NCBI GenBank assembly: GCA_965603135.1
Contig: CBFDBV010000002.1
Span: 1 to 39,969 of the forward strand
Source of the DNA: an uncultured bacterium
GTDB lineage: Bacteria; Armatimonadota; Zipacnadia; Zipacnadales; UBA5352
DNA: 39,969 nucleotides
Direction: 5' to 3'
Shown one piece after another: positions 1 through 39,969 of this stretch. The first letter of the stretch is position 1, and every line of letters begins with the position of its first letter. The notes beneath the pieces are model-generated. The model had not been told where the DNA came from, did not search any database, and saw nothing but the letters and a program-made list of their open reading frames with translations. The translations under genes were made by a program, and so were the position numbers.

Positions 1-685
1 CGTGGCCGTCCACGAAGGCGAAGTTCGCGCCATCGTGGTGCGGGAAGACCGGCTGGCCGTGCTCGTCCACCTCATAGAGCAGGACCGTCGTGGCGGGCTC
101 AGCGATCTCCTCCACCTTCTTGCCCGCCACCAGCGGGTTGATCGCGTAGCCGCCTTTCTCCCGCCGGGGGCGGGTCGGGCACTCGAAGGGGTGTTCGTTC
201 TTGACATAGGGCATAATGTCGTCTTCCCAGGTCACGGTTCCCGGCAGGCGGCCTTCGTTATCCCTGGCGAACATCTCAATCGCCAGCGCCAACTCCTTCA
301 TGTTGGCGATGCACGATGTCTGGCGGGCCTTCTCGCGCGAGGTTGCGAACGTCGGGAACAGAATGGCGGCAAGCAGGGCAAGCATTCCCAGGGCCACGAA
401 GACTTCGATGAGACGGGACGTCGGGACGCGGCGAGGCTTCTCGGTTGCGGCCATCTTACGCACCTCCTGCATTACGCCTGTGGTTAGCCCCGGTTCCCAC
501 GCGGAATGCAGGTAGGCGTCCTTGAAGCGGCGCTGATCCTCGCGGACCTGGCGCAGCCACTCCCGGCACCCGGCACAGCCCAGCAGATGCAGGCGCACGC
601 GCAGCCACTCGATGAGGCCACACTCCCCGTCGGCGAAGGCCGACAGGCTCTCCAACCAGTTCTCGCACGGCCTCGGGTCGGTCAC
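1..685 (-). CDS. Anti-sigma factor: zf-HC2 zinc-finger domain fused in frame to a pilin-like TM helix and an H-X9-DG (DUF1559-type) pseudopilin domain. The 3' end is truncated by the window edge.
   Basis: My own translation of the minus strand. GTG 685-683 overlaps the sigma stop TGA 684-682 (GTGA). N-terminus VTDPRPCENWLESLSAFADGECGLIEWLRVRLHLLGCAGCREWL carries C...H-x3-C-x2-C. The frame stays open through an internal ATG 454-452 (preceded by AGGAGGTG) into [43 protein letters not shown] and ends ...HHDGANFAFVDGH at nt 2. It is not in the ORF track because no stop lies in the window. The listed 456..695 ORF is a different frame. Confidence 0.7.
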   Translation of the reverse strand, partial: MTDPRPCENWLESLSAFADGECGLIEWLRVRLHLLGCAGCREWLRQVREDQRRFKDAYLHSAWEPGLTTGVMQEVRKMAATEKPRRVPTSRLIEVFVALGMLALLAAILFPTFATSREKARQTSCIANMKELALAIEMFARDNEGRLPGTVTWEDDIMPYVKNEHPFECPTRPRREKGGYAINPLVAGKKVEEIAEPATTVLLYEVDEHGQPVFPHHDGANFAFVDGH

Positions 686-1230
686 TGCGCTTCACCTGCC
701 TGCGTTATCTGCGACTGCGCCTCTTCGAAGAGCTTTCGGAGCCGTTGCCGGGCCCGACAGCAGCGCACCCGGACGTTGTTGACGGTCGTCTCCAACGTCC
801 GGGCGATATCAGAGTATGATAGCTCGCTGATATACCGCGCTGCCAGGACCTCGCGGTCGGCCAGCGGAAGCTGCCCGAGCAGCTCGGTCAGCGGGCCGCC
901 CTCGGGCTCCGGGTCCGTCGTGCTGGGAGCGGGCGCCTCGTCCAGGGGGACGCTATCGGGTTGCCTGCGCGACAGATGCTTACGGCACTTATTGCGCAGG
1001 ATGCCCAGCAGCCATCCGGCGAACTTGCTCGGCTCGCGCAGTTGCCGGAGCTGCCGGTAGGCGTCAATGAATGTCTCCTGGGCGAGGTCGCGCGCCGCCT
1101 CCGGATCGCCGGTGAGGTGGTGAGCGGCGGCGACAAGGGAGCCTTGATGCCGCTCAACGAGGACGGCATAGGCATCTGCGTCACCTTGGAGCACTCGCTT
1201 CACCACCTGGGCGTCCGTGGCCACCTGCAT
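682..1230 (-). CDS. ECF (sigma-70 family, group IV) RNA polymerase sigma factor
   Basis: 182 aa. Region 2 signature ETFIDAYRQLRQLREPSKFAGWLLGILRNKC and region 4.2 HTH LSYSDIARTLETTVNNVRVRCCRARQRL. ATG 1230-1228 is preceded by GGGAG. Confidence 0.9.
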   Translation of the reverse strand: MQVATDAQVVKRVLQGDADAYAVLVERHQGSLVAAAHHLTGDPEAARDLAQETFIDAYRQLRQLREPSKFAGWLLGILRNKCRKHLSRRQPDSVPLDEAPAPSTTDPEPEGGPLTELLGQLPLADREVLAARYISELSYSDIARTLETTVNNVRVRCCRARQRLRKLFEEAQSQITQAGEAQ

Positions 1231-1360
1231 TCGCTCCCGGGGCGCGTCCTGGAGGACGCTTCGCGTCCTCGCCCGTTAAGTGCCCTTCCGGCCGCGAAAC
1301 ATTACAGATCGCGCGACGATTTCAATGCAGGCGGGTTCGAGCCCTGCCTGAATCAAACGA

Positions 1361-1382
1361 GCCCGGCCTCATCAGGCCGGGC
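1361..1382 (-). terminator. GC hairpin (8-bp stem GCCCGGCC/GGCCGGGC, 6-nt loop) followed on the minus strand by TCGTTTGATT. Possible intrinsic terminator after the STN gene pair.
   Basis: Read directly from the sequence. It lies 206 nt downstream of the stop at 1588 and upstream of the next sigma gene. Confidence 0.35.
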
Positions 1383-1587
1383 CCGCTGGCCGTGTTCGTG
1401 CCCGTCGGCCTGCCGGAGACGGGCATCTCCATCCCCACCCTCAGGGCCAGTCCTCTGGGACCGCCCCCCATCAGCCACGTGTTCGTCCCTGAGACCCTGA
1501 CTACCGAGCGCGGCGAGCCTCTGGGCCGCTGCGCTCAACCAGTGTCACTGATCCCCTGTCACGAGTTCCCTATCCAGCCGCCCGCCC

Positions 1588-2952
1588 CTATTCCTCCTCA
1601 CCCAACTCCCCCGGCGGCTGCTTGCTGAGCCACATATCATCGAAGTAGAGCGTGGTGCCTTCGCCCTGCTTGACGTAGCCAGCCGAGTAGAAGCGCAGGA
1701 TGTTGATCTGATCCCAGCCGAGTGGGGCGCGCACCGACATCAAGTCGCTGTACGCGTAGGACAGCAGCTTCCAGCCCTGCCAATCGAGCGGGATCTTGAC
1801 CTGATAGCGATCATGCCCCTCCGTAGCCGGGTTCTCGGACTCGACCCAGAACAGTATCTCGCCATCGGTCGGCTCCTTGCAGTAGACCCACATGTTGACG
1901 TACTCGTAGGCGGACCAGTCGCGCGGCACCGCCGTGTTATACAGCGAGGTCTGCGCTATTGTGCTCACCCACTCGGCCACCCGCCCGCCGGTCTTGGTGG
2001 GTTCCTTGACGCAGCCTATCGCTCCGGAGCCGTAGGCCAAGCAGCCCCAGTCGGTGTCGGGGTGAAAGATCACCAGCTCATCGCCGGGCGGCTCGGCTGG
2101 CATAGCGCGGATGTCATCTATCCTCAGGACCGTCCCTGGAACGTACTCCACCCACGTCGGCCAGCCCTCGAAGGCCAGGCGCATCATATCTATCTTGTGG
2201 AAGCCCACTGGCTCGTACGCACGCTGAAAGCTGCGCTCGTACAACCGCAGTTCCCGCCAGCCCTCCCAGTCAATCTTGATGAGGCAGCGATAGTAGTCCC
2301 TCTGCTCCGTGTCCGGATTGTCCGAGTCCGCCAAGAGCGCCATCACCGCGTCGGTGGCCTGTTCGGAGTGAATCCAGAGGGCCACGCTGTCGTAGCCGGT
2401 CCAATCGTGCGGGGTGCGCTGGTGGAAGATGTACTTCGCAGCGGTGTCCGGGTCCCACTTGCCCGAGGTTTCGCCTTGCTTGACGACCTCGTTGTCGGCG
2501 ACCAGGTCCACCATGTTCTTGTCCCAGTTGTCATGCCAGCGCTTGGCGACGTCGCCCTCCATGTCGTCTATCACGAGGGGTTCCGTGGGCAGCTCGCGCG
2601 GCTCTGCTTCCTCCGCTGGCGCCGGCTCCGGCGGCGCCGCGCCCTTTCGTACGATCTCGTACGCCCCGTCCGCTTCCTTCAACTCGACCCCCGCCGTCAC
2701 GCACAGCATCTGAAGCGCCTGCCTGGCTGACACGCCGTCAACAGAGAAGCGCTGCACCGGCTTGTCCGCCACGCCCGGCGCGACCGACACCTCGAACCCG
2801 CCCGCCATCGCTATCATCTGGGCGACGGCCCCCACGGTGGAGTCCTGCACGTCCAGGCTGACCTTCGGCGCCTCCTCCTGAGCGAAACACGGAACTGACG
2901 CGCTTGCGATAAGGAACCCCAATAGCACGATGCTCATCCGGGGACCTGACAT
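1588..2952 (-). CDS. Secreted STN-domain protein with two tandem CBM/CIA30-like beta-sandwich repeats (copy 1, parental C-terminus ...KQPPGELGEEE)
   Basis: ATG 2952-2950 with AAGGAGG 8 nt upstream. Signal peptide MSGPRMSIVLLGFLIASASVPCFAQEE. STN-like block VSLDVQDSTVGAVAQMIAMAGGFEVSVAPGVADKPVQRFSVDGVSARQALQMLCVTAGVELKEADGAYEIV. Two internally similar ~150-aa repeats (PHDWTGYDSVALWIH...IDWEGWRELRL...LRIDDI and PRDWSAYEYVNMWVY...LDWQGWKLLSY...LYFDDM). The 50-codon extension in the ORF track upstream of this ATG is discarded. Confidence 0.8.
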   Translation of the reverse strand: MSGPRMSIVLLGFLIASASVPCFAQEEAPKVSLDVQDSTVGAVAQMIAMAGGFEVSVAPGVADKPVQRFSVDGVSARQALQMLCVTAGVELKEADGAYEIVRKGAAPPEPAPAEEAEPRELPTEPLVIDDMEGDVAKRWHDNWDKNMVDLVADNEVVKQGETSGKWDPDTAAKYIFHQRTPHDWTGYDSVALWIHSEQATDAVMALLADSDNPDTEQRDYYRCLIKIDWEGWRELRLYERSFQRAYEPVGFHKIDMMRLAFEGWPTWVEYVPGTVLRIDDIRAMPAEPPGDELVIFHPDTDWGCLAYGSGAIGCVKEPTKTGGRVAEWVSTIAQTSLYNTAVPRDWSAYEYVNMWVYCKEPTDGEILFWVESENPATEGHDRYQVKIPLDWQGWKLLSYAYSDLMSVRAPLGWDQINILRFYSAGYVKQGEGTTLYFDDMWLSKQPPGELGEEE

Positions 2953-3068
2953 CTCACTCGCCTCCTTGCCAAGTGCTGCAACATCCACGACCCCGCGCAG
3001 ATACGTATTCGTCGCGTGCGCCTGGCATTCCTGCCTGCTATGACCGGCGTGCACGCTACTGATCGCGC
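1613..3068. repeat. Tandem direct repeat, unit 1 (1456 bp, period 1462 bp)
   Basis: Matches 3075-4530 at every position I compared. All six-frame ORFs in the two units translate identically at an offset of 1462. Confidence 0.9.
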
Positions 3069-4414
3069 TCCGATGGCGGCTGCTTGCTGAGCCACATATC
3101 ATCGAAGTAGAGCGTGGTGCCTTCGCCCTGCTTGACGTAGCCAGCCGAGTAGAAGCGCAGGATGTTGATCTGATCCCAGCCGAGTGGGGCGCGCACCGAC
3201 ATCAAGTCGCTGTACGCGTAGGACAGCAGCTTCCAGCCCTGCCAATCGAGCGGGATCTTGACCTGATAGCGATCATGCCCCTCCGTAGCCGGGTTCTCGG
3301 ACTCGACCCAGAACAGTATCTCGCCATCGGTCGGCTCCTTGCAGTAGACCCACATGTTGACGTACTCGTAGGCGGACCAGTCGCGCGGCACCGCCGTGTT
3401 ATACAGCGAGGTCTGCGCTATTGTGCTCACCCACTCGGCCACCCGCCCGCCGGTCTTGGTGGGTTCCTTGACGCAGCCTATCGCTCCGGAGCCGTAGGCC
3501 AAGCAGCCCCAGTCGGTGTCGGGGTGAAAGATCACCAGCTCATCGCCGGGCGGCTCGGCTGGCATAGCGCGGATGTCATCTATCCTCAGGACCGTCCCTG
3601 GAACGTACTCCACCCACGTCGGCCAGCCCTCGAAGGCCAGGCGCATCATATCTATCTTGTGGAAGCCCACTGGCTCGTACGCACGCTGAAAGCTGCGCTC
3701 GTACAACCGCAGTTCCCGCCAGCCCTCCCAGTCAATCTTGATGAGGCAGCGATAGTAGTCCCTCTGCTCCGTGTCCGGATTGTCCGAGTCCGCCAAGAGC
3801 GCCATCACCGCGTCGGTGGCCTGTTCGGAGTGAATCCAGAGGGCCACGCTGTCGTAGCCGGTCCAATCGTGCGGGGTGCGCTGGTGGAAGATGTACTTCG
3901 CAGCGGTGTCCGGGTCCCACTTGCCCGAGGTTTCGCCTTGCTTGACGACCTCGTTGTCGGCGACCAGGTCCACCATGTTCTTGTCCCAGTTGTCATGCCA
4001 GCGCTTGGCGACGTCGCCCTCCATGTCGTCTATCACGAGGGGTTCCGTGGGCAGCTCGCGCGGCTCTGCTTCCTCCGCTGGCGCCGGCTCCGGCGGCGCC
4101 GCGCCCTTTCGTACGATCTCGTACGCCCCGTCCGCTTCCTTCAACTCGACCCCCGCCGTCACGCACAGCATCTGAAGCGCCTGCCTGGCTGACACGCCGT
4201 CAACAGAGAAGCGCTGCACCGGCTTGTCCGCCACGCCCGGCGCGACCGACACCTCGAACCCGCCCGCCATCGCTATCATCTGGGCGACGGCCCCCACGGT
4301 GGAGTCCTGCACGTCCAGGCTGACCTTCGGCGCCTCCTCCTGAGCGAAACACGGAACTGACGCGCTTGCGATAAGGAACCCCAATAGCACGATGCTCATC
4401 CGGGGACCTGACAT
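3056..4414 (-). CDS. Secreted STN-domain protein with two CBM-like repeats (copy 2, junction-derived C-terminus ...KQPPSERDQ)
   Basis: Identical to copy 1 from the ATG (4414-4412 = 2952+1462) to ...WLSKQPP. The last codons and TAG stop come from the duplicated 13-nt tail of the upstream ATPase gene (ctactgatcgcgc, 3056-3068). Confidence 0.8.
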   Translation of the reverse strand: MSGPRMSIVLLGFLIASASVPCFAQEEAPKVSLDVQDSTVGAVAQMIAMAGGFEVSVAPGVADKPVQRFSVDGVSARQALQMLCVTAGVELKEADGAYEIVRKGAAPPEPAPAEEAEPRELPTEPLVIDDMEGDVAKRWHDNWDKNMVDLVADNEVVKQGETSGKWDPDTAAKYIFHQRTPHDWTGYDSVALWIHSEQATDAVMALLADSDNPDTEQRDYYRCLIKIDWEGWRELRLYERSFQRAYEPVGFHKIDMMRLAFEGWPTWVEYVPGTVLRIDDIRAMPAEPPGDELVIFHPDTDWGCLAYGSGAIGCVKEPTKTGGRVAEWVSTIAQTSLYNTAVPRDWSAYEYVNMWVYCKEPTDGEILFWVESENPATEGHDRYQVKIPLDWQGWKLLSYAYSDLMSVRAPLGWDQINILRFYSAGYVKQGEGTTLYFDDMWLSKQPPSERDQ

Positions 4415-4530
4415 CTCACTCGCCTCCTTGCCAAGTGCTGCAACATCCACGACCCCGCGCAGATACGTATTCGTCGCGTGCGCCTGGCATTCCTGCCTGC
4501 TATGACCGGCGTGCACGCTACTGATCGCGC
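3075..4530. repeat. Tandem direct repeat, unit 2
   Basis: See unit 1. The junction filler tccgat sits at 3069-3074. Confidence 0.9.
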
Positions 4531-5855
4531 GCGGAGATGTGCCGGAAGATACGCATTGCCTCCGCGACATCGGTTATGCCCTCGATGGCCTTCAGTGCAG
4601 CATCGTGAAAGATGGGGGTGTACTTGGCTTCCGCCGCTGCTTCAATCTCGTCCATCTCGGCCCCACTGCTAAGGAGAGCCCGGATCTCTTCATCGAGCAC
4701 AAGGACCTCGTGGACGGCTGTCCGGCCGCGGTAGCCCGTCTCCCGGCACTCCTTGCAGCCAGCCCCCGTCCAGATCAGCGCCGGTACCTCCTTCACGTCG
4801 GCCTCGCGGAGCCACGCCGCCTCCTCGTCCGTCGGCGGTCGCTGCTCGCGGCAGTTCTCGCACACCTTTCGCACCAGCCGCTGCCCGAGCGCGCCGAGCA
4901 GGGCATCGGCGATGAGGAAGCGCTCGACCCCCATGTCCGCCAGCCGCCGCAGGACGCCGGCGGCGCTCTGGGTATGCAGCGTGGTAAGCACCAGATGCCC
5001 GGTCAGGGCGGCCTGGATGACAAGGTAGGCGGTTTCCAGGTCGCGTATCTCCCCGCACAGGATGATGTCAGGGTCCTGGCGCAGAATGTGCCGCATCGCC
5101 ACCGCGAAGGTCAACCCCGCCCGCGGGTTGAGTTGCACCTGGTTCACTCCGTCTATGAGCACCTCGACCGGATCCTCAACCGTTGTGACCTGGTGCTCGC
5201 GACTGTTTAACTCTCGTAGTGCCGCGTACAGCGTCGTGGTCTTGCCGCAGCCCGTGGGGCCGGACACAATCACTACGCCGCACGGACTGCGCAGTAGCTT
5301 GTCGAAGGCCTTCCGGTTGCTCTCTGACATTCCGATCTGATCCAGGTCCGGCATCTCCTCAGGGAGCACCAGGATGCGCATCACGACACTCTCCCCGCGC
5401 GCTGTCGGCAGCGAAGAGATGCGCAGGTCATACTCGCGACCCTCGTGCTCGATGCGGATGCGCCCGTCCTGGGGCATTCGCGTCTCCGTCATGTCCATGT
5501 CGGCCATCAATTGGATGCGCGCCACCACCGGCTCGTGCAACTGCGCGGGCAGCGACATCACATCATGCAGCACCCCGTCAATGCGATACCGCACCACCAT
5601 GTCCCCTTCCTTGCGTTGTATGTGGGTGTCGCTTGCGCGTTCCTGGATGGCCTTCGTGATGATGCTGCCAACCGTCTCGACGGTCGCCTCCGCGTCCGCC
5701 GCGTCCGCGATGCTCAGCACCTTCCTGACGCCCTTCAGCTCTCGTCGGCACTCGACGCACTGCGTCAGGTGCTGTTCCACGGCCTGGTGCTGCTGCTCGT
5801 CCAGCTCCTCCTTGAGATATGCGGTCATCAGCTCACGACAGTCCTCGCACTTCAT
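4518..5855 (-). CDS. zf-HC2 anti-sigma zinc finger fused to a GspE/PilB-family type II secretion / type IV pilus ATPase
   Basis: 445 aa. N-terminus MKCEDCRELMTAYLKEELDEQQHQAVEQHLTQCVECRREL (C-x2-C...H-x3-C-x2-C) with no TM segment. Then an N2-like domain (RYRIDGVLHDV...RMPQDGRIRI...RISSLPTARGESVVMRIL), Walker A GPTGCGKTT, Walker B DPDIILCGEIRD, His box TGHLVLTTLHT and tetracysteine CENC...CKEC. ATG 5855-5853 abuts the sigma stop, and GGGAGGAG lies 5 nt upstream. Confidence 0.85.
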   Translation of the reverse strand: MKCEDCRELMTAYLKEELDEQQHQAVEQHLTQCVECRRELKGVRKVLSIADAADAEATVETVGSIITKAIQERASDTHIQRKEGDMVVRYRIDGVLHDVMSLPAQLHEPVVARIQLMADMDMTETRMPQDGRIRIEHEGREYDLRISSLPTARGESVVMRILVLPEEMPDLDQIGMSESNRKAFDKLLRSPCGVVIVSGPTGCGKTTTLYAALRELNSREHQVTTVEDPVEVLIDGVNQVQLNPRAGLTFAVAMRHILRQDPDIILCGEIRDLETAYLVIQAALTGHLVLTTLHTQSAAGVLRRLADMGVERFLIADALLGALGQRLVRKVCENCREQRPPTDEEAAWLREADVKEVPALIWTGAGCKECRETGYRGRTAVHEVLVLDEEIRALLSSGAEMDEIEAAAEAKYTPIFHDAALKAIEGITDVAEAMRIFRHISARDQ

Positions 5856-6428
5856 TCAGATCTCCTCCCTGTCCAGTAGCTCTCGCAGCCGGGCGACGGC
5901 GTGGTGCATGCGCGACTTGACCGTCCCCACCGGGATGCCCAGGACCTCCGCTATCTCCGCGTAGCGCAGCCCCTCATAGTGGCTCAGCACGAAGACCACG
6001 TGCTGCTTCCGCGGGAGCCTGGCGATGGCCCTGCGGATGCGCTGCATCCGGTAGCGGCGCAGGGCAACGTCCTCGGCGGGCTCGGCCCGCGCCAGCATCT
6101 GCGCCAGCAGCCTCCTGCCGCCCTCGCCAAGCTGCTCCTCGAGCGGCGTGACGCGCGGCCGAGACCTCATGGCGCGCAGGCGGTTCAGCCAGTGGTTCCA
6201 GGCGATGGTGTAAAGGTAGGTGGTGAACTTCGCCCGGGGCTGGTAGCTGTCGCGCGCCAGCCACAGTCTCACCAGCGTCTCCTGCGCCGCGTCGGCGGCC
6301 TCCTCCCGGTCCCGGCAGAGCCGATAGAAGAAGCTCTCCAGGCGCGGTCTGTGCCGCTCGACCAAGGCGGCAACGGCTTCCGTGTCGCCGGCCTTGACAT
6401 GGTCCATCAGCTCACGGTCGCTGGGCAT
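5856..6428 (-). CDS. ECF (group IV) RNA polymerase sigma factor
   Basis: Region 2 AQETLVRLWLARDSYQPRAKFTTYLYTIAWNHWLN and region 4 LRYAEIAEVLGIPVGTVKSRMHHAVARLR. I prefer ATG 6428-6426 (GAGGTG 4 nt upstream) over the track start at 6446. Confidence 0.88.
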   Translation of the reverse strand: MPSDRELMDHVKAGDTEAVAALVERHRPRLESFFYRLCRDREEAADAAQETLVRLWLARDSYQPRAKFTTYLYTIAWNHWLNRLRAMRSRPRVTPLEEQLGEGGRRLLAQMLARAEPAEDVALRRYRMQRIRRAIARLPRKQHVVFVLSHYEGLRYAEIAEVLGIPVGTVKSRMHHAVARLRELLDREEI

Positions 6429-6616
6429 ACCGCACCTCGGCTGCATGCTGCCGACAGGTCAAACACGCGCCATCGCAGAGGGTTCAATGGAGGAGTAAGC
6501 AAGAGGCGCCTGCCGCGGCGGCATCGTAACGACATCGCAGAGCACAGGGAACGGGCGTCAAAGCACTACGTCCAGCAAGCAGAGATACTCCCCTGTCCGC
6601 GTTCTCCGCCGATAGC

Positions 6617-6655
6617 TGCCGTTCCCCATTCCCTATTCCCCATTCCCCATTCCCC
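6617..6655. repeat. Heptamer array: head TGCCGTTCCCC, then ATTCCCT and ATTCCCC x3
   Basis: Units are GTTCCCC 6621-27, ATTCCCT 6628-34 and ATTCCCC at 6635-41, 6642-48 and 6649-55. The array overlaps the last codons (GMGNGE) and TAG stop of queH. Confidence 0.85.
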
Positions 6656-7193
6656 GCCTACTGGGCAGACACCCGCAGTAATCCTGCCGGTAGAGGCGGT
6701 ACTGCTTGCCGAGCTGCACGCTGCGCAGGAAGCCGTCGCGCTTCTTGAAATCCTCGTCGAGGAAGGTCAGGCCATGGTCGGCGGCCACGCGCTGGCCGAT
6801 GGGGTTGATCCTCGCCGCGGGCTTGTGAGGGCTGACGGTCAGCGTGCTGGCGATGGTCTCGATGCCGCGCTCGACGGCGAACTGCGCGACGGCCCGCAGG
6901 CGCAACTCGTAGCAGATCAGACAGCGCTCGCCGCCCTCGGGATCGCCCATCCTGCCCAGGCAGGCCTCCCTCCAGCGGTCGGGCTGGTACGGGCGGACCG
7001 TGAGCGGCAGGCTGATCTCCCGCGCTAGCTTCCTCATGGATGCCAGCCGATGGTCGTGCTCGTCCTGAGGCTGGATGTTGGGGTTGAACCAGAGGGCTTC
7101 GACCGTGAACCTCTCGCGGAGGCGCTCGACCACCGCGCTCGCGCACGGCCCGCAGCAGACGTGCAGCGCGATTCGCGGGCACTCACTGCTCAA
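6633..7193 (-). CDS. queH: Epoxyqueuosine reductase QueH (DUF208 family)
   Basis: LHVCCGPCAS, CLICYELRL and RQDYCGC cysteine motifs. Proposed TTG start 7193-7191 overlaps the upstream stop (TTGA), with GGAGGG 6 nt upstream. The Arg/Gly-rich N-terminal extension in the track ORF is discarded. Confidence 0.75.
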   Translation of the reverse strand: MSSECPRIALHVCCGPCASAVVERLRERFTVEALWFNPNIQPQDEHDHRLASMRKLAREISLPLTVRPYQPDRWREACLGRMGDPEGGERCLICYELRLRAVAQFAVERGIETIASTLTVSPHKPAARINPIGQRVAADHGLTFLDEDFKKRDGFLRSVQLGKQYRLYRQDYCGCLPSRRGMGNGE

Positions 7194-7645
7194 GCCTTGC
7201 CCTCCAGCGCCTGTCGCTCGCGCCACACGCGGATGAAGTCCCGCGCCACGGCCAGTTGGCCGGCGTTGGCGTGCACCTCCACACCGGCCTGGCGCAGCGC
7301 ATCCTGAGCTTCGTCGAAGCTGATGCCCGTGGTCACCAGGTAGCACGCCGCGGTCAAAGGCGCGCGCCCCACCCCCGCCTTACAGTGCACCACCACGCGC
7401 CGCCCCTCCCGCGCCGCAGCCCCGATAAAGACGCCTATCATCAGCAGCCTGTCTACGTCCGGCATCGAGCCATCCGCCACCGGAGCCCACAGCGCGACCT
7501 CCGGCGGCCTGTCACCGAAGTCATCGCGGACGCTCTGCCGCAGGTTGACGCTGACGGTCACGCCCTGATCGTTGAGCTGCTTCCAGTCGTCGGCGCTCAT
7601 ACTGCCGCCGACCCACAACTGGCCGGTGACGCGATGAAAGCTCAT
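7190..7645 (-). CDS. Dual-specificity / Cys-based protein phosphatase (HCxxGxxR)
   Basis: Active-site loop VVHCKAGVGRAP. ATG 7645-7643 (MSFHRVTGQLWVGG) has GGAGGTGGA upstream. Confidence 0.7.
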   Translation of the reverse strand: MSFHRVTGQLWVGGSMSADDWKQLNDQGVTVSVNLRQSVRDDFGDRPPEVALWAPVADGSMPDVDRLLMIGVFIGAAAREGRRVVVHCKAGVGRAPLTAACYLVTTGISFDEAQDALRQAGVEVHANAGQLAVARDFIRVWRERQALEGKA

Positions 7646-7666
7646 CGCCAGTCCACCTCCACCTCT

Positions 7667-7690
7667 GGCAAGGGGCAAGGGGCAAAGGGG
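7667..7690. repeat. Heptamer array GGCAAGG GGCAAGG GGCAAAG GGG. It is the inverted partner of 7741-7771.
   Basis: Read directly. It lies 22 nt upstream of the phosphatase ATG on the coding strand. Confidence 0.8.
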
Positions 7691-7732
7691 CCACCACTCC
7701 ACCACCGCGTACCTCTCTGCCCCGGCCCCCCG

Positions 7733-7771
7733 TGCCGTTCCCCCTTTGCCCTTTGCCTATTGCCCTTTGCC
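7733..7771. repeat. Heptamer array: head TGCCGTTCCCC followed by CTTTGCC-type units
   Basis: It has the same 11-nt head as 6617-6627. It overlaps the last codons (GKGQ) and TAG stop of the 7757..8842 gene, and it is complementary to 7667-7690. Confidence 0.8.
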
Positions 7772-8842
7772 CGGATGCACCTCGCCCTGCTCGTCTATGC
7801 CCGCTACCCGGGTTGCGTCCTGGTACGCGACCGCCCGCAGCCAGGTGCGCCGCACCTCGCCCGGCTGCATCACAAGCTGCGTGCCCGCCTCCATCGCGTT
7901 CGTCAGTATCGCCGGGAAGCTGCTGAACGGCTCCAGCGCCAGCGTGTAGTGCCGCCCGAAGCTCGGATAACCCTCTGCCCCACCCAGCGGCATCCAGCAC
8001 CAGATGTGCCGGAAGGTCTCCAGGTCGAAGGAGATGCCGAAGCCCAGCCGCAAGCTGTGGCTCGTCACCGCCCACCAGCCCTCCTCCAGGTCCGTCAGAT
8101 AGGTCATATCGTCAACCTTCGCCTCCGGCGGGGCGACCACGCTCAGGTCCACCTGGCTGCCATCTCGGGCGCGTCCGCATGGCCAGTGGAACTCCTGGTC
8201 CGCCTCGAACCGCGACCCATCGCCCACATTGGCGTCCACCACCACCCGCTGCGCCGCGCAGTCAATCACGCAGTCGGCCTCCAGGAAGTGGCTGCTCAGC
8301 GCCGGGTGGTGGCCCCACATCAGATCCATCGGCTCCAGGCCCTCGTTGGTGAGCGTCTCGTCTATCTCGAGGACGGCCCGCTCGGCGCGGAGAGTGAAGG
8401 TCTTCTCCAGCAGAAACGGCGTGCGGTTGGTGCGCACCCAGGTCTTCGCCTGCACACATTCTGGATCATCCTGGACTATCTGGCACCTCCAGGGCACGCC
8501 CCAGACCTCGCCGTGCAGGCCCATCTCGACGCCCTTGTAGTCGCAGACGCGGCCGCCGTTGGGCATGCACTCCTGCCAGCCGCCCTCGTAGAAGTCCGCG
8601 AACGGCCCGACCGTCGGCGCTCTCATATCCAGCGCCTTCATCGGCGGCCGCACACCGCGCGGCGTGCGCCACATAAAGTCCATGTCCGCCGGCTTGTACA
8701 GGAACTCGTAGATGTCGGTGCCCTTGTCGAGCAGTATCGTGACGCGCAGCAGCGAGTTCTCCATCACCAGCAGCCGCATATCGCGGTAGGTGAACTCGTC
8801 GCTGATGCGACAGCCGAAGTTGCGTTCGTGCGTGTAGTGCAT
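7757..8842 (-). CDS. Aldose-1-epimerase-like / DUF4432-type protein
   Basis: 361-aa ORF with normal amino-acid composition. The family call comes from overall resemblance only (NSLLRVTILLDKGTDIYEF..., GLHGEVW, MWGHHPAL). Confidence 0.5.
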   Translation of the reverse strand: MHYTHERNFGCRISDEFTYRDMRLLVMENSLLRVTILLDKGTDIYEFLYKPADMDFMWRTPRGVRPPMKALDMRAPTVGPFADFYEGGWQECMPNGGRVCDYKGVEMGLHGEVWGVPWRCQIVQDDPECVQAKTWVRTNRTPFLLEKTFTLRAERAVLEIDETLTNEGLEPMDLMWGHHPALSSHFLEADCVIDCAAQRVVVDANVGDGSRFEADQEFHWPCGRARDGSQVDLSVVAPPEAKVDDMTYLTDLEEGWWAVTSHSLRLGFGISFDLETFRHIWCWMPLGGAEGYPSFGRHYTLALEPFSSFPAILTNAMEAGTQLVMQPGEVRRTWLRAVAYQDATRVAGIDEQGEVHPGKGQ

Positions 8843-8868
8843 CGTTACCTCTCACCACCGAGTGATAC

Positions 8869-8902
8869 CGTTGGGCGGGCTTTCGCGCCCGCCGGCGTTG
8901 GG
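8869..8902. repeat. REP-like hairpin GGCGGGC-TTTCGC-GCCCGCC flanked by the direct repeat CGTTGGG
   Basis: Stem 8874-8880 / 8887-8893. CGTTGGG occurs at 8869-8875 and 8896-8902. Confidence 0.7.
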
Positions 8903-8910
8903 CCTGCCGG

Positions 8911-8952
8911 ATACGAACGCCGAGGCGGGCTGGAAAGCCCGCCATACGAACG
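8911..8952. repeat. REP-like hairpin GGCGGGCT-GGAA-AGCCCGCC flanked by the 9-nt direct repeat ATACGAACG
   Basis: Stem 8924-8931 / 8936-8943. ATACGAACG occurs at 8911-8919 and 8944-8952. Confidence 0.75.
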
Positions 8953-9117
8953 ACTGCAGACGCGTTCACCCCAACTCGCACTCACAGTTACCTTCGCCGC
9001 TGGACCGCGGTATCCCTGCCTCACCAGCCGGTCGCGCTACGCAGGTAAGACGCCGTTGCGCGTGGAATGTCCCTGTGAGACTCGGCGCCATCGAACCTCT
9101 CACCGGAGTTGATCAAC

Positions 9118-11736
9118 GTGCGCGTTGAACTTGCCTGCTTGCTTGTCATCAGTCTGGTCGCCTCCACCGCGCGGGCGGCCATCCTGCAATCCGACACGAT
9201 CCGCCTGGAGATCGGTGAGGACGCGAAGCTCATCTCGCTGAAGGCCTCCTGCTCCGAACGAGAACTGGGCCGCCCTGGAGAGCCGATGGCCTACGTGGTC
9301 GTCGAAGGTGAGACCGTGCACGCCGACGCCGCGACCGCCGACGACGCCAGCATCGAGTTGACCTTCGGGGAAACCGGCGTGTCAGCGACCCTCGAATGGC
9401 AGGCCGAGGGCGCTCTGCTGCTCGTCAAGCCGGCGTCAGTCACCGGCGCTCCCACCGAGCTGTGCTTCCTGCGCCTGGGCGTCGTGACGGGCGGGGAGCA
9501 CCTGTGCTCAGGTCGCGTGCACGCGTTCGAGGACGCGAGCATTGCCCTGGTATCAGAGGCCCCCGAATGCCTGGTGAAGTCGGGAGGCCGCAATCATCCC
9601 TACATGGCCGCCTCGCTGTTCTCGGAGGTCTCGCTCGAGCCGGTGCGCATCGCGCTGATGGCAGCGCCGCACGAGACCGTCAGCGACCTCATCGCCCAGG
9701 CCGAGGCGCTTTTCGGCATCCCCATCGGCATCAAGTCCAAGCGCTCCGAGGCGGCGATGGGCACGTACGCGATGGTGTCCGGGATGACCGAGGAGAATGC
9801 CGACCAGGTCATCGAGTGGATGGCCCGCGCCGGCGTCGGCACCGTAATGATGGTTCACGGCACCTGGGGGCACTTCGGGCATCACTACGCGGTGCCGGAG
9901 AGCACCTTTCCCAGCGGCATTGAGGGCCTGCGCGCGGCGGTGGACAAGATCCACGACCGCGGCATGCTCGCCGCCGCCCATCTCTTCGCCACCAAGGTCC
10001 CCAAGGCCAGCGACTATATGAAGCCGAAGGCCGAGCGTCGCCTCTACGAGGACCTGAGCCTGACGCTGAAGGAGCCGCTGGGCCTCGAAGAAGACCGCAT
10101 CGTCACCACCGAGGCGCCCACAGAATGGCCTGTGACCACCGGCACGCGCGACATCCGCATCGGCGACGAGATGATGGCGTACACTGAACTCTCGCTGGAG
10201 CAGCCCTTCGGCTTCACCGGTGTCAAGCGCGCTCAGTGCGGGACCGAGCCCCACGCCCACCAGGCCGGCGAGCAGGTCGCCCACGTGAAGACCGACGAGT
10301 CGCGCGGCATCTTCATCATCGACCAGACCACCGACCTGATAGACGAGCACACCGCCGACATCGCGCGCACCTATGACGCCGCGGGCTTCGACTGGATCTA
10401 CTTCGACGGGGCCGAGGACGTGCACCCGCCGCGGTGGTACCGCTACACGGTGCCAAAGCTGAAGCTCATCGAGAAGCTCGAGCGCGAGCCGGTCATCATT
10501 CAGGCCGCGGCCCAGGGCCCGTTCTGCTGGCACCTGACCACCCGCGTGGGCCAGCGCGACTACTTCTGGGTCTCGATGAGCTACAAGGACGAGGTGGATG
10601 ACGCCATCGCCCGCTCGGTGCCCCGCGCTAGGCGGAACTTGATGGTCCCTGAACTCGGCTGGTTCCCGTTTCGCCCCACCGCCGAGCACATCCGCGCCAC
10701 CCAGGTTGACGATGTCGAGTACCTGTGCGCAAAGGCCCTCGCCAGCAACTCGACCTACTCCATTCAGGCCCGCCCGGAGCGCCTGCGCAAGCTGCCCAAC
10801 CTGGACGCGATCCTGCACCTCATGGGCCGCTACGAGCATCACAAGTTCGCCGGCACCCTCGCCGACGAGGTCAAGCAGCGCGTGCTGGAGCCGCATCAGG
10901 ACTTCATCCTGCTCGAGCACGAGGGGATGGAGCCGCGCCTGGTCCGCGCGCGCGAGATGCCCTACGTCGCCGGCACCAGCCATGTCGTCAGGGCCTTCGT
11001 CTGCGACCCCATTGACGGCGTGCGCACGACCTCGCTCTTCCCGGTCGGGCCGAAGGCTTCCATCGAGTTCTCGCTCGACCCCCGCAAGCTGGAGTTCACC
11101 GACTACCAGGGCGATCCCATCCAGGTCGAGGTGAAGCCGGGAGCGCGGGTCGTGGTGCCGGTCACCACGCGCGTCTTTATGCGCAGCAAGGACATCGGCA
11201 TGGGCGAGATTCGCATGGCGCTGCGACGCGCGAAGGTCGAGCTGCTCAAGCCTCAGATGATCTTGGTCAACGCGCCGGACGCCGCGCGCATCGAGGGCAG
11301 CTTCGCCACCGGCGCTGAGGCGGGCGTGACCTTCGATGGCTCGGTGGGCGATGTCATCGTCCCCTCCGGCCCGCTGAACAAGACCACCGGCAGGAACACC
11401 TACCTCGAGTACGAGATTCACGCCCCGGCGCCCGGCACCTATCTTCTGTGGATTCGCACCCGCTACCACGACACCAACTCCAACAGCTTCTTCCTGCACG
11501 ACTTCGAGAACCCGGACGAGCCGCGCTTGCTGGGCAATAAGATCGGCGATTATCACCGCTGGCTCTGGGAGGGCGGCTTGCAGGTCGAGCTGGAGGAGGG
11601 CACGAATGTAATCCGCATCACGGGCCGCGAGAGCAGGCCCAACGAAAGCCCGGTGCTCGATGTCATTTGCCTCATCTACGAGGACTTCGCGTACCGCCCG
11701 ACCGACGCCGATGCCCACGAGGCCCTCGGCGAGTAG
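9118..11736 (+). CDS. Secreted large protein, putative glycoside-hydrolase-like catalytic region with a C-terminal CBM-like domain
   Basis: Signal peptide (M)RVELACLLVISLVASTARAA. GTG 9118 has GGAG 9 nt upstream, so I prefer it to TTG 9109. The C-terminus YLEYEIHAPAPGTYLLWIRTRYHDTNSNSFFL...GTNVIRITG resembles CBM6/35-type modules. Function is tentative. Confidence 0.6.
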   Translation: MRVELACLLVISLVASTARAAILQSDTIRLEIGEDAKLISLKASCSERELGRPGEPMAYVVVEGETVHADAATADDASIELTFGETGVSATLEWQAEGALLLVKPASVTGAPTELCFLRLGVVTGGEHLCSGRVHAFEDASIALVSEAPECLVKSGGRNHPYMAASLFSEVSLEPVRIALMAAPHETVSDLIAQAEALFGIPIGIKSKRSEAAMGTYAMVSGMTEENADQVIEWMARAGVGTVMMVHGTWGHFGHHYAVPESTFPSGIEGLRAAVDKIHDRGMLAAAHLFATKVPKASDYMKPKAERRLYEDLSLTLKEPLGLEEDRIVTTEAPTEWPVTTGTRDIRIGDEMMAYTELSLEQPFGFTGVKRAQCGTEPHAHQAGEQVAHVKTDESRGIFIIDQTTDLIDEHTADIARTYDAAGFDWIYFDGAEDVHPPRWYRYTVPKLKLIEKLEREPVIIQAAAQGPFCWHLTTRVGQRDYFWVSMSYKDEVDDAIARSVPRARRNLMVPELGWFPFRPTAEHIRATQVDDVEYLCAKALASNSTYSIQARPERLRKLPNLDAILHLMGRYEHHKFAGTLADEVKQRVLEPHQDFILLEHEGMEPRLVRAREMPYVAGTSHVVRAFVCDPIDGVRTTSLFPVGPKASIEFSLDPRKLEFTDYQGDPIQVEVKPGARVVVPVTTRVFMRSKDIGMGEIRMALRRAKVELLKPQMILVNAPDAARIEGSFATGAEAGVTFDGSVGDVIVPSGPLNKTTGRNTYLEYEIHAPAPGTYLLWIRTRYHDTNSNSFFLHDFENPDEPRLLGNKIGDYHRWLWEGGLQVELEEGTNVIRITGRESRPNESPVLDVICLIYEDFAYRPTDADAHEALGE

Positions 11737-11772
11737 TTGCCAGTTGGCGACAAGCGAGAAAGGTTGACTGAG

Positions 11773-14376
11773 ATGCGTGTTGTCGCAAGCCTCATTGCCT
11801 TGATGACATCTGCCACGCTGTTGGCTGCCGCTCCCGTTGAGATCCTCGCCAACGGCTCCTTCGAGGAGTTGCGCGGCGAGGCCCCCGCCTCCTGGCGCCC
11901 CGAGACTTGGCAGGGGGCGGCCGGCTGGGCCCTCGACGCGACGGAGCCGCATTCGGGCGAACGCTGTCTGAAGTTCTCATCGGAATCCGACCAGGGCGAG
12001 GTTGTCGCCAGGCAGACGGCGCCGCTCCTCCAGCCCGGCCGGCCGCTCACTCTCACCGGCTGGTGGCGCGGGAGCGAACTCACAGGCACCGGTGCGCGGG
12101 TGGTCTGCCGCTTCCTGGATAGCTCGGGAGCGAAGATCAGTGATGCCTCGCTGCCGAACAAGCCCGGCAGCTTCGCCTGGGAGCAGTTCTCCGCGAACCT
12201 GGAGCCGCCGGAGGGCGCCACCTCTGTCCAGGTCTTCATTGAGTTGTGGAAGAGCGCCGGCGCGGCGTGGTTCGACGATGTCTCGGTCACTCAGGAGGTG
12301 CAGCCGATGGACTACGACAACGTGCGCATCGGCGGCGGCGCCGAAGAGGGCGACCTGCGGGTCGCCGTCATTGACGGCCGGCCCACGAAGGCCAAGACCT
12401 ACGGCCCGCAGGGGATCCGCGACGCCCTCAGCCAAGCGGAGGGTATCCAGGCGGAGTTGCTGTCGAGCTGCACCCTTTACGACCTCAGCTCCTACGACTG
12501 CGTAGTGGTACCGGAGATACAGACCGAGGGCGGCCTGGGCGGTGGCGCGCAGAACGATGCCCTGGCGTGGCTGAGGGACTGGCGCGCGGCGCTCAGTGCC
12601 TACGTGCGCGCCGGCGGCGGCATCGTGCTCTGCCACGACTCGGTGGGCTTCCGCTTCGCGCTGGAGCACCCACTCTTTCCGAATGTGGTGCGCGGAAGCG
12701 ACCGCATCGAGGAGCGACAGGTGGCGCGCGTCGCGGAGCACCCCGTGACCGAGGGGGTCGAGCCGTTCGAGTGCGCCTTCACTGACTACATCAGTCTCGA
12801 AGCCGGGCCAGACGGCGAGGTCATCGCCTTTGATGCCGAGGATCGCCCTATCGTGGTGGCGGGCGAGGCCGGTGGTGGCCGGGTCGTCGGCTGCGGCCTG
12901 GGGCTCGGCATTGACGAGCACTCAAAGGACTGGGCCCCGACCGGCCCGGAGGGCCTGCTGCTGGAGAACGCGGTGCGCTGGGCTGCGGGCGGCACGCGCC
13001 AGGACGTCGCGCTGGTCCTTACGCCTACCTTCGTCGCCCTGCGTGAGGCCGACAAGCCGCTTGAGTTTGCCGCCTACGCCTTCGCCGTCAAGGAGGAAGC
13101 GGCGGGCACGGCCCTCGACCTGGAGGCATCTCTCATCTTCGAGGAGGGGGAAGCCGAAGCGCAGGTGGCGGCCACGGTCGAGGTCGTGCGCGACGGCGCG
13201 GCCCCGGCGTCTCTCTCCTTTGATGTCGGCCAGCTTCGCGATGGCGTGTACCACGTCGCGGTCAGCGCCTCCCGGGGCGGAGAGCCTATCTTGCCGACCG
13301 ACACTGTCCTGGCGACGGCTGAACTTCACGTCGAGTTCTCACGCTGGGCCGGCACCTTGCCCAAGTCGCACTTCCAGTGGCGCTCCTGCAACGTTCACGG
13401 CCCCGGTGGCCTCAAGACCGCCGATGAGATCGAGCAGATGGTCCGGCATCTCAAGGAGATGAACTTCACGGCCCTGCTCATCGCCGGCAAGCCGCCGAAT
13501 GGCCGCTGCTACTGGGACACCGACCTTGGCACCCGCCCCGAGGGCTTCGAGGGTCTCGACCATCTGAAGGTCGCCTCCGAGGCCTGCGAGCGCGAGGGCG
13601 TACAGTGCCTGGTGCAGTTCTGCGCCTTCGTCGAGGGCTCGGCGAGCGACCCGAGCGATTTTATCAAGCAGCACCCCGAACTCGCCGAGTACCATGAGGG
13701 CCAGCCGCAGGAGCTTGCCGAGCGCGGCGGCTCCGCCTTCGGCTGCCCGGACCAGCCGGAGGTGCGTCAGTACGAACTCGACCTGATCCGCGAGATCGTG
13801 ACTAAGTATCCGGGCGTGGATGGCATCAGCTTCGACTACATCCGCTACGGCAACGACCGCTGGTGCGACTGCGAGCACTCGAAGGCGATGCAGGCCGAGT
13901 TTGCCGGGCAGCACCCCGACCTGAGCGAGCGCGAGGCGAAGGCGAGGTTCGGCGAGGAGCAGATCGTCAGCTTCACCTGGGAGGTCCGCGAGGTCCTGGA
14001 CGAGGTGCGGCCCGGGCTGATCCTGCACGGCTACTGCCACCCGGTCTGGGCTAACCGCTTCCCCATGCAGTACCTGTCCTTCCGCGCCTCGGCCCATGGC
14101 GATCAGCCCGGACGCGGCGGTATGTGGACCCTGGAGAGAGTCTTCGAGTCGGCGAAGCGCAACGTGGAACTCGCCGATGACCACCTGGATTACATGAAGG
14201 CCTCGCCCATGGCCGACACGGCATATCTGGGCTGGGAAAAGACCCCCGAGCGCTTCCGGCGGGAGCTTCGTCTCATCTACGAGGCCGGCGCGCGCGACCT
14301 CATGGTCTACCCCTACAGCACGCTCAGAGGCACGCCCGGCCTGCGAGAGATGCTCGCTGAGGAGTTCGCCGACTGA
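11773..14376 (+). CDS. Secreted multidomain protein: CBM4_9-like N-domain, GATase1/ThuA-like middle domain, GHL10 (YngK-like) glycoside-hydrolase-like C-domain
   Basis: ATG 11773 gives MRVVASLIALMTSATLLAAAP. The N-domain has NGSFEE...WFDDVSV. The middle domain has GGGIVLCHDS...HPVTEGV...GGGRVVGCG. The C-domain has VDGISFDYIRYGND. Domain names come from motif resemblance. Confidence 0.6.
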   Translation: MRVVASLIALMTSATLLAAAPVEILANGSFEELRGEAPASWRPETWQGAAGWALDATEPHSGERCLKFSSESDQGEVVARQTAPLLQPGRPLTLTGWWRGSELTGTGARVVCRFLDSSGAKISDASLPNKPGSFAWEQFSANLEPPEGATSVQVFIELWKSAGAAWFDDVSVTQEVQPMDYDNVRIGGGAEEGDLRVAVIDGRPTKAKTYGPQGIRDALSQAEGIQAELLSSCTLYDLSSYDCVVVPEIQTEGGLGGGAQNDALAWLRDWRAALSAYVRAGGGIVLCHDSVGFRFALEHPLFPNVVRGSDRIEERQVARVAEHPVTEGVEPFECAFTDYISLEAGPDGEVIAFDAEDRPIVVAGEAGGGRVVGCGLGLGIDEHSKDWAPTGPEGLLLENAVRWAAGGTRQDVALVLTPTFVALREADKPLEFAAYAFAVKEEAAGTALDLEASLIFEEGEAEAQVAATVEVVRDGAAPASLSFDVGQLRDGVYHVAVSASRGGEPILPTDTVLATAELHVEFSRWAGTLPKSHFQWRSCNVHGPGGLKTADEIEQMVRHLKEMNFTALLIAGKPPNGRCYWDTDLGTRPEGFEGLDHLKVASEACEREGVQCLVQFCAFVEGSASDPSDFIKQHPELAEYHEGQPQELAERGGSAFGCPDQPEVRQYELDLIREIVTKYPGVDGISFDYIRYGNDRWCDCEHSKAMQAEFAGQHPDLSEREAKARFGEEQIVSFTWEVREVLDEVRPGLILHGYCHPVWANRFPMQYLSFRASAHGDQPGRGGMWTLERVFESAKRNVELADDHLDYMKASPMADTAYLGWEKTPERFRRELRLIYEAGARDLMVYPYSTLRGTPGLREMLAEEFAD

Positions 14377-14559
14377 TCCCCCTGACTTGCCCTGACGCGC
14401 AGGGAACAATACCCCTGCCCGCAGTCGTCTGAGTAACAGCATCCTGGGATGTTGGATCGTGCCGAGCAGATGACCAGCAGGAGGCGAGGGGCCCTCGGAG
14501 CCGTCGTGCCCGCCCTTGCGGCACGAAGGCGCCTGCTGCCATCAGGAGAGAACGCGCAG

Positions 14560-15258
14560 ATGAGCGCAATCCGACTGACCTTCGTCGCAGCAATCGTCTC
14601 CCTGCTCGCCGCGCTTGCCGGCTGCGGCGGAGGCGGAAACACGCCCCCCTCCCAGCAGAGCTACTTCCCCCTGGCTGAGAACAACACGTGGTCCTATCAG
14701 ATCGTCGTCCACGTCCCGAGTGAGAAGGGCCGCGTAGCCGACCGCCCGTCTTTGTATCGGACCTTCCCGTTCGCGCTGGCCCACCTCAAAGCTCCGAAGT
14801 CCGGCCTCCGACAGGCCGTTGACCTCATCTCCACGGTCATCGGCAGCGAGATACTGGAGGGCCGGCAGTACTGGGCGGTCCAGGCCGAGCTGGTGGCCGA
14901 CGAAACCAGCACCGTCCAGCACATGCGCATTGATGCCACCGGTCTCTACGCCTACCGGGAGGTGGAGGGCCAGGTCTCCGACATCTGCCTGCTCAAGCTC
15001 CCGCCGCGCGTCGGCGACACCTGGACCGTCCCTGGCGACGAGCAGATCGTCTTCACTACCGAGGCTACCGATGACGCGGTGAGCGTGCCCGCGGGCGACT
15101 TCGAGTGCGTGCGGGTCAGTCAGGTGGACAACTCCTCCGAGCCGCCGTTCACGCTCCTCACCTGGTTCGCTTACGGCGTGGGCCTGGTCCAGGACAACAC
15201 CCTGGAGGGCGACACCCTCACCAGCGAGCTTAAGCTCATCACCTACGAGCTTCACTAG
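14560..15258 (+). CDS. Lipoprotein, function unknown
   Basis: MSAIRLTFVAAIVSLLAALAGC with lipobox LAGC followed by GGGGN. ATG 14560 is preceded by CAGGAGAG. Confidence 0.65.
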   Translation: MSAIRLTFVAAIVSLLAALAGCGGGGNTPPSQQSYFPLAENNTWSYQIVVHVPSEKGRVADRPSLYRTFPFALAHLKAPKSGLRQAVDLISTVIGSEILEGRQYWAVQAELVADETSTVQHMRIDATGLYAYREVEGQVSDICLLKLPPRVGDTWTVPGDEQIVFTTEATDDAVSVPAGDFECVRVSQVDNSSEPPFTLLTWFAYGVGLVQDNTLEGDTLTSELKLITYELH

Positions 15259-15310
15259 CCACGCTGAACGCACGCACCTCCTGGAGCCGCCGTTTCGCAC
15301 CACAAATGGG

Positions 15311-15339
15311 TTGACCTTTTCTCGGTGACGCTGTATACT
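15311..15339 (+). promoter_or_regulatory. Sigma-70-type promoter TTGACC-17 nt-TATACT
   Basis: TTGACC 15311-16 and TATACT 15334-39, about 50 nt upstream of the pilin-like gene. It stands out in GC-rich DNA. Confidence 0.5.
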
Positions 15340-15389
15340 GCCTTTCAGAGAGCAGGAGCATTGCACGCATTACTTGTGAGGTGATTGAG

Positions 15390-16040
15390 ATGCGACGTGG
15401 CTTCACGCTCATCGAGCTGTTGGTGGTGATAGCGATCATCGCCATCCTGGCGGCGATCCTATTCCCGGTCTTCGCTCGCGCGCGAGAGAAGGCCCGGCAG
15501 ACTTCCTGTCTGAGCAATGTCAAGGAGATCATGCTCGGCGTCCTGATGTACGCCCAGGACTACGACGAGACACTGCCGCGGATGCGTACCACGAACGGCC
15601 CGTTCAATTGGGTCGTCTGGCCCTCGGCCGTCGTCCCCTACATCCAGAACGACCAGATATGGGTCTGCCCCTCCCACAGGTTCAACCATTGCACCACCCC
15701 GGGCGCCTGGGCCTACGTGCAGTGGCACGATTACTTCCCCATCAGCTACTCCTACAACAACTGGAACGGCCAGGGCACCTGGGACGGCTACGACGGCTTC
15801 AACGACACCACCAACCTCCCGCTGGCCAAGATCAAGCGGCCCGCGCAGGTCATCTTCACCGGCGATGGTCGCTGCTACCAGTTCTACTGGACCAGTTCGA
15901 ACTACGTGGACACCTTCAACGCCACCACGTCCAAGAGCTACAAGCCGCACAACGAGGGCGCCAACTTCGCCTTCTGCGACGGCCACGCCAAGTGGCTGAA
16001 CAAGCTGCAGAACTCCGACTTCGCGGCGGATTGGGAGTAG
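15390..16040 (+). CDS. Prepilin-type N-terminal cleavage/methylation domain protein with H-X9-DG motif (DUF1559-type pseudopilin)
   Basis: MRRG|[36 protein letters not shown]. The C-terminus has [16 protein letters not shown] 15390 has GAGGTGA 6 nt upstream. Confidence 0.9.
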
Positions 16041-16062
16041 AGCAGCACCGTACGGCGGAGGC

Positions 16063-16122
16063 CCCGACCTCCAGCTTTGCTGGAGTCGGGATCCCGACTC
16101 GAAGCGCGGCTTCGAGGTCGGG
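16063..16122. repeat. Two tandem 12-bp bulged hairpins sharing CCCGAC/GTCGGG feet. Possible bidirectional terminator.
   Basis: Hairpin 1: 16063-16075 pairs with 16079-16090 (loop TTT, one bulged C). Hairpin 2: 16093-16104 pairs with 16110-16122 (loop CGCGG, one bulged G). The pair starts 23 nt after the pilin stop, and no T-tract follows. Confidence 0.5.
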
Positions 16123-16123
16123 A

Positions 16124-16155
16124 CTGGAGGCGAGAGGCTGGAGGCTGGAAACGAC
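16124..16155. repeat. Heptamer array GGAGGCG AGAGGCT GGAGGCT GGAAACG AC
   Basis: It is the inverted partner of 16358-16406 and is related to 23711-23742 and the complement of 25981-26025. Confidence 0.8.
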
Positions 16156-16259
16156 TGACGGCGCCGCGTACCGTCCGCGGCGCCGTCTTTATGTCCGGCG
16201 CCCTGCCCCCAGACCAGTAGGGCGGGCTTCCAAGCTTGTCCCACAGGAAAATGCGGGCC

Positions 16260-16286
16260 GCCGCAGGCAAGTCCTCGGCTGGGAAA
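16260..16286. repeat. Degenerate copy of the palindromic element GCCG(A/C)(G/A)GGCAAG(C/T)CCTCGGCTGGGAAA
   Basis: gccgcaggcaagtcctcggctgggaaa compared with 38088-38114 gccgagggcaagccctcggctgggaaa. Confidence 0.7.
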
Positions 16287-16308
16287 CCCCGCTTCAGTCC
16301 GCGGGGCC

Positions 16309-18147
16309 TCAGGGCGGGGCCCGAGGGTGGCCTCCGCCACGAACAGCCACCGCCCGGGTCGTTCGTCGTTTCCAGCTTGCCGCCTCCAGCCTCCAGCCTC
16401 CGCCGTGCGGGGCCTGGTAGACCGCATACCTGGCATTCTCGTAGAGCTTGGGCCAGGCCAACCTGTGCTGGGACCTCACTACCACGTAGCTGGCCCCGTA
16501 TTCGCGGCACAGCCAGGCCATCTTCTCCTCCTCGAAGCCCTGGAAGGCGGAATCACCGCAGAACCATCCGTGCGGCGTCACCTGCATATCCTGCATTCGC
16601 CGCCACCACTCGAAGAAGCTGCGCGGGTTGTACATATGCGGCGCGCCGTCCTTGTAATCGCCCACGATGGCCCTCTCCGAGAAGCAGCGGAAGCCCTGCA
16701 AGGCCGGGGGCGTCAGGAATACCGCGTCGCGCGGCGTGTGATCGCGGCACCAGAGCTGGATGTCTTCCCATGCGGGCGGCGCACCACCCCACCACGCAAG
16801 GCTGTCAGACAGCCTGTCCTTCACTCTCAGCCCGGCGGCGAGCATCAGAGCCCCCAGCAGCACGGCCATTGCCGCCTTCGCGCGACCGGCGGAGCACGTG
16901 CGTTGATCTCCCGCCCGTGGTGTGGGCACGAAATGGGCCGCGCCCAGCAGGAACACCACCCACAGTTGCGCGTTGACCCGCAAAGCCAGGAAGGCCGCCA
17001 GGGCCAGGATCCCGACCGCCACATCCCGGGGCCGGCCGCTGAAGCGCATCCCCTCGTGATGGGCGAAATACAGCAGGGCGACCAGGACCGCCAGCTTGCT
17101 CGAGCGAAACAGCGCGGCCAGTATGACCCGGCGCACGGGGACAACCTCGCTGAACACCGTCGCCGGGACCCAGAGCGCCAGGACCACGACTACGAAGACG
17201 ACGGCTATGCGATCGCGCTCAGTCCAGGGCCGCTTGAAGACCAGCGATCGTGCCCCCACCGCGAGCACCGCAGCAACTCCCGCCCAGCACCCGATCGGCC
17301 AGGTGCCCGGGAAGAGGTGCGGGCCTGAGCGCATCCGGGTCAGCTCCACCCATCTGCGCAGCTCGAACGCCGAAAGGGCCGAGAACTGCCAGGTGCTGAA
17401 GAAGTCCACCAACATAGGCAGCGCGCACACCAGGAAGACCGCCGGGCCTGCCCATGCCACGCGGCGGCGCTGGCCTCCGACTAGGATCCCGGCCAGCCAG
17501 ACCATCGCGCCCACCACCGCCGCGGAGATGGGATGCAGGTTCACCATCAGCCCCGCCAACGCCATCGCCCACAGCGGCTGCTTGCGGAGGGCCAGAAGCA
17601 GCGCGACCAGCAGCCCCGGGAACGCCAGACTGCGCAGCGTCACCTCCGGCCACGCCAACCTGAGGCCATCAGCGCCGGGGACATAGCGCGTTGGCACCGA
17701 CAGCGCGACCACCACCAGGCAGAACGCTGCGCTGGCCCGATCCCGGAAGAGGTTGATCGCCAGGGCGTAGACTGCGATGACAGTCAGGGCCGTGGCGAGC
17801 AGGTGCAGAACCAGGAAAAGCGGCTCGAGCGGCACGCCGCGCGCCAGCACCGCCAGCAGCCGCCAGAAGAGCGGGTGCTGACCCGGGATGGTCTCCAGGA
17901 GGAGGTCGCCACCGTAGAGCCCGGGGTCCAGGAAGTGCTTCAGGTAGGGCAGGTAGACCGACTGATCATTCGTGCCGAAATGATAGCCCGACACGACGAC
18001 GCTGAGCGCGGCCACCGCGAGGATCAGCGCCCAGTCTCGCCCCCTGGGCGGCAGGCCGGCGAAGAGGGTCTCCCACCAGCCTGTCGCGACAGGGGCTCCA
18101 GTAGGGCTCACAGAGCTATTCGCCTGGTTCGGGTCGTGTTGATTCAT
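16309..18147 (-). CDS. Polytopic membrane protein with a C-terminal soluble domain (putative glycosyltransferase-like). Its C-terminal tail runs into a repeat element.
   Basis: It has many hydrophobic helices. ATG 18147 overlaps the upstream stop (ATGA). The last ~35 aa (APHGGGWRLEAASWKRRTTRAVAVRGGGHPRAPP) are encoded by the 16358-16406 array and adjacent repeat DNA. Confidence 0.7.
   Translation of the reverse strand: MNQHDPNQANSSVSPTGAPVATGWWETLFAGLPPRGRDWALILAVAALSVVVSGYHFGTNDQSVYLPYLKHFLDPGLYGGDLLLETIPGQHPLFWRLLAVLARGVPLEPLFLVLHLLATALTVIAVYALAINLFRDRASAAFCLVVVALSVPTRYVPGADGLRLAWPEVTLRSLAFPGLLVALLLALRKQPLWAMALAGLMVNLHPISAAVVGAMVWLAGILVGGQRRRVAWAGPAVFLVCALPMLVDFFSTWQFSALSAFELRRWVELTRMRSGPHLFPGTWPIGCWAGVAAVLAVGARSLVFKRPWTERDRIAVVFVVVVLALWVPATVFSEVVPVRRVILAALFRSSKLAVLVALLYFAHHEGMRFSGRPRDVAVGILALAAFLALRVNAQLWVVFLLGAAHFVPTPRAGDQRTCSAGRAKAAMAVLLGALMLAAGLRVKDRLSDSLAWWGGAPPAWEDIQLWCRDHTPRDAVFLTPPALQGFRCFSERAIVGDYKDGAPHMYNPRSFFEWWRRMQDMQVTPHGWFCGDSAFQGFEEEKMAWLCREYGASYVVVRSQHRLAWPKLYENARYAVYQAPHGGGWRLEAASWKRRTTRAVAVRGGGHPRAPP
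16358..16406. repeat. Heptamer array GTCGTTCGT CGTTTCC AGCTTGC CGCCTCC AGCCTCC AGCCTCC GCCGT
   Basis: Its reverse complement shares GGAGGCT units and the terminal GGAAACGAC with 16124-16155. The two arms are about 210 nt apart. Confidence 0.8.
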
Positions 18148-20615
18148 AGCGCTTCATGCTCGGACACGTGGGATTGTCTCCGAGGCAGGAGAAGCATCCA
18201 GAAGCCCGCTATTATCAGCGCAGCACCAGTAACCGCTATTCCCGCGGCCAAGCCCTGAGGCCGATACGCGAGCTGCACCCGGTGGTTACCCTCCGGGACC
18301 GGAACCGCGCAGAAGGCGATGTTGCACCGCATGACCGGTGCAGGATCACCGTCAACCCTTGCGTGAACTCCCGGATACCAGGCTGAGGTAATCACAAGCA
18401 GACCCGCAGAAGCCATATCGCAGCGCACAGACATTCCCCCTGCGTCGGAATGGATCACGCGCGCAGCACCACGCTGCTCGGCTCCTGCCGACAATGGCAA
18501 GCTCGCCGGGACGTCCAAGAACGCCACGCCGAACAGGTCGGAGCGATGTTCCGACGGGGACCGGAGCATCGGAAGCAGGCGCTCGGCAGCCTCGGTCCTG
18601 AACACTGGCCACGCCATGCCGCGGTAAAGGCGATTGCGATACACCAGCACCTCGCCGGCGCCAGCGACGAGCTCCCAGCCGTCGGGCAAACTTCCGGCAG
18701 AGAGGTCTGTGACCAACCACTGCACACCAAGCAGGGCAGCGAACCGAGGGTCGGTCGTGGACGCCGCTTGCCGCAGTCGGTGGTAGCGAGCGAGTTCCAT
18801 GGGCATGTAACCGCCAGCGGCGCTCACGCCAAAGAGCATGTTAATGTTCGGGAACAGCAACTGGCGAGACTGCTCAAAGTCCGCTAACTGCGCCGCGGGA
18901 TCTGGCATGCGGGCGGACCACTGCCGGGTCACAGCCGGCTGAGGACGAGGCGGCACCAGAACCCTGCCACCGCACCGCACCAAGCTTGCGCTGGGAGGGG
19001 CGCGCCTGAGCAGGTCGGCGTCGCCGACTGGGTTGTAAGCATAGCCAAACCAGAAGCACTCCAAAACCACCACTGCGCAGGCCACACACGCGAGCCACCG
19101 GGGATTGAGGTGTCCGGCAAAGCGCATGCACACAGCACATACCCCTAGCGCCAGCAGACTGAGGTAGATAGCGGGGCTGCGGGCGATCTCCGAAGAACGC
19201 TCCGCCAGGACTCCAGGCAGTTTGGCGTAGTAGTAGCCCGCCGGCTTGTCTCGCCCAGGCCGGTCCAAGACGAAGCTATCTACCATCAACCGTGCGAGTC
19301 CTTCGGGAAGCCGTGCGCCCGTAGCGTACCATACCACCGGAGTCGCACAGATCGCGGCGAGAATCAGCGGGATTGCCACTGCGATCCAGCGGCGCCTCGG
19401 CATGAGCTCGTTGCGCTGCAATCGCGTGAGCACCAGGCCCCCTATCAGCGAGACAGCGGCGGACCAGACGAGCAGCCACCTGCACCAGCACCGAAAGCTC
19501 CCTAGCAGCGGCAGCCGCCAGAGAAAATGATAGACGGGGTTGTATCTGCTGAAGGCCATGACAAGAGCGAACAGCCCGAGCGCCCAAAGCCTCCAGTCCA
19601 TCGCCCGCACGCGACTTCTCAGCGTCCCGGAGATTGCCAGGGCCAGCAGCCCCGCACCGAGAAAGCCGCAGAACTCCCATCTGTGTGTCACAGGCACCTC
19701 AAAACCGATCAGCCCGAGCGCGGTGAGCGGGGAAAGCGAATGGCTAGTGACCAAGTCCCAGGACCTTTCGCTGCGCACGGACTCCCCTATCAGCGCAACC
19801 ATCCAGACGATCTGAACCGCCGCGAGGGCGACACCAAGCAGCACTGCTACGAAGCCCTGGGCTCCGGTCACAAGCCAGCTCAAATACGTGCGCTGCTTCT
19901 GCCGGGAAACTCCAAGCAGCAGCAAAAGGCCCCCCGAGACGAAGGTGAGAATCCACATCTGCGGGTGCCCAGCCAGAATCTGCCCCGCAGAACACCATAA
20001 CAGCAGGGCGAGCGGGCCCCGACGCGGGACGGTCGCGTAACTCAGCAGGGCATACCAGGCCCAGGGCAGCCACGCCGCCGAGCAGATGATGGTGTAATGC
20101 TGTAGGTGCGCGATCATGAAGCCGGACAGCGTGAAGACCAGGGCCGCTGCAAGGCTGCCCAGGGCGCTGCACTGAAGGCGGCGTGCAAGACAGAACATGC
20201 CCGTGGCCGCCACCGCGTAGTGCAGCCAGAGCAACCAGGCCAAAACAAGCGCCACAGGAACCGGTATCAGGAAGAGCAGATTCGGCGGATAAAGCGTGGC
20301 GGTCTGCACGTCAGCCCACAAGGGGTAACCGCATGACACCTGGTCGCACCACGGTGTCAGGCTCCCCTCAAGCAGCGCGCGACGCACGTAGCTGTGAACC
20401 GGCAGGAACCATCTCCAGATGTCACCCTCGTAGTAAGCCGACAGCCCAAGGAGGGCGCGGGAGTGCAACACCATCAGCGCTGCAAGAACCACTCCAACGG
20501 CCTTGAGATCGCCCCGCACAAGCGGCCGTTGACTCTCTGTCACTGCTCCGGTTCCTCCCTCCAGAGCTACGGTTCGCACGAGGTCAATGCATGTGATTCC
20601 TGGGCCGTACCCCAT
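18144..20615 (-). CDS. YfhO-family polytopic membrane protein (putative glycosyl/glycan transferase)
   Basis: 823 aa with more than 12 predicted helices. The N-terminal region ...SLTPWCDQVSCGYPLWADVQTATLYPPNLLFLIPVPVAL... is typical of YfhO-like proteins. The exact start is uncertain. Confidence 0.6.
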   Translation of the reverse strand: MGYGPGITCIDLVRTVALEGGTGAVTESQRPLVRGDLKAVGVVLAALMVLHSRALLGLSAYYEGDIWRWFLPVHSYVRRALLEGSLTPWCDQVSCGYPLWADVQTATLYPPNLLFLIPVPVALVLAWLLWLHYAVAATGMFCLARRLQCSALGSLAAALVFTLSGFMIAHLQHYTIICSAAWLPWAWYALLSYATVPRRGPLALLLWCSAGQILAGHPQMWILTFVSGGLLLLLGVSRQKQRTYLSWLVTGAQGFVAVLLGVALAAVQIVWMVALIGESVRSERSWDLVTSHSLSPLTALGLIGFEVPVTHRWEFCGFLGAGLLALAISGTLRSRVRAMDWRLWALGLFALVMAFSRYNPVYHFLWRLPLLGSFRCWCRWLLVWSAAVSLIGGLVLTRLQRNELMPRRRWIAVAIPLILAAICATPVVWYATGARLPEGLARLMVDSFVLDRPGRDKPAGYYYAKLPGVLAERSSEIARSPAIYLSLLALGVCAVCMRFAGHLNPRWLACVACAVVVLECFWFGYAYNPVGDADLLRRAPPSASLVRCGGRVLVPPRPQPAVTRQWSARMPDPAAQLADFEQSRQLLFPNINMLFGVSAAGGYMPMELARYHRLRQAASTTDPRFAALLGVQWLVTDLSAGSLPDGWELVAGAGEVLVYRNRLYRGMAWPVFRTEAAERLLPMLRSPSEHRSDLFGVAFLDVPASLPLSAGAEQRGAARVIHSDAGGMSVRCDMASAGLLVITSAWYPGVHARVDGDPAPVMRCNIAFCAVPVPEGNHRVQLAYRPQGLAAGIAVTGAALIIAGFWMLLLPRRQSHVSEHEAL

Positions 20616-20679
20616 ACCGCAGCCGCCAGTTTCGGGGGATTCGATTGTCCTCGTTCGGCCGCAGAAGCCACGTAGACCC

Positions 20680-21111
20680 TCAGCGCACGGTGGGGCCTGG
20701 GTGGTTGTTGGCGCGAATGGTCTCGCGCGTCATATCGTACCCGGCAGCCAGCGCTTCCCCTGAGAGTTGAAGGTCGGTCCTAACATAGACCCGCGTATTG
20801 TACGTGGGCGACGCGCATACGGTGAACAGGTACCGGTACTCGTTCTGGAATACCTCGGATGCCCAGAGCTCGCCGGTCGGGCCGGAGGGGGCTGGTATCT
20901 CCGCATCCGGCACGAGGCGAGGCGGGCCGTAGCGCAGGGAGATATACGTGTCATCAACCGTGTACTTGAACGTGCAGGCCGACAACACTCCCGCAAGCAC
21001 ACAGGCCAGCAGCACCAGGACCGTGGCGTGTCGCACGGTCCTGCCAGGCAGTCTGTAGAGGCCGACTGCGACGAGCGCCAGGACAGTCCCCGCGCTGACG
21101 AGCTGAAACAC
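20680..21111 (-). CDS. Small membrane/lipoprotein-like hypothetical protein
   Basis: GTG 21111 has GAGGTGA 7 nt upstream. There are two N-terminal hydrophobic segments and a possible lipobox LSAC. Codon usage fits the neighbouring genes. Confidence 0.5.
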   Translation of the reverse strand: MFQLVSAGTVLALVAVGLYRLPGRTVRHATVLVLLACVLAGVLSACTFKYTVDDTYISLRYGPPRLVPDAEIPAPSGPTGELWASEVFQNEYRYLFTVCASPTYNTRVYVRTDLQLSGEALAAGYDMTRETIRANNHPGPTVR

Positions 21112-21189
21112 AGCGGCATCACCTCGTGGGAGGACTTCTGCTGGGCCGCCACGGACAGCGGGAGTTTGACCCAGGTGGGCAGGTTGGTT

Positions 21190-23745
21190 ATGATACAGCC
21201 ATTCTCACTTCCACGGACATTCCGAGGGTCCTCCCTGACAGGATCGCACGGCGCCAGCGCAGAGGGCGGAGTGGGCCGACCGAGAACCGGCGAAGCCAAG
21301 GAGGCACTTGAGTTGCCATTGCCCAGAGAGCTTACTTCAGAGCAGTGTCGTTGGCGGTGCGACGCATCGCAGTTCGACTTCGGCACCACCCAGGAGCTGC
21401 CGGCCGAGATCGTGCCCATCGGCCAGCAGCGGGCGATGAACGCGCTCGACTTCGGGGCGGACATCCAGAGCGAGGGCTACAACATCTTCGCCCTCGGCCC
21501 GCCCGGCACCGGCAGGACCTCGCTGGTGCTGGAGATGCTCCAGCGCAAAGCTGACGAGATGCCGGCGCCCAGCGACTGCTGCTACGTCTACAACTTCGAC
21601 GATCCGCGCTGCCCGCGGGCGCTCGAGCTGCCCGCCGGGATGGGCGCCACGCTGCGCGATGACCTGCACGAGCTGATCGAGGACGTGGACCGCGAGATCA
21701 CACGCTCCTTCGATGGCGACGAGTACTCCGAGCGCCGCGACGAACTCCTCCGCGAGTTCCGCGAGGCACGCAACAAGGAGCTGCAAGCCTTCGAGCGGGA
21801 GGTCCAGGAGGCCGGCTTGGCGATCGGCCGCGGCCCTGCCGGCCTCATCGTGGCCCCGGCCAAGGACGGGGAGGTAATGAGCCCTCAGGAATACCAGCAG
21901 CTTCCTCAGGAGGAGCGCGAGGCCCTTGACCAGCGCCGCCAGGAGATGCAGGAGAAGCTCGACGAGATAATGAGGCGCGGCCAGCGCGCCGAGAAGCAGG
22001 CCCGCCAGAAGGTCGCCGAACTCGACCGCGAGGTGGCTCTCTACGCCATCGGCGGCCTCGTCAAGGACCTCCAGGAGAAGTACGCTGAGATCGAGCAGGT
22101 CGTCGAGCACCTCAATCAGGTGCGCGACGACATCATCGCGAACGTGGACGCCTTCCGCGAGGAAGCCGATGAGCCCGCGGCCGAGCAACTGGCCGTCCCG
22201 CAGCGCATGCTGGAGGGCCCCCATCGCCCTCACGACCGCTACCGCGTCAACGTCGTCTGGAGCCACAAGGAGGGCGAGGGCGCGCCGGTCGTCTTCGAGA
22301 CCAACCCCACCATCGAGAACCTGACCGGAGACGTGGAGCACGTGGCGTATATGGGCGCGCTGGTGACCGACTTCACCATGGTCAAGCCCGGGGCCCTGCA
22401 TCGCGCCAACGGCGGATATCTGGTGCTGGAGGCGCTGAGCGTGCTCACCAAGCCCTACGCGTGGGAGGCGCTCAAACGGGCCCTAAAGAGCGCTCAAGTG
22501 CGCCCCGAATCGATTCGCGAGCACCTGCGCCTGGTCTCCACGGTCACGCTCCAGCCCGAGCCGATCGCTCTGAACGTCAAGGTCGTGCTCATCGGCAGTC
22601 CGCTGCTCTACTATCTGCTGCACGAGCACGACGAGGACTTCCGCAAGCTCTTCAAGGTCAAGTCCGACTTCGGCGTGCAGATGGACCGCAGCGCCGAGAC
22701 CGTCGAGGAGTATGGCCGCTTCGTCGCCGCACGCTGCCACCAGGAAGGGCTGACCCATTTCACGCCCGATGGCGTGGCGGCGGTGGTCGAGTATGGGGCG
22801 CGGCTGGCCGAAGACCACGAGAAGCTCAGCACACGCTTCCTGGAGGTCGCCGACCTGGTGCGCGAGGCCGCCTTCTGGTGCTCGAAGGAGGGGGCCGACC
22901 TCGTCGGGACCGGGCACGTGCAGCGCGCGCTCAAGGAGAGCATCCAGCGCTCAAACCGGATCGAAGAGCGCCTGCTCGAGATGATCGAGGAGGGCACACT
23001 GCTCATTGACACCAAGGGAAAGGTGCTCGGGCAGGTGAACGGCATCTCGCTGCTGCCGCTGGGCGACTACGTGGTGGGCAAGCCCTCTCGCATCACCGCT
23101 CGCTCCTACCTGGGCAAGCCGGGCATCCTCAACGTGGAGCGCGAGGTCGAACTGTCCGGGCCCATCCACAGCAAGGGCACGATGATCCTGACCGGCTTTC
23201 TGGGCGAGCGGTTCGCGACCAGGGAGCCGATGAGCTGCTCCATCAGTCTCGCCTTCGAGCAGGTCTACGAGGAGGTCGAGGGCGACAGCGCGGCCTCCGC
23301 CGAGCTGTACGCGCTGCTCTCCAGCCTGTCGGGGATGCCACTGCGCCAGGACCTGGCGGTCACCGGCTCGGTCAACCAGCACGGCCAGATACAGGCCGTG
23401 GGGGGAGTCAATCGCAAGATCGAGGGCTTCTTTGCGACCTGCAAGCTGATGAGCCTGACGGGCGCCCAGGGCGTCATCATTCCCGCCGCGAATGTGCGCA
23501 ACCTTATGCTGCGTCAGGAGGTCGTGGAGGCGGTTGCTGCCGGGCGGTTCCACATTTATCCGGTTGAGACCATTGACGAGGGGATAGAGCTGCTGACCGG
23601 TGTTGCGGCCGGTCAGAGGGACGAGGAAGGGGAGTTCCCGGAGGGCACCGTCAACGCCGCCGTGGCCGCCAGGCTCGCAGAGGCCGCTGAAGCCCACAGA
23701 AAGCACCAGCCTGGAGGCGAGAGGCGAGAGGCGGGAAGCGGGTAA
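21190..23745 (+). CDS. LonC-like protease: AAA-like domain with a long coiled-coil insertion and degenerate Walker motifs, plus a C-terminal Lon Ser-Lys protease domain
   Basis: GPPGTGRTS has Arg (AGG 21514-16) where the Walker A Lys is expected. A ~250-aa charged helical insertion follows. The Walker B position reads GGYLVLEA. The protease domain has GDSAASAE (Ser) and GGVNRKIEGF (Lys). The start is set to the first ATG after the divergent gene, and the track start 20767 is rejected. Confidence 0.75.
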   Translation: MIQPFSLPRTFRGSSLTGSHGASAEGGVGRPRTGEAKEALELPLPRELTSEQCRWRCDASQFDFGTTQELPAEIVPIGQQRAMNALDFGADIQSEGYNIFALGPPGTGRTSLVLEMLQRKADEMPAPSDCCYVYNFDDPRCPRALELPAGMGATLRDDLHELIEDVDREITRSFDGDEYSERRDELLREFREARNKELQAFEREVQEAGLAIGRGPAGLIVAPAKDGEVMSPQEYQQLPQEEREALDQRRQEMQEKLDEIMRRGQRAEKQARQKVAELDREVALYAIGGLVKDLQEKYAEIEQVVEHLNQVRDDIIANVDAFREEADEPAAEQLAVPQRMLEGPHRPHDRYRVNVVWSHKEGEGAPVVFETNPTIENLTGDVEHVAYMGALVTDFTMVKPGALHRANGGYLVLEALSVLTKPYAWEALKRALKSAQVRPESIREHLRLVSTVTLQPEPIALNVKVVLIGSPLLYYLLHEHDEDFRKLFKVKSDFGVQMDRSAETVEEYGRFVAARCHQEGLTHFTPDGVAAVVEYGARLAEDHEKLSTRFLEVADLVREAAFWCSKEGADLVGTGHVQRALKESIQRSNRIEERLLEMIEEGTLLIDTKGKVLGQVNGISLLPLGDYVVGKPSRITARSYLGKPGILNVEREVELSGPIHSKGTMILTGFLGERFATREPMSCSISLAFEQVYEEVEGDSAASAELYALLSSLSGMPLRQDLAVTGSVNQHGQIQAVGGVNRKIEGFFATCKLMSLTGAQGVIIPAANVRNLMLRQEVVEAVAAGRFHIYPVETIDEGIELLTGVAAGQRDEEGEFPEGTVNAAVAARLAEAAEAHRKHQPGGERREAGSG

Positions 23746-23775
23746 CGCAAGACGGCATACGACGAACGGCGGAGG
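23711..23775. repeat. Heptamer array CTGGAGGCG AGAGGCG AGAGGCG GGAAGCG GG, followed by ...ACGACGAACGGCGGAGG
   Basis: It supplies the last residues (GGERREAGSG) and TAA stop of the Lon-like gene. Positions 23714-23742 match the reverse complement of 32040-32068 with a single mismatch. Confidence 0.8.
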
Positions 23776-23942
23776 AGATGCACCAAAAAAGGACAACGGC
23801 ACGTCCCGGGGGGAAGGGCGCGCCGTTGGCCCTGGCATCGGGTGACACTCAAGTCACCCGACAAGTGCCTCACCGCCACCACTCCTTCCATTGGTTATCA
23901 TACCCTCCAGGGACTTCCTCGAAACTCGGCCCCAAAACCCCC

Positions 23943-23971
23943 TTGCATTTCCCTGCCAGTTGCGCTATAAT
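23943..23971 (+). promoter_or_regulatory. Sigma-70-type promoter TTGCAT-17 nt-TATAAT for the rimP-nusA-infB operon
   Basis: TTGCAT 23943-48 and a perfect TATAAT 23966-71, 114 nt upstream of the rimP ATG. Confidence 0.5.
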
Positions 23972-24009
23972 ACGGACAGTTGTAGTCACATCTCAGGAGC
24001 GACTTTCCT

Positions 24010-24048
24010 GGGAGTGGGTGCTGTGCGGCCCACTCCCCGTTTGTTGTG
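24010..24048 (+). terminator. Leader hairpin (9-bp stem GGGAGTGGG/CCCACTCCC, 10-nt loop) followed by CGTTTGTTGTG. Candidate attenuator.
   Basis: Stem 24010-24018 / 24029-24037 with a U-rich tail at 24040-24048. It lies between the predicted promoter and rimP. Confidence 0.4.
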
Positions 24049-24084
24049 CGGACCTGGTCGCTCGTTGCGCCGGGTTGGGGCAAG

Positions 24085-24594
24085 ATGAGGATCAGCAAGC
24101 ATCCGGTGGTACGAAAGATCGAGGGCGACGTTGAGAAGACGCTCGCGGACTTCGGCTATGAGCTGGTTCAGATGAAATTCGGCGGCGGTGCGGGCGGACG
24201 GACGCTCACCGTCTTCATTGACCGCGCAGGTGGGGCTTCCAGCCTGACGCACCCGGCCGGCGTGACCGCCACCGATTGCCAGGAGATGAGCCGGCGGCTC
24301 TCGCTGCTGCTTGACATGCTCGACCCGATACCTGGCTCGTACACGCTGGTGGTCTCGTCGCCGGGCCTGGATCGGCCGCTGACGCGGGACGGCGACTTCG
24401 AGCGCTTCAAAGGCGAGCATGTGGCGGTGAGGCACCGGCCCTCGGGCGGAGCGCGCAAGACGGAGCGAGGGCTGCTGCGCGGCGTTGCCGACGAGCGGGT
24501 TCTGCTTGAGATCGAGGACGAGTGCCACGAGATACCTCTGGCAGAGGTGGAGGAGGCGCACCTCGTATACGATTGGGACGCCGAGAGCGGCTGA
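24085..24594 (+). CDS. rimP: Ribosome maturation factor RimP
   Basis: Sequence LVQMKFGGGAGGRTLTVFIDR...VSSPGLDRPL, and position upstream of nusA. Confidence 0.85.
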   Translation: MRISKHPVVRKIEGDVEKTLADFGYELVQMKFGGGAGGRTLTVFIDRAGGASSLTHPAGVTATDCQEMSRRLSLLLDMLDPIPGSYTLVVSSPGLDRPLTRDGDFERFKGEHVAVRHRPSGGARKTERGLLRGVADERVLLEIEDECHEIPLAEVEEAHLVYDWDAESG

Positions 24595-24626
24595 CGTCGC
24601 GGGCCATCCCCGGGGAGTTGAGCGAG

Positions 24627-25931
24627 ATGAACGGAGAGTTTCTCGACGCACTTGAGCAACTCCAGCGTGAGAAAGACATACCGATAACCGCTCTGATAGA
24701 GACCGTCGAGGCGGCCATGGCCTCGGCGTATCGCAAGAAATACGGGGTCAATGAGGACATCCGCCTCGAGATAGACTACGAGGCCCGCACCGTCAAGATG
24801 TTCGCTCGGCGCATCGCGGATGTCGTTGAAGTCACCACTCATGTGTCCGAGGCCGCGGATGTTGAGCCAGCCGCCGAGCAGAGCGAGATCGCCATCGCCG
24901 GCAGTGTGACCTACGAGGAGCACGAGGTGGATCCCGCCGAGTTCGGCCGCATCGCCGCACAGACCGCCAAGCAGGTCGTGATGCAAAGAGTGCGCGAGGC
25001 GGAGCGCGAGATCGTTTACGACGAGTTCAGCCATCGCGTCGGCGAGCTGATAACGGGCGAGGTGCAGCGCAAGGACGCCCGCAGCGTCTTCGTCACCGTT
25101 GGCCGCACGGAGGCGCTCCTGCCCGCCCACGAGCAGATACCGGGCGAGACCTTCCGCTTCGGGGATCGCCTGAAACTCTATGTGTTGGATGTCCGCCGCA
25201 CCACCCGCAATCCGCAGATCGTTCTTTCACGGCGCCATCCCGGCCTGGTCGTCCGCCTTTTCGAGCAGGAGGTGCCTGAGGTCTACGACGGCGTCGTCGA
25301 GATCAAGTCGGTCGCCCGGGAGGCGGGCGCACGCTCGAAGGTCGCCGTGGAATCGCGCGACCCGCAGGTGGACGCGGTGGGCGCGTGCGTGGGGCACCGC
25401 GGATCCCGCGTGCAGGGCATCGTGGACGAGCTGAGAGGCGAGAAGATTGACATCGTGCGCTTCTCTGAAGAGCCCAACGAATACCTGAAGAGCGCGCTCT
25501 CGCCCGCCAAGGTCTCGCAGGTGGTTCTGAACGACGACGAGCGGTCTGCGGTCGTGGTCGCGCCCGACGATCAGTTGTCTCTCGCTATCGGCAGGCGCGG
25601 GCAGAACGTGCGGCTGGCCGCGCAACTGACGCAGTGGCGCATTGACATTCGCAGCGTGACCCAGTGGCAGACCCTCGCCGAAGAGCCCGCCAAGGCCGAG
25701 GAGGCTGAGCCTGAGGCCAAGCCCGCGCGCATCCGCGTCTACGAGCTGGCGCGCGAGATGGACGTGCCGAGCAGCGAACTCGTCGAGATAATGCAGGAGG
25801 AGGGCCTTGAGGTCACCAGCCACGCCAGCAGTATATCAGCGGAGGAGGCGAACGTCATCCGCGACCTGCTGCTGGGCGGCGAGGCGACGCTTGAGGACCT
25901 TGAGGCCGGCGCAATTACCATCGAACTGTAA
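24627..25931 (+). CDS. nusA: Transcription termination/antitermination factor NusA with a C-terminal IF2_N-like domain
   Basis: MNGEFLDALEQLQREKDIPI at the N-terminus, an S1 domain and KH domains (GACVGHRGSRVQ, AIGRRGQNVRLA). The C-terminus has IRVYELAREMDVPSSELVEIMQEEGLEVTSHASSISAEEANVIRDLL. Confidence 0.92.
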   Translation: MNGEFLDALEQLQREKDIPITALIETVEAAMASAYRKKYGVNEDIRLEIDYEARTVKMFARRIADVVEVTTHVSEAADVEPAAEQSEIAIAGSVTYEEHEVDPAEFGRIAAQTAKQVVMQRVREAEREIVYDEFSHRVGELITGEVQRKDARSVFVTVGRTEALLPAHEQIPGETFRFGDRLKLYVLDVRRTTRNPQIVLSRRHPGLVVRLFEQEVPEVYDGVVEIKSVAREAGARSKVAVESRDPQVDAVGACVGHRGSRVQGIVDELRGEKIDIVRFSEEPNEYLKSALSPAKVSQVVLNDDERSAVVVAPDDQLSLAIGRRGQNVRLAAQLTQWRIDIRSVTQWQTLAEEPAKAEEAEPEAKPARIRVYELAREMDVPSSELVEIMQEEGLEVTSHASSISAEEANVIRDLLLGGEATLEDLEAGAITIEL

Positions 25932-25934
25932 CCG

Positions 25935-26025
25935 AACGGCGGAGGTTCGAAGCCGGAAGCTGAGGACCACAGAGGTGGGAGGGTCGTTCGTCGTTCGTCG
26001 TTTCTCGCCTCTCGCCTCCGCCGTT
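25935..26025. repeat. Repeat-derived hairpin element in the nusA-infB spacer
   Basis: An 11-bp inverted repeat, AACGGCGGAGG 25935-45 and CCTCCGCCGTT 26015-25. The right arm is preceded by GTCGTTCGTCGTTCGTCGTTTCTCGCCTCTCGCC, the complement of the GGAGGCGAGAGGCGAGAAACGAC family. The element ends directly 5' of the infB RBS AAGGGG. Confidence 0.75.
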
Positions 26026-26039
26026 AAGGGGTGTTTCTC

Positions 26040-28079
26040 TTGGCAGGTCAGGTGCGCATCTTCCAACTCGCGCGCAAGCTGGGCCTGCGCAGTGAGGCGC
26101 TGTTGCAGGTCCTGGCCGAGCTGGGAGTGAGCGACGTTTCCGCCGCCTCAAGCATTGATATGGAGACCGCGAGCGCCGCCGCGGAACTGCTCGCCGAGCA
26201 GGCCTTGGGCGCGCGGCGCCAGCGCGAGGAGCGAGAAGCCGCTGAAGCTGAGGCAGCCAAGGCGGCCCAAGCAGAAAAGGCTGCCTCCGAGGAGGCTGAG
26301 CCGGTGGCCGTAGCCGCCGAGGCTGAGCCGGCGGCAGAGACCGCCGAGGCGGAGGAGGTAGAGGAGGAAGAACCCGAGGAGGATGTCTACGTCACTGCTC
26401 CTCCCTGGGCGTCCCCCGAGAGCCTGCGCACCCTCGAAGAGCAGCTTGCCGAGCTTGAAGTCGAGGTCGTCGAGCCGGAACAGGAGGTCCTCGCGCCGCT
26501 GCCTGAGGTCGCTCAGCGCGCCTCCGGGGAGCGCCCCGACAATGTTATTGACGTGCCGCCGGTAGTCGCTGTGCTCGGGCACGTTGACCACGGCAAGACC
26601 ACCCTCCTCGACGGCATTCGCGACACGGACGTAGTCGCCACTGAATCGGGCGGGATCACGCAGCACATCGGGGCATCCGAGATCCAGGTCGGTGAGCGGA
26701 GTATCGTTTTCCTCGACACCCCCGGCCACGCGGCTTTCACCGCTATGCGCGCGCGCGGCGGCCAGGTGGCCGACATCGTAGTGCTCATCATCGCCGCAGA
26801 TGACGGGGTCATGCCGCAGACCGTCGAGGCCATCGGCCACGCACGCGCCGCTGACGTGCCCATTGTCGTCGCCATCAACAAGGTGGATATGCCGGGGGCC
26901 AACCCCGACCAGGTGAAGCAGCAACTGCTCGAGCACGAGCTTGTCGCCGAGGAGTGGGGCGGCGATGCGGTAATCGTGCCCATCTCCGCCCTCAACCGGG
27001 AGAACATAGACGAGTTGCTCGAGATGATCCTGCTAGTCGCAGAAGTTCAGGAGCTGTGGGCCGATCCGGACGCGGAGTTCGCCGGCGTGGTGGTCGAGGC
27101 CGGGATGGACGAGAGCCGCGGCCCCGTCGCGACGATTCTGGTGCGCAACGGTCGCATAGCGGTCGGCGATGTCCTCGTGTGCGGGTCCGCTCAGGGCCGA
27201 GTGCGCCAGTTGAGCGACTGGCGCGGCAAGTCGCTCAAGGAGATGGGGCCGGGCCACCCGGTGGAGGTCGTCGGCCTCTCCGCCGTGCCGGAGGCCGGCG
27301 AGCTGATGGTCACGGCCGACAGCGTGAAGGATGCCCGCGGACTCACGACGGCGCGGCTGGAGGAGGAGCGACTCGCTGCGCTGGAGGGTAGCGCGCGCGC
27401 CAGCTTGCGCGACCTCTACCGCGAACTCGGCGAGCTGGCGGTCAAGGACCTCAACCTGGTGCTCAAGGCGGACGTATCCGGCTCCGTGCAGGCGCTGGAG
27501 CAGTCGCTCAAGCAGTTAGACGGTCAACTCGAAGAGGTCGAGATCAACATCGTTCACACCGGCGTCGGCGACGTCGCCGAGTCCGATGTGCTCCTCGCGG
27601 TGGCCTCGGAGGCTATCATCCTGGGCTTTCACGTGGGAGTATCATCCCCCGCCGCCCGCCTGGCCGAGGACGAGCACGTCGAGATACGCACCTACGACGT
27701 CATCTACGAGGCCCTCGAGGACATCCAGGCGGCGATGCTGGGCATGCTCGAACCCATCTACGAGGAGGTCTCCGTGGGCCGCGCGGAGGTGCGCCAGATC
27801 TTCAGGATCTCCCGCGTCGGCGTCATCGCTGGCTGCGCGATCACGAACGGTCGGGCCGAGCGCGGCGCGAAGATGATCGTGCGCCGCACCGGCGAGGTCG
27901 TCTTCGAGGGCATCCTCGAATCGCTGCGGCACTTTGACCGCGACGTCTCGACTCTGGAGGCGCCCAACGACTGCGGGATCGCCACCTCCGAGTTCCGCGG
28001 CTGGGAGGAAGGCGATGAGATCGAGATCATCGCCCAGGTTGAGGTCCCGCGCACGGTAAGCTTCGAGGCCACGACTTAG
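26040..28079 (+). CDS. infB: Translation initiation factor IF-2
   Basis: IF2_N domain VRIFQLARKLGLRSEALLQVLAELGV and G domain VVAVLGHVDHGKTTLLD, DTPGH, NKVD. I prefer the TTG 26040 start (AAGGGG 9 nt upstream). GTG 26031 and GTG 26052 are alternatives. Confidence 0.92.
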   Translation: MAGQVRIFQLARKLGLRSEALLQVLAELGVSDVSAASSIDMETASAAAELLAEQALGARRQREEREAAEAEAAKAAQAEKAASEEAEPVAVAAEAEPAAETAEAEEVEEEEPEEDVYVTAPPWASPESLRTLEEQLAELEVEVVEPEQEVLAPLPEVAQRASGERPDNVIDVPPVVAVLGHVDHGKTTLLDGIRDTDVVATESGGITQHIGASEIQVGERSIVFLDTPGHAAFTAMRARGGQVADIVVLIIAADDGVMPQTVEAIGHARAADVPIVVAINKVDMPGANPDQVKQQLLEHELVAEEWGGDAVIVPISALNRENIDELLEMILLVAEVQELWADPDAEFAGVVVEAGMDESRGPVATILVRNGRIAVGDVLVCGSAQGRVRQLSDWRGKSLKEMGPGHPVEVVGLSAVPEAGELMVTADSVKDARGLTTARLEEERLAALEGSARASLRDLYRELGELAVKDLNLVLKADVSGSVQALEQSLKQLDGQLEEVEINIVHTGVGDVAESDVLLAVASEAIILGFHVGVSSPAARLAEDEHVEIRTYDVIYEALEDIQAAMLGMLEPIYEEVSVGRAEVRQIFRISRVGVIAGCAITNGRAERGAKMIVRRTGEVVFEGILESLRHFDRDVSTLEAPNDCGIATSEFRGWEEGDEIEIIAQVEVPRTVSFEATT

Positions 28080-28085
28080 CCTTTG

Positions 28086-28149
28086 CCGGACCTCGGACCA
28101 GGAGCCCCGGATCGGCGTAACAGTCGGTTGTCGTTGGTCCGATGTCCGG
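28086..28149. repeat. 14-bp imperfect inverted repeat (13/14): CCGGACCTCGGACC and GGTCCGATGTCCGG
   Basis: Arms 28086-28099 and 28136-28149, separated by 36 nt, in the infB-DUF503 spacer. Confidence 0.6.
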
Positions 28150-28167
28150 CACCAAGGGGCGTCATCG

Positions 28168-28455
28168 GTGACCACCGTGGTCGGGCTGCTCAGCGTTGAT
28201 CTGCTGATCTCCGACGCCCTCACCCTCAAGGACCGCCGGCGCGTCGTCAAGAGTCTGCTGGACCGACTGGCGAACCGGCACAATGTCTCCGTGGCTGACC
28301 TGGGCCCGGACAACGCTCCGCACCACGCCAGCCTCGCGGTTGCCTGCGTCGCCAACGAGACCAGCCACATGCACACTGTCCTTAACGCGGCGCTGCGCCT
28401 CATTGAGAGCGAGCCGCGCGTCGTCGTCGAGCGCTGCAGTATCACTGTCCTGTAG
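28168..28455 (+). CDS. DUF503 (YlxP-like) protein
   Basis: 95 aa with LTLKDRRRVVKSLLDRL...NVSVADLG. Its position between infB and rbfA is conserved. GTG start with AAGGGG 8 nt upstream. Confidence 0.75.
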   Translation: MTTVVGLLSVDLLISDALTLKDRRRVVKSLLDRLANRHNVSVADLGPDNAPHHASLAVACVANETSHMHTVLNAALRLIESEPRVVVERCSITVL

Positions 28456-28549
28456 GCATCCCGCTGAGAATGCGCAGCATTCTCTTAAGAGAAATCTCCG
28501 ATTGCTCCGCGCATCGCAAGTGACGCCGCTGTGCAAGGGTGCGATCACG

Positions 28550-28972
28550 ATGAGCACCGACCGGATGGAGAGCGTCGGCCGCGAGATACAGAAGGAGATC
28601 GGTAAGATCCTCCGCACCGAGGTGGATGACCCGCTCATCGGCTTCGTCACCATCACCGGCGTTGAGGTCTCCGCCGACCTCAAGCACGCGCAGGTCTTCT
28701 TCAGCGCCTACGGGGAGCCGGATGCGAAGGAGAAGGCGTTGAAGGGCCTGAAGCGCGCCTGCAAGTTCATCCGCCACGAGCTTGCCGAGCGCCTGCAGAT
28801 GCGCTACGTGCCGAAGCTGCGCTTCGAGATAGACGAGACGCCCGAGAGGGCGCAGCGCATCGAGCAGATACTCAGGGCCGAGGCCGACGCACGCGCACCA
28901 TCGCGTAGGGCGGGCCTCCAGCCCGCCGAGCGCGAGGCGATGGAGGAGCCAAGTGACATCTCGCAGCAGTGA
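28550..28972 (+). CDS. rbfA: Ribosome-binding factor A, with a repeat-derived C-terminal extension
   Basis: MSTDRMESVGREIQKEIGKILRTEVDDPLIGFVTITGVEVSADLKHAQVFF. The tail contains the REP hairpin at 28909-28927. Confidence 0.88.
   Translation: MSTDRMESVGREIQKEIGKILRTEVDDPLIGFVTITGVEVSADLKHAQVFFSAYGEPDAKEKALKGLKRACKFIRHELAERLQMRYVPKLRFEIDETPERAQRIEQILRAEADARAPSRRAGLQPAEREAMEEPSDISQQ
28909..28927. repeat. REP-like hairpin GGCGGGC-CTCCA-GCCCGCC inside the rbfA 3' coding region
   Basis: The context cgtagggcgggcctccagcccgcc resembles 16208-16225 (gtagggcgggcttccaagc) and the 8874/8924 hairpins. Confidence 0.7.
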
Positions 28973-29939
28973 CGCCGCCGCCATCGCCCGCGCCATCGAG
29001 GCGGCCCACCTCATCCACCTCGCCTCCCACGAGAACCCCGACGGCGACGCCGTGGGCAGCCTGCTGGGCCTGCGCCTGATCCTGCAAGGGCTGGGCAAGA
29101 CCGTCCACGTCGCCCTGCCCCACCCGGTGCCCGCGCGCTACGCGTTTCTCGACGGAGCCGAGGCCGTCCGCTCAGATCTCCCCTCGCAGAGACCCGACCT
29201 CGCCATTGCACTCGACTGCGACGGACCCGAGCGGCTGGCGCACCTGCGCGAAGCCCTCGAGGCCGCGCCGCTGCTGGCCGACGTGGACCATCACCCTGGT
29301 CAGGATGCCTTCGGCGACTTGCGGTACGTTGATCTATCCGCGCCGGCGACCGCTGCGCAGGTGTTTGCCATCGCTGGAGAGTTGGGGGCCCTCCTCACCC
29401 CCGCGGCGGCCACCTCCCTGTATTGCGGCCTCATCACCGACACCGGCGGCTTCCGCTTCGCCAACACCTCCCCGACGGCCCTGCGCCTGGGCGCGGCGCT
29501 TGTTGAGGCAGGCGCGGATGCCGAGGACATCGCACGACGCATCTTCACGCAGCGCCCGCTGCCGGCCGCGCTGTTGGAGGGCCGTGCCCTCTGCTCGCTT
29601 CGGCGGGCGCTTGATGGGGGCGTGCTCATCGCCTCCCTGGGCCTGCCGGACTTTGAGGCCTCCCAGGCCCGCCCTGAGGACACCGAGGGCATCATCGATT
29701 CCTTCCGCCACGTCAACGGGGCTCAGGTTGCCGTGCTGCTCAAGGAGAGCGAGCCAGGGACCTGGCAGGTCAGCCTCCGCGCGCGCGAGGCCGATGTCCG
29801 CGCGGTTGCTGTGCGCTTCGGCGGCGGGGGCCACGAGCTCGCGGCCGGCTGCACCATCGAGGGTGACCTGGCGGAGGTGGAGGGCCGCATCGTGGAGGCC
29901 ATCGCCGCGATCCTCCGGGAGGCTGAAGCGAGTGCCTGA
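28953..29939 (+). CDS. nrnA: DHH/DHHA1 phosphoesterase (NrnA-like oligoribonuclease / pAp phosphatase)
   Basis: SHENPDGDAVGS, ALDCD, DVDHHPG, ITDTGGFRF and FGGGGHELAAG motifs. Confidence 0.8.
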   Translation: MTSRSSDAAAIARAIEAAHLIHLASHENPDGDAVGSLLGLRLILQGLGKTVHVALPHPVPARYAFLDGAEAVRSDLPSQRPDLAIALDCDGPERLAHLREALEAAPLLADVDHHPGQDAFGDLRYVDLSAPATAAQVFAIAGELGALLTPAAATSLYCGLITDTGGFRFANTSPTALRLGAALVEAGADAEDIARRIFTQRPLPAALLEGRALCSLRRALDGGVLIASLGLPDFEASQARPEDTEGIIDSFRHVNGAQVAVLLKESEPGTWQVSLRAREADVRAVAVRFGGGGHELAAGCTIEGDLAEVEGRIVEAIAAILREAEASA

Positions 29940-30981
29940 GGGACTGCTCAACGTGCTCAAGCCCCCGGGCATCACCTCCCACGACCTGGTAGACCAGGTG
30001 CGCCGCATTGCCCGCACGCGCAAGGTCGGTCACACGGGTACGCTTGATCCGGCAGCCGCCGGCGTGATGATCCTGATGCTCGGCGCGGCGACGCGCCTGA
30101 GCGAGTTCCTGACCGCCGAGCGCAAGATCTACCGCGCCGAGATCACCCTCGGCGTCGCCACCGACACCCTCGACGGCGAGGGCGTCATCGTCGGCGAGCC
30201 CGACGAGGCAGGAGCCCAACAAGTCACCGCGAGCCGCCTTCGCGATCTCTTCCACGAGCTGACCGGCGAGCTGGAGCTCGCCCCGCCTATGCACTCGGCT
30301 GTACGTCATCGCGGGCGGCGGCTGTACGAGCTGGCACGCGAGGGCAAGGAGGCCGAGGTCGCGCCTCGGCGCATCCACGTCCACCGCTTCGAGCTGCTCG
30401 ACCTCCAGCCCGGCCAGGCCCAACAGTCTTCCCCAGCCGAGGGCTTGCCCTCGGCCGCGACGCCGGAGCACAAGCGCTCCGCTGGCGCGATCGGGTTCCG
30501 GCCTCCTCGCGCGCTGGCAGAGATAGAGTGCTCCAAGGGCACATACGTGCGCAGCCTGGCGGCGGAGGTCGGCAGGCTCCTGGGCTGCGGGGCACACCTG
30601 TCATTTCTCGTGCGCACCGCGGTCGGCCGACACACGGTCGCGGAGTCACTCACCGTGCAGGAGTTGGACGCCGCCGTAGCCGGCGCGACGCTCAACGAGT
30701 TCCTCATCCCCCTCTCGGAGGCGCTCGACGGCATACCGAGCATCACCGTGACCGCTCAGGGTGCCGCTGGACTCATTCAAGGCGTGCGCTGGCCGGTTGG
30801 CGACGTGGGCGATGATGCGGACCTGGTCTCCGTCCTCGCGCCGGATGGCCGCCTCGTGTGCGTGGCCGAGGTCCAGCGCTCGGCAGAGGGGGCGCAGCTC
30901 CAGCCCCGTCGCGTCTTTCCCGCGGCGGCGCCAGGCGCGTCACAGGCGGAGGTGCACCGTGAAGCGCGTCTTCGGCCTTGA
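29932..30981 (+). CDS. truB: tRNA pseudouridine(55) synthase TruB, carrying a ~25-aa low-complexity insertion
   Basis: GLLNVLKPPGITSHDLV, GHTGTLDPAAAGV and CSKGTYVRSLA. GTG 29932 overlaps the nrnA stop. The upstream part of track ORF 29206.. is out-of-frame overlap with nrnA. Confidence 0.9.
   Translation: MPEGLLNVLKPPGITSHDLVDQVRRIARTRKVGHTGTLDPAAAGVMILMLGAATRLSEFLTAERKIYRAEITLGVATDTLDGEGVIVGEPDEAGAQQVTASRLRDLFHELTGELELAPPMHSAVRHRGRRLYELAREGKEAEVAPRRIHVHRFELLDLQPGQAQQSSPAEGLPSAATPEHKRSAGAIGFRPPRALAEIECSKGTYVRSLAAEVGRLLGCGAHLSFLVRTAVGRHTVAESLTVQELDAAVAGATLNEFLIPLSEALDGIPSITVTAQGAAGLIQGVRWPVGDVGDDADLVSVLAPDGRLVCVAEVQRSAEGAQLQPRRVFPAAAPGASQAEVHREARLRP
30432..30455. repeat. Palindromic element CCCAGCCGAGGGCTTGCCCTCGGC inside the truB coding sequence
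   Basis: It is the reverse complement of 38088-38111 (GCCGAGGGCAAGCCCTCGGCTGGG) with no mismatch. Its internal palindrome 30436-30455 differs from its own reverse complement only at the two central bases (TT versus AA). It encodes ...SPAEGLPSA... in frame. Confidence 0.8.
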
Positions 30982-31942
30982 CACGGACCAGGTCGGCGCC
31001 GCGCCGCACGTGGTCGCCGTCGGCGCGTTCGATGGCGTGCACCTGGGCCACGTGCACACGCTTCGTGAGGTATGCCAGCAGGCCCGCAAGCGCGGGGTCG
31101 CATCCGCCGCCCTCACCTTCGACCCCAGCCCGCGCGAGTTAGACGCCGGCATCCGTCAGCCCGGCCAGCGCCTGACCCCCTTGCACGAGCAACTCCATCT
31201 GCTCGAGCACCTCGGCCTGGATCTCGCGCTTGTGCTCGAGTTCCCCGGGACCGTCCAGCAGATGCCGCCCGAGACCTTCGCCCGCGAGGTCCTGGTCGGC
31301 GCCCTGAACGCGGTGTGCGTGTGCGCCAGCGAGACGCACCGCTTCGGCGCAGGGGGGCGCGGTGACGTGCGCGGGCTGCAACGGCTTGCCCGCGATCTTG
31401 GCTTCGAGGTGATCGTCGCCGAGCCGTTCACGGTGAACGCCCGCCGCGTCAGCAGCACCTGGGTGCGCGAGCTGCTCGCCCAGGGGCAGGTCCACGAGGC
31501 GGCCGCTCTGCTGGGCCGTCCCTACGCGATCTTCGCCGAGGTAGTGAGTGGCCGCGGGGCAGGCGCCTCGCTCGGCTTCCCTACCGCGAACCTGCGCATT
31601 CCGCCGGAGAAGACCATTCCGCGCGATGGCGTCTACGCGGGCATCGCCGCGAGGGTCACCGCCGATTGCGAGCCCCTCGAGGAGGTCCGGCCCGCCGCCA
31701 TCAACGTCGGCTCCGCGCCCACCTTCGGCAGAGAGGATCACCTCGTGGAGGCGCACATCGTCGGCCAGCAGGACGACCTCGGCGGAGCGCATCTGAAGAT
31801 CGAGCTTCTGCGCTGGCTGCGGCGGGTCCAGCGCTTCGCAGACGAAGATGCCCTGGCCCGGCAGATCGCCGAGGACGTCAACCGCTCGCGTGAAGCCGCC
31901 CAGGCCTCTGAGAGCGCGGCTCACGGCGACGCCGAGGCCTGA
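30959..31942 (+). CDS. ribF: Bifunctional riboflavin kinase / FAD synthetase
   Basis: VVAVGAFDGVHLGHV, and the kinase part GRGAGASLGFPTANL...VEAHI. GTG 30959 has GGAGGTG upstream. Confidence 0.88.
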   Translation: MKRVFGLDTDQVGAAPHVVAVGAFDGVHLGHVHTLREVCQQARKRGVASAALTFDPSPRELDAGIRQPGQRLTPLHEQLHLLEHLGLDLALVLEFPGTVQQMPPETFAREVLVGALNAVCVCASETHRFGAGGRGDVRGLQRLARDLGFEVIVAEPFTVNARRVSSTWVRELLAQGQVHEAAALLGRPYAIFAEVVSGRGAGASLGFPTANLRIPPEKTIPRDGVYAGIAARVTADCEPLEEVRPAAINVGSAPTFGREDHLVEAHIVGQQDDLGGAHLKIELLRWLRRVQRFADEDALARQIAEDVNRSREAAQASESAAHGDAEA

Positions 31943-31963
31943 CGCGGGCCGACGTTGGCGCGG

Positions 31964-31992
31964 TTGACAAAGGCCCTGCGTTGGCATATACT
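31964..31992 (+). promoter_or_regulatory. Near-consensus sigma-70 promoter TTGACA-17 nt-TATACT for the ffh operon
   Basis: TTGACA 31964-69 and TATACT 31987-92. Confidence 0.55.
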
Positions 31993-31998
31993 TGCTTT

Positions 31999-32068
31999 GA
32001 GGCGGGAGGCGAGAGTCGGGAGGCGACCTCACATTCTTCCCCGCTTCCCGCATCTCGCCTCTCGCCTC
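31999..32068 (+). promoter_or_regulatory. Repeat-derived 16-bp leader hairpin (one G-U pair, 38-nt loop) starting at the predicted +1 of ffh and ending just 5' of its RBS
   Basis: GAGGCGGGAGGCGAGA 31999-32014 pairs with TCTCGCCTCTCGCCTC 32053-32068. I checked it base by base. Confidence 0.6.
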
Positions 32069-32091
32069 TGAAAGGACGGGGGTACGCGCAC

Positions 32092-33426
32092 GTGTTCGAG
32101 ACGCTCACAGAGCGGCTCCAGCAGGCCTTCAAGCACCTCAGCGGCCGCGGCAAGATCCGCGAGAAAGGCATCCGCTCGGGCCTCAAAGAGGTGCAGACGG
32201 CGCTTCTGGAGGCGGACGTCAACTACGAGGTCGTCAAGGACTTCGTTAAGCGCGTGCAGCAGAAGGCGCTGGGGGCGGACATCCTCAGCGGCCTCAACCC
32301 CACCCATCAGATCGTCAAGATCGTGCACGACGAGCTGGTTGAGCTGCTCGGCTCGCAGGAGGCGGGCATCAAGTTCGCCGCCCAGCCGCCCACCGTGATC
32401 CTGCTGTGCGGTCTTCAGGGCAGCGGCAAGACCACCTGTGCGGGCAAGCTGGCGCTGCGGCTCAAGGGTGAGGGGCGGCGCTGTCTTCTCTGCGCAACCG
32501 ACGTCTACCGGCCCGCCGCCATCGAGCAGTTGCGCCAGGTCGGCGAGCAGGTCGGCACCGAGACCTTCTCGCTGGGCGAGGGCGACCCGGTGCAGATCAC
32601 CCGCGCGGCCGTGGCGTATGCCCGCGAGAAGACCCACGATGTGCTCATCGTGGATACGGCGGGCCGTCTGCACATTGACGAGGAGATGATGCAGGAGCTG
32701 GCAGACCAGGCGGCGGTCCTTGACGACCCCGAGGTGCTCCTGGTTGTTGACGCGATGACCGGCCAGGAGGCCCTGAGCGTCGCCACGCAGTTCGCCGAGA
32801 CGCTCGACCTGGACGGCCTCGTCCTCACGAAGCTCGATGGCGATGCTCGCGGCGGGGCGGCGCTCTCGGCGCGCGCCGTCACCGGCAAGCCCATCAAGCT
32901 CGTGGGCGTCGGTGAGAAGATGGACGCCCTGGAGGTGTTCCATCCCGAGCGGATGGCCTCCAGAATCCTGGGCATGGGCGATGTACTCACCCTGGTCGAG
33001 AAGGCCCAGGGCGCCGTGGACCAGGAGCAGGCACGCAAGCTCCAGGAGCGCCTGCTCAGCGCGCGCTTCGACCTGGAGGACTTTCGCAGCCACCTGCGCA
33101 ACGTGCGCAAGATGGGCCCGCTCGACCAGCTCGTCAAGATGATCCCCGGGATGACTCAGCAGATGCCCGGGCTCAGCGAGGCCGACTTCGATGAGCGCGA
33201 GTTCGACCAGATTGACGCCATCATCGGCTCGATGACGAAAGAGGAGCGCCGCAAGCCGGATATGCTCGACGCCAGCAGGAAGCGCCGCATCGCACGCGGC
33301 AGCGGCACTGCTGTGCAGGATATCAACATACTGCTCAAGGAGTTCCGACAACTCTCCAAGATGATGAGCAGCATCGCCAGCGGAGGCAAAGCGACCGTCG
33401 GCGGTACACAGATCGGCTTTCGCTGA
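32092..33426 (+). CDS. ffh: Signal recognition particle protein Ffh
   Basis: (M)FETLTERLQQAFKHLSGRGKI, GLQGSGKTT, DTAGR and TKLDGDARGG, plus the M-domain. GTG start at 32092. Confidence 0.93.
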   Translation: MFETLTERLQQAFKHLSGRGKIREKGIRSGLKEVQTALLEADVNYEVVKDFVKRVQQKALGADILSGLNPTHQIVKIVHDELVELLGSQEAGIKFAAQPPTVILLCGLQGSGKTTCAGKLALRLKGEGRRCLLCATDVYRPAAIEQLRQVGEQVGTETFSLGEGDPVQITRAAVAYAREKTHDVLIVDTAGRLHIDEEMMQELADQAAVLDDPEVLLVVDAMTGQEALSVATQFAETLDLDGLVLTKLDGDARGGAALSARAVTGKPIKLVGVGEKMDALEVFHPERMASRILGMGDVLTLVEKAQGAVDQEQARKLQERLLSARFDLEDFRSHLRNVRKMGPLDQLVKMIPGMTQQMPGLSEADFDEREFDQIDAIIGSMTKEERRKPDMLDASRKRRIARGSGTAVQDINILLKEFRQLSKMMSSIASGGKATVGGTQIGFR

Positions 33427-33486
33427 TCCCGCCACGGAGGGCTTGTGCGCCTTCGCCAGGCGTGACTTGAAGGGAGAGACCGCGGC

Positions 33487-33873
33487 TTGGCCACCAAGAT
33501 CAGACTGAAGAGGATAGGCAGCAAGCACAACCCGCACTTTCGCATCGTGGTCGCCGATTCCAGGACACAACGCGATGGCAGGACGGTCGAGGAGCTGGGC
33601 CATTACAGCCCCAGCAGTGACCCGCCCGACATCACCGTCAATGCCGAGCGAGCGCTGCACTGGCTGCACGTCGGCGCCCAGCCCACCGATACAGTGCGCT
33701 CACTGCTCAAGCAGACGGGCGTGATGGCGCAGTTCCACGGAACGCCCCAGCCGGAGGAGGCCGAGGCCCCCGCAGCCACCAGCGAGGCATCTGGGCCTAC
33801 CGATGATGAGGCGGCCGAGGACGAGACCCAGGACGATTCCGAAGAAGCTGATCCTGCCGAGGCGGGACCGTGA
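33487..33873 (+). CDS. rpsP: 30S ribosomal protein S16 with an acidic C-terminal tail
   Basis: (M)[28 protein letters not shown] start with GAAGGGAGAG upstream. Confidence 0.9.
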
Positions 33874-33967
33874 CCGAGTAACCCGCACTTGCGCCGCTTC
33901 ACAATCTTGCACCCCATCACACACACCTGCCGCAGGCCTTGGCCCGCGAGGGTAGGGGGTAGTCCCC

Positions 33968-34198
33968 ATGCGAGAGCTAGTAGAGCTGATGGTCAAGTCA
34001 CTCGTGGACGACCCGGACCAGGCGCAGGTCAACGAGGTAGCCGGCGAGAGCATCGTCGTGTACGAGGTCTCGGTGGCGGAGAGTGACCTGGGCAAGGTCA
34101 TCGGCAAGGGCGGCCGTATCGCCAACGCTATGCGCACCATCGTCAAGGCAGCCGGGAGCAAGGTTGACAAGAAGGCCACCGTCGAGATCCTGTCGTAG
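33968..34198 (+). CDS. khpA: KH-domain RNA-binding protein (UPF0109, YlqC/KhpA-like)
   Basis: 76 aa with GKVIGKGGRIANAMRTIV, positioned after rpsP. Confidence 0.8.
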   Translation: MRELVELMVKSLVDDPDQAQVNEVAGESIVVYEVSVAESDLGKVIGKGGRIANAMRTIVKAAGSKVDKKATVEILS

Positions 34199-34291
34199 CG
34201 AGCAGGGCGTGCGGGCCACGCGCACTGACGTGGCGCTCAGTGGCCTGCATGCAAAAGCCCCGGCGGCAAGGCGCCATCCGGAGGGTACACT

Positions 34292-34777
34292 ATGCCTGAT
34301 TCCGTCACCATCAAACGAGACGTGATTCTCCGCGCCGTCGTTACTGAGCAGCTCAAGCAGGAGATTGACGAGGAGTTCACGGAAGCGATCAACGAGATTG
34401 ACCGCCGCATCACGCAGATAGACATCAGCGGCCGGCAATACGTCACAGAGATGCAGCGCACGAACATCCAGCAGGCCATGGCCCTGCGTCAGCAGCTTGA
34501 GGGCGAGAAGCGCCGCTTTCAGCAGTCCAAGGACCAGCTGATCCAGCGCCAGCGCCAGGTGGCAGACCTTGAGCTGGGCGCGGAGATCATCCGGGGCACA
34601 CTTGAGAGCCACGTGGAACTCAAGCTCGGTGACAGCCTGCAGACGGTGCTTCGGGGCATTGAGGTCGTGGTCAAGGACGACAAAGTGATCGAGGTCCGCG
34701 AGACCCCCGGCGGCATCAGGCCGGAACTGGACGAAGAGGTGACCGCGGAGAGTGCCCCGCAGATCGAGCTGCCCTGA
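34292..34777 (+). CDS. YlqD-like protein
   Basis: 161-aa coiled-coil-rich ORF in the ylqD position between khpA and rimM. GGAGGG lies 8 nt upstream of the ATG. The call rests mainly on synteny. Confidence 0.55.
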   Translation: MPDSVTIKRDVILRAVVTEQLKQEIDEEFTEAINEIDRRITQIDISGRQYVTEMQRTNIQQAMALRQQLEGEKRRFQQSKDQLIQRQRQVADLELGAEIIRGTLESHVELKLGDSLQTVLRGIEVVVKDDKVIEVRETPGGIRPELDEEVTAESAPQIELP

Positions 34778-35276
34778 CGACGAGCATAAGGTGCCCGTCG
34801 CGCGGATACTGAAGCCTCACGGGCTGGAGGGCGAGGTGGTCGTCGAGCTTTGCACGGATGCGCCCGAGCGGCTGACCGAAGCCGGCAGCGTCACGTTCAG
34901 CGCACCCGGTCAGGTCGGGGAGTTCAAGGTTGAGAGCGTCCGCCCCACGACCGGCGAGCGGGCGCTGATGAAGTTCCGCGGGGTAGACGACAGAGACGAG
35001 GCGGAGAGGCTGCGCGGGCGCCTCGTGCAGGTGGACCGGCAGAGCATCCCACCCCCACCTGAGGGGGCTTACTACGACTTCCAGATCGTGGGGCTGCGAG
35101 TCATCACAACCGCCGGCAAGCAACTCGGCCGGGTTACCGAGATCATCCGCACCGGCGCTAATGACATATACGCGACCGACGATGTGCTCATCCCGGCCGT
35201 GGACAATGTCATCGTGGCGATTGACCTCGAGCGCGGCGAGATGACCGTCGAGGAGGTCGAGGGGCTGCTCGGATAG
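34752..35276 (+). CDS. rimM: 16S rRNA processing protein RimM
   Basis: [16 protein letters not shown], and a PRC barrel part with [14 protein letters not shown] 34752 has a GAGGTGA RBS. GTG 34791 is an alternative start. Confidence 0.85.
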
Positions 35277-35287
35277 GTGGGGGCGCC

Positions 35288-36031
35288 GTGCGCATAGATG
35301 TCGTGACGATCTTCCCGGAGATGGTGGAGCAGGCGCTGGGCTTCAGCATCATGGAGCGCGCCCGGGCGTCCGGCGTGGTCGAGTTCGGCGTGAGCAATCC
35401 GCGCGACTGGGCCCTGGACCGGCACAGGATGGTGGATGACGCGCCCTACGGCGGCGGGGCGGGGATGGTGATGAAGCCGGAACCGCTCGTGGCTTGCGTC
35501 GAGGCGCTGGTGGGAGAGAACGCGGGCGTGCCCGTCATCTTGATGACGCCGCAGGGCGTGCCCTTCTCGCAGCGCGGCGCGGAGCGCCTGTCGCGGCACG
35601 AGCGCCTGGTCATAGTCTGCGGGCACTACGAGGGCGTTGACGAGCGCGTCCGGGAGACCGTCATAACCGAGGAGATATCGGTCGGGGACTACGTGCTTAC
35701 CGGCGGCGAGTTGCCGGCGCTCGTGGTCATTGACGCGGTCGTGCGCCTGCTGCCGGGGGCGGTGGGCAACGAGCAGTCTCCGGCGTGCGACTCGTTCGCC
35801 GATGGCCTGCTGGAGCACCCACATTACACGCGTCCGCAGGAGTTCCGTGGGCTGCTGGTGCCCCAGGTGCTGAGCCGGGGTCATCACGAGGAGGTCAGGC
35901 GCTGGCGCCGGCAACTGTCGCTCTTGCGCACCTACCGCCGCAGGCCGGATCTACTGGCGCGCGCCGAGCTTACCGAGGAAGACCGCGACCTCCTGGCCGA
36001 GGCCCTCGAAACCATGCGAGACGAGCGATGA
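35288..36031 (+). CDS. trmD: tRNA (guanine37-N1)-methyltransferase TrmD
   Basis: [40 protein letters not shown] and [12 protein letters not shown]. Confidence 0.93.
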
Positions 36032-36068
36032 TCCTGGGCCCGACCCGGGCATACAAGGAGATGCAGAG

Positions 36069-36521
36069 ATGGCTGACCTCATCAAAGAGATGGAGAAGGA
36101 GCACTTGAAGGATGACATCCCGGATTTCGGCCCCGGTGACACGGTGCGAGTCGGAGTTAGGATCACCGAGGGCGCCGGCGAGGAGCAACGCACGCGCATT
36201 CAGCCCTTTGAAGGCGTTGTCATCGGCCGCTCCGGGGCGGGTCTCAGCGAGGGCTTCACGGTACGCCGCGTCACCCACGGCATCGGGGTCGAGCGCAGCT
36301 TCCCTTTGCACTCGCCCACGGTCGCGGGCATCGAGGTGATCCGCCACGGCAAGCCCAGGCGCGCCAAGCTCTACTACCTGCGCAAGCGCATCGGCCGCCG
36401 CGCGCGCGTGAGGGAGCGTGAAGTACGCCACGCCGCGGACGTAGTGCTCACTGACGAGCTGCCTGCAGAGGAGGCGACGGCCGAGACGGCGGACCAAGCG
36501 GCGCCCGAAGCCGAGCAGTAG
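36069..36521 (+). CDS. rplS: 50S ribosomal protein L19 with a C-terminal extension
   Basis: [12 protein letters not shown]...[10 protein letters not shown]...FTVRR...[17 protein letters not shown] lies 8 nt upstream. Confidence 0.92.
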
Positions 36522-36546
36522 CAACCGCCATCACCTCGCTAGCAAC

Positions 36547-37293
36547 ATGCCAGACACCAACACCTTCCTTGCCTTCGACAACCCGTGGGAAGTCATTGCC
36601 CTCATAGGCGCCATCGTCTGTATACGGGTCGCTGTTCCCCGGATAGGGCCCCTCAGTCGCTGGCGCGCGGGCATACTGGAGTTCGTGGACTCCGGGCTGA
36701 TCGCCGCCCTGCTCGTCTTCTGCATCCTGCGGCCGTTTGTGATCCAGGCCTTCTTCATTCCCTCCGGCTCCATGCAGCCGACCCTGCACGAGGGCGACCG
36801 CATCCTCGTCAATAAGTTCATCTACTTCTTCCGCGAGCCGCGGCCGGAGGAGATCGCCGTCTTCAACGCCCCATCCCAGGCCACGCCGCTCAACAAGGAT
36901 TTCATCAAGCGCGTCGTGGCCGGTCCGGGCGATCGCATCTTCGTTGACGAGGAGGGGCGATTCTGGCGCAACGGCCAGGCCATCGAGGAGCCGTACATAG
37001 CCGAGCCGCCGGACCACCCCTGGCCGCTGGGCGACCGCTACGTGGACCTCACCACGGGCGAGGTGTTCGACTTCGGCATCGCCGAGAACGACGGCCACCA
37101 CTACCTGCAAGTGCCCGGGGACCGCTTTGTCGTCTTCGGCGACAATCGCAATGACTCCAACGACGCCCGCAGGTGGGACTGGCCGCTCTCCGATGGCACC
37201 TACGTCAACGCGCCGCTGCTCGACCGTGCCAACGTCCTCGGCAAGGCCATGGTGATCTTCTGGCCACCTCAGAGAATGCGCATCATTCGCTAG
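36547..37293 (+). CDS. lepB: Signal peptidase I
   Basis: IPSGSMQPTL, FIKRVVAGPGD and GDNRNDSNDAR. Confidence 0.88.
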   Translation: MPDTNTFLAFDNPWEVIALIGAIVCIRVAVPRIGPLSRWRAGILEFVDSGLIAALLVFCILRPFVIQAFFIPSGSMQPTLHEGDRILVNKFIYFFREPRPEEIAVFNAPSQATPLNKDFIKRVVAGPGDRIFVDEEGRFWRNGQAIEEPYIAEPPDHPWPLGDRYVDLTTGEVFDFGIAENDGHHYLQVPGDRFVVFGDNRNDSNDARRWDWPLSDGTYVNAPLLDRANVLGKAMVIFWPPQRMRIIR

Positions 37294-37349
37294 GCTCCCT
37301 TGTCTCCCCACCCAACAAGAGGTTTGTCGGCCCAGCCAATGCGTGAATA

Positions 37350-38021
37350 ATGTACCCGGAAGGTCCCATGCCGATGAGACCGTCCTCGGCTCGCGATGAG
37401 TGGGGCGGCGTGGACGCATGGGCGTACGCACAGGGCTACCAGCGCGTGGCGGGCGTGGACGAGGCCGGCCGAGGCGCCATGGCGGGGCCCGTGGTCGCCG
37501 CGGCGGTGATACTGCCACCTGAGGCCGAACTTGAGCTGGTGGCCGATTCCAAGCAGCTCAGTGCCCGTCAGCGGGAGGCAGCCTACCAGGAGATACGCGC
37601 CCGCGCGGTGAGTTGGGCCGTGGGCGTGGTTGACGCCGAGATGGTGGACCGGCTGAATGTGCTGCGCGCGGCGCATCTGGCGATGAGGCGGGCACTCGTG
37701 GGCCTGAGGCCCGGGCCCGACTTCGCGCTCGTGGACGGGCCCGAGCCTGAGGGGCTGGACACGCCGCACCGGGCCGTGATCCATGGTGACGCGCTCTCGC
37801 CGCTCATAGGCGCGGCCTCCATCGTCGCCAAGGTGAGCAGGGATCGCATCATGGAGCGCCTTGACCTGCTCTACCCGGGCTACGACCTTGCCCGGCATAA
37901 AGGTTACTGCACCCAGGCGCACCGGCAGGCGGTCCAGCAGCGCGGGCCGACCGTCATCCACCGCCGCAGCTTCGCAATCGTTGCTGAGCAATGCACACAG
38001 CATCTGCCCCTGACTGATTGA
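37350..38021 (+). CDS. rnhB: Ribonuclease HII
   Basis: [26 protein letters not shown] and SIVAKVSRD. The start could be one of several nearby Met codons. Confidence 0.88.
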
Positions 38022-38087
38022 GACCAGTCGGATCCAACACCGGGCGCCCCTTCCCCAGAGGAGCGCTGGCGCTCCAGTCACCGCGCC

Positions 38088-38114
38088 GCCGAGGGCAAGC
38101 CCTCGGCTGGGAAA
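38088..38114. repeat. Palindromic element GCCGAGGGCAAGCCCTCGGCTGGGAAA
   Basis: Same family as 30432-30455 (reverse orientation) and 16260-16286. Confidence 0.8.
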
Positions 38115-38134
38115 GCGGAAATGAGACAACTGTG

Positions 38135-38890
38135 ATGCGCAGAGGGCGCAGCGCAAAGGGCAGAGCGCACAGGCAAAGGGCCGGTGCGGTGGCCCCCATC
38201 CGGCTTCGCCAAGGCGACGGCGGACAGGTTGCCCATTCCCCATTCCCCATTCCCCGCCGTTCGCGCGGCTTCACTCTGATTGAGCTGCTCGTGGTGATAG
38301 CCATCATCGCGATTCTCGCGGCGATGCTCTTTCCCGTGTTCGCCAGAGCACGCGAGAAAGCGCGCGCGGCGCAGTGTATGTCGAACCTCCGCCAGCTCGG
38401 CATTGCCCTCGAGATGTACTCCAGCGACTACGATGAGCTGTTCCCCTTCGCGGTGGACCCCGCGGACGCGGAATTGCCCGAGATCTGGGACGCCTATCCT
38501 GACTGGCAGGCACTGATACCCACTATGCCTCGGCTCAAGGACGCTCTGCTGCCGTACACCAAGGCGCGGGAGATCTGGCACTGCAAGTCCGACACGGGCT
38601 ACACCAAGCTCGAGGGCACCAGCCTGGATCTGAACGGCAAGCCGACCTCCTTCGCGGCCTTCGGCACCTCCTATATGTGGCGCACCGAGGTCGCCTTCCG
38701 GCAGTCCGGGCCCTCGCTGCTGCCGCATCCCTCCGAGACCAACGTCCTCTTCGACGCCCACGGCAGTTGGCACGGCGCCAGCCAGCGCTACGACGAGGGC
38801 CGCTGGAACATGCTCTTCGCCGACGGCCACGTCAAGAGCGTCAACTGCCAGCAGTACGACGAGGCTTGGGCAACGTCGGTCGGCGACTGA
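38135..38890 (+). CDS. Prepilin-type N-terminal cleavage/methylation domain protein with a DUF1559-type C-domain. Start codon uncertain.
   Basis: RSRG|[36 protein letters not shown], and ...[11 protein letters not shown] near the C-terminus. The nearest in-frame canonical starts are GTG 38189 and ATG 38135, which give 26- or 44-aa leaders. Confidence 0.8.
38232..38255. repeat. Heptamer array CCC ATTCCCC x3
   Basis: ATTCCCC at 38235-41, 38242-48 and 38249-55, the same unit as at 6635-6655. It sits in frame directly 5' of the pilin cleavage-site codons. Confidence 0.85.
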
Positions 38891-39042
38891 TGGCACCATC
38901 TCCTTCGGCGTACCCCTCTGCCCCACTCTCCGTGCGCTGAGGCACTTGTCAAGTGCAGCCTGCGCCTGGGAGGTGTCGCTGACACAGGCGGCCAACTACT
39001 CCCCCTGCACAGCCAGCTTCGCCCCAGGAAGAGGGAACAACA

Positions 39043-39822
39043 ATGCTCATCACGACACTCGGCACGGGTCACGGCCTTCACACTCTGTCCCGGTACAGCT
39101 CCTCAACACTGATAGAGACGGACGGCGTCGGCTACCTGGTTGACTGCGGTGAACCAGCCTCGGCGACGCTGCGGCGCTCGGGCAAGGACTTCGCGTCGCT
39201 ACGCGCCCTCTTTGTCACGCACCTGCACGCCGACCACGTGGGCGGGCTGGCGCAGTTCACCTTCATGGTCCGCCATCCGCAGACAACGCAGCCTCTCGCG
39301 TACTGCCTGCCCGCTGAGGGTGTCGAGGTCATCCGGCGCTACCTGGAGGCGCTGTATATGCCGCCCGATCGGGAGCCGTGGGACCTGGAGCTGCGCGGGG
39401 TGCAGCCCGGGCTCTGCTACGAGGACGACTGGCTGCGCGCGACGGCGGTGCCCAACGGCCACATGGGCGCAATCGCGGACAAGGGCTATGAGCCGGACTT
39501 GCCGAACCAGAGGCAGTCGTACGGATACATCTTCGAGCTGGAGGGCAAGCGCATCGCCTTCTCCGGCGACCTGCCGCGGGACCTGGAGGGGCTGGAGGAA
39601 CTGACCGCGCAGCCGCTGGATCTGCTCGCGATGGAGATGACGCACATCAGACCGGAGGAGGCGCTCCCCTTCATCGCCGACAAGCCGATCGAGAAGCTGC
39701 TGCTCATTCACATTCACGACCCGTGGCATGGCGCGGGCGAGGACGTGCTGCGCGATATGTGCTTCGAGTACCTGGACTTCCCGTTCATCATCGCCCGCGA
39801 CGGGACGCAGCTTCAGGTTTGA
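39043..39822 (+). CDS. MBL-fold metallo-hydrolase
   Basis: VTHLHADHVGG motif, 259 aa. Confidence 0.75.
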   Translation: MLITTLGTGHGLHTLSRYSSSTLIETDGVGYLVDCGEPASATLRRSGKDFASLRALFVTHLHADHVGGLAQFTFMVRHPQTTQPLAYCLPAEGVEVIRRYLEALYMPPDREPWDLELRGVQPGLCYEDDWLRATAVPNGHMGAIADKGYEPDLPNQRQSYGYIFELEGKRIAFSGDLPRDLEGLEELTAQPLDLLAMEMTHIRPEEALPFIADKPIEKLLLIHIHDPWHGAGEDVLRDMCFEYLDFPFIIARDGTQLQV

Positions 39823-39893
39823 AGGAGGCGGGGTCTTCCCGGGGAATTCTCCGGGCCAGGGCCCGCATCCTGAGCCCACCTCCAGCCACCCCC

Positions 39894-39913
39894 GGCGGGT
39901 CCGAGGACCCGCC
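39894..39913. repeat. REP-like hairpin GGCGGGTC-CGAG-GACCCGCC followed by the palindrome CGCCGTACGGCG
   Basis: Read directly, downstream of the MBL gene stop. Confidence 0.65.
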
Positions 39914-39969
39914 CGCCGTACGGCGTGCGGGGGGCCCGCACCGCGGGTTCGCAGATGCAAGGAGGCGTT

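Follow-up and report, generated by a model that had tools for sequence, protein, structure and literature searches.

An anti-sigma/ATPase fusion, a second sigma/anti-sigma pair and a duplicated STN-CBM gene side by side in an Armatimonadota-like chromosome

The window analyzed here is a stretch of 39,969 nucleotides from a host chromosome that is Armatimonadota-like. At one end of it, six genes lie together on the minus strand, in the order sigma-A, zf-HC2/T2SSE, two STN-CBM genes, sigma-B and zf-HC2/DUF1559 (Table 1), and the question is whether they work together or only lie together. An earlier note, made from the sequence alone, had proposed that the STN-CBM proteins are glycan sensors whose STN domain signals to the pseudopilin part of the membrane anti-sigma and which, with the ATPase-linked anti-sigma, make up one glycan-responsive module. 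The gene order claimed there was borne out by ORF and Pfam calls on the window, and its domain calls (sigma, zf-HC2, T2SSE and CBM) proved correct. For the region as a whole, here it is proposed, with moderate confidence, that it holds three separate things (a sigma-A operon, a sigma-B operon and an STN-CBM gene), which adjoin only in this lineage. Housekeeping genes and two DUF1559 pseudopilins of the ordinary kind make up most of the remaining window, which also contains an 875-aa ORF (9109-11736) for which no family match was found.

Table 1. Features of the six-gene region, with positions in the window.
Feature	Position	Strand	Remarks
Membrane anti-sigma, first 228 aa	1..685	-	zf-HC2, pilin-like TM helix (RLIEV...ILFP), DUF1559/H-X9-DG; cut by window end
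ECF sigma factor sigma-B, 182 aa	682..1230	-	Pfam Sigma70_r2 and Sigma70_r4_2
Candidate sigma-B promoter	1315..1338	-	GAAC-N16-CGTC; conserved between window and L011
Terminator-like hairpin	1360..1378	-	between STN-CBM genes and sigma-B
STN(N0)-linker-2x CBM-like secreted protein, downstream copy, 454 aa	1588..2952	-	native C-terminus
Tandem duplication	1613..4530		unit 1 1613-3068, 6-nt junction 3069-3074, unit 2 3075-4530
STN(N0)-linker-2x CBM-like secreted protein, upstream copy, 452 aa	3056..4414	-	C-terminus altered (...PPSERDQ*) by duplication junction
zf-HC2 + T2SSE fusion, 445 aa	4518..5855	-	start codon directly abuts sigma-A stop codon
ECF sigma factor sigma-A	5856..6428	-	190 aa from start common to orthologues; longest ORF from 6446
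Candidate autoregulated ECF-type promoter of sigma-A	6459..6486	-	TGAACC-N16-TGTTTGA

Sigma-A and the anti-sigma/ATPase fusion

The unusual and most interesting part of the region is the protein encoded behind sigma-A, which joins an anti-sigma domain to a GspE/PilB-type ATPase; no description of such a fusion was found in the searchable literature. It matches the Pfam models zf-HC2 (residues 3-37, E 7e-8) and T2SSE (residues 52-435, E 1.7e-123), and its closest PDB chains are those of EpsE/GspE (E 1e-109). Against NCBIfam, the fusion reaches 483 bits for GspE (cut-off 630) and 436 bits for PilB (cut-off 675). The ATPase part has N2E and CTE and lacks the N1E/MshEN domain, and the N-terminal anti-sigma domain (residues ~1-50) carries C3 and H29-x3-C33-x2-C36. 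Across 34 fusion homologues, H29, C33 and C36 never vary and C3 is kept in at least 90%; conservation also extends to the Walker A, Walker B, His-box and tetracysteine motifs. The fusion is rare, with ~12 full-length representatives at 50% identity versus ~24,700 T2SSE-type library proteins (E <= 1e-30).

An ECF sigma gene adjoins the fusion in all eight lineages sampled for context (window/L012, L007, L001, L003, L005, L093, L095 and L096). In seven of them this gene directly precedes the fusion, reaching or overlapping the ATPase start in five and leaving a gap of 70-88 nt in L003 and L096; in L001 it lies ~360 nt downstream. All other neighbors of the pair differ across the eight. Sigma-A matches Sigma70_r2 (E 2.5e-18) and Sigma70_r4_2 (E 6.4e-20) of Pfam and TIGR02937 of NCBIfam (114 bits, cut-off 42.9). 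The orthologues found beside every ATPase fusion share 41-82% identity with each other and 22-33% with sigma-B, forming a coherent group whose divergence tracks that of the ATPase protein. Because both zf-HC2 proteins of the region are always adjacent to a cognate ECF sigma gene, they are read as anti-sigma factors, and this invariable adjacency strongly supports what the earlier note had said of them. The zf-HC2 segment of the fusion could alternatively be a zinc finger for docking or oligomerization, with the neighboring sigma factor merely driving expression. In its favor, the Pfam model spans just 35 residues, and the N-terminus has only weak PDB matches among anti-sigma domains (E 0.04 to 0.2); however, the best of these matches are specifically sigma-bound anti-sigma domains (RsiW and RslA), and the adjacency in eight of eight lineages, abutting or overlapping in five, together with the parallel divergence of the two proteins, makes this alternative very improbable.

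Upstream of the sigma-A orthologues, the motif TGAAC-N16-YGTTTRA, which was drawn up by eye from eight sequences, is present in seven of the eight lineages. In L001 and L003, where the sigma-A and ATPase genes are separated, a second copy stands directly before the ATPase gene. The motif occurs almost exclusively upstream of sigma-A/ATPase genes in the ~187 kb searched, and the candidate sigma-A promoter is its sole strict match in the 40-kb window. Sigma-A and the soluble anti-sigma protein would form an autoregulated two-gene operon.

In the mechanism proposed here, the zinc-binding (Hx3Cx2C) anti-sigma domain, which replaces N1E/MshEN of a hexameric GspE/PilB-type ATPase, would retain sigma-A on this ATPase. 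Release of sigma-A would be set by the state of the motor, be it the nucleotide cycle, the hexamer conformation or docking onto a platform, which would be type IV pilus or type II secretion-like and encoded elsewhere. If release follows motor state, transcription would be coupled to machine activity, and the earlier note's idea of the ATPase-linked anti-sigma as a reporter of the motor is plausible. T2SS/T4P structural genes linked to the fusion were found in none of the loci examined, and the earlier note's statement that a platform protein, a secretin and a prepilin peptidase are all missing from the window agrees with the scan of its plausible genes, among which none was found. L001 has two pseudopilin genes scattered at a distance of 4-5 kb from the fusion.

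Oxidation of the Hx3Cx2C motif would be another way of freeing sigma-A, with the fusion acting as an RsrA-like thiol/zinc redox switch and the ATPase being a passenger or a redox-co-regulated effector and not the sensor. The conservation of H29, C33, C36 and C3 described above would equally allow redox switching, and the NCBIfam RsrA and ChrR anti-sigma models match the fusion weakly. However, many proteins with the same zinc motif (RslA, RsiW and ChrR) use zinc structurally, with no redox sensing, and the ATPase catalytic motifs are strongly conserved, which suggests a role in function. The redox switch is rather doubtful, and release set by motor state is the preferred reading.

Sigma-B and the membrane anti-sigma

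Sigma-B and the zf-HC2/DUF1559/DUF4349 anti-sigma are a second self-contained pair, in which the GTG start of the anti-sigma overlaps the sigma-B stop (GTGA). Sigma-B is 81% identical to its L011 orthologue, and in L100, L101 and L102 sigma genes 46-51% identical to it are located immediately upstream of homologous anti-sigma genes. In this context sample of ~5 usable loci, a sigma-B-type gene lies upstream of the anti-sigma in L011 and these three, and the remaining neighbors vary; a degenerate DUF1559-like gene follows the anti-sigma in L011, L097 and L098. The pattern GAA[AC]C-N15-17-CGT[CT] has two matches in the window, the one other than the candidate sigma-B promoter being at 26370 (+), inside infB. 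At the place corresponding to the terminator-like hairpin, L011 has a G+C-rich hairpin with a similar tail.

The part of the membrane anti-sigma inside the window has a visible H-X9-DG motif and matches SBP_bac_10 with 24.3 bits (cut-off 23.3). Its full-length orthologues (~475 aa) add DUF4349 and a C-terminal transmembrane helix, an architecture seen in ~40 clusters, for which no description was found in the searchable literature. The pilin-like helix retains Glu+5, and the Gly-1 cleavage residue is mostly lost. The predicted topology has a cytoplasmic zf-HC2, the pilin-like helix, extracytoplasmic DUF1559 and DUF4349, and the second TM helix, and the protein may sense something in the envelope or in the pseudopilin pool.

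The STN-CBM genes and their neighborhood

Both STN-CBM genes encode a CBM_11 domain (Pfam, E ~1e-9) and a second beta-sandwich domain. The AlphaFold model of the downstream copy (pLDDT 85.7) shows a signal peptide, then a beta-alpha-beta-beta-alpha-beta-beta domain (residues 31-103) and two beta-sandwich domains, and with Foldseek it matches tandem CBM22, CBM11 (TMt 0.68) and CBM30. The STN call of the earlier note failed with Pfam on the window's own protein, for which no STN match was obtained even at E <= 10, but it held in relatives, profile and model: PF07660 is matched by four of seven homologous N-terminal domains (best E 6e-5), and PilQ N0 is both the top PDB match of the family profile (E 0.011) and the best structural match of the AlphaFold model of the domain (pLDDT 90.8). 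This model also matches other secretin N0 and FpvA/FecA signaling domains (TM 0.65-0.80 over all, including PilQ N0), and the fold resembles the STN-like domain of the anti-sigma PupR. At the level of the modeled structure, the STN/N0 fold is genuine. The gene product is predicted to be Sec-exported and combines the N0/STN domain with the two CBM-like beta-sandwiches; it may bind a glycan, with the N0 domain docking onto a periplasmic partner.

The STN-CBM gene was recently duplicated in tandem (1462 bp). The two units (period 1462) are 100% identical over 1456 nt, and each comprises the final 13 nt of the ATPase gene, a spacer of ~100 nt and all but the last codons of the CBM gene. Assembly L012, which is independent and 99.5% identical to the window, has the same junction; ten strain-specific SNPs are each present in both of its copies, which differ from each other at a single site close to the repeat boundary. 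Two identical genes could also be an assembly artefact, for example a wrongly resolved repeat or a variant in the population. The complete identity of the copies would fit this, and the ten doubled SNPs are the product expected if a short-read assembler traversed one graph node twice. Against it, the 6-nt junction and its flanks are identical in two independent assemblies whose strains differ at 32 sites, one site separates the L012 copies, the junction yields a coherent in-frame altered C-terminus, and sister lineages also have two tandem paralogues (54% mutual identity). An artefact is thus quite improbable, and the duplication is taken as genuine.

Concerning the single glycan-responsive module, the genes are not co-conserved, a result that the earlier note itself had held to speak against its proposal. 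The co-occurrence check shows the three elements adjoining only in the window, strain L012 and the close relatives L007 and L011. The sigma-A/ATPase pair of the eight lineages has otherwise unrelated neighbors, as does the sigma-B/anti-sigma pair in further loci; more distant STN-CBM homologues are located in glycan-utilization neighborhoods with no sigma/anti-sigma gene nearby, and an HMM of the STN domain had no match in the other sigma/anti-sigma loci. The modeled STN/N0 fold, with its resemblance to FecA/FpvA signaling and PupR domains, the CBM-like domains and the gene order retained in the window, L012, L007 and L011 all favor one module. However, beyond the confinement to a narrow clade, the membrane anti-sigma has no FecR-type periplasmic domain, no ECF-type promoter was found before the window's STN-CBM genes (a sigma-70-like one precedes the gene in L007), and the terminator-like hairpin separates them from sigma-B. 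A single module is unlikely, and three separate elements are favored. The window's STN-CBM genes lie behind the ATPase gene with ~100-nt spacers and no predicted terminator, so read-through from the sigma-A promoter is conceivable and may provide some regulatory link in this lineage.

Comparison with known systems

Like the ZAS class I anti-sigmas (RsrA, ChrR, RslA and RsiW), the proteins described here have an N-terminal Hx3Cx2C anti-sigma domain, a gene adjoining and apparently co-transcribed with that of their own ECF sigma factor, and a candidate autoregulated ECF-type promoter. Known ZAS anti-sigmas are stand-alone or have a cupin domain or a simple transmembrane and periplasmic domain; here, the partner is a GspE/PilB-type ATPase in the first pair and a pilin-like helix with DUF1559 and DUF4349 in the second. 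With GspE/PilB, the fusion shares N2E and CTE, Walker A/B, the Asp and His boxes and the tetracysteine zinc site; it is 47-50% identical to canonical Armatimonadota PilB/GspE, and its best PDB match is V. cholerae EpsE. It differs in having the anti-sigma domain in place of N1E/MshEN, which binds GspL or c-di-GMP, in falling below both NCBIfam cut-offs and in having no adjoining pilus/secretion operon (platform, secretin, peptidase) in any locus examined.

The membrane anti-sigma shares the pilin-like N-terminal helix with Glu+5, the SREKAR..SC.SN.KQ core and the H-X9-DG motif with DUF1559 pseudopilin-like proteins of Planctomycetota, Verrucomicrobiota and Armatimonadota. Unlike these, it has a ~90-residue cytoplasmic anti-sigma domain in front, Gly-1 mostly lost with no match to the N_methyl model, and an extension by DUF4349 and a second TM helix. 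As in FecI/FecR/FecA and the Bacteroides SusC-like/anti-sigma/ECF systems, an ECF sigma, a membrane anti-sigma and an STN/N0-fold protein are close together, and the CBM-like domains suggest a glycan theme; unlike in those systems, a TonB-dependent plug or barrel is missing from the STN protein, as is a FecR-type periplasmic domain from the anti-sigma, and the elements are linked in one narrow clade only. In FlgM/sigma-28 of flagella and the ExsE-type coupling of type III secretion, the inhibitor is exported through the machine, whereas here it would be a covalent part of a motor-type ATPase with a putative machine link; by analogy, the systems would have in common the concept that the availability of a transcription factor is tied to the activity of an envelope nanomachine.

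Gene content of the window

The first 6.4 kb of the window contains six co-directional genes, all on the minus strand and exactly in the order listed by the earlier note (sigma factor, anti-sigma/ATPase fusion, two STN-CBM genes, sigma factor, pilin-like membrane anti-sigma). Hereafter, sigma-A and the ATPase fusion are referred to as pair 1, and sigma-B and the membrane anti-sigma, which also shows an H-X9-DG motif (HHDGANFAFVDG), as pair 2.

Features of the sigma/anti-sigma and STN-CBM region of the window
Feature	Position (nt)	Strand	Domains or remarks
Sigma-A	5856-6428 (alternative start 6446)	-	Pfam Sigma70_r2 and Sigma70_r4_2
ATPase fusion, 445 aa	4518-5855	-	Pfam zf-HC2 (residues 3-37); T2SSE (residues 52-435, E 1.7e-123)
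STN-CBM, upstream copy	3056-4414	-	Pfam CBM_11 and a second beta-sandwich domain
STN-CBM, downstream copy	1588-2952	-	Pfam CBM_11 and a second beta-sandwich domain
Terminator-like hairpin	1360-1378		Between the STN-CBM genes and sigma-B
Candidate promoter GAAC-N16-CGTC	1315-1338		Own promoter of sigma-B
Sigma-B	682-1230	-	Pfam Sigma70_r2 and Sigma70_r4_2
Membrane anti-sigma, truncated	1-685	-	zf-HC2, then pilin-like helix, then DUF1559 domain

Beyond these genes the window is plain chromosomal sequence, with queH, a phosphatase, glycoside-hydrolase-like genes and a LonC-like protease, as well as the housekeeping genes rimP-nusA-infB-rbfA, truB, ribF, ffh, rpsP, rimM, trmD, rplS, lepB and rnhB. 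The few homologues that carry names belong to Armatimonadota. As the earlier note had stated, no platform, secretin or prepilin peptidase gene is present among the genes scanned in the window. Two ordinary DUF1559/H-X9-DG pseudopilin genes, both having an N_methyl site, stand singly amid housekeeping genes at 15381-16040 (+), where first-codon-position GC is unusually low (0.50), and at ~38240-38890 (+); this scatter fits a genome having a large, dispersed pseudopilin family. Short tandem heptamer repeats (e.g., TTCCCCA x4.9 and CCCATTC x3.4), similar to the cyanobacterial heptamer STRR repeats, were found at 6622-6655, 7667-7691, 7742-7772, 16371-16401, 23714-23733, 25983-26002, 31999-32025 and 38232-38255. 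Several of them are at or near gene ends, and the one at 6622-6655 encodes the QueH C-terminal tail (...GMGNGE*).

The anti-sigma/ATPase fusion and its sigma factor

What deserves follow-up here is the anti-sigma/ATPase fusion. Pairs of ECF sigma and anti-sigma factors make up a major signalling system of bacteria, and for most groups it is an open question in what way the anti-sigma senses its signal. Sigma-A and sigma-B consist of the sigma-2 and sigma-4 regions only, as in ECF (group 4) sigma-70 factors, and score 114 and 74.6 bits with TIGR02937 (cut-off 42.9), while the two anti-sigma proteins match zf-HC2 with E values of 7e-8 and 6e-7. Judged from sequence, both pairs are of the ECF sigma/zinc-binding anti-sigma kind.

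The N-terminal ~50 residues of the fusion are most similar to the RsiW and RslA anti-sigma domains in their sigma-bound form, and NCBIfam anti-sigma models also match. All 34 ATPase fusions compared have H29-x3-C33-x2-C36, and at least 90% have C3; this is the Hx3Cx2C zinc motif, in an N-terminal helical domain, of the ZAS/class I kind. It is through the zinc site of the fusion that a redox switch, the main rival to the motor-dependent release of sigma-A proposed below, would act. The ATPase part is of the GspE/PilB type (EpsE at E 1e-109, PilT far weaker), and the catalytic core is kept in the alignment, including Walker A (K205) and Walker B (E269), the Asp and His boxes and the tetracysteine site. 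The N1E/MshEN domain (T2SSE_N, PF05157) of the canonical relatives is absent from the fusions, which have PF13490 in its place. The fusion also misses the NCBIfam equivalog cut-offs for GspE (483 vs 630 bits) and PilB (436 vs 675 bits); it is neither a GspE nor a PilB of the canonical kind. The family of ~445-aa zf-HC2 plus T2SSE proteins comprises ~40 clusters, and at 50% identity there are ~12 full-length fusion representatives vs ~24,700 T2SSE-type proteins (E <= 1e-30). Complete or near-complete Armatimonadota genomes with the fusion include GCA_964390495.1 and GCA_054773435.1. In the same representative search, proteins of ~1000 aa in which T2SSE matches twice (P0198-P0211), corresponding to tandem double GspE/PilB-type ATPases, scored above the query fusion family.

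An ECF sigma gene adjoins the fusion in all eight lineages, namely the window with its near-identical strain L012, and the relatives' loci L007, L001, L003, L005, L093, L095 and L096. It is immediately upstream in seven of them and ~360 nt downstream in L001. In five lineages it touches or overlaps the start of the ATPase gene, and in L003 and L096 the distance is 70-88 nt. Sigma-A orthologues share 41-82% identity among themselves and 22-33% with sigma-B, and their divergence parallels that of the ATPase fusions. The upstream regions of the pair-1 sigma genes have in common the motif TGAAC-N16-YGTTTRA, and where the ATPase gene is apart from the sigma gene (L001, L003) it is preceded by its own copy. 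In ~187 kb, both strands included, there are 13 matches to the motif, 10 of which are within ~90 nt upstream of sigma-A/ATPase genes. All other neighbours of the pair differ among the eight lineages, in which no platform, secretin or peptidase gene was found within 6-8 kb of the fusion or on the whole of the shorter contigs, and the only pilin-type genes near it are two scattered pseudopilin genes in L001. In L095 (8800-13335), a single case, flagellar genes (FliJ, SLT, hook-length and FlgD) are found ~1.5 kb away from the pair.

Here it is proposed that sigma-A would be sequestered on the ATPase fusion by the anti-sigma domain, its release being set by the nucleotide, hexamer or docking state of the motor. 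The fusion might then work as a transcriptional checkpoint in a pilus or secretion motor, with sigma-A freed only on platform docking or ATP cycling, so that expression would track machine activity; this last reading is put forward tentatively and is held to be rather unlikely. If true, it would add a so far undescribed principle of regulation to type IV filament systems. The sigma-A/ATPase pair, with its defined promoter motif, offers a simple and testable two-gene system.

STN-CBM proteins, the membrane anti-sigma and the proposed module

The earlier note had joined all six genes into one glycan-responsive module, in which the N-terminal STN domain of the STN-CBM proteins would signal to the extracytoplasmic pseudopilin domain of the membrane anti-sigma. 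In Pfam, the STN assignment fails for the window protein, which has no match to Pfam STN (PF07660) even at E <= 10. The family is small (11 clusters), and four of the seven members with the ~75-residue N-terminal domain do match Pfam STN in it (best E 6e-5). When the PDB is searched with a profile of the domain, PilQ N0 ranks first (E 0.011), and the AlphaFold model confidently shows a beta-alpha-beta-beta-alpha-beta-beta fold (pLDDT 90.8) with structural matches at TM 0.65-0.80, the best being PilQ N0 (TM 0.76-0.80) and the others N0 domains from further secretins, signalling domains of FpvA/FecA and the STN-like domain of the PupR anti-sigma. For the rest of the protein, modelling gives two beta-sandwiches similar to tandem CBM22, CBM11 and CBM30, with CBM_11 recognized both by sequence (38.9-39.9 bits, cut-off 27) and by fold (Foldseek CBM11 TMt 0.68). 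Because of the matches of the relatives, the PDB profile, the model and its CBM-like remainder, the STN-CBM label is right at the fold level. The protein is Sec-exported and probably glycan-binding, and its N0 domain presumably docks onto some partner. Its distant homologues in L008 and L010 are surrounded by genes for glycan utilisation and have no sigma or anti-sigma gene nearby. Directly upstream of the one in L008 there are four tandem paralogous lipoprotein genes (2503-7797; ~400-424 aa), which match no Pfam family and encode dockerin-like DxDxDG repeats.

The two STN-CBM genes of the window result from a tandem duplication, in which 1613-3068 equals 3075-4530 (100% over 1456 nt; period 1462, with a 6-nt junction). 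Each unit comprises the final 13 nt of the ATPase gene, a spacer of ~100 nt and the CBM gene, whose last codons it leaves out, and because of this omission the upstream copy ends in ...PPSERDQ* and the downstream copy has the native ...PPGELGEEE*. The same junction is present in L012, an independent assembly with 99.5% identity to the window (32 mismatches), and therefore the duplication is real. Ten strain-specific differences are found in both copies, and the copies of L012 differ at a single site, which points either to concerted evolution or to one graph node having been traversed twice during assembly; the complete identity of the two copies is to be read with caution. The close relatives L007 and L011 each have two tandem STN-CBM genes that are old paralogues (54% mutual identity). 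In L011, two additional genes (1826-3904) separate the STN-CBM pair from sigma-B; they encode a 279-aa secreted protein and a 386-aa protein with an N-terminal 'GC', maybe a lipoprotein signal. At this place the window has only ~360 nt of non-coding sequence (1231-1587), which suggests a deletion in the window lineage.

The membrane anti-sigma belongs to a family of ~40 clusters of ~475-aa proteins sharing zf-HC2, DUF1559, DUF4349 and a C-terminal transmembrane helix. A metagenome scan with its DUF4349 part gave seven true loci, mostly on short contigs. As in the window, a sigma-B-type gene is upstream wherever the sequence reaches (L011, L100, L101 and L102). A degenerate DUF1559-like gene follows the anti-sigma gene in L011, L097 and L098, and the remaining neighbours are unrelated between loci. 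At least 90% of the sequences retain the pilin-type helix and Glu+5, and Gly-1 is absent in the window and most relatives; N_methyl matches ordinary DUF1559 pseudopilins and gives no match for the pilin-like fusions. Cleavage by a prepilin peptidase was considered as the release step and set aside, since Gly-1 is missing in most of the family. The pilin-type helix serves as a membrane anchor, exposing DUF1559 and DUF4349 outside the cytoplasm, where the anti-sigma may sense envelope or pseudopilin-related cues. Such a protein suggests a second route of sensing, by which pseudopilin-rich cells (Armatimonadota, PVC group) could monitor the pseudopilin pool.

The proposed wiring between these elements was not supported. 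The four gene types are not a co-conserved set, each pair recurring elsewhere with unrelated neighbours, and a search with the STN-domain HMM found no copy in other sigma/anti-sigma loci. Neither a sigma-A-type nor a sigma-B-type promoter was found upstream of the STN-CBM genes, which are separated from sigma-B by the hairpin; in L007 the STN-CBM gene is preceded by a TTGACT-N17-TATGAT promoter. From the differing neighbours, the separate promoters, the hairpin and the lack of an STN copy in other sigma loci, it follows that the three elements are independent units, side by side only in this clade. The integrated glycan-sensing module, attractive as it was, is therefore unsupported and is corrected here: gene neighbourhood in one lineage was no evidence of wiring. 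Elsewhere in the window, an ECF-like match (GAAC-N18-CGTC, 14404-14429, +) is ~20 nt before a DUF3108-like gene (14449-15258) and could be a target of sigma-B or another ECF sigma, or chance.

Comparison with known systems

No precedent for a zf-HC2/T2SSE or a DUF1559/anti-sigma fusion was found in the searchable literature, including the main text of the paper re-classifying ECF sigma factors. With a soluble anti-sigma domain on a GspE/PilB-type ATPase that is conserved and apparently active, the state of an NTPase motor would be a new type of input. Neither pair is of the FecIRA type, since they lack the TonB-dependent barrel and the FecR domain; TonB_dep_Rec and Plug gave no match in the STN-CBM protein. 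In FecIRA the anti-sigma has a FecR-type periplasmic domain, whereas here the periplasmic part is formed by DUF1559 and DUF4349, and the STN domain, which in FecIRA stands on a TonB-dependent plug and barrel, is here followed by two beta-sandwich CBM-like domains.

Follow-up and report, generated by a model that had tools for sequence, protein, structure and literature searches.

Why would a GspE/PilB-type ATPase core begin with an anti-sigma domain and be encoded directly downstream of an ECF sigma factor? In bacterial signal transduction, ECF sigma factors rank as the third major pillar, and to our knowledge nearly all characterised anti-sigma factors sense extracytoplasmic signals or redox stress. 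The question is raised by two adjacent genes in a 39,969-nucleotide stretch of DNA from an uncultured bacterium (contig CBFDBV010000002.1; the window, below). The initial annotation, made from the sequence alone, knew of no characterised example of such a protein, and this held in the literature we searched, in which no paper connected T2SSE, GspE or PilB to an anti-sigma or zf-HC2 domain.

Organization and promoter of the operon

The upstream gene (5856-6428, minus strand) encodes a protein of 190 amino acids with matches to Pfam Sigma70_r2 (E 2.5e-18) and Sigma70_r4_2 (E 6.4e-20), which is the two-domain ECF layout, and it scored 114 bits against the TIGR02937 sigma70-ECF model (cutoff, 42.9). 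With the sigma2 and sigma4 domains alone in about 190 amino acids, the protein is an ECF (group 4) sigma factor. Its top PDB match was B. subtilis SigW (5wuq_A, E 6.7e-26), the sigma factor whose partner anti-sigma factor is RsiW. The longest sigma ORF opens at 6446; the N termini of homologs and the position of the promoter upheld the start at 6428 instead.

The sigma stop codon (TGA, 5858-5856) directly abuts the start codon (ATG, 5855-5853) of the second gene (4518-5855, minus strand), a fusion ORF of 445 amino acids that combines a zf-HC2 (ZAS) domain with a GspE/PilB-type ATPase core and whose translation begins MKCEDCRELMTAYLKEELDEQQHQAVEQHLTQCVECRREL. Reading of the sequence also placed a Shine-Dalgarno element, GGGAGGAG (5862-5869, minus strand), within the 3' end of the sigma gene, 6 nucleotides ahead of the fusion ATG. 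The abutting codons and the internal Shine-Dalgarno were thus confirmed as first described, and purine-rich GGAGG-like runs likewise precede the fusion start in related loci. In the assembled window, a perfect tandem duplication of 1,462 nucleotides lies immediately downstream of the fusion.

The arrangement was retained well beyond the window. A homologous sigma gene was linked to the fusion in all 39 assessable loci (42 nonredundant loci in total). In 38 of these the sigma gene directly precedes the fusion on the same strand, and in 1 it follows the fusion. Loci that at first seemed to break the linkage were accounted for by a transposase insertion, a partial duplication and an N-terminal extension. 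The junction overlaps or abuts in 17 of the 38 upstream loci, often with an overlap of 4 or 11 nucleotides. We considered readthrough of the stop codon, yielding sigma and anti-sigma as a single chain, when the TGA and the ATG were seen to be in frame in the window; this was dropped as a family feature because the 4- and 11-nucleotide overlaps of related loci place the genes in other frames. The sigma factor and the anti-sigma domain also co-diverge (r = 0.88; Mantel p = 0.001). The module is a two-gene ECF sigma/anti-sigma pair, linked and coupled.

A predicted ECF-type promoter (6457-6487, minus strand) lies about 30 nucleotides upstream of the sigma ATG and reads TTGAACCCTC-N12-TGTTTGA, corresponding to GAAC-N16-(C/T)GT. 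The motif and its PWM were derived from 22 related loci, and the family consensus ahead of the operon is GAACCTTT-N12-CGTTCTA. The exact motif pair was present in 13 of 35 loci, compared to at most 5 in shuffles. The promoter in the window was the best PWM match in the whole 40 kb at 13.1 bits, and the sole other match, at 11.1 bits, was at the level of the shuffles. In each of the long loci the motif stands at the head of the operon. This includes L001, where the gene order is inverted and the motif is found upstream of the fusion, at a site outside the training set. The best reading of these sequence matches is that the operon is autoregulated from an AAC-N16-CGT-type promoter. Scanning the window and about 190 kb of sequence from related loci with the PWM identified no regulon member, and the operon's own promoter alone scored well.

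Domains of the fusion protein

Residues 1 to 53 of the fusion (5697-5855, minus strand) form three helices and carry the candidate zinc ligands C3, H29, C33 and C36. Pfam zf-HC2 (PF13490) matched residues 3 to 37 with an E value of 7.2e-8 and 32.8 bits, above the curated cutoff of 22.2. The N-terminal profile matched RslA (3hug_B, E 4.8e-6) and RsiW (5wuq_C, E 3.7e-3), both of which come from solved sigma/anti-sigma complexes, and weak matches were obtained to NCBIfam anti-sigma and RsrA models (TIGR03988, RsrA, E 9e-5). Across 32 aligned family members, H29-x3-C33-x2-C36 is invariant (32/32) and conservation of C3 reaches at least 90%; among the 28 full N termini, C3 is invariant. The pattern first proposed, C-x2-C followed by H-x3-C-x2-C, was therefore retained in part: C3 and the H-x3-C-x2-C portion are conserved, whereas C6, the second cysteine of the N-terminal C-x2-C in the window, shows no conservation across the family. 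The curated Pfam match, the RslA and RsiW profiles and the invariant ligands together uphold the assignment; by these comparisons the N terminus is a genuine ZAS-type anti-sigma domain, and we infer from them that it binds the sigma factor.

These same residues raise the possibility of a redox switch, in which the ZAS domain would be the sensor, as in RsrA and RshA, and thiol oxidation or loss of zinc at C3, H29, C33 and C36 would free the sigma factor. The ATPase would then serve either as a scaffold on which each hexamer presents six anti-sigma domains or as an effector whose activity depends on sigma occupancy. The near-invariance of C3 and H-x3-C-x2-C and the weak RsrA match are consistent with such a switch, as is the description of soluble ZAS anti-sigma factors as typically responsive to oxidative stress (PMC8999054). 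It would leave unexplained, however, why a complete and catalytically conserved ATPase has been retained throughout the clade, and the lack of conservation of C6 also argues against it. Furthermore, many ZAS domains are generally known to use zinc structurally without physiological redox sensing, and those of RsiW and RslA are of this kind. We consider a redox switch quite unlikely.

The AlphaFold2 (AF2) model placed the anti-sigma helices at residues 3 to 14, 20 to 32 and 34 to 53, with H29, C33 and C36 at the junction of helices 2 and 3. Class-I anti-sigma domains usually include a fourth helix. In the model there is no separate fourth helix after these three, and the helix that follows (residues 56 to 71) belongs to the N2 domain of the ATPase. 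The position of the fourth helix is occupied by the first N2 helix, and the mode of sigma binding could therefore differ from that of known complexes. The model (pLDDT, 92.5) is confident through the junction, with a 2-residue break between the anti-sigma domain and N2. This contradicts the initial annotation in one respect: the linker of about 30 amino acids that it had placed between the two parts is not flexible, as the third zinc finger helix reaches residue 53 and N2 begins its helix at residue 56.

A complete GspE/PilB core makes up the remainder of the protein. T2SSE (PF00437) matched residues 52 to 435 with an E value of 1.7e-123, covering model positions 2 to 370 of 370. The N2 domain (residues ~56 to 170; 5346-5690, minus strand) contains invariant RxDG and QDGR motifs with arginines R145 and R160. 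The C-terminal ATPase domain (CTD; residues ~176 to 445; 4521-5330, minus strand), defined by Pfam, NCBIfam and motifs across the 32 members, contains a Walker A motif, GPTGCGKTT (5235-5261, minus strand), an Asp box, EDPVE, a Walker B motif, DPDIILCGEIRD, a His box, TGHLVLTTLHT, and a tetracysteine, C332/C335/C367/C370 (4746-4862, minus strand). In these members the Walker A, Asp box, Walker B, His box and N2 arginines are invariant or nearly so; C335 is invariant, and C332, C367 and C370 are at least 90% conserved. PDB matches included EpsE (1p9r, E 5.7e-109) and PilF (5oiu), and the fold matches were the cores of PilF, EpsE and PilB, with a TM-score of up to 0.86 (PilF). The core is about 42% identical to extension ATPases, and in both fold and sequence it is nearer to these than to PilT. 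It nevertheless missed the NCBIfam equivalog cutoffs of the GspE and PilB models (TIGR02533, 483 versus 630; TIGR02538, 436 versus 676). The fusion presumably forms hexamers.

In GspE, the N1 domain mediates docking to GspL, and in PilB, MshEN mediates c-di-GMP binding and regulation. The fusion contained no PF05157 match, and its alignment to full-length GspE (4pht) began at 4pht residue 115, whereas PF05157 was present in all of the nearest nonfusion ATPase relatives. The description of a complete core without N1 was thus borne out, as was the absence of a transmembrane (TM) segment: the highest 19-residue Kyte-Doolittle mean in the fusion was 1.37, and it fell inside the ATPase core.

Distribution and origin of the fusion

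The fusion is not confined to the window. The PF13490 plus PF00437 architecture was found, at 440 to 455 amino acids, in 37 of the 120 best homologs, down to 44% identity, and about 12 fusion clusters at 50% identity were present among 1.84 billion representatives. A fusion-specific DNA pattern, built by hand with fixed spacing from invariant residues, matched 50 metagenome loci. The expected count of this pattern in window shuffles was 0, and it matched all of the fusion loci and 0 of 80 ordinary GspE/PilB loci, which served as the negative control and came from a species-genome scan whose patterns fell on Walker A/B. The database search and the metagenome loci together confirmed that the zf-HC2 and T2SSE fusion is conserved.

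This distribution bears on whether the protein is an artefact or a relic, that is, a frameshift or an assembly join of an anti-sigma gene with a truncated pilB, or a dead zinc finger next to a sigma gene by accident. The tandem duplication directly downstream could point to an assembly problem at this locus. However, a single ORF of about 440 to 450 amino acids recurs in dozens of independent assemblies, the zinc ligands are invariant, the spacing and the sigma linkage are constant, and the AF2 model is confident across the junction. The artefact reading is effectively refuted, and we assign it almost no weight.

When the ATPase domain alone was analyzed, all 45 fusions fell in one clade (bootstrap support, 45/100); this grouping suggests that the fusions have a single origin. 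The carrier is probably a small bacterial lineage within the Armatimonadota, and complete or near-complete MAGs with the module include GCA_964390495.1 and GCA_054773435.1. The closest nonfusion relatives of the sigma factor have partners of about 520 to 555 amino acids with a TM-like stretch, and the N terminus of one such membrane anti-sigma partner, from locus L137, aligned to the fusion anti-sigma profile in hhalign with 96.4% probability (E 1.3e-9), with C3, H29, C33 and C36 all aligned. With membrane-anchored anti-sigma factors as the partners of the closest relatives, the event on the sigma side is best described as replacement of the TM segment and periplasmic part of an anti-sigma factor by an ATPase core.

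The closest characterized systems are class I anti-sigma factors of the ZAS type for which a sigma complex has been solved. RsiW/SigW (5wuq), RslA/SigL of M. tuberculosis (3hug) and ChrR/RpoE of R. sphaeroides (2q1z) share with the fusion an N-terminal helical H-x3-C-x2-C domain, a gene directly downstream of a coupled ECF sigma gene and an operon that is autoregulated, as the fusion operon appears to be, and the sigma factor of the fusion is SigW/RpoE-like. The systems differ in what follows the shared domain. Regulated proteolysis releases RsiW and RslA, both of which are membrane proteins, and ChrR carries a cupin sensor, whereas the fusion carries a PilB/GspE core of about 390 amino acids, has no TM segment and has the first N2 helix in the usual position of the fourth helix. 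ECF270 and ECF271, which are catalogued in PMC8999054 as uncharacterised ECF sigma factors with soluble ZAS partners, resemble the sigma factor of the fusion by description only; their model proteins come from Acidobacteria and Chloroflexi.

Proposed coupling of the ATPase to sigma release

We considered how a secretion-type ATPase might control the sigma factor. Our preferred reading, which we judge to have a slight balance of probability in its favor, is that the PilB-like ATPase is the cytoplasmic input module of an autoregulated sigma/anti-sigma pair, with release of the sigma factor probably linked to nucleotide state. The soluble class-I ZAS domain (53 residues) would bind and sequester the co-translated sigma factor, and a catalytically intact N2 and CTD core would stand in place of the TM helix and periplasmic sensor. 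N2 would swing against the CTD through the ATP cycle, and the connection between the anti-sigma domain and the first N2 helix appears to be almost rigid; with such a junction, nucleotide state would alter the accessibility of the anti-sigma domain. Either a change in nucleotide state itself or the binding of some ligand or partner that brings one about could in this way shift accessibility and free the sigma factor, which would then transcribe its own operon from the GAAC-N16-CGT promoter along with a regulon elsewhere in the genome. From the modeled junction we infer that release may be nucleotide-dependent. There is functional precedent for nucleotide-gated sigma release in SpoIIAB and RsbW, GHKL kinases of partner-switching systems that are cytoplasmic anti-sigma factors and whose sigma binding depends on ATP/ADP. 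These differ from the fusion in fold, to which theirs is unrelated, and in their targets, which are group-3 sigma factors (sigma-F and sigma-B); they also phosphorylate an antagonist protein and lack a zinc finger.

A working motor would account equally well for how strictly the catalytic motifs and the zinc tetracysteine are conserved. A direct checkpoint from motor state to transcription, in which a hexameric PilB/GspE-type motor was recruited as the sensor for a covalently attached anti-sigma domain and ATP cycling or platform docking would move N2 and free up to six sigma molecules per hexamer, is possible, if doubtful. We regard as unlikely the specific proposal that the fusion is the working extension ATPase of a T4P/T2SS-like machine encoded elsewhere, with docking or ATP cycling freeing the sigma factor. 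Under that proposal, docking of the hexamer on a PilC/PilM or GspF/GspL-like platform would occlude or distort the anti-sigma domain, and transcription would report machine assembly or activity, by analogy to the export of FlgM via the flagellar apparatus. Conservation of the N2 arginines along with the catalytic motifs and the CTD tetracysteine, and the closeness to extension ATPases rather than PilT, speak for this proposal. T4P clusters and many prepilin-like proteins are also found in Armatimonadota-type genomes, and two N_methyl genes lie near the fusion at L001.

The genomic context is less favorable to a working motor. No GspF/PilC, pilin, peptidase or other T4P/T2SS machine gene was found near the fusion in the 40-kb window, and in the long related loci no platform, pilin or peptidase gene was conserved beside it; at L001, the two N_methyl genes are 4 to 5 kb away. 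Canonical MshEN-PilB genes with Armatimonadota-like relatives were instead found in pilB-pilT-pilC-pilD-pilin clusters, in samples other than those of the fusion loci; these canonical clusters already have a PilB of their own. The fusion also lacks N1/MshEN and falls below the GspE and PilB equivalog cutoffs. It thus shares with GspE/EpsE and PilB/PilF the full N2 and CTD core, the catalytic motifs and the zinc tetracysteine, but differs from them in standing apart from platform, pilin and peptidase genes and in having an anti-sigma domain instead of N1 or MshEN. The fusion is most likely a dedicated regulatory paralog and not a primary pilus or secretion motor.

Other systems tie transcription to the state of an export machine, among them FlgM/sigma-28 and SpoIIIAA/sigma-G, SpoIIIAA being described as a secretion-type ATPase needed for sigma-G activity (PMC2703783). 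FlgM is a secreted anti-sigma substrate and SpoIIIAA acts indirectly, and covalent fusion of an anti-sigma domain to the ATPase is seen in neither. M. xanthus PilB has been described as a signalling protein in the production of exopolysaccharide, its nucleotide state being proposed to have a regulatory role apart from extending the pilus (Black et al. 2017, cited in PMC11656802). In contrast to the fusion, that protein is a canonical pilus motor with N1, has no sigma output and has no anti-sigma domain.

If ATPase-gated release of the sigma factor is correct, the fusion would represent a new class of cytoplasmic anti-sigma input, namely energy or nucleotide state or machine engagement, and a natural case of a PilB/GspE ATPase core with a transcriptional output. 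A motor-state checkpoint, if true, would differ in mechanism from the known routes of proteolysis, partner switching and redox sensing, and from release by secreting the anti-sigma factor. The system consists of two genes and a single defined promoter, which makes it compact and easily tested. Synthetic biology could also draw on its parts for a sigma/anti-sigma switch that is orthogonal and possibly responsive to ATP. Our findings point to a mode of gene programme control that is fully cytoplasmic and has so far gone undescribed, through a regulatory module specific to a poorly studied lineage, probably Armatimonadota.

Architecture of the sigma/fusion gene pair

The fusion gene (4518-5855, minus strand) encodes a 445-aa protein in which Pfam profiles place zf-HC2 (PF13490) at residues 3-37 (E 7.2e-8, 32.8 bits versus a cutoff of 22.2) and T2SSE (PF00437) at residues 52-435 (E 1.7e-123). 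The protein has no TM segment, and its highest 19-residue hydropathy mean (1.37) lies within the ATPase core. PilB cores align to the fusion, as does GspE of V. cholerae and V. vulnificus, and given that the GspE alignment begins only at about residue 115 of full-length GspE (4pht), the fusion lacks the N1/MshEN domain (PF05157) and keeps N2 and the CTD. The initial annotation, which described a zf-HC2 N-terminus and a complete GspE/PilB core with neither a TM segment nor N1, was correct by Pfam, hydropathy, and GspE alignment. The flexible linker of about 30 aa that it proposed was absent from our AF2 model (32-sequence alignment; pLDDT 92.5, pTM 0.83), in which N-terminal helices span residues 3-14, 20-32, and 34-53 and a break of 2 residues precedes the first N2 helix (56-71). 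The anti-sigma profile of the fusion matches RslA (3hug_B, E 4.8e-6) and RsiW (5wuq_C, E 3.7e-3), both of which come from sigma/anti-sigma co-crystals.

The product of the upstream gene (5856-6428, minus strand) contains Sigma70_r2 and Sigma70_r4_2, scores above the TIGR02937 ECF superfamily cutoff (114 bits versus 42.9), and has B. subtilis SigW as its closest solved relative (5wuq_A, E 6.7e-26). The ATG at 6428 is supported as its probable start because of the position of the promoter site found with our position weight matrix (PWM) and the N-termini of homologs. As first described, the sigma TGA (5858-5856, minus strand) directly adjoins the fusion ATG (5855-5853), and a Shine-Dalgarno sequence, GGGAGGAG (5869-5862, minus strand), lies in the sigma 3' end, 6 nt upstream of that ATG. 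The two genes share a reading frame, with one TGA between them, in the window (5853-5858) and in the related loci L092 and L101, where readthrough would yield a single sigma/anti-sigma/ATPase chain. We rejected this chain as a family feature, given that in most members the two genes are in different frames and overlap by 4 or 11 nt.

QueH (epoxyqueuosine reductase) and dual-specificity-phosphatase-like genes lie directly upstream of the operon (6633-7705, minus strand), an arrangement not kept in related loci. On the other side is a perfect tandem duplication (1613-3068 and 3075-4530; period 1462 nt, zero mismatches over ~1,456 nt), which could be a very recent event or an assembly artefact. 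Its right-hand boundary falls at the fusion gene 3' end, and each copy carries one gene (ORFs 1588-3102 and 3056-4570) whose secreted product has a CBM11-like domain and probably begins at the MSGPRMSIV... signal peptide. Farther downstream on this strand, at a distance of 3.3 kb, is a second ECF sigma (682-1230, minus strand; 182 aa), a remote relative of the first (45 bits); any partner gene it has would run towards the window edge.

Recurrence and sigma linkage of the fusion

The zf-HC2 plus T2SSE architecture, for which the initial annotation had proposed a database search, recurs at ~440-455 aa in 37 of the 120 best database homologs, at identities down to 44%. Named members of this cluster are "Armatimonadia bacterium," and the homologs ranking next have the usual MshEN-PilB layout (560-600 aa), several of them being named Armatimonadota. 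When 1.84 billion representatives (50% identity) were searched exhaustively, about 12 of the top 150 were full-length fusion-type representatives. Heading that list were P0121-P0134, proteins of ~980-1050 aa with two T2SSE stretches each that are unrelated to the anti-sigma question; P0121 is an ATPase-platform fusion, given that T2SSF (platform) domains are also present.

A DNA pattern with fixed spacing, derived from the invariant positions C3, R7, L18, H29, C33, C36, E39, A53, D76, and H78, extends from the zinc finger into the beginning of the ATPase and is therefore fusion specific. It matched once in the window (0 expected in shuffles), in all known fusion loci, and in 0 of 80 ordinary GspE/PilB loci. 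The pattern recovered 50 metagenome contigs, and in 48 of them the gene opens with ATG and its product with M-[KNQR]-C; the product is ~440-450 aa where the contig is long enough. This recurrence speaks against the fusion being an artefact, an explanation that we consider effectively excluded. Among aligned family members, H29, C33, and C36 do not vary and C3 is close to invariant. Walker A, EDPVE, Walker B, the His box, RxDG and QDGR (N2), and the CTD tetracysteine show either no variation or at least 90% conservation, and both halves are under purifying selection. In a neighbor-joining tree of the ATPase domain only, 45/45 fusion sequences lie on one side of a single split, together with one HTH_17-T2SSE protein and five calls of this family whose N-termini are truncated (bootstrap 45/100 for the exact set); the topology fits a single origin. 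The T2SSE core of P0187 (501 aa) groups with the fusion clade in this tree, and an excisionase-type HTH_17 stands where the zinc finger would be, which gives this ATPase lineage a second kind of regulatory or DNA-binding N-terminus.

In 38 of 42 nonredundant loci, the fusion is preceded on its strand by a full-length homolog of the window sigma; in L001 this homolog is downstream of the fusion, and the remaining three have <200 nt of upstream sequence. Junctions overlap by 4 nt (n = 11), 11 nt (n = 3), or 1 nt (n = 1) or abut as in the window (n = 2), and the rest are gaps, mostly short. Three of the four larger gaps are explained: L098 has a transposase-type ORF (HTH_32/33/29; 1689-2267, minus strand) inserted between the genes, L120 has a degenerate partial fusion duplicate (~1900-2420; ATDIEI for ASDIHI, PQEGS for PQDGR) ahead of the intact copy, and in L122 (140-1573, minus strand) the ORF is extended upstream by two Clp_N repeats ahead of zf-HC2 and T2SSE, the latter being cut short at profile position 255 (of 370). 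In pairwise comparisons, sigma identity and anti-sigma domain identity rise and fall together (r = 0.88, Mantel p = 0.001). The earlier reading is supported with respect to protein identity and sigma/anti-sigma pairing.

Candidate promoter and evolutionary origin

A de novo search of 35 nonredundant upstream regions returned the bipartite motif GAACCTTT-N12-CGTTCTA (equivalent to GAAC-N16-CGT), and this spacing is the classical ECF promoter layout. The exact pair occurs in up to 13 of the 35 regions versus at most 5 in shuffles, and usually ends 15-40 nt ahead of the sigma start. The top match in the 40-kb window to a PWM built from 22 sites is at 6487-6457 (minus strand), just upstream of the sigma gene. 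In L001, the fusion gene comes first and has, 35 nt ahead of it, a 21.3-bit site from outside the training set. The best reading is that the operon is autoregulated through this candidate ECF-type promoter. No further strong site was found in ~190 kb of related loci, suggesting that the regulon is located elsewhere.

Sigma homologs of at least 52% identity share contigs with fusion proteins, and those below ~50% are ordinary ECF sigmas, some from Planctomycetota. In two distant relatives (L136 and L137, one named Planctomycetes), the next gene downstream overlaps the sigma gene and encodes a 517- or 554-aa product in which residues ~103-126 form a TM-like stretch. The L137 partner has the N-terminal sequence MKCSEAADWVAYLKGEL...AHGGRCAAC and matches the fusion anti-sigma profile (96.4% probability, E 1.3e-9) with C3, H29, C33, and C36 aligned; the L136 partner matches weakly (58%) and has no zinc ligands. 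With the sigma as reference, the fusion is a conventional membrane ZAS anti-sigma in which a cytoplasmic ATPase has taken the place of the TM and periplasmic parts; with the ATPase as reference, it has acquired an anti-sigma domain in exchange for MshEN/N1. Both loci (L136:1-6125 and L137:3461-6261) share the order TsaE, ECF sigma, and overlapping ~520-555-aa membrane anti-sigma, and the extracytoplasmic part of the L137 partner shows a weak squalene-hopene-cyclase-like repeat.

Regulatory paralog or motor checkpoint

The closest fold matches of the core are extension ATPases, with PilF (TM 0.86) followed by EpsE and Geobacter PilB at ~42% identity, and PilT-type retraction ATPases match much more weakly (23-28%). 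A rival reading is that the fusion is a checkpoint on a working motor and reports its state. However, the protein falls below the NCBIfam equivalog cutoffs (GspE, 483 versus 630; PilB, 436 versus 676), and no platform, pilin-operon, or peptidase gene conserved with the fusion was found in the window or in the flanks of L001, L003, and L005. Other window genes include those for QueH, a phosphatase, glycoside-hydrolase-like proteins, a Lon-like protease, NusA, IF-2, and TruB, whereas canonical MshEN-PilB genes sit in clusters with pilB, pilT-like, pilC, pilD, and pilin genes. From these scores and neighborhoods we favor a dedicated regulatory paralog. In such a paralog, the N2/CTD clamp, as it moves during ATP turnover, could regulate exposure of the anti-sigma domain, a plausible route because the anti-sigma/N2 junction is near-rigid in the AF2 model. 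The other rival is an RsrA-like redox switch, with the ATPase as scaffold or effector.

The module is predicted to work like a ZAS anti-sigma/ECF sigma pair, and the fusion has the testable features of the ZAS family except a separate fourth helix, which the AF2 model does not show. It shares the T2SSE core with GspE/PilB but departs from that family in three defining features, the N1/MshEN domain, equivalog score, and genomic context. SpoIIAB and RsbW, as nucleotide-dependent anti-sigma factors, are functional precedents, FlgM and SpoIIIAA are precedents for sigma control via export machines, and M. xanthus PilB is one for PilB as a signaling protein, but all differ from the fusion in architecture. 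The 2024 PilB-cofactor review makes no mention of sigma factors (PMC11656802). The ECF reclassification lists ECF270 and ECF271 with soluble ZAS partners, mechanism unknown (PMC8999054), and the group of the window sigma may already be catalogued there. In line with the initial statement that no characterized example was known, searches of ~8.3 million full texts turned up none that combined anti-sigma or zf-HC2 with T2SSE, GspE, or PilB. The sigma/fusion pair, for which we found no characterized equivalent, is a compact, conserved, and easily tested module.
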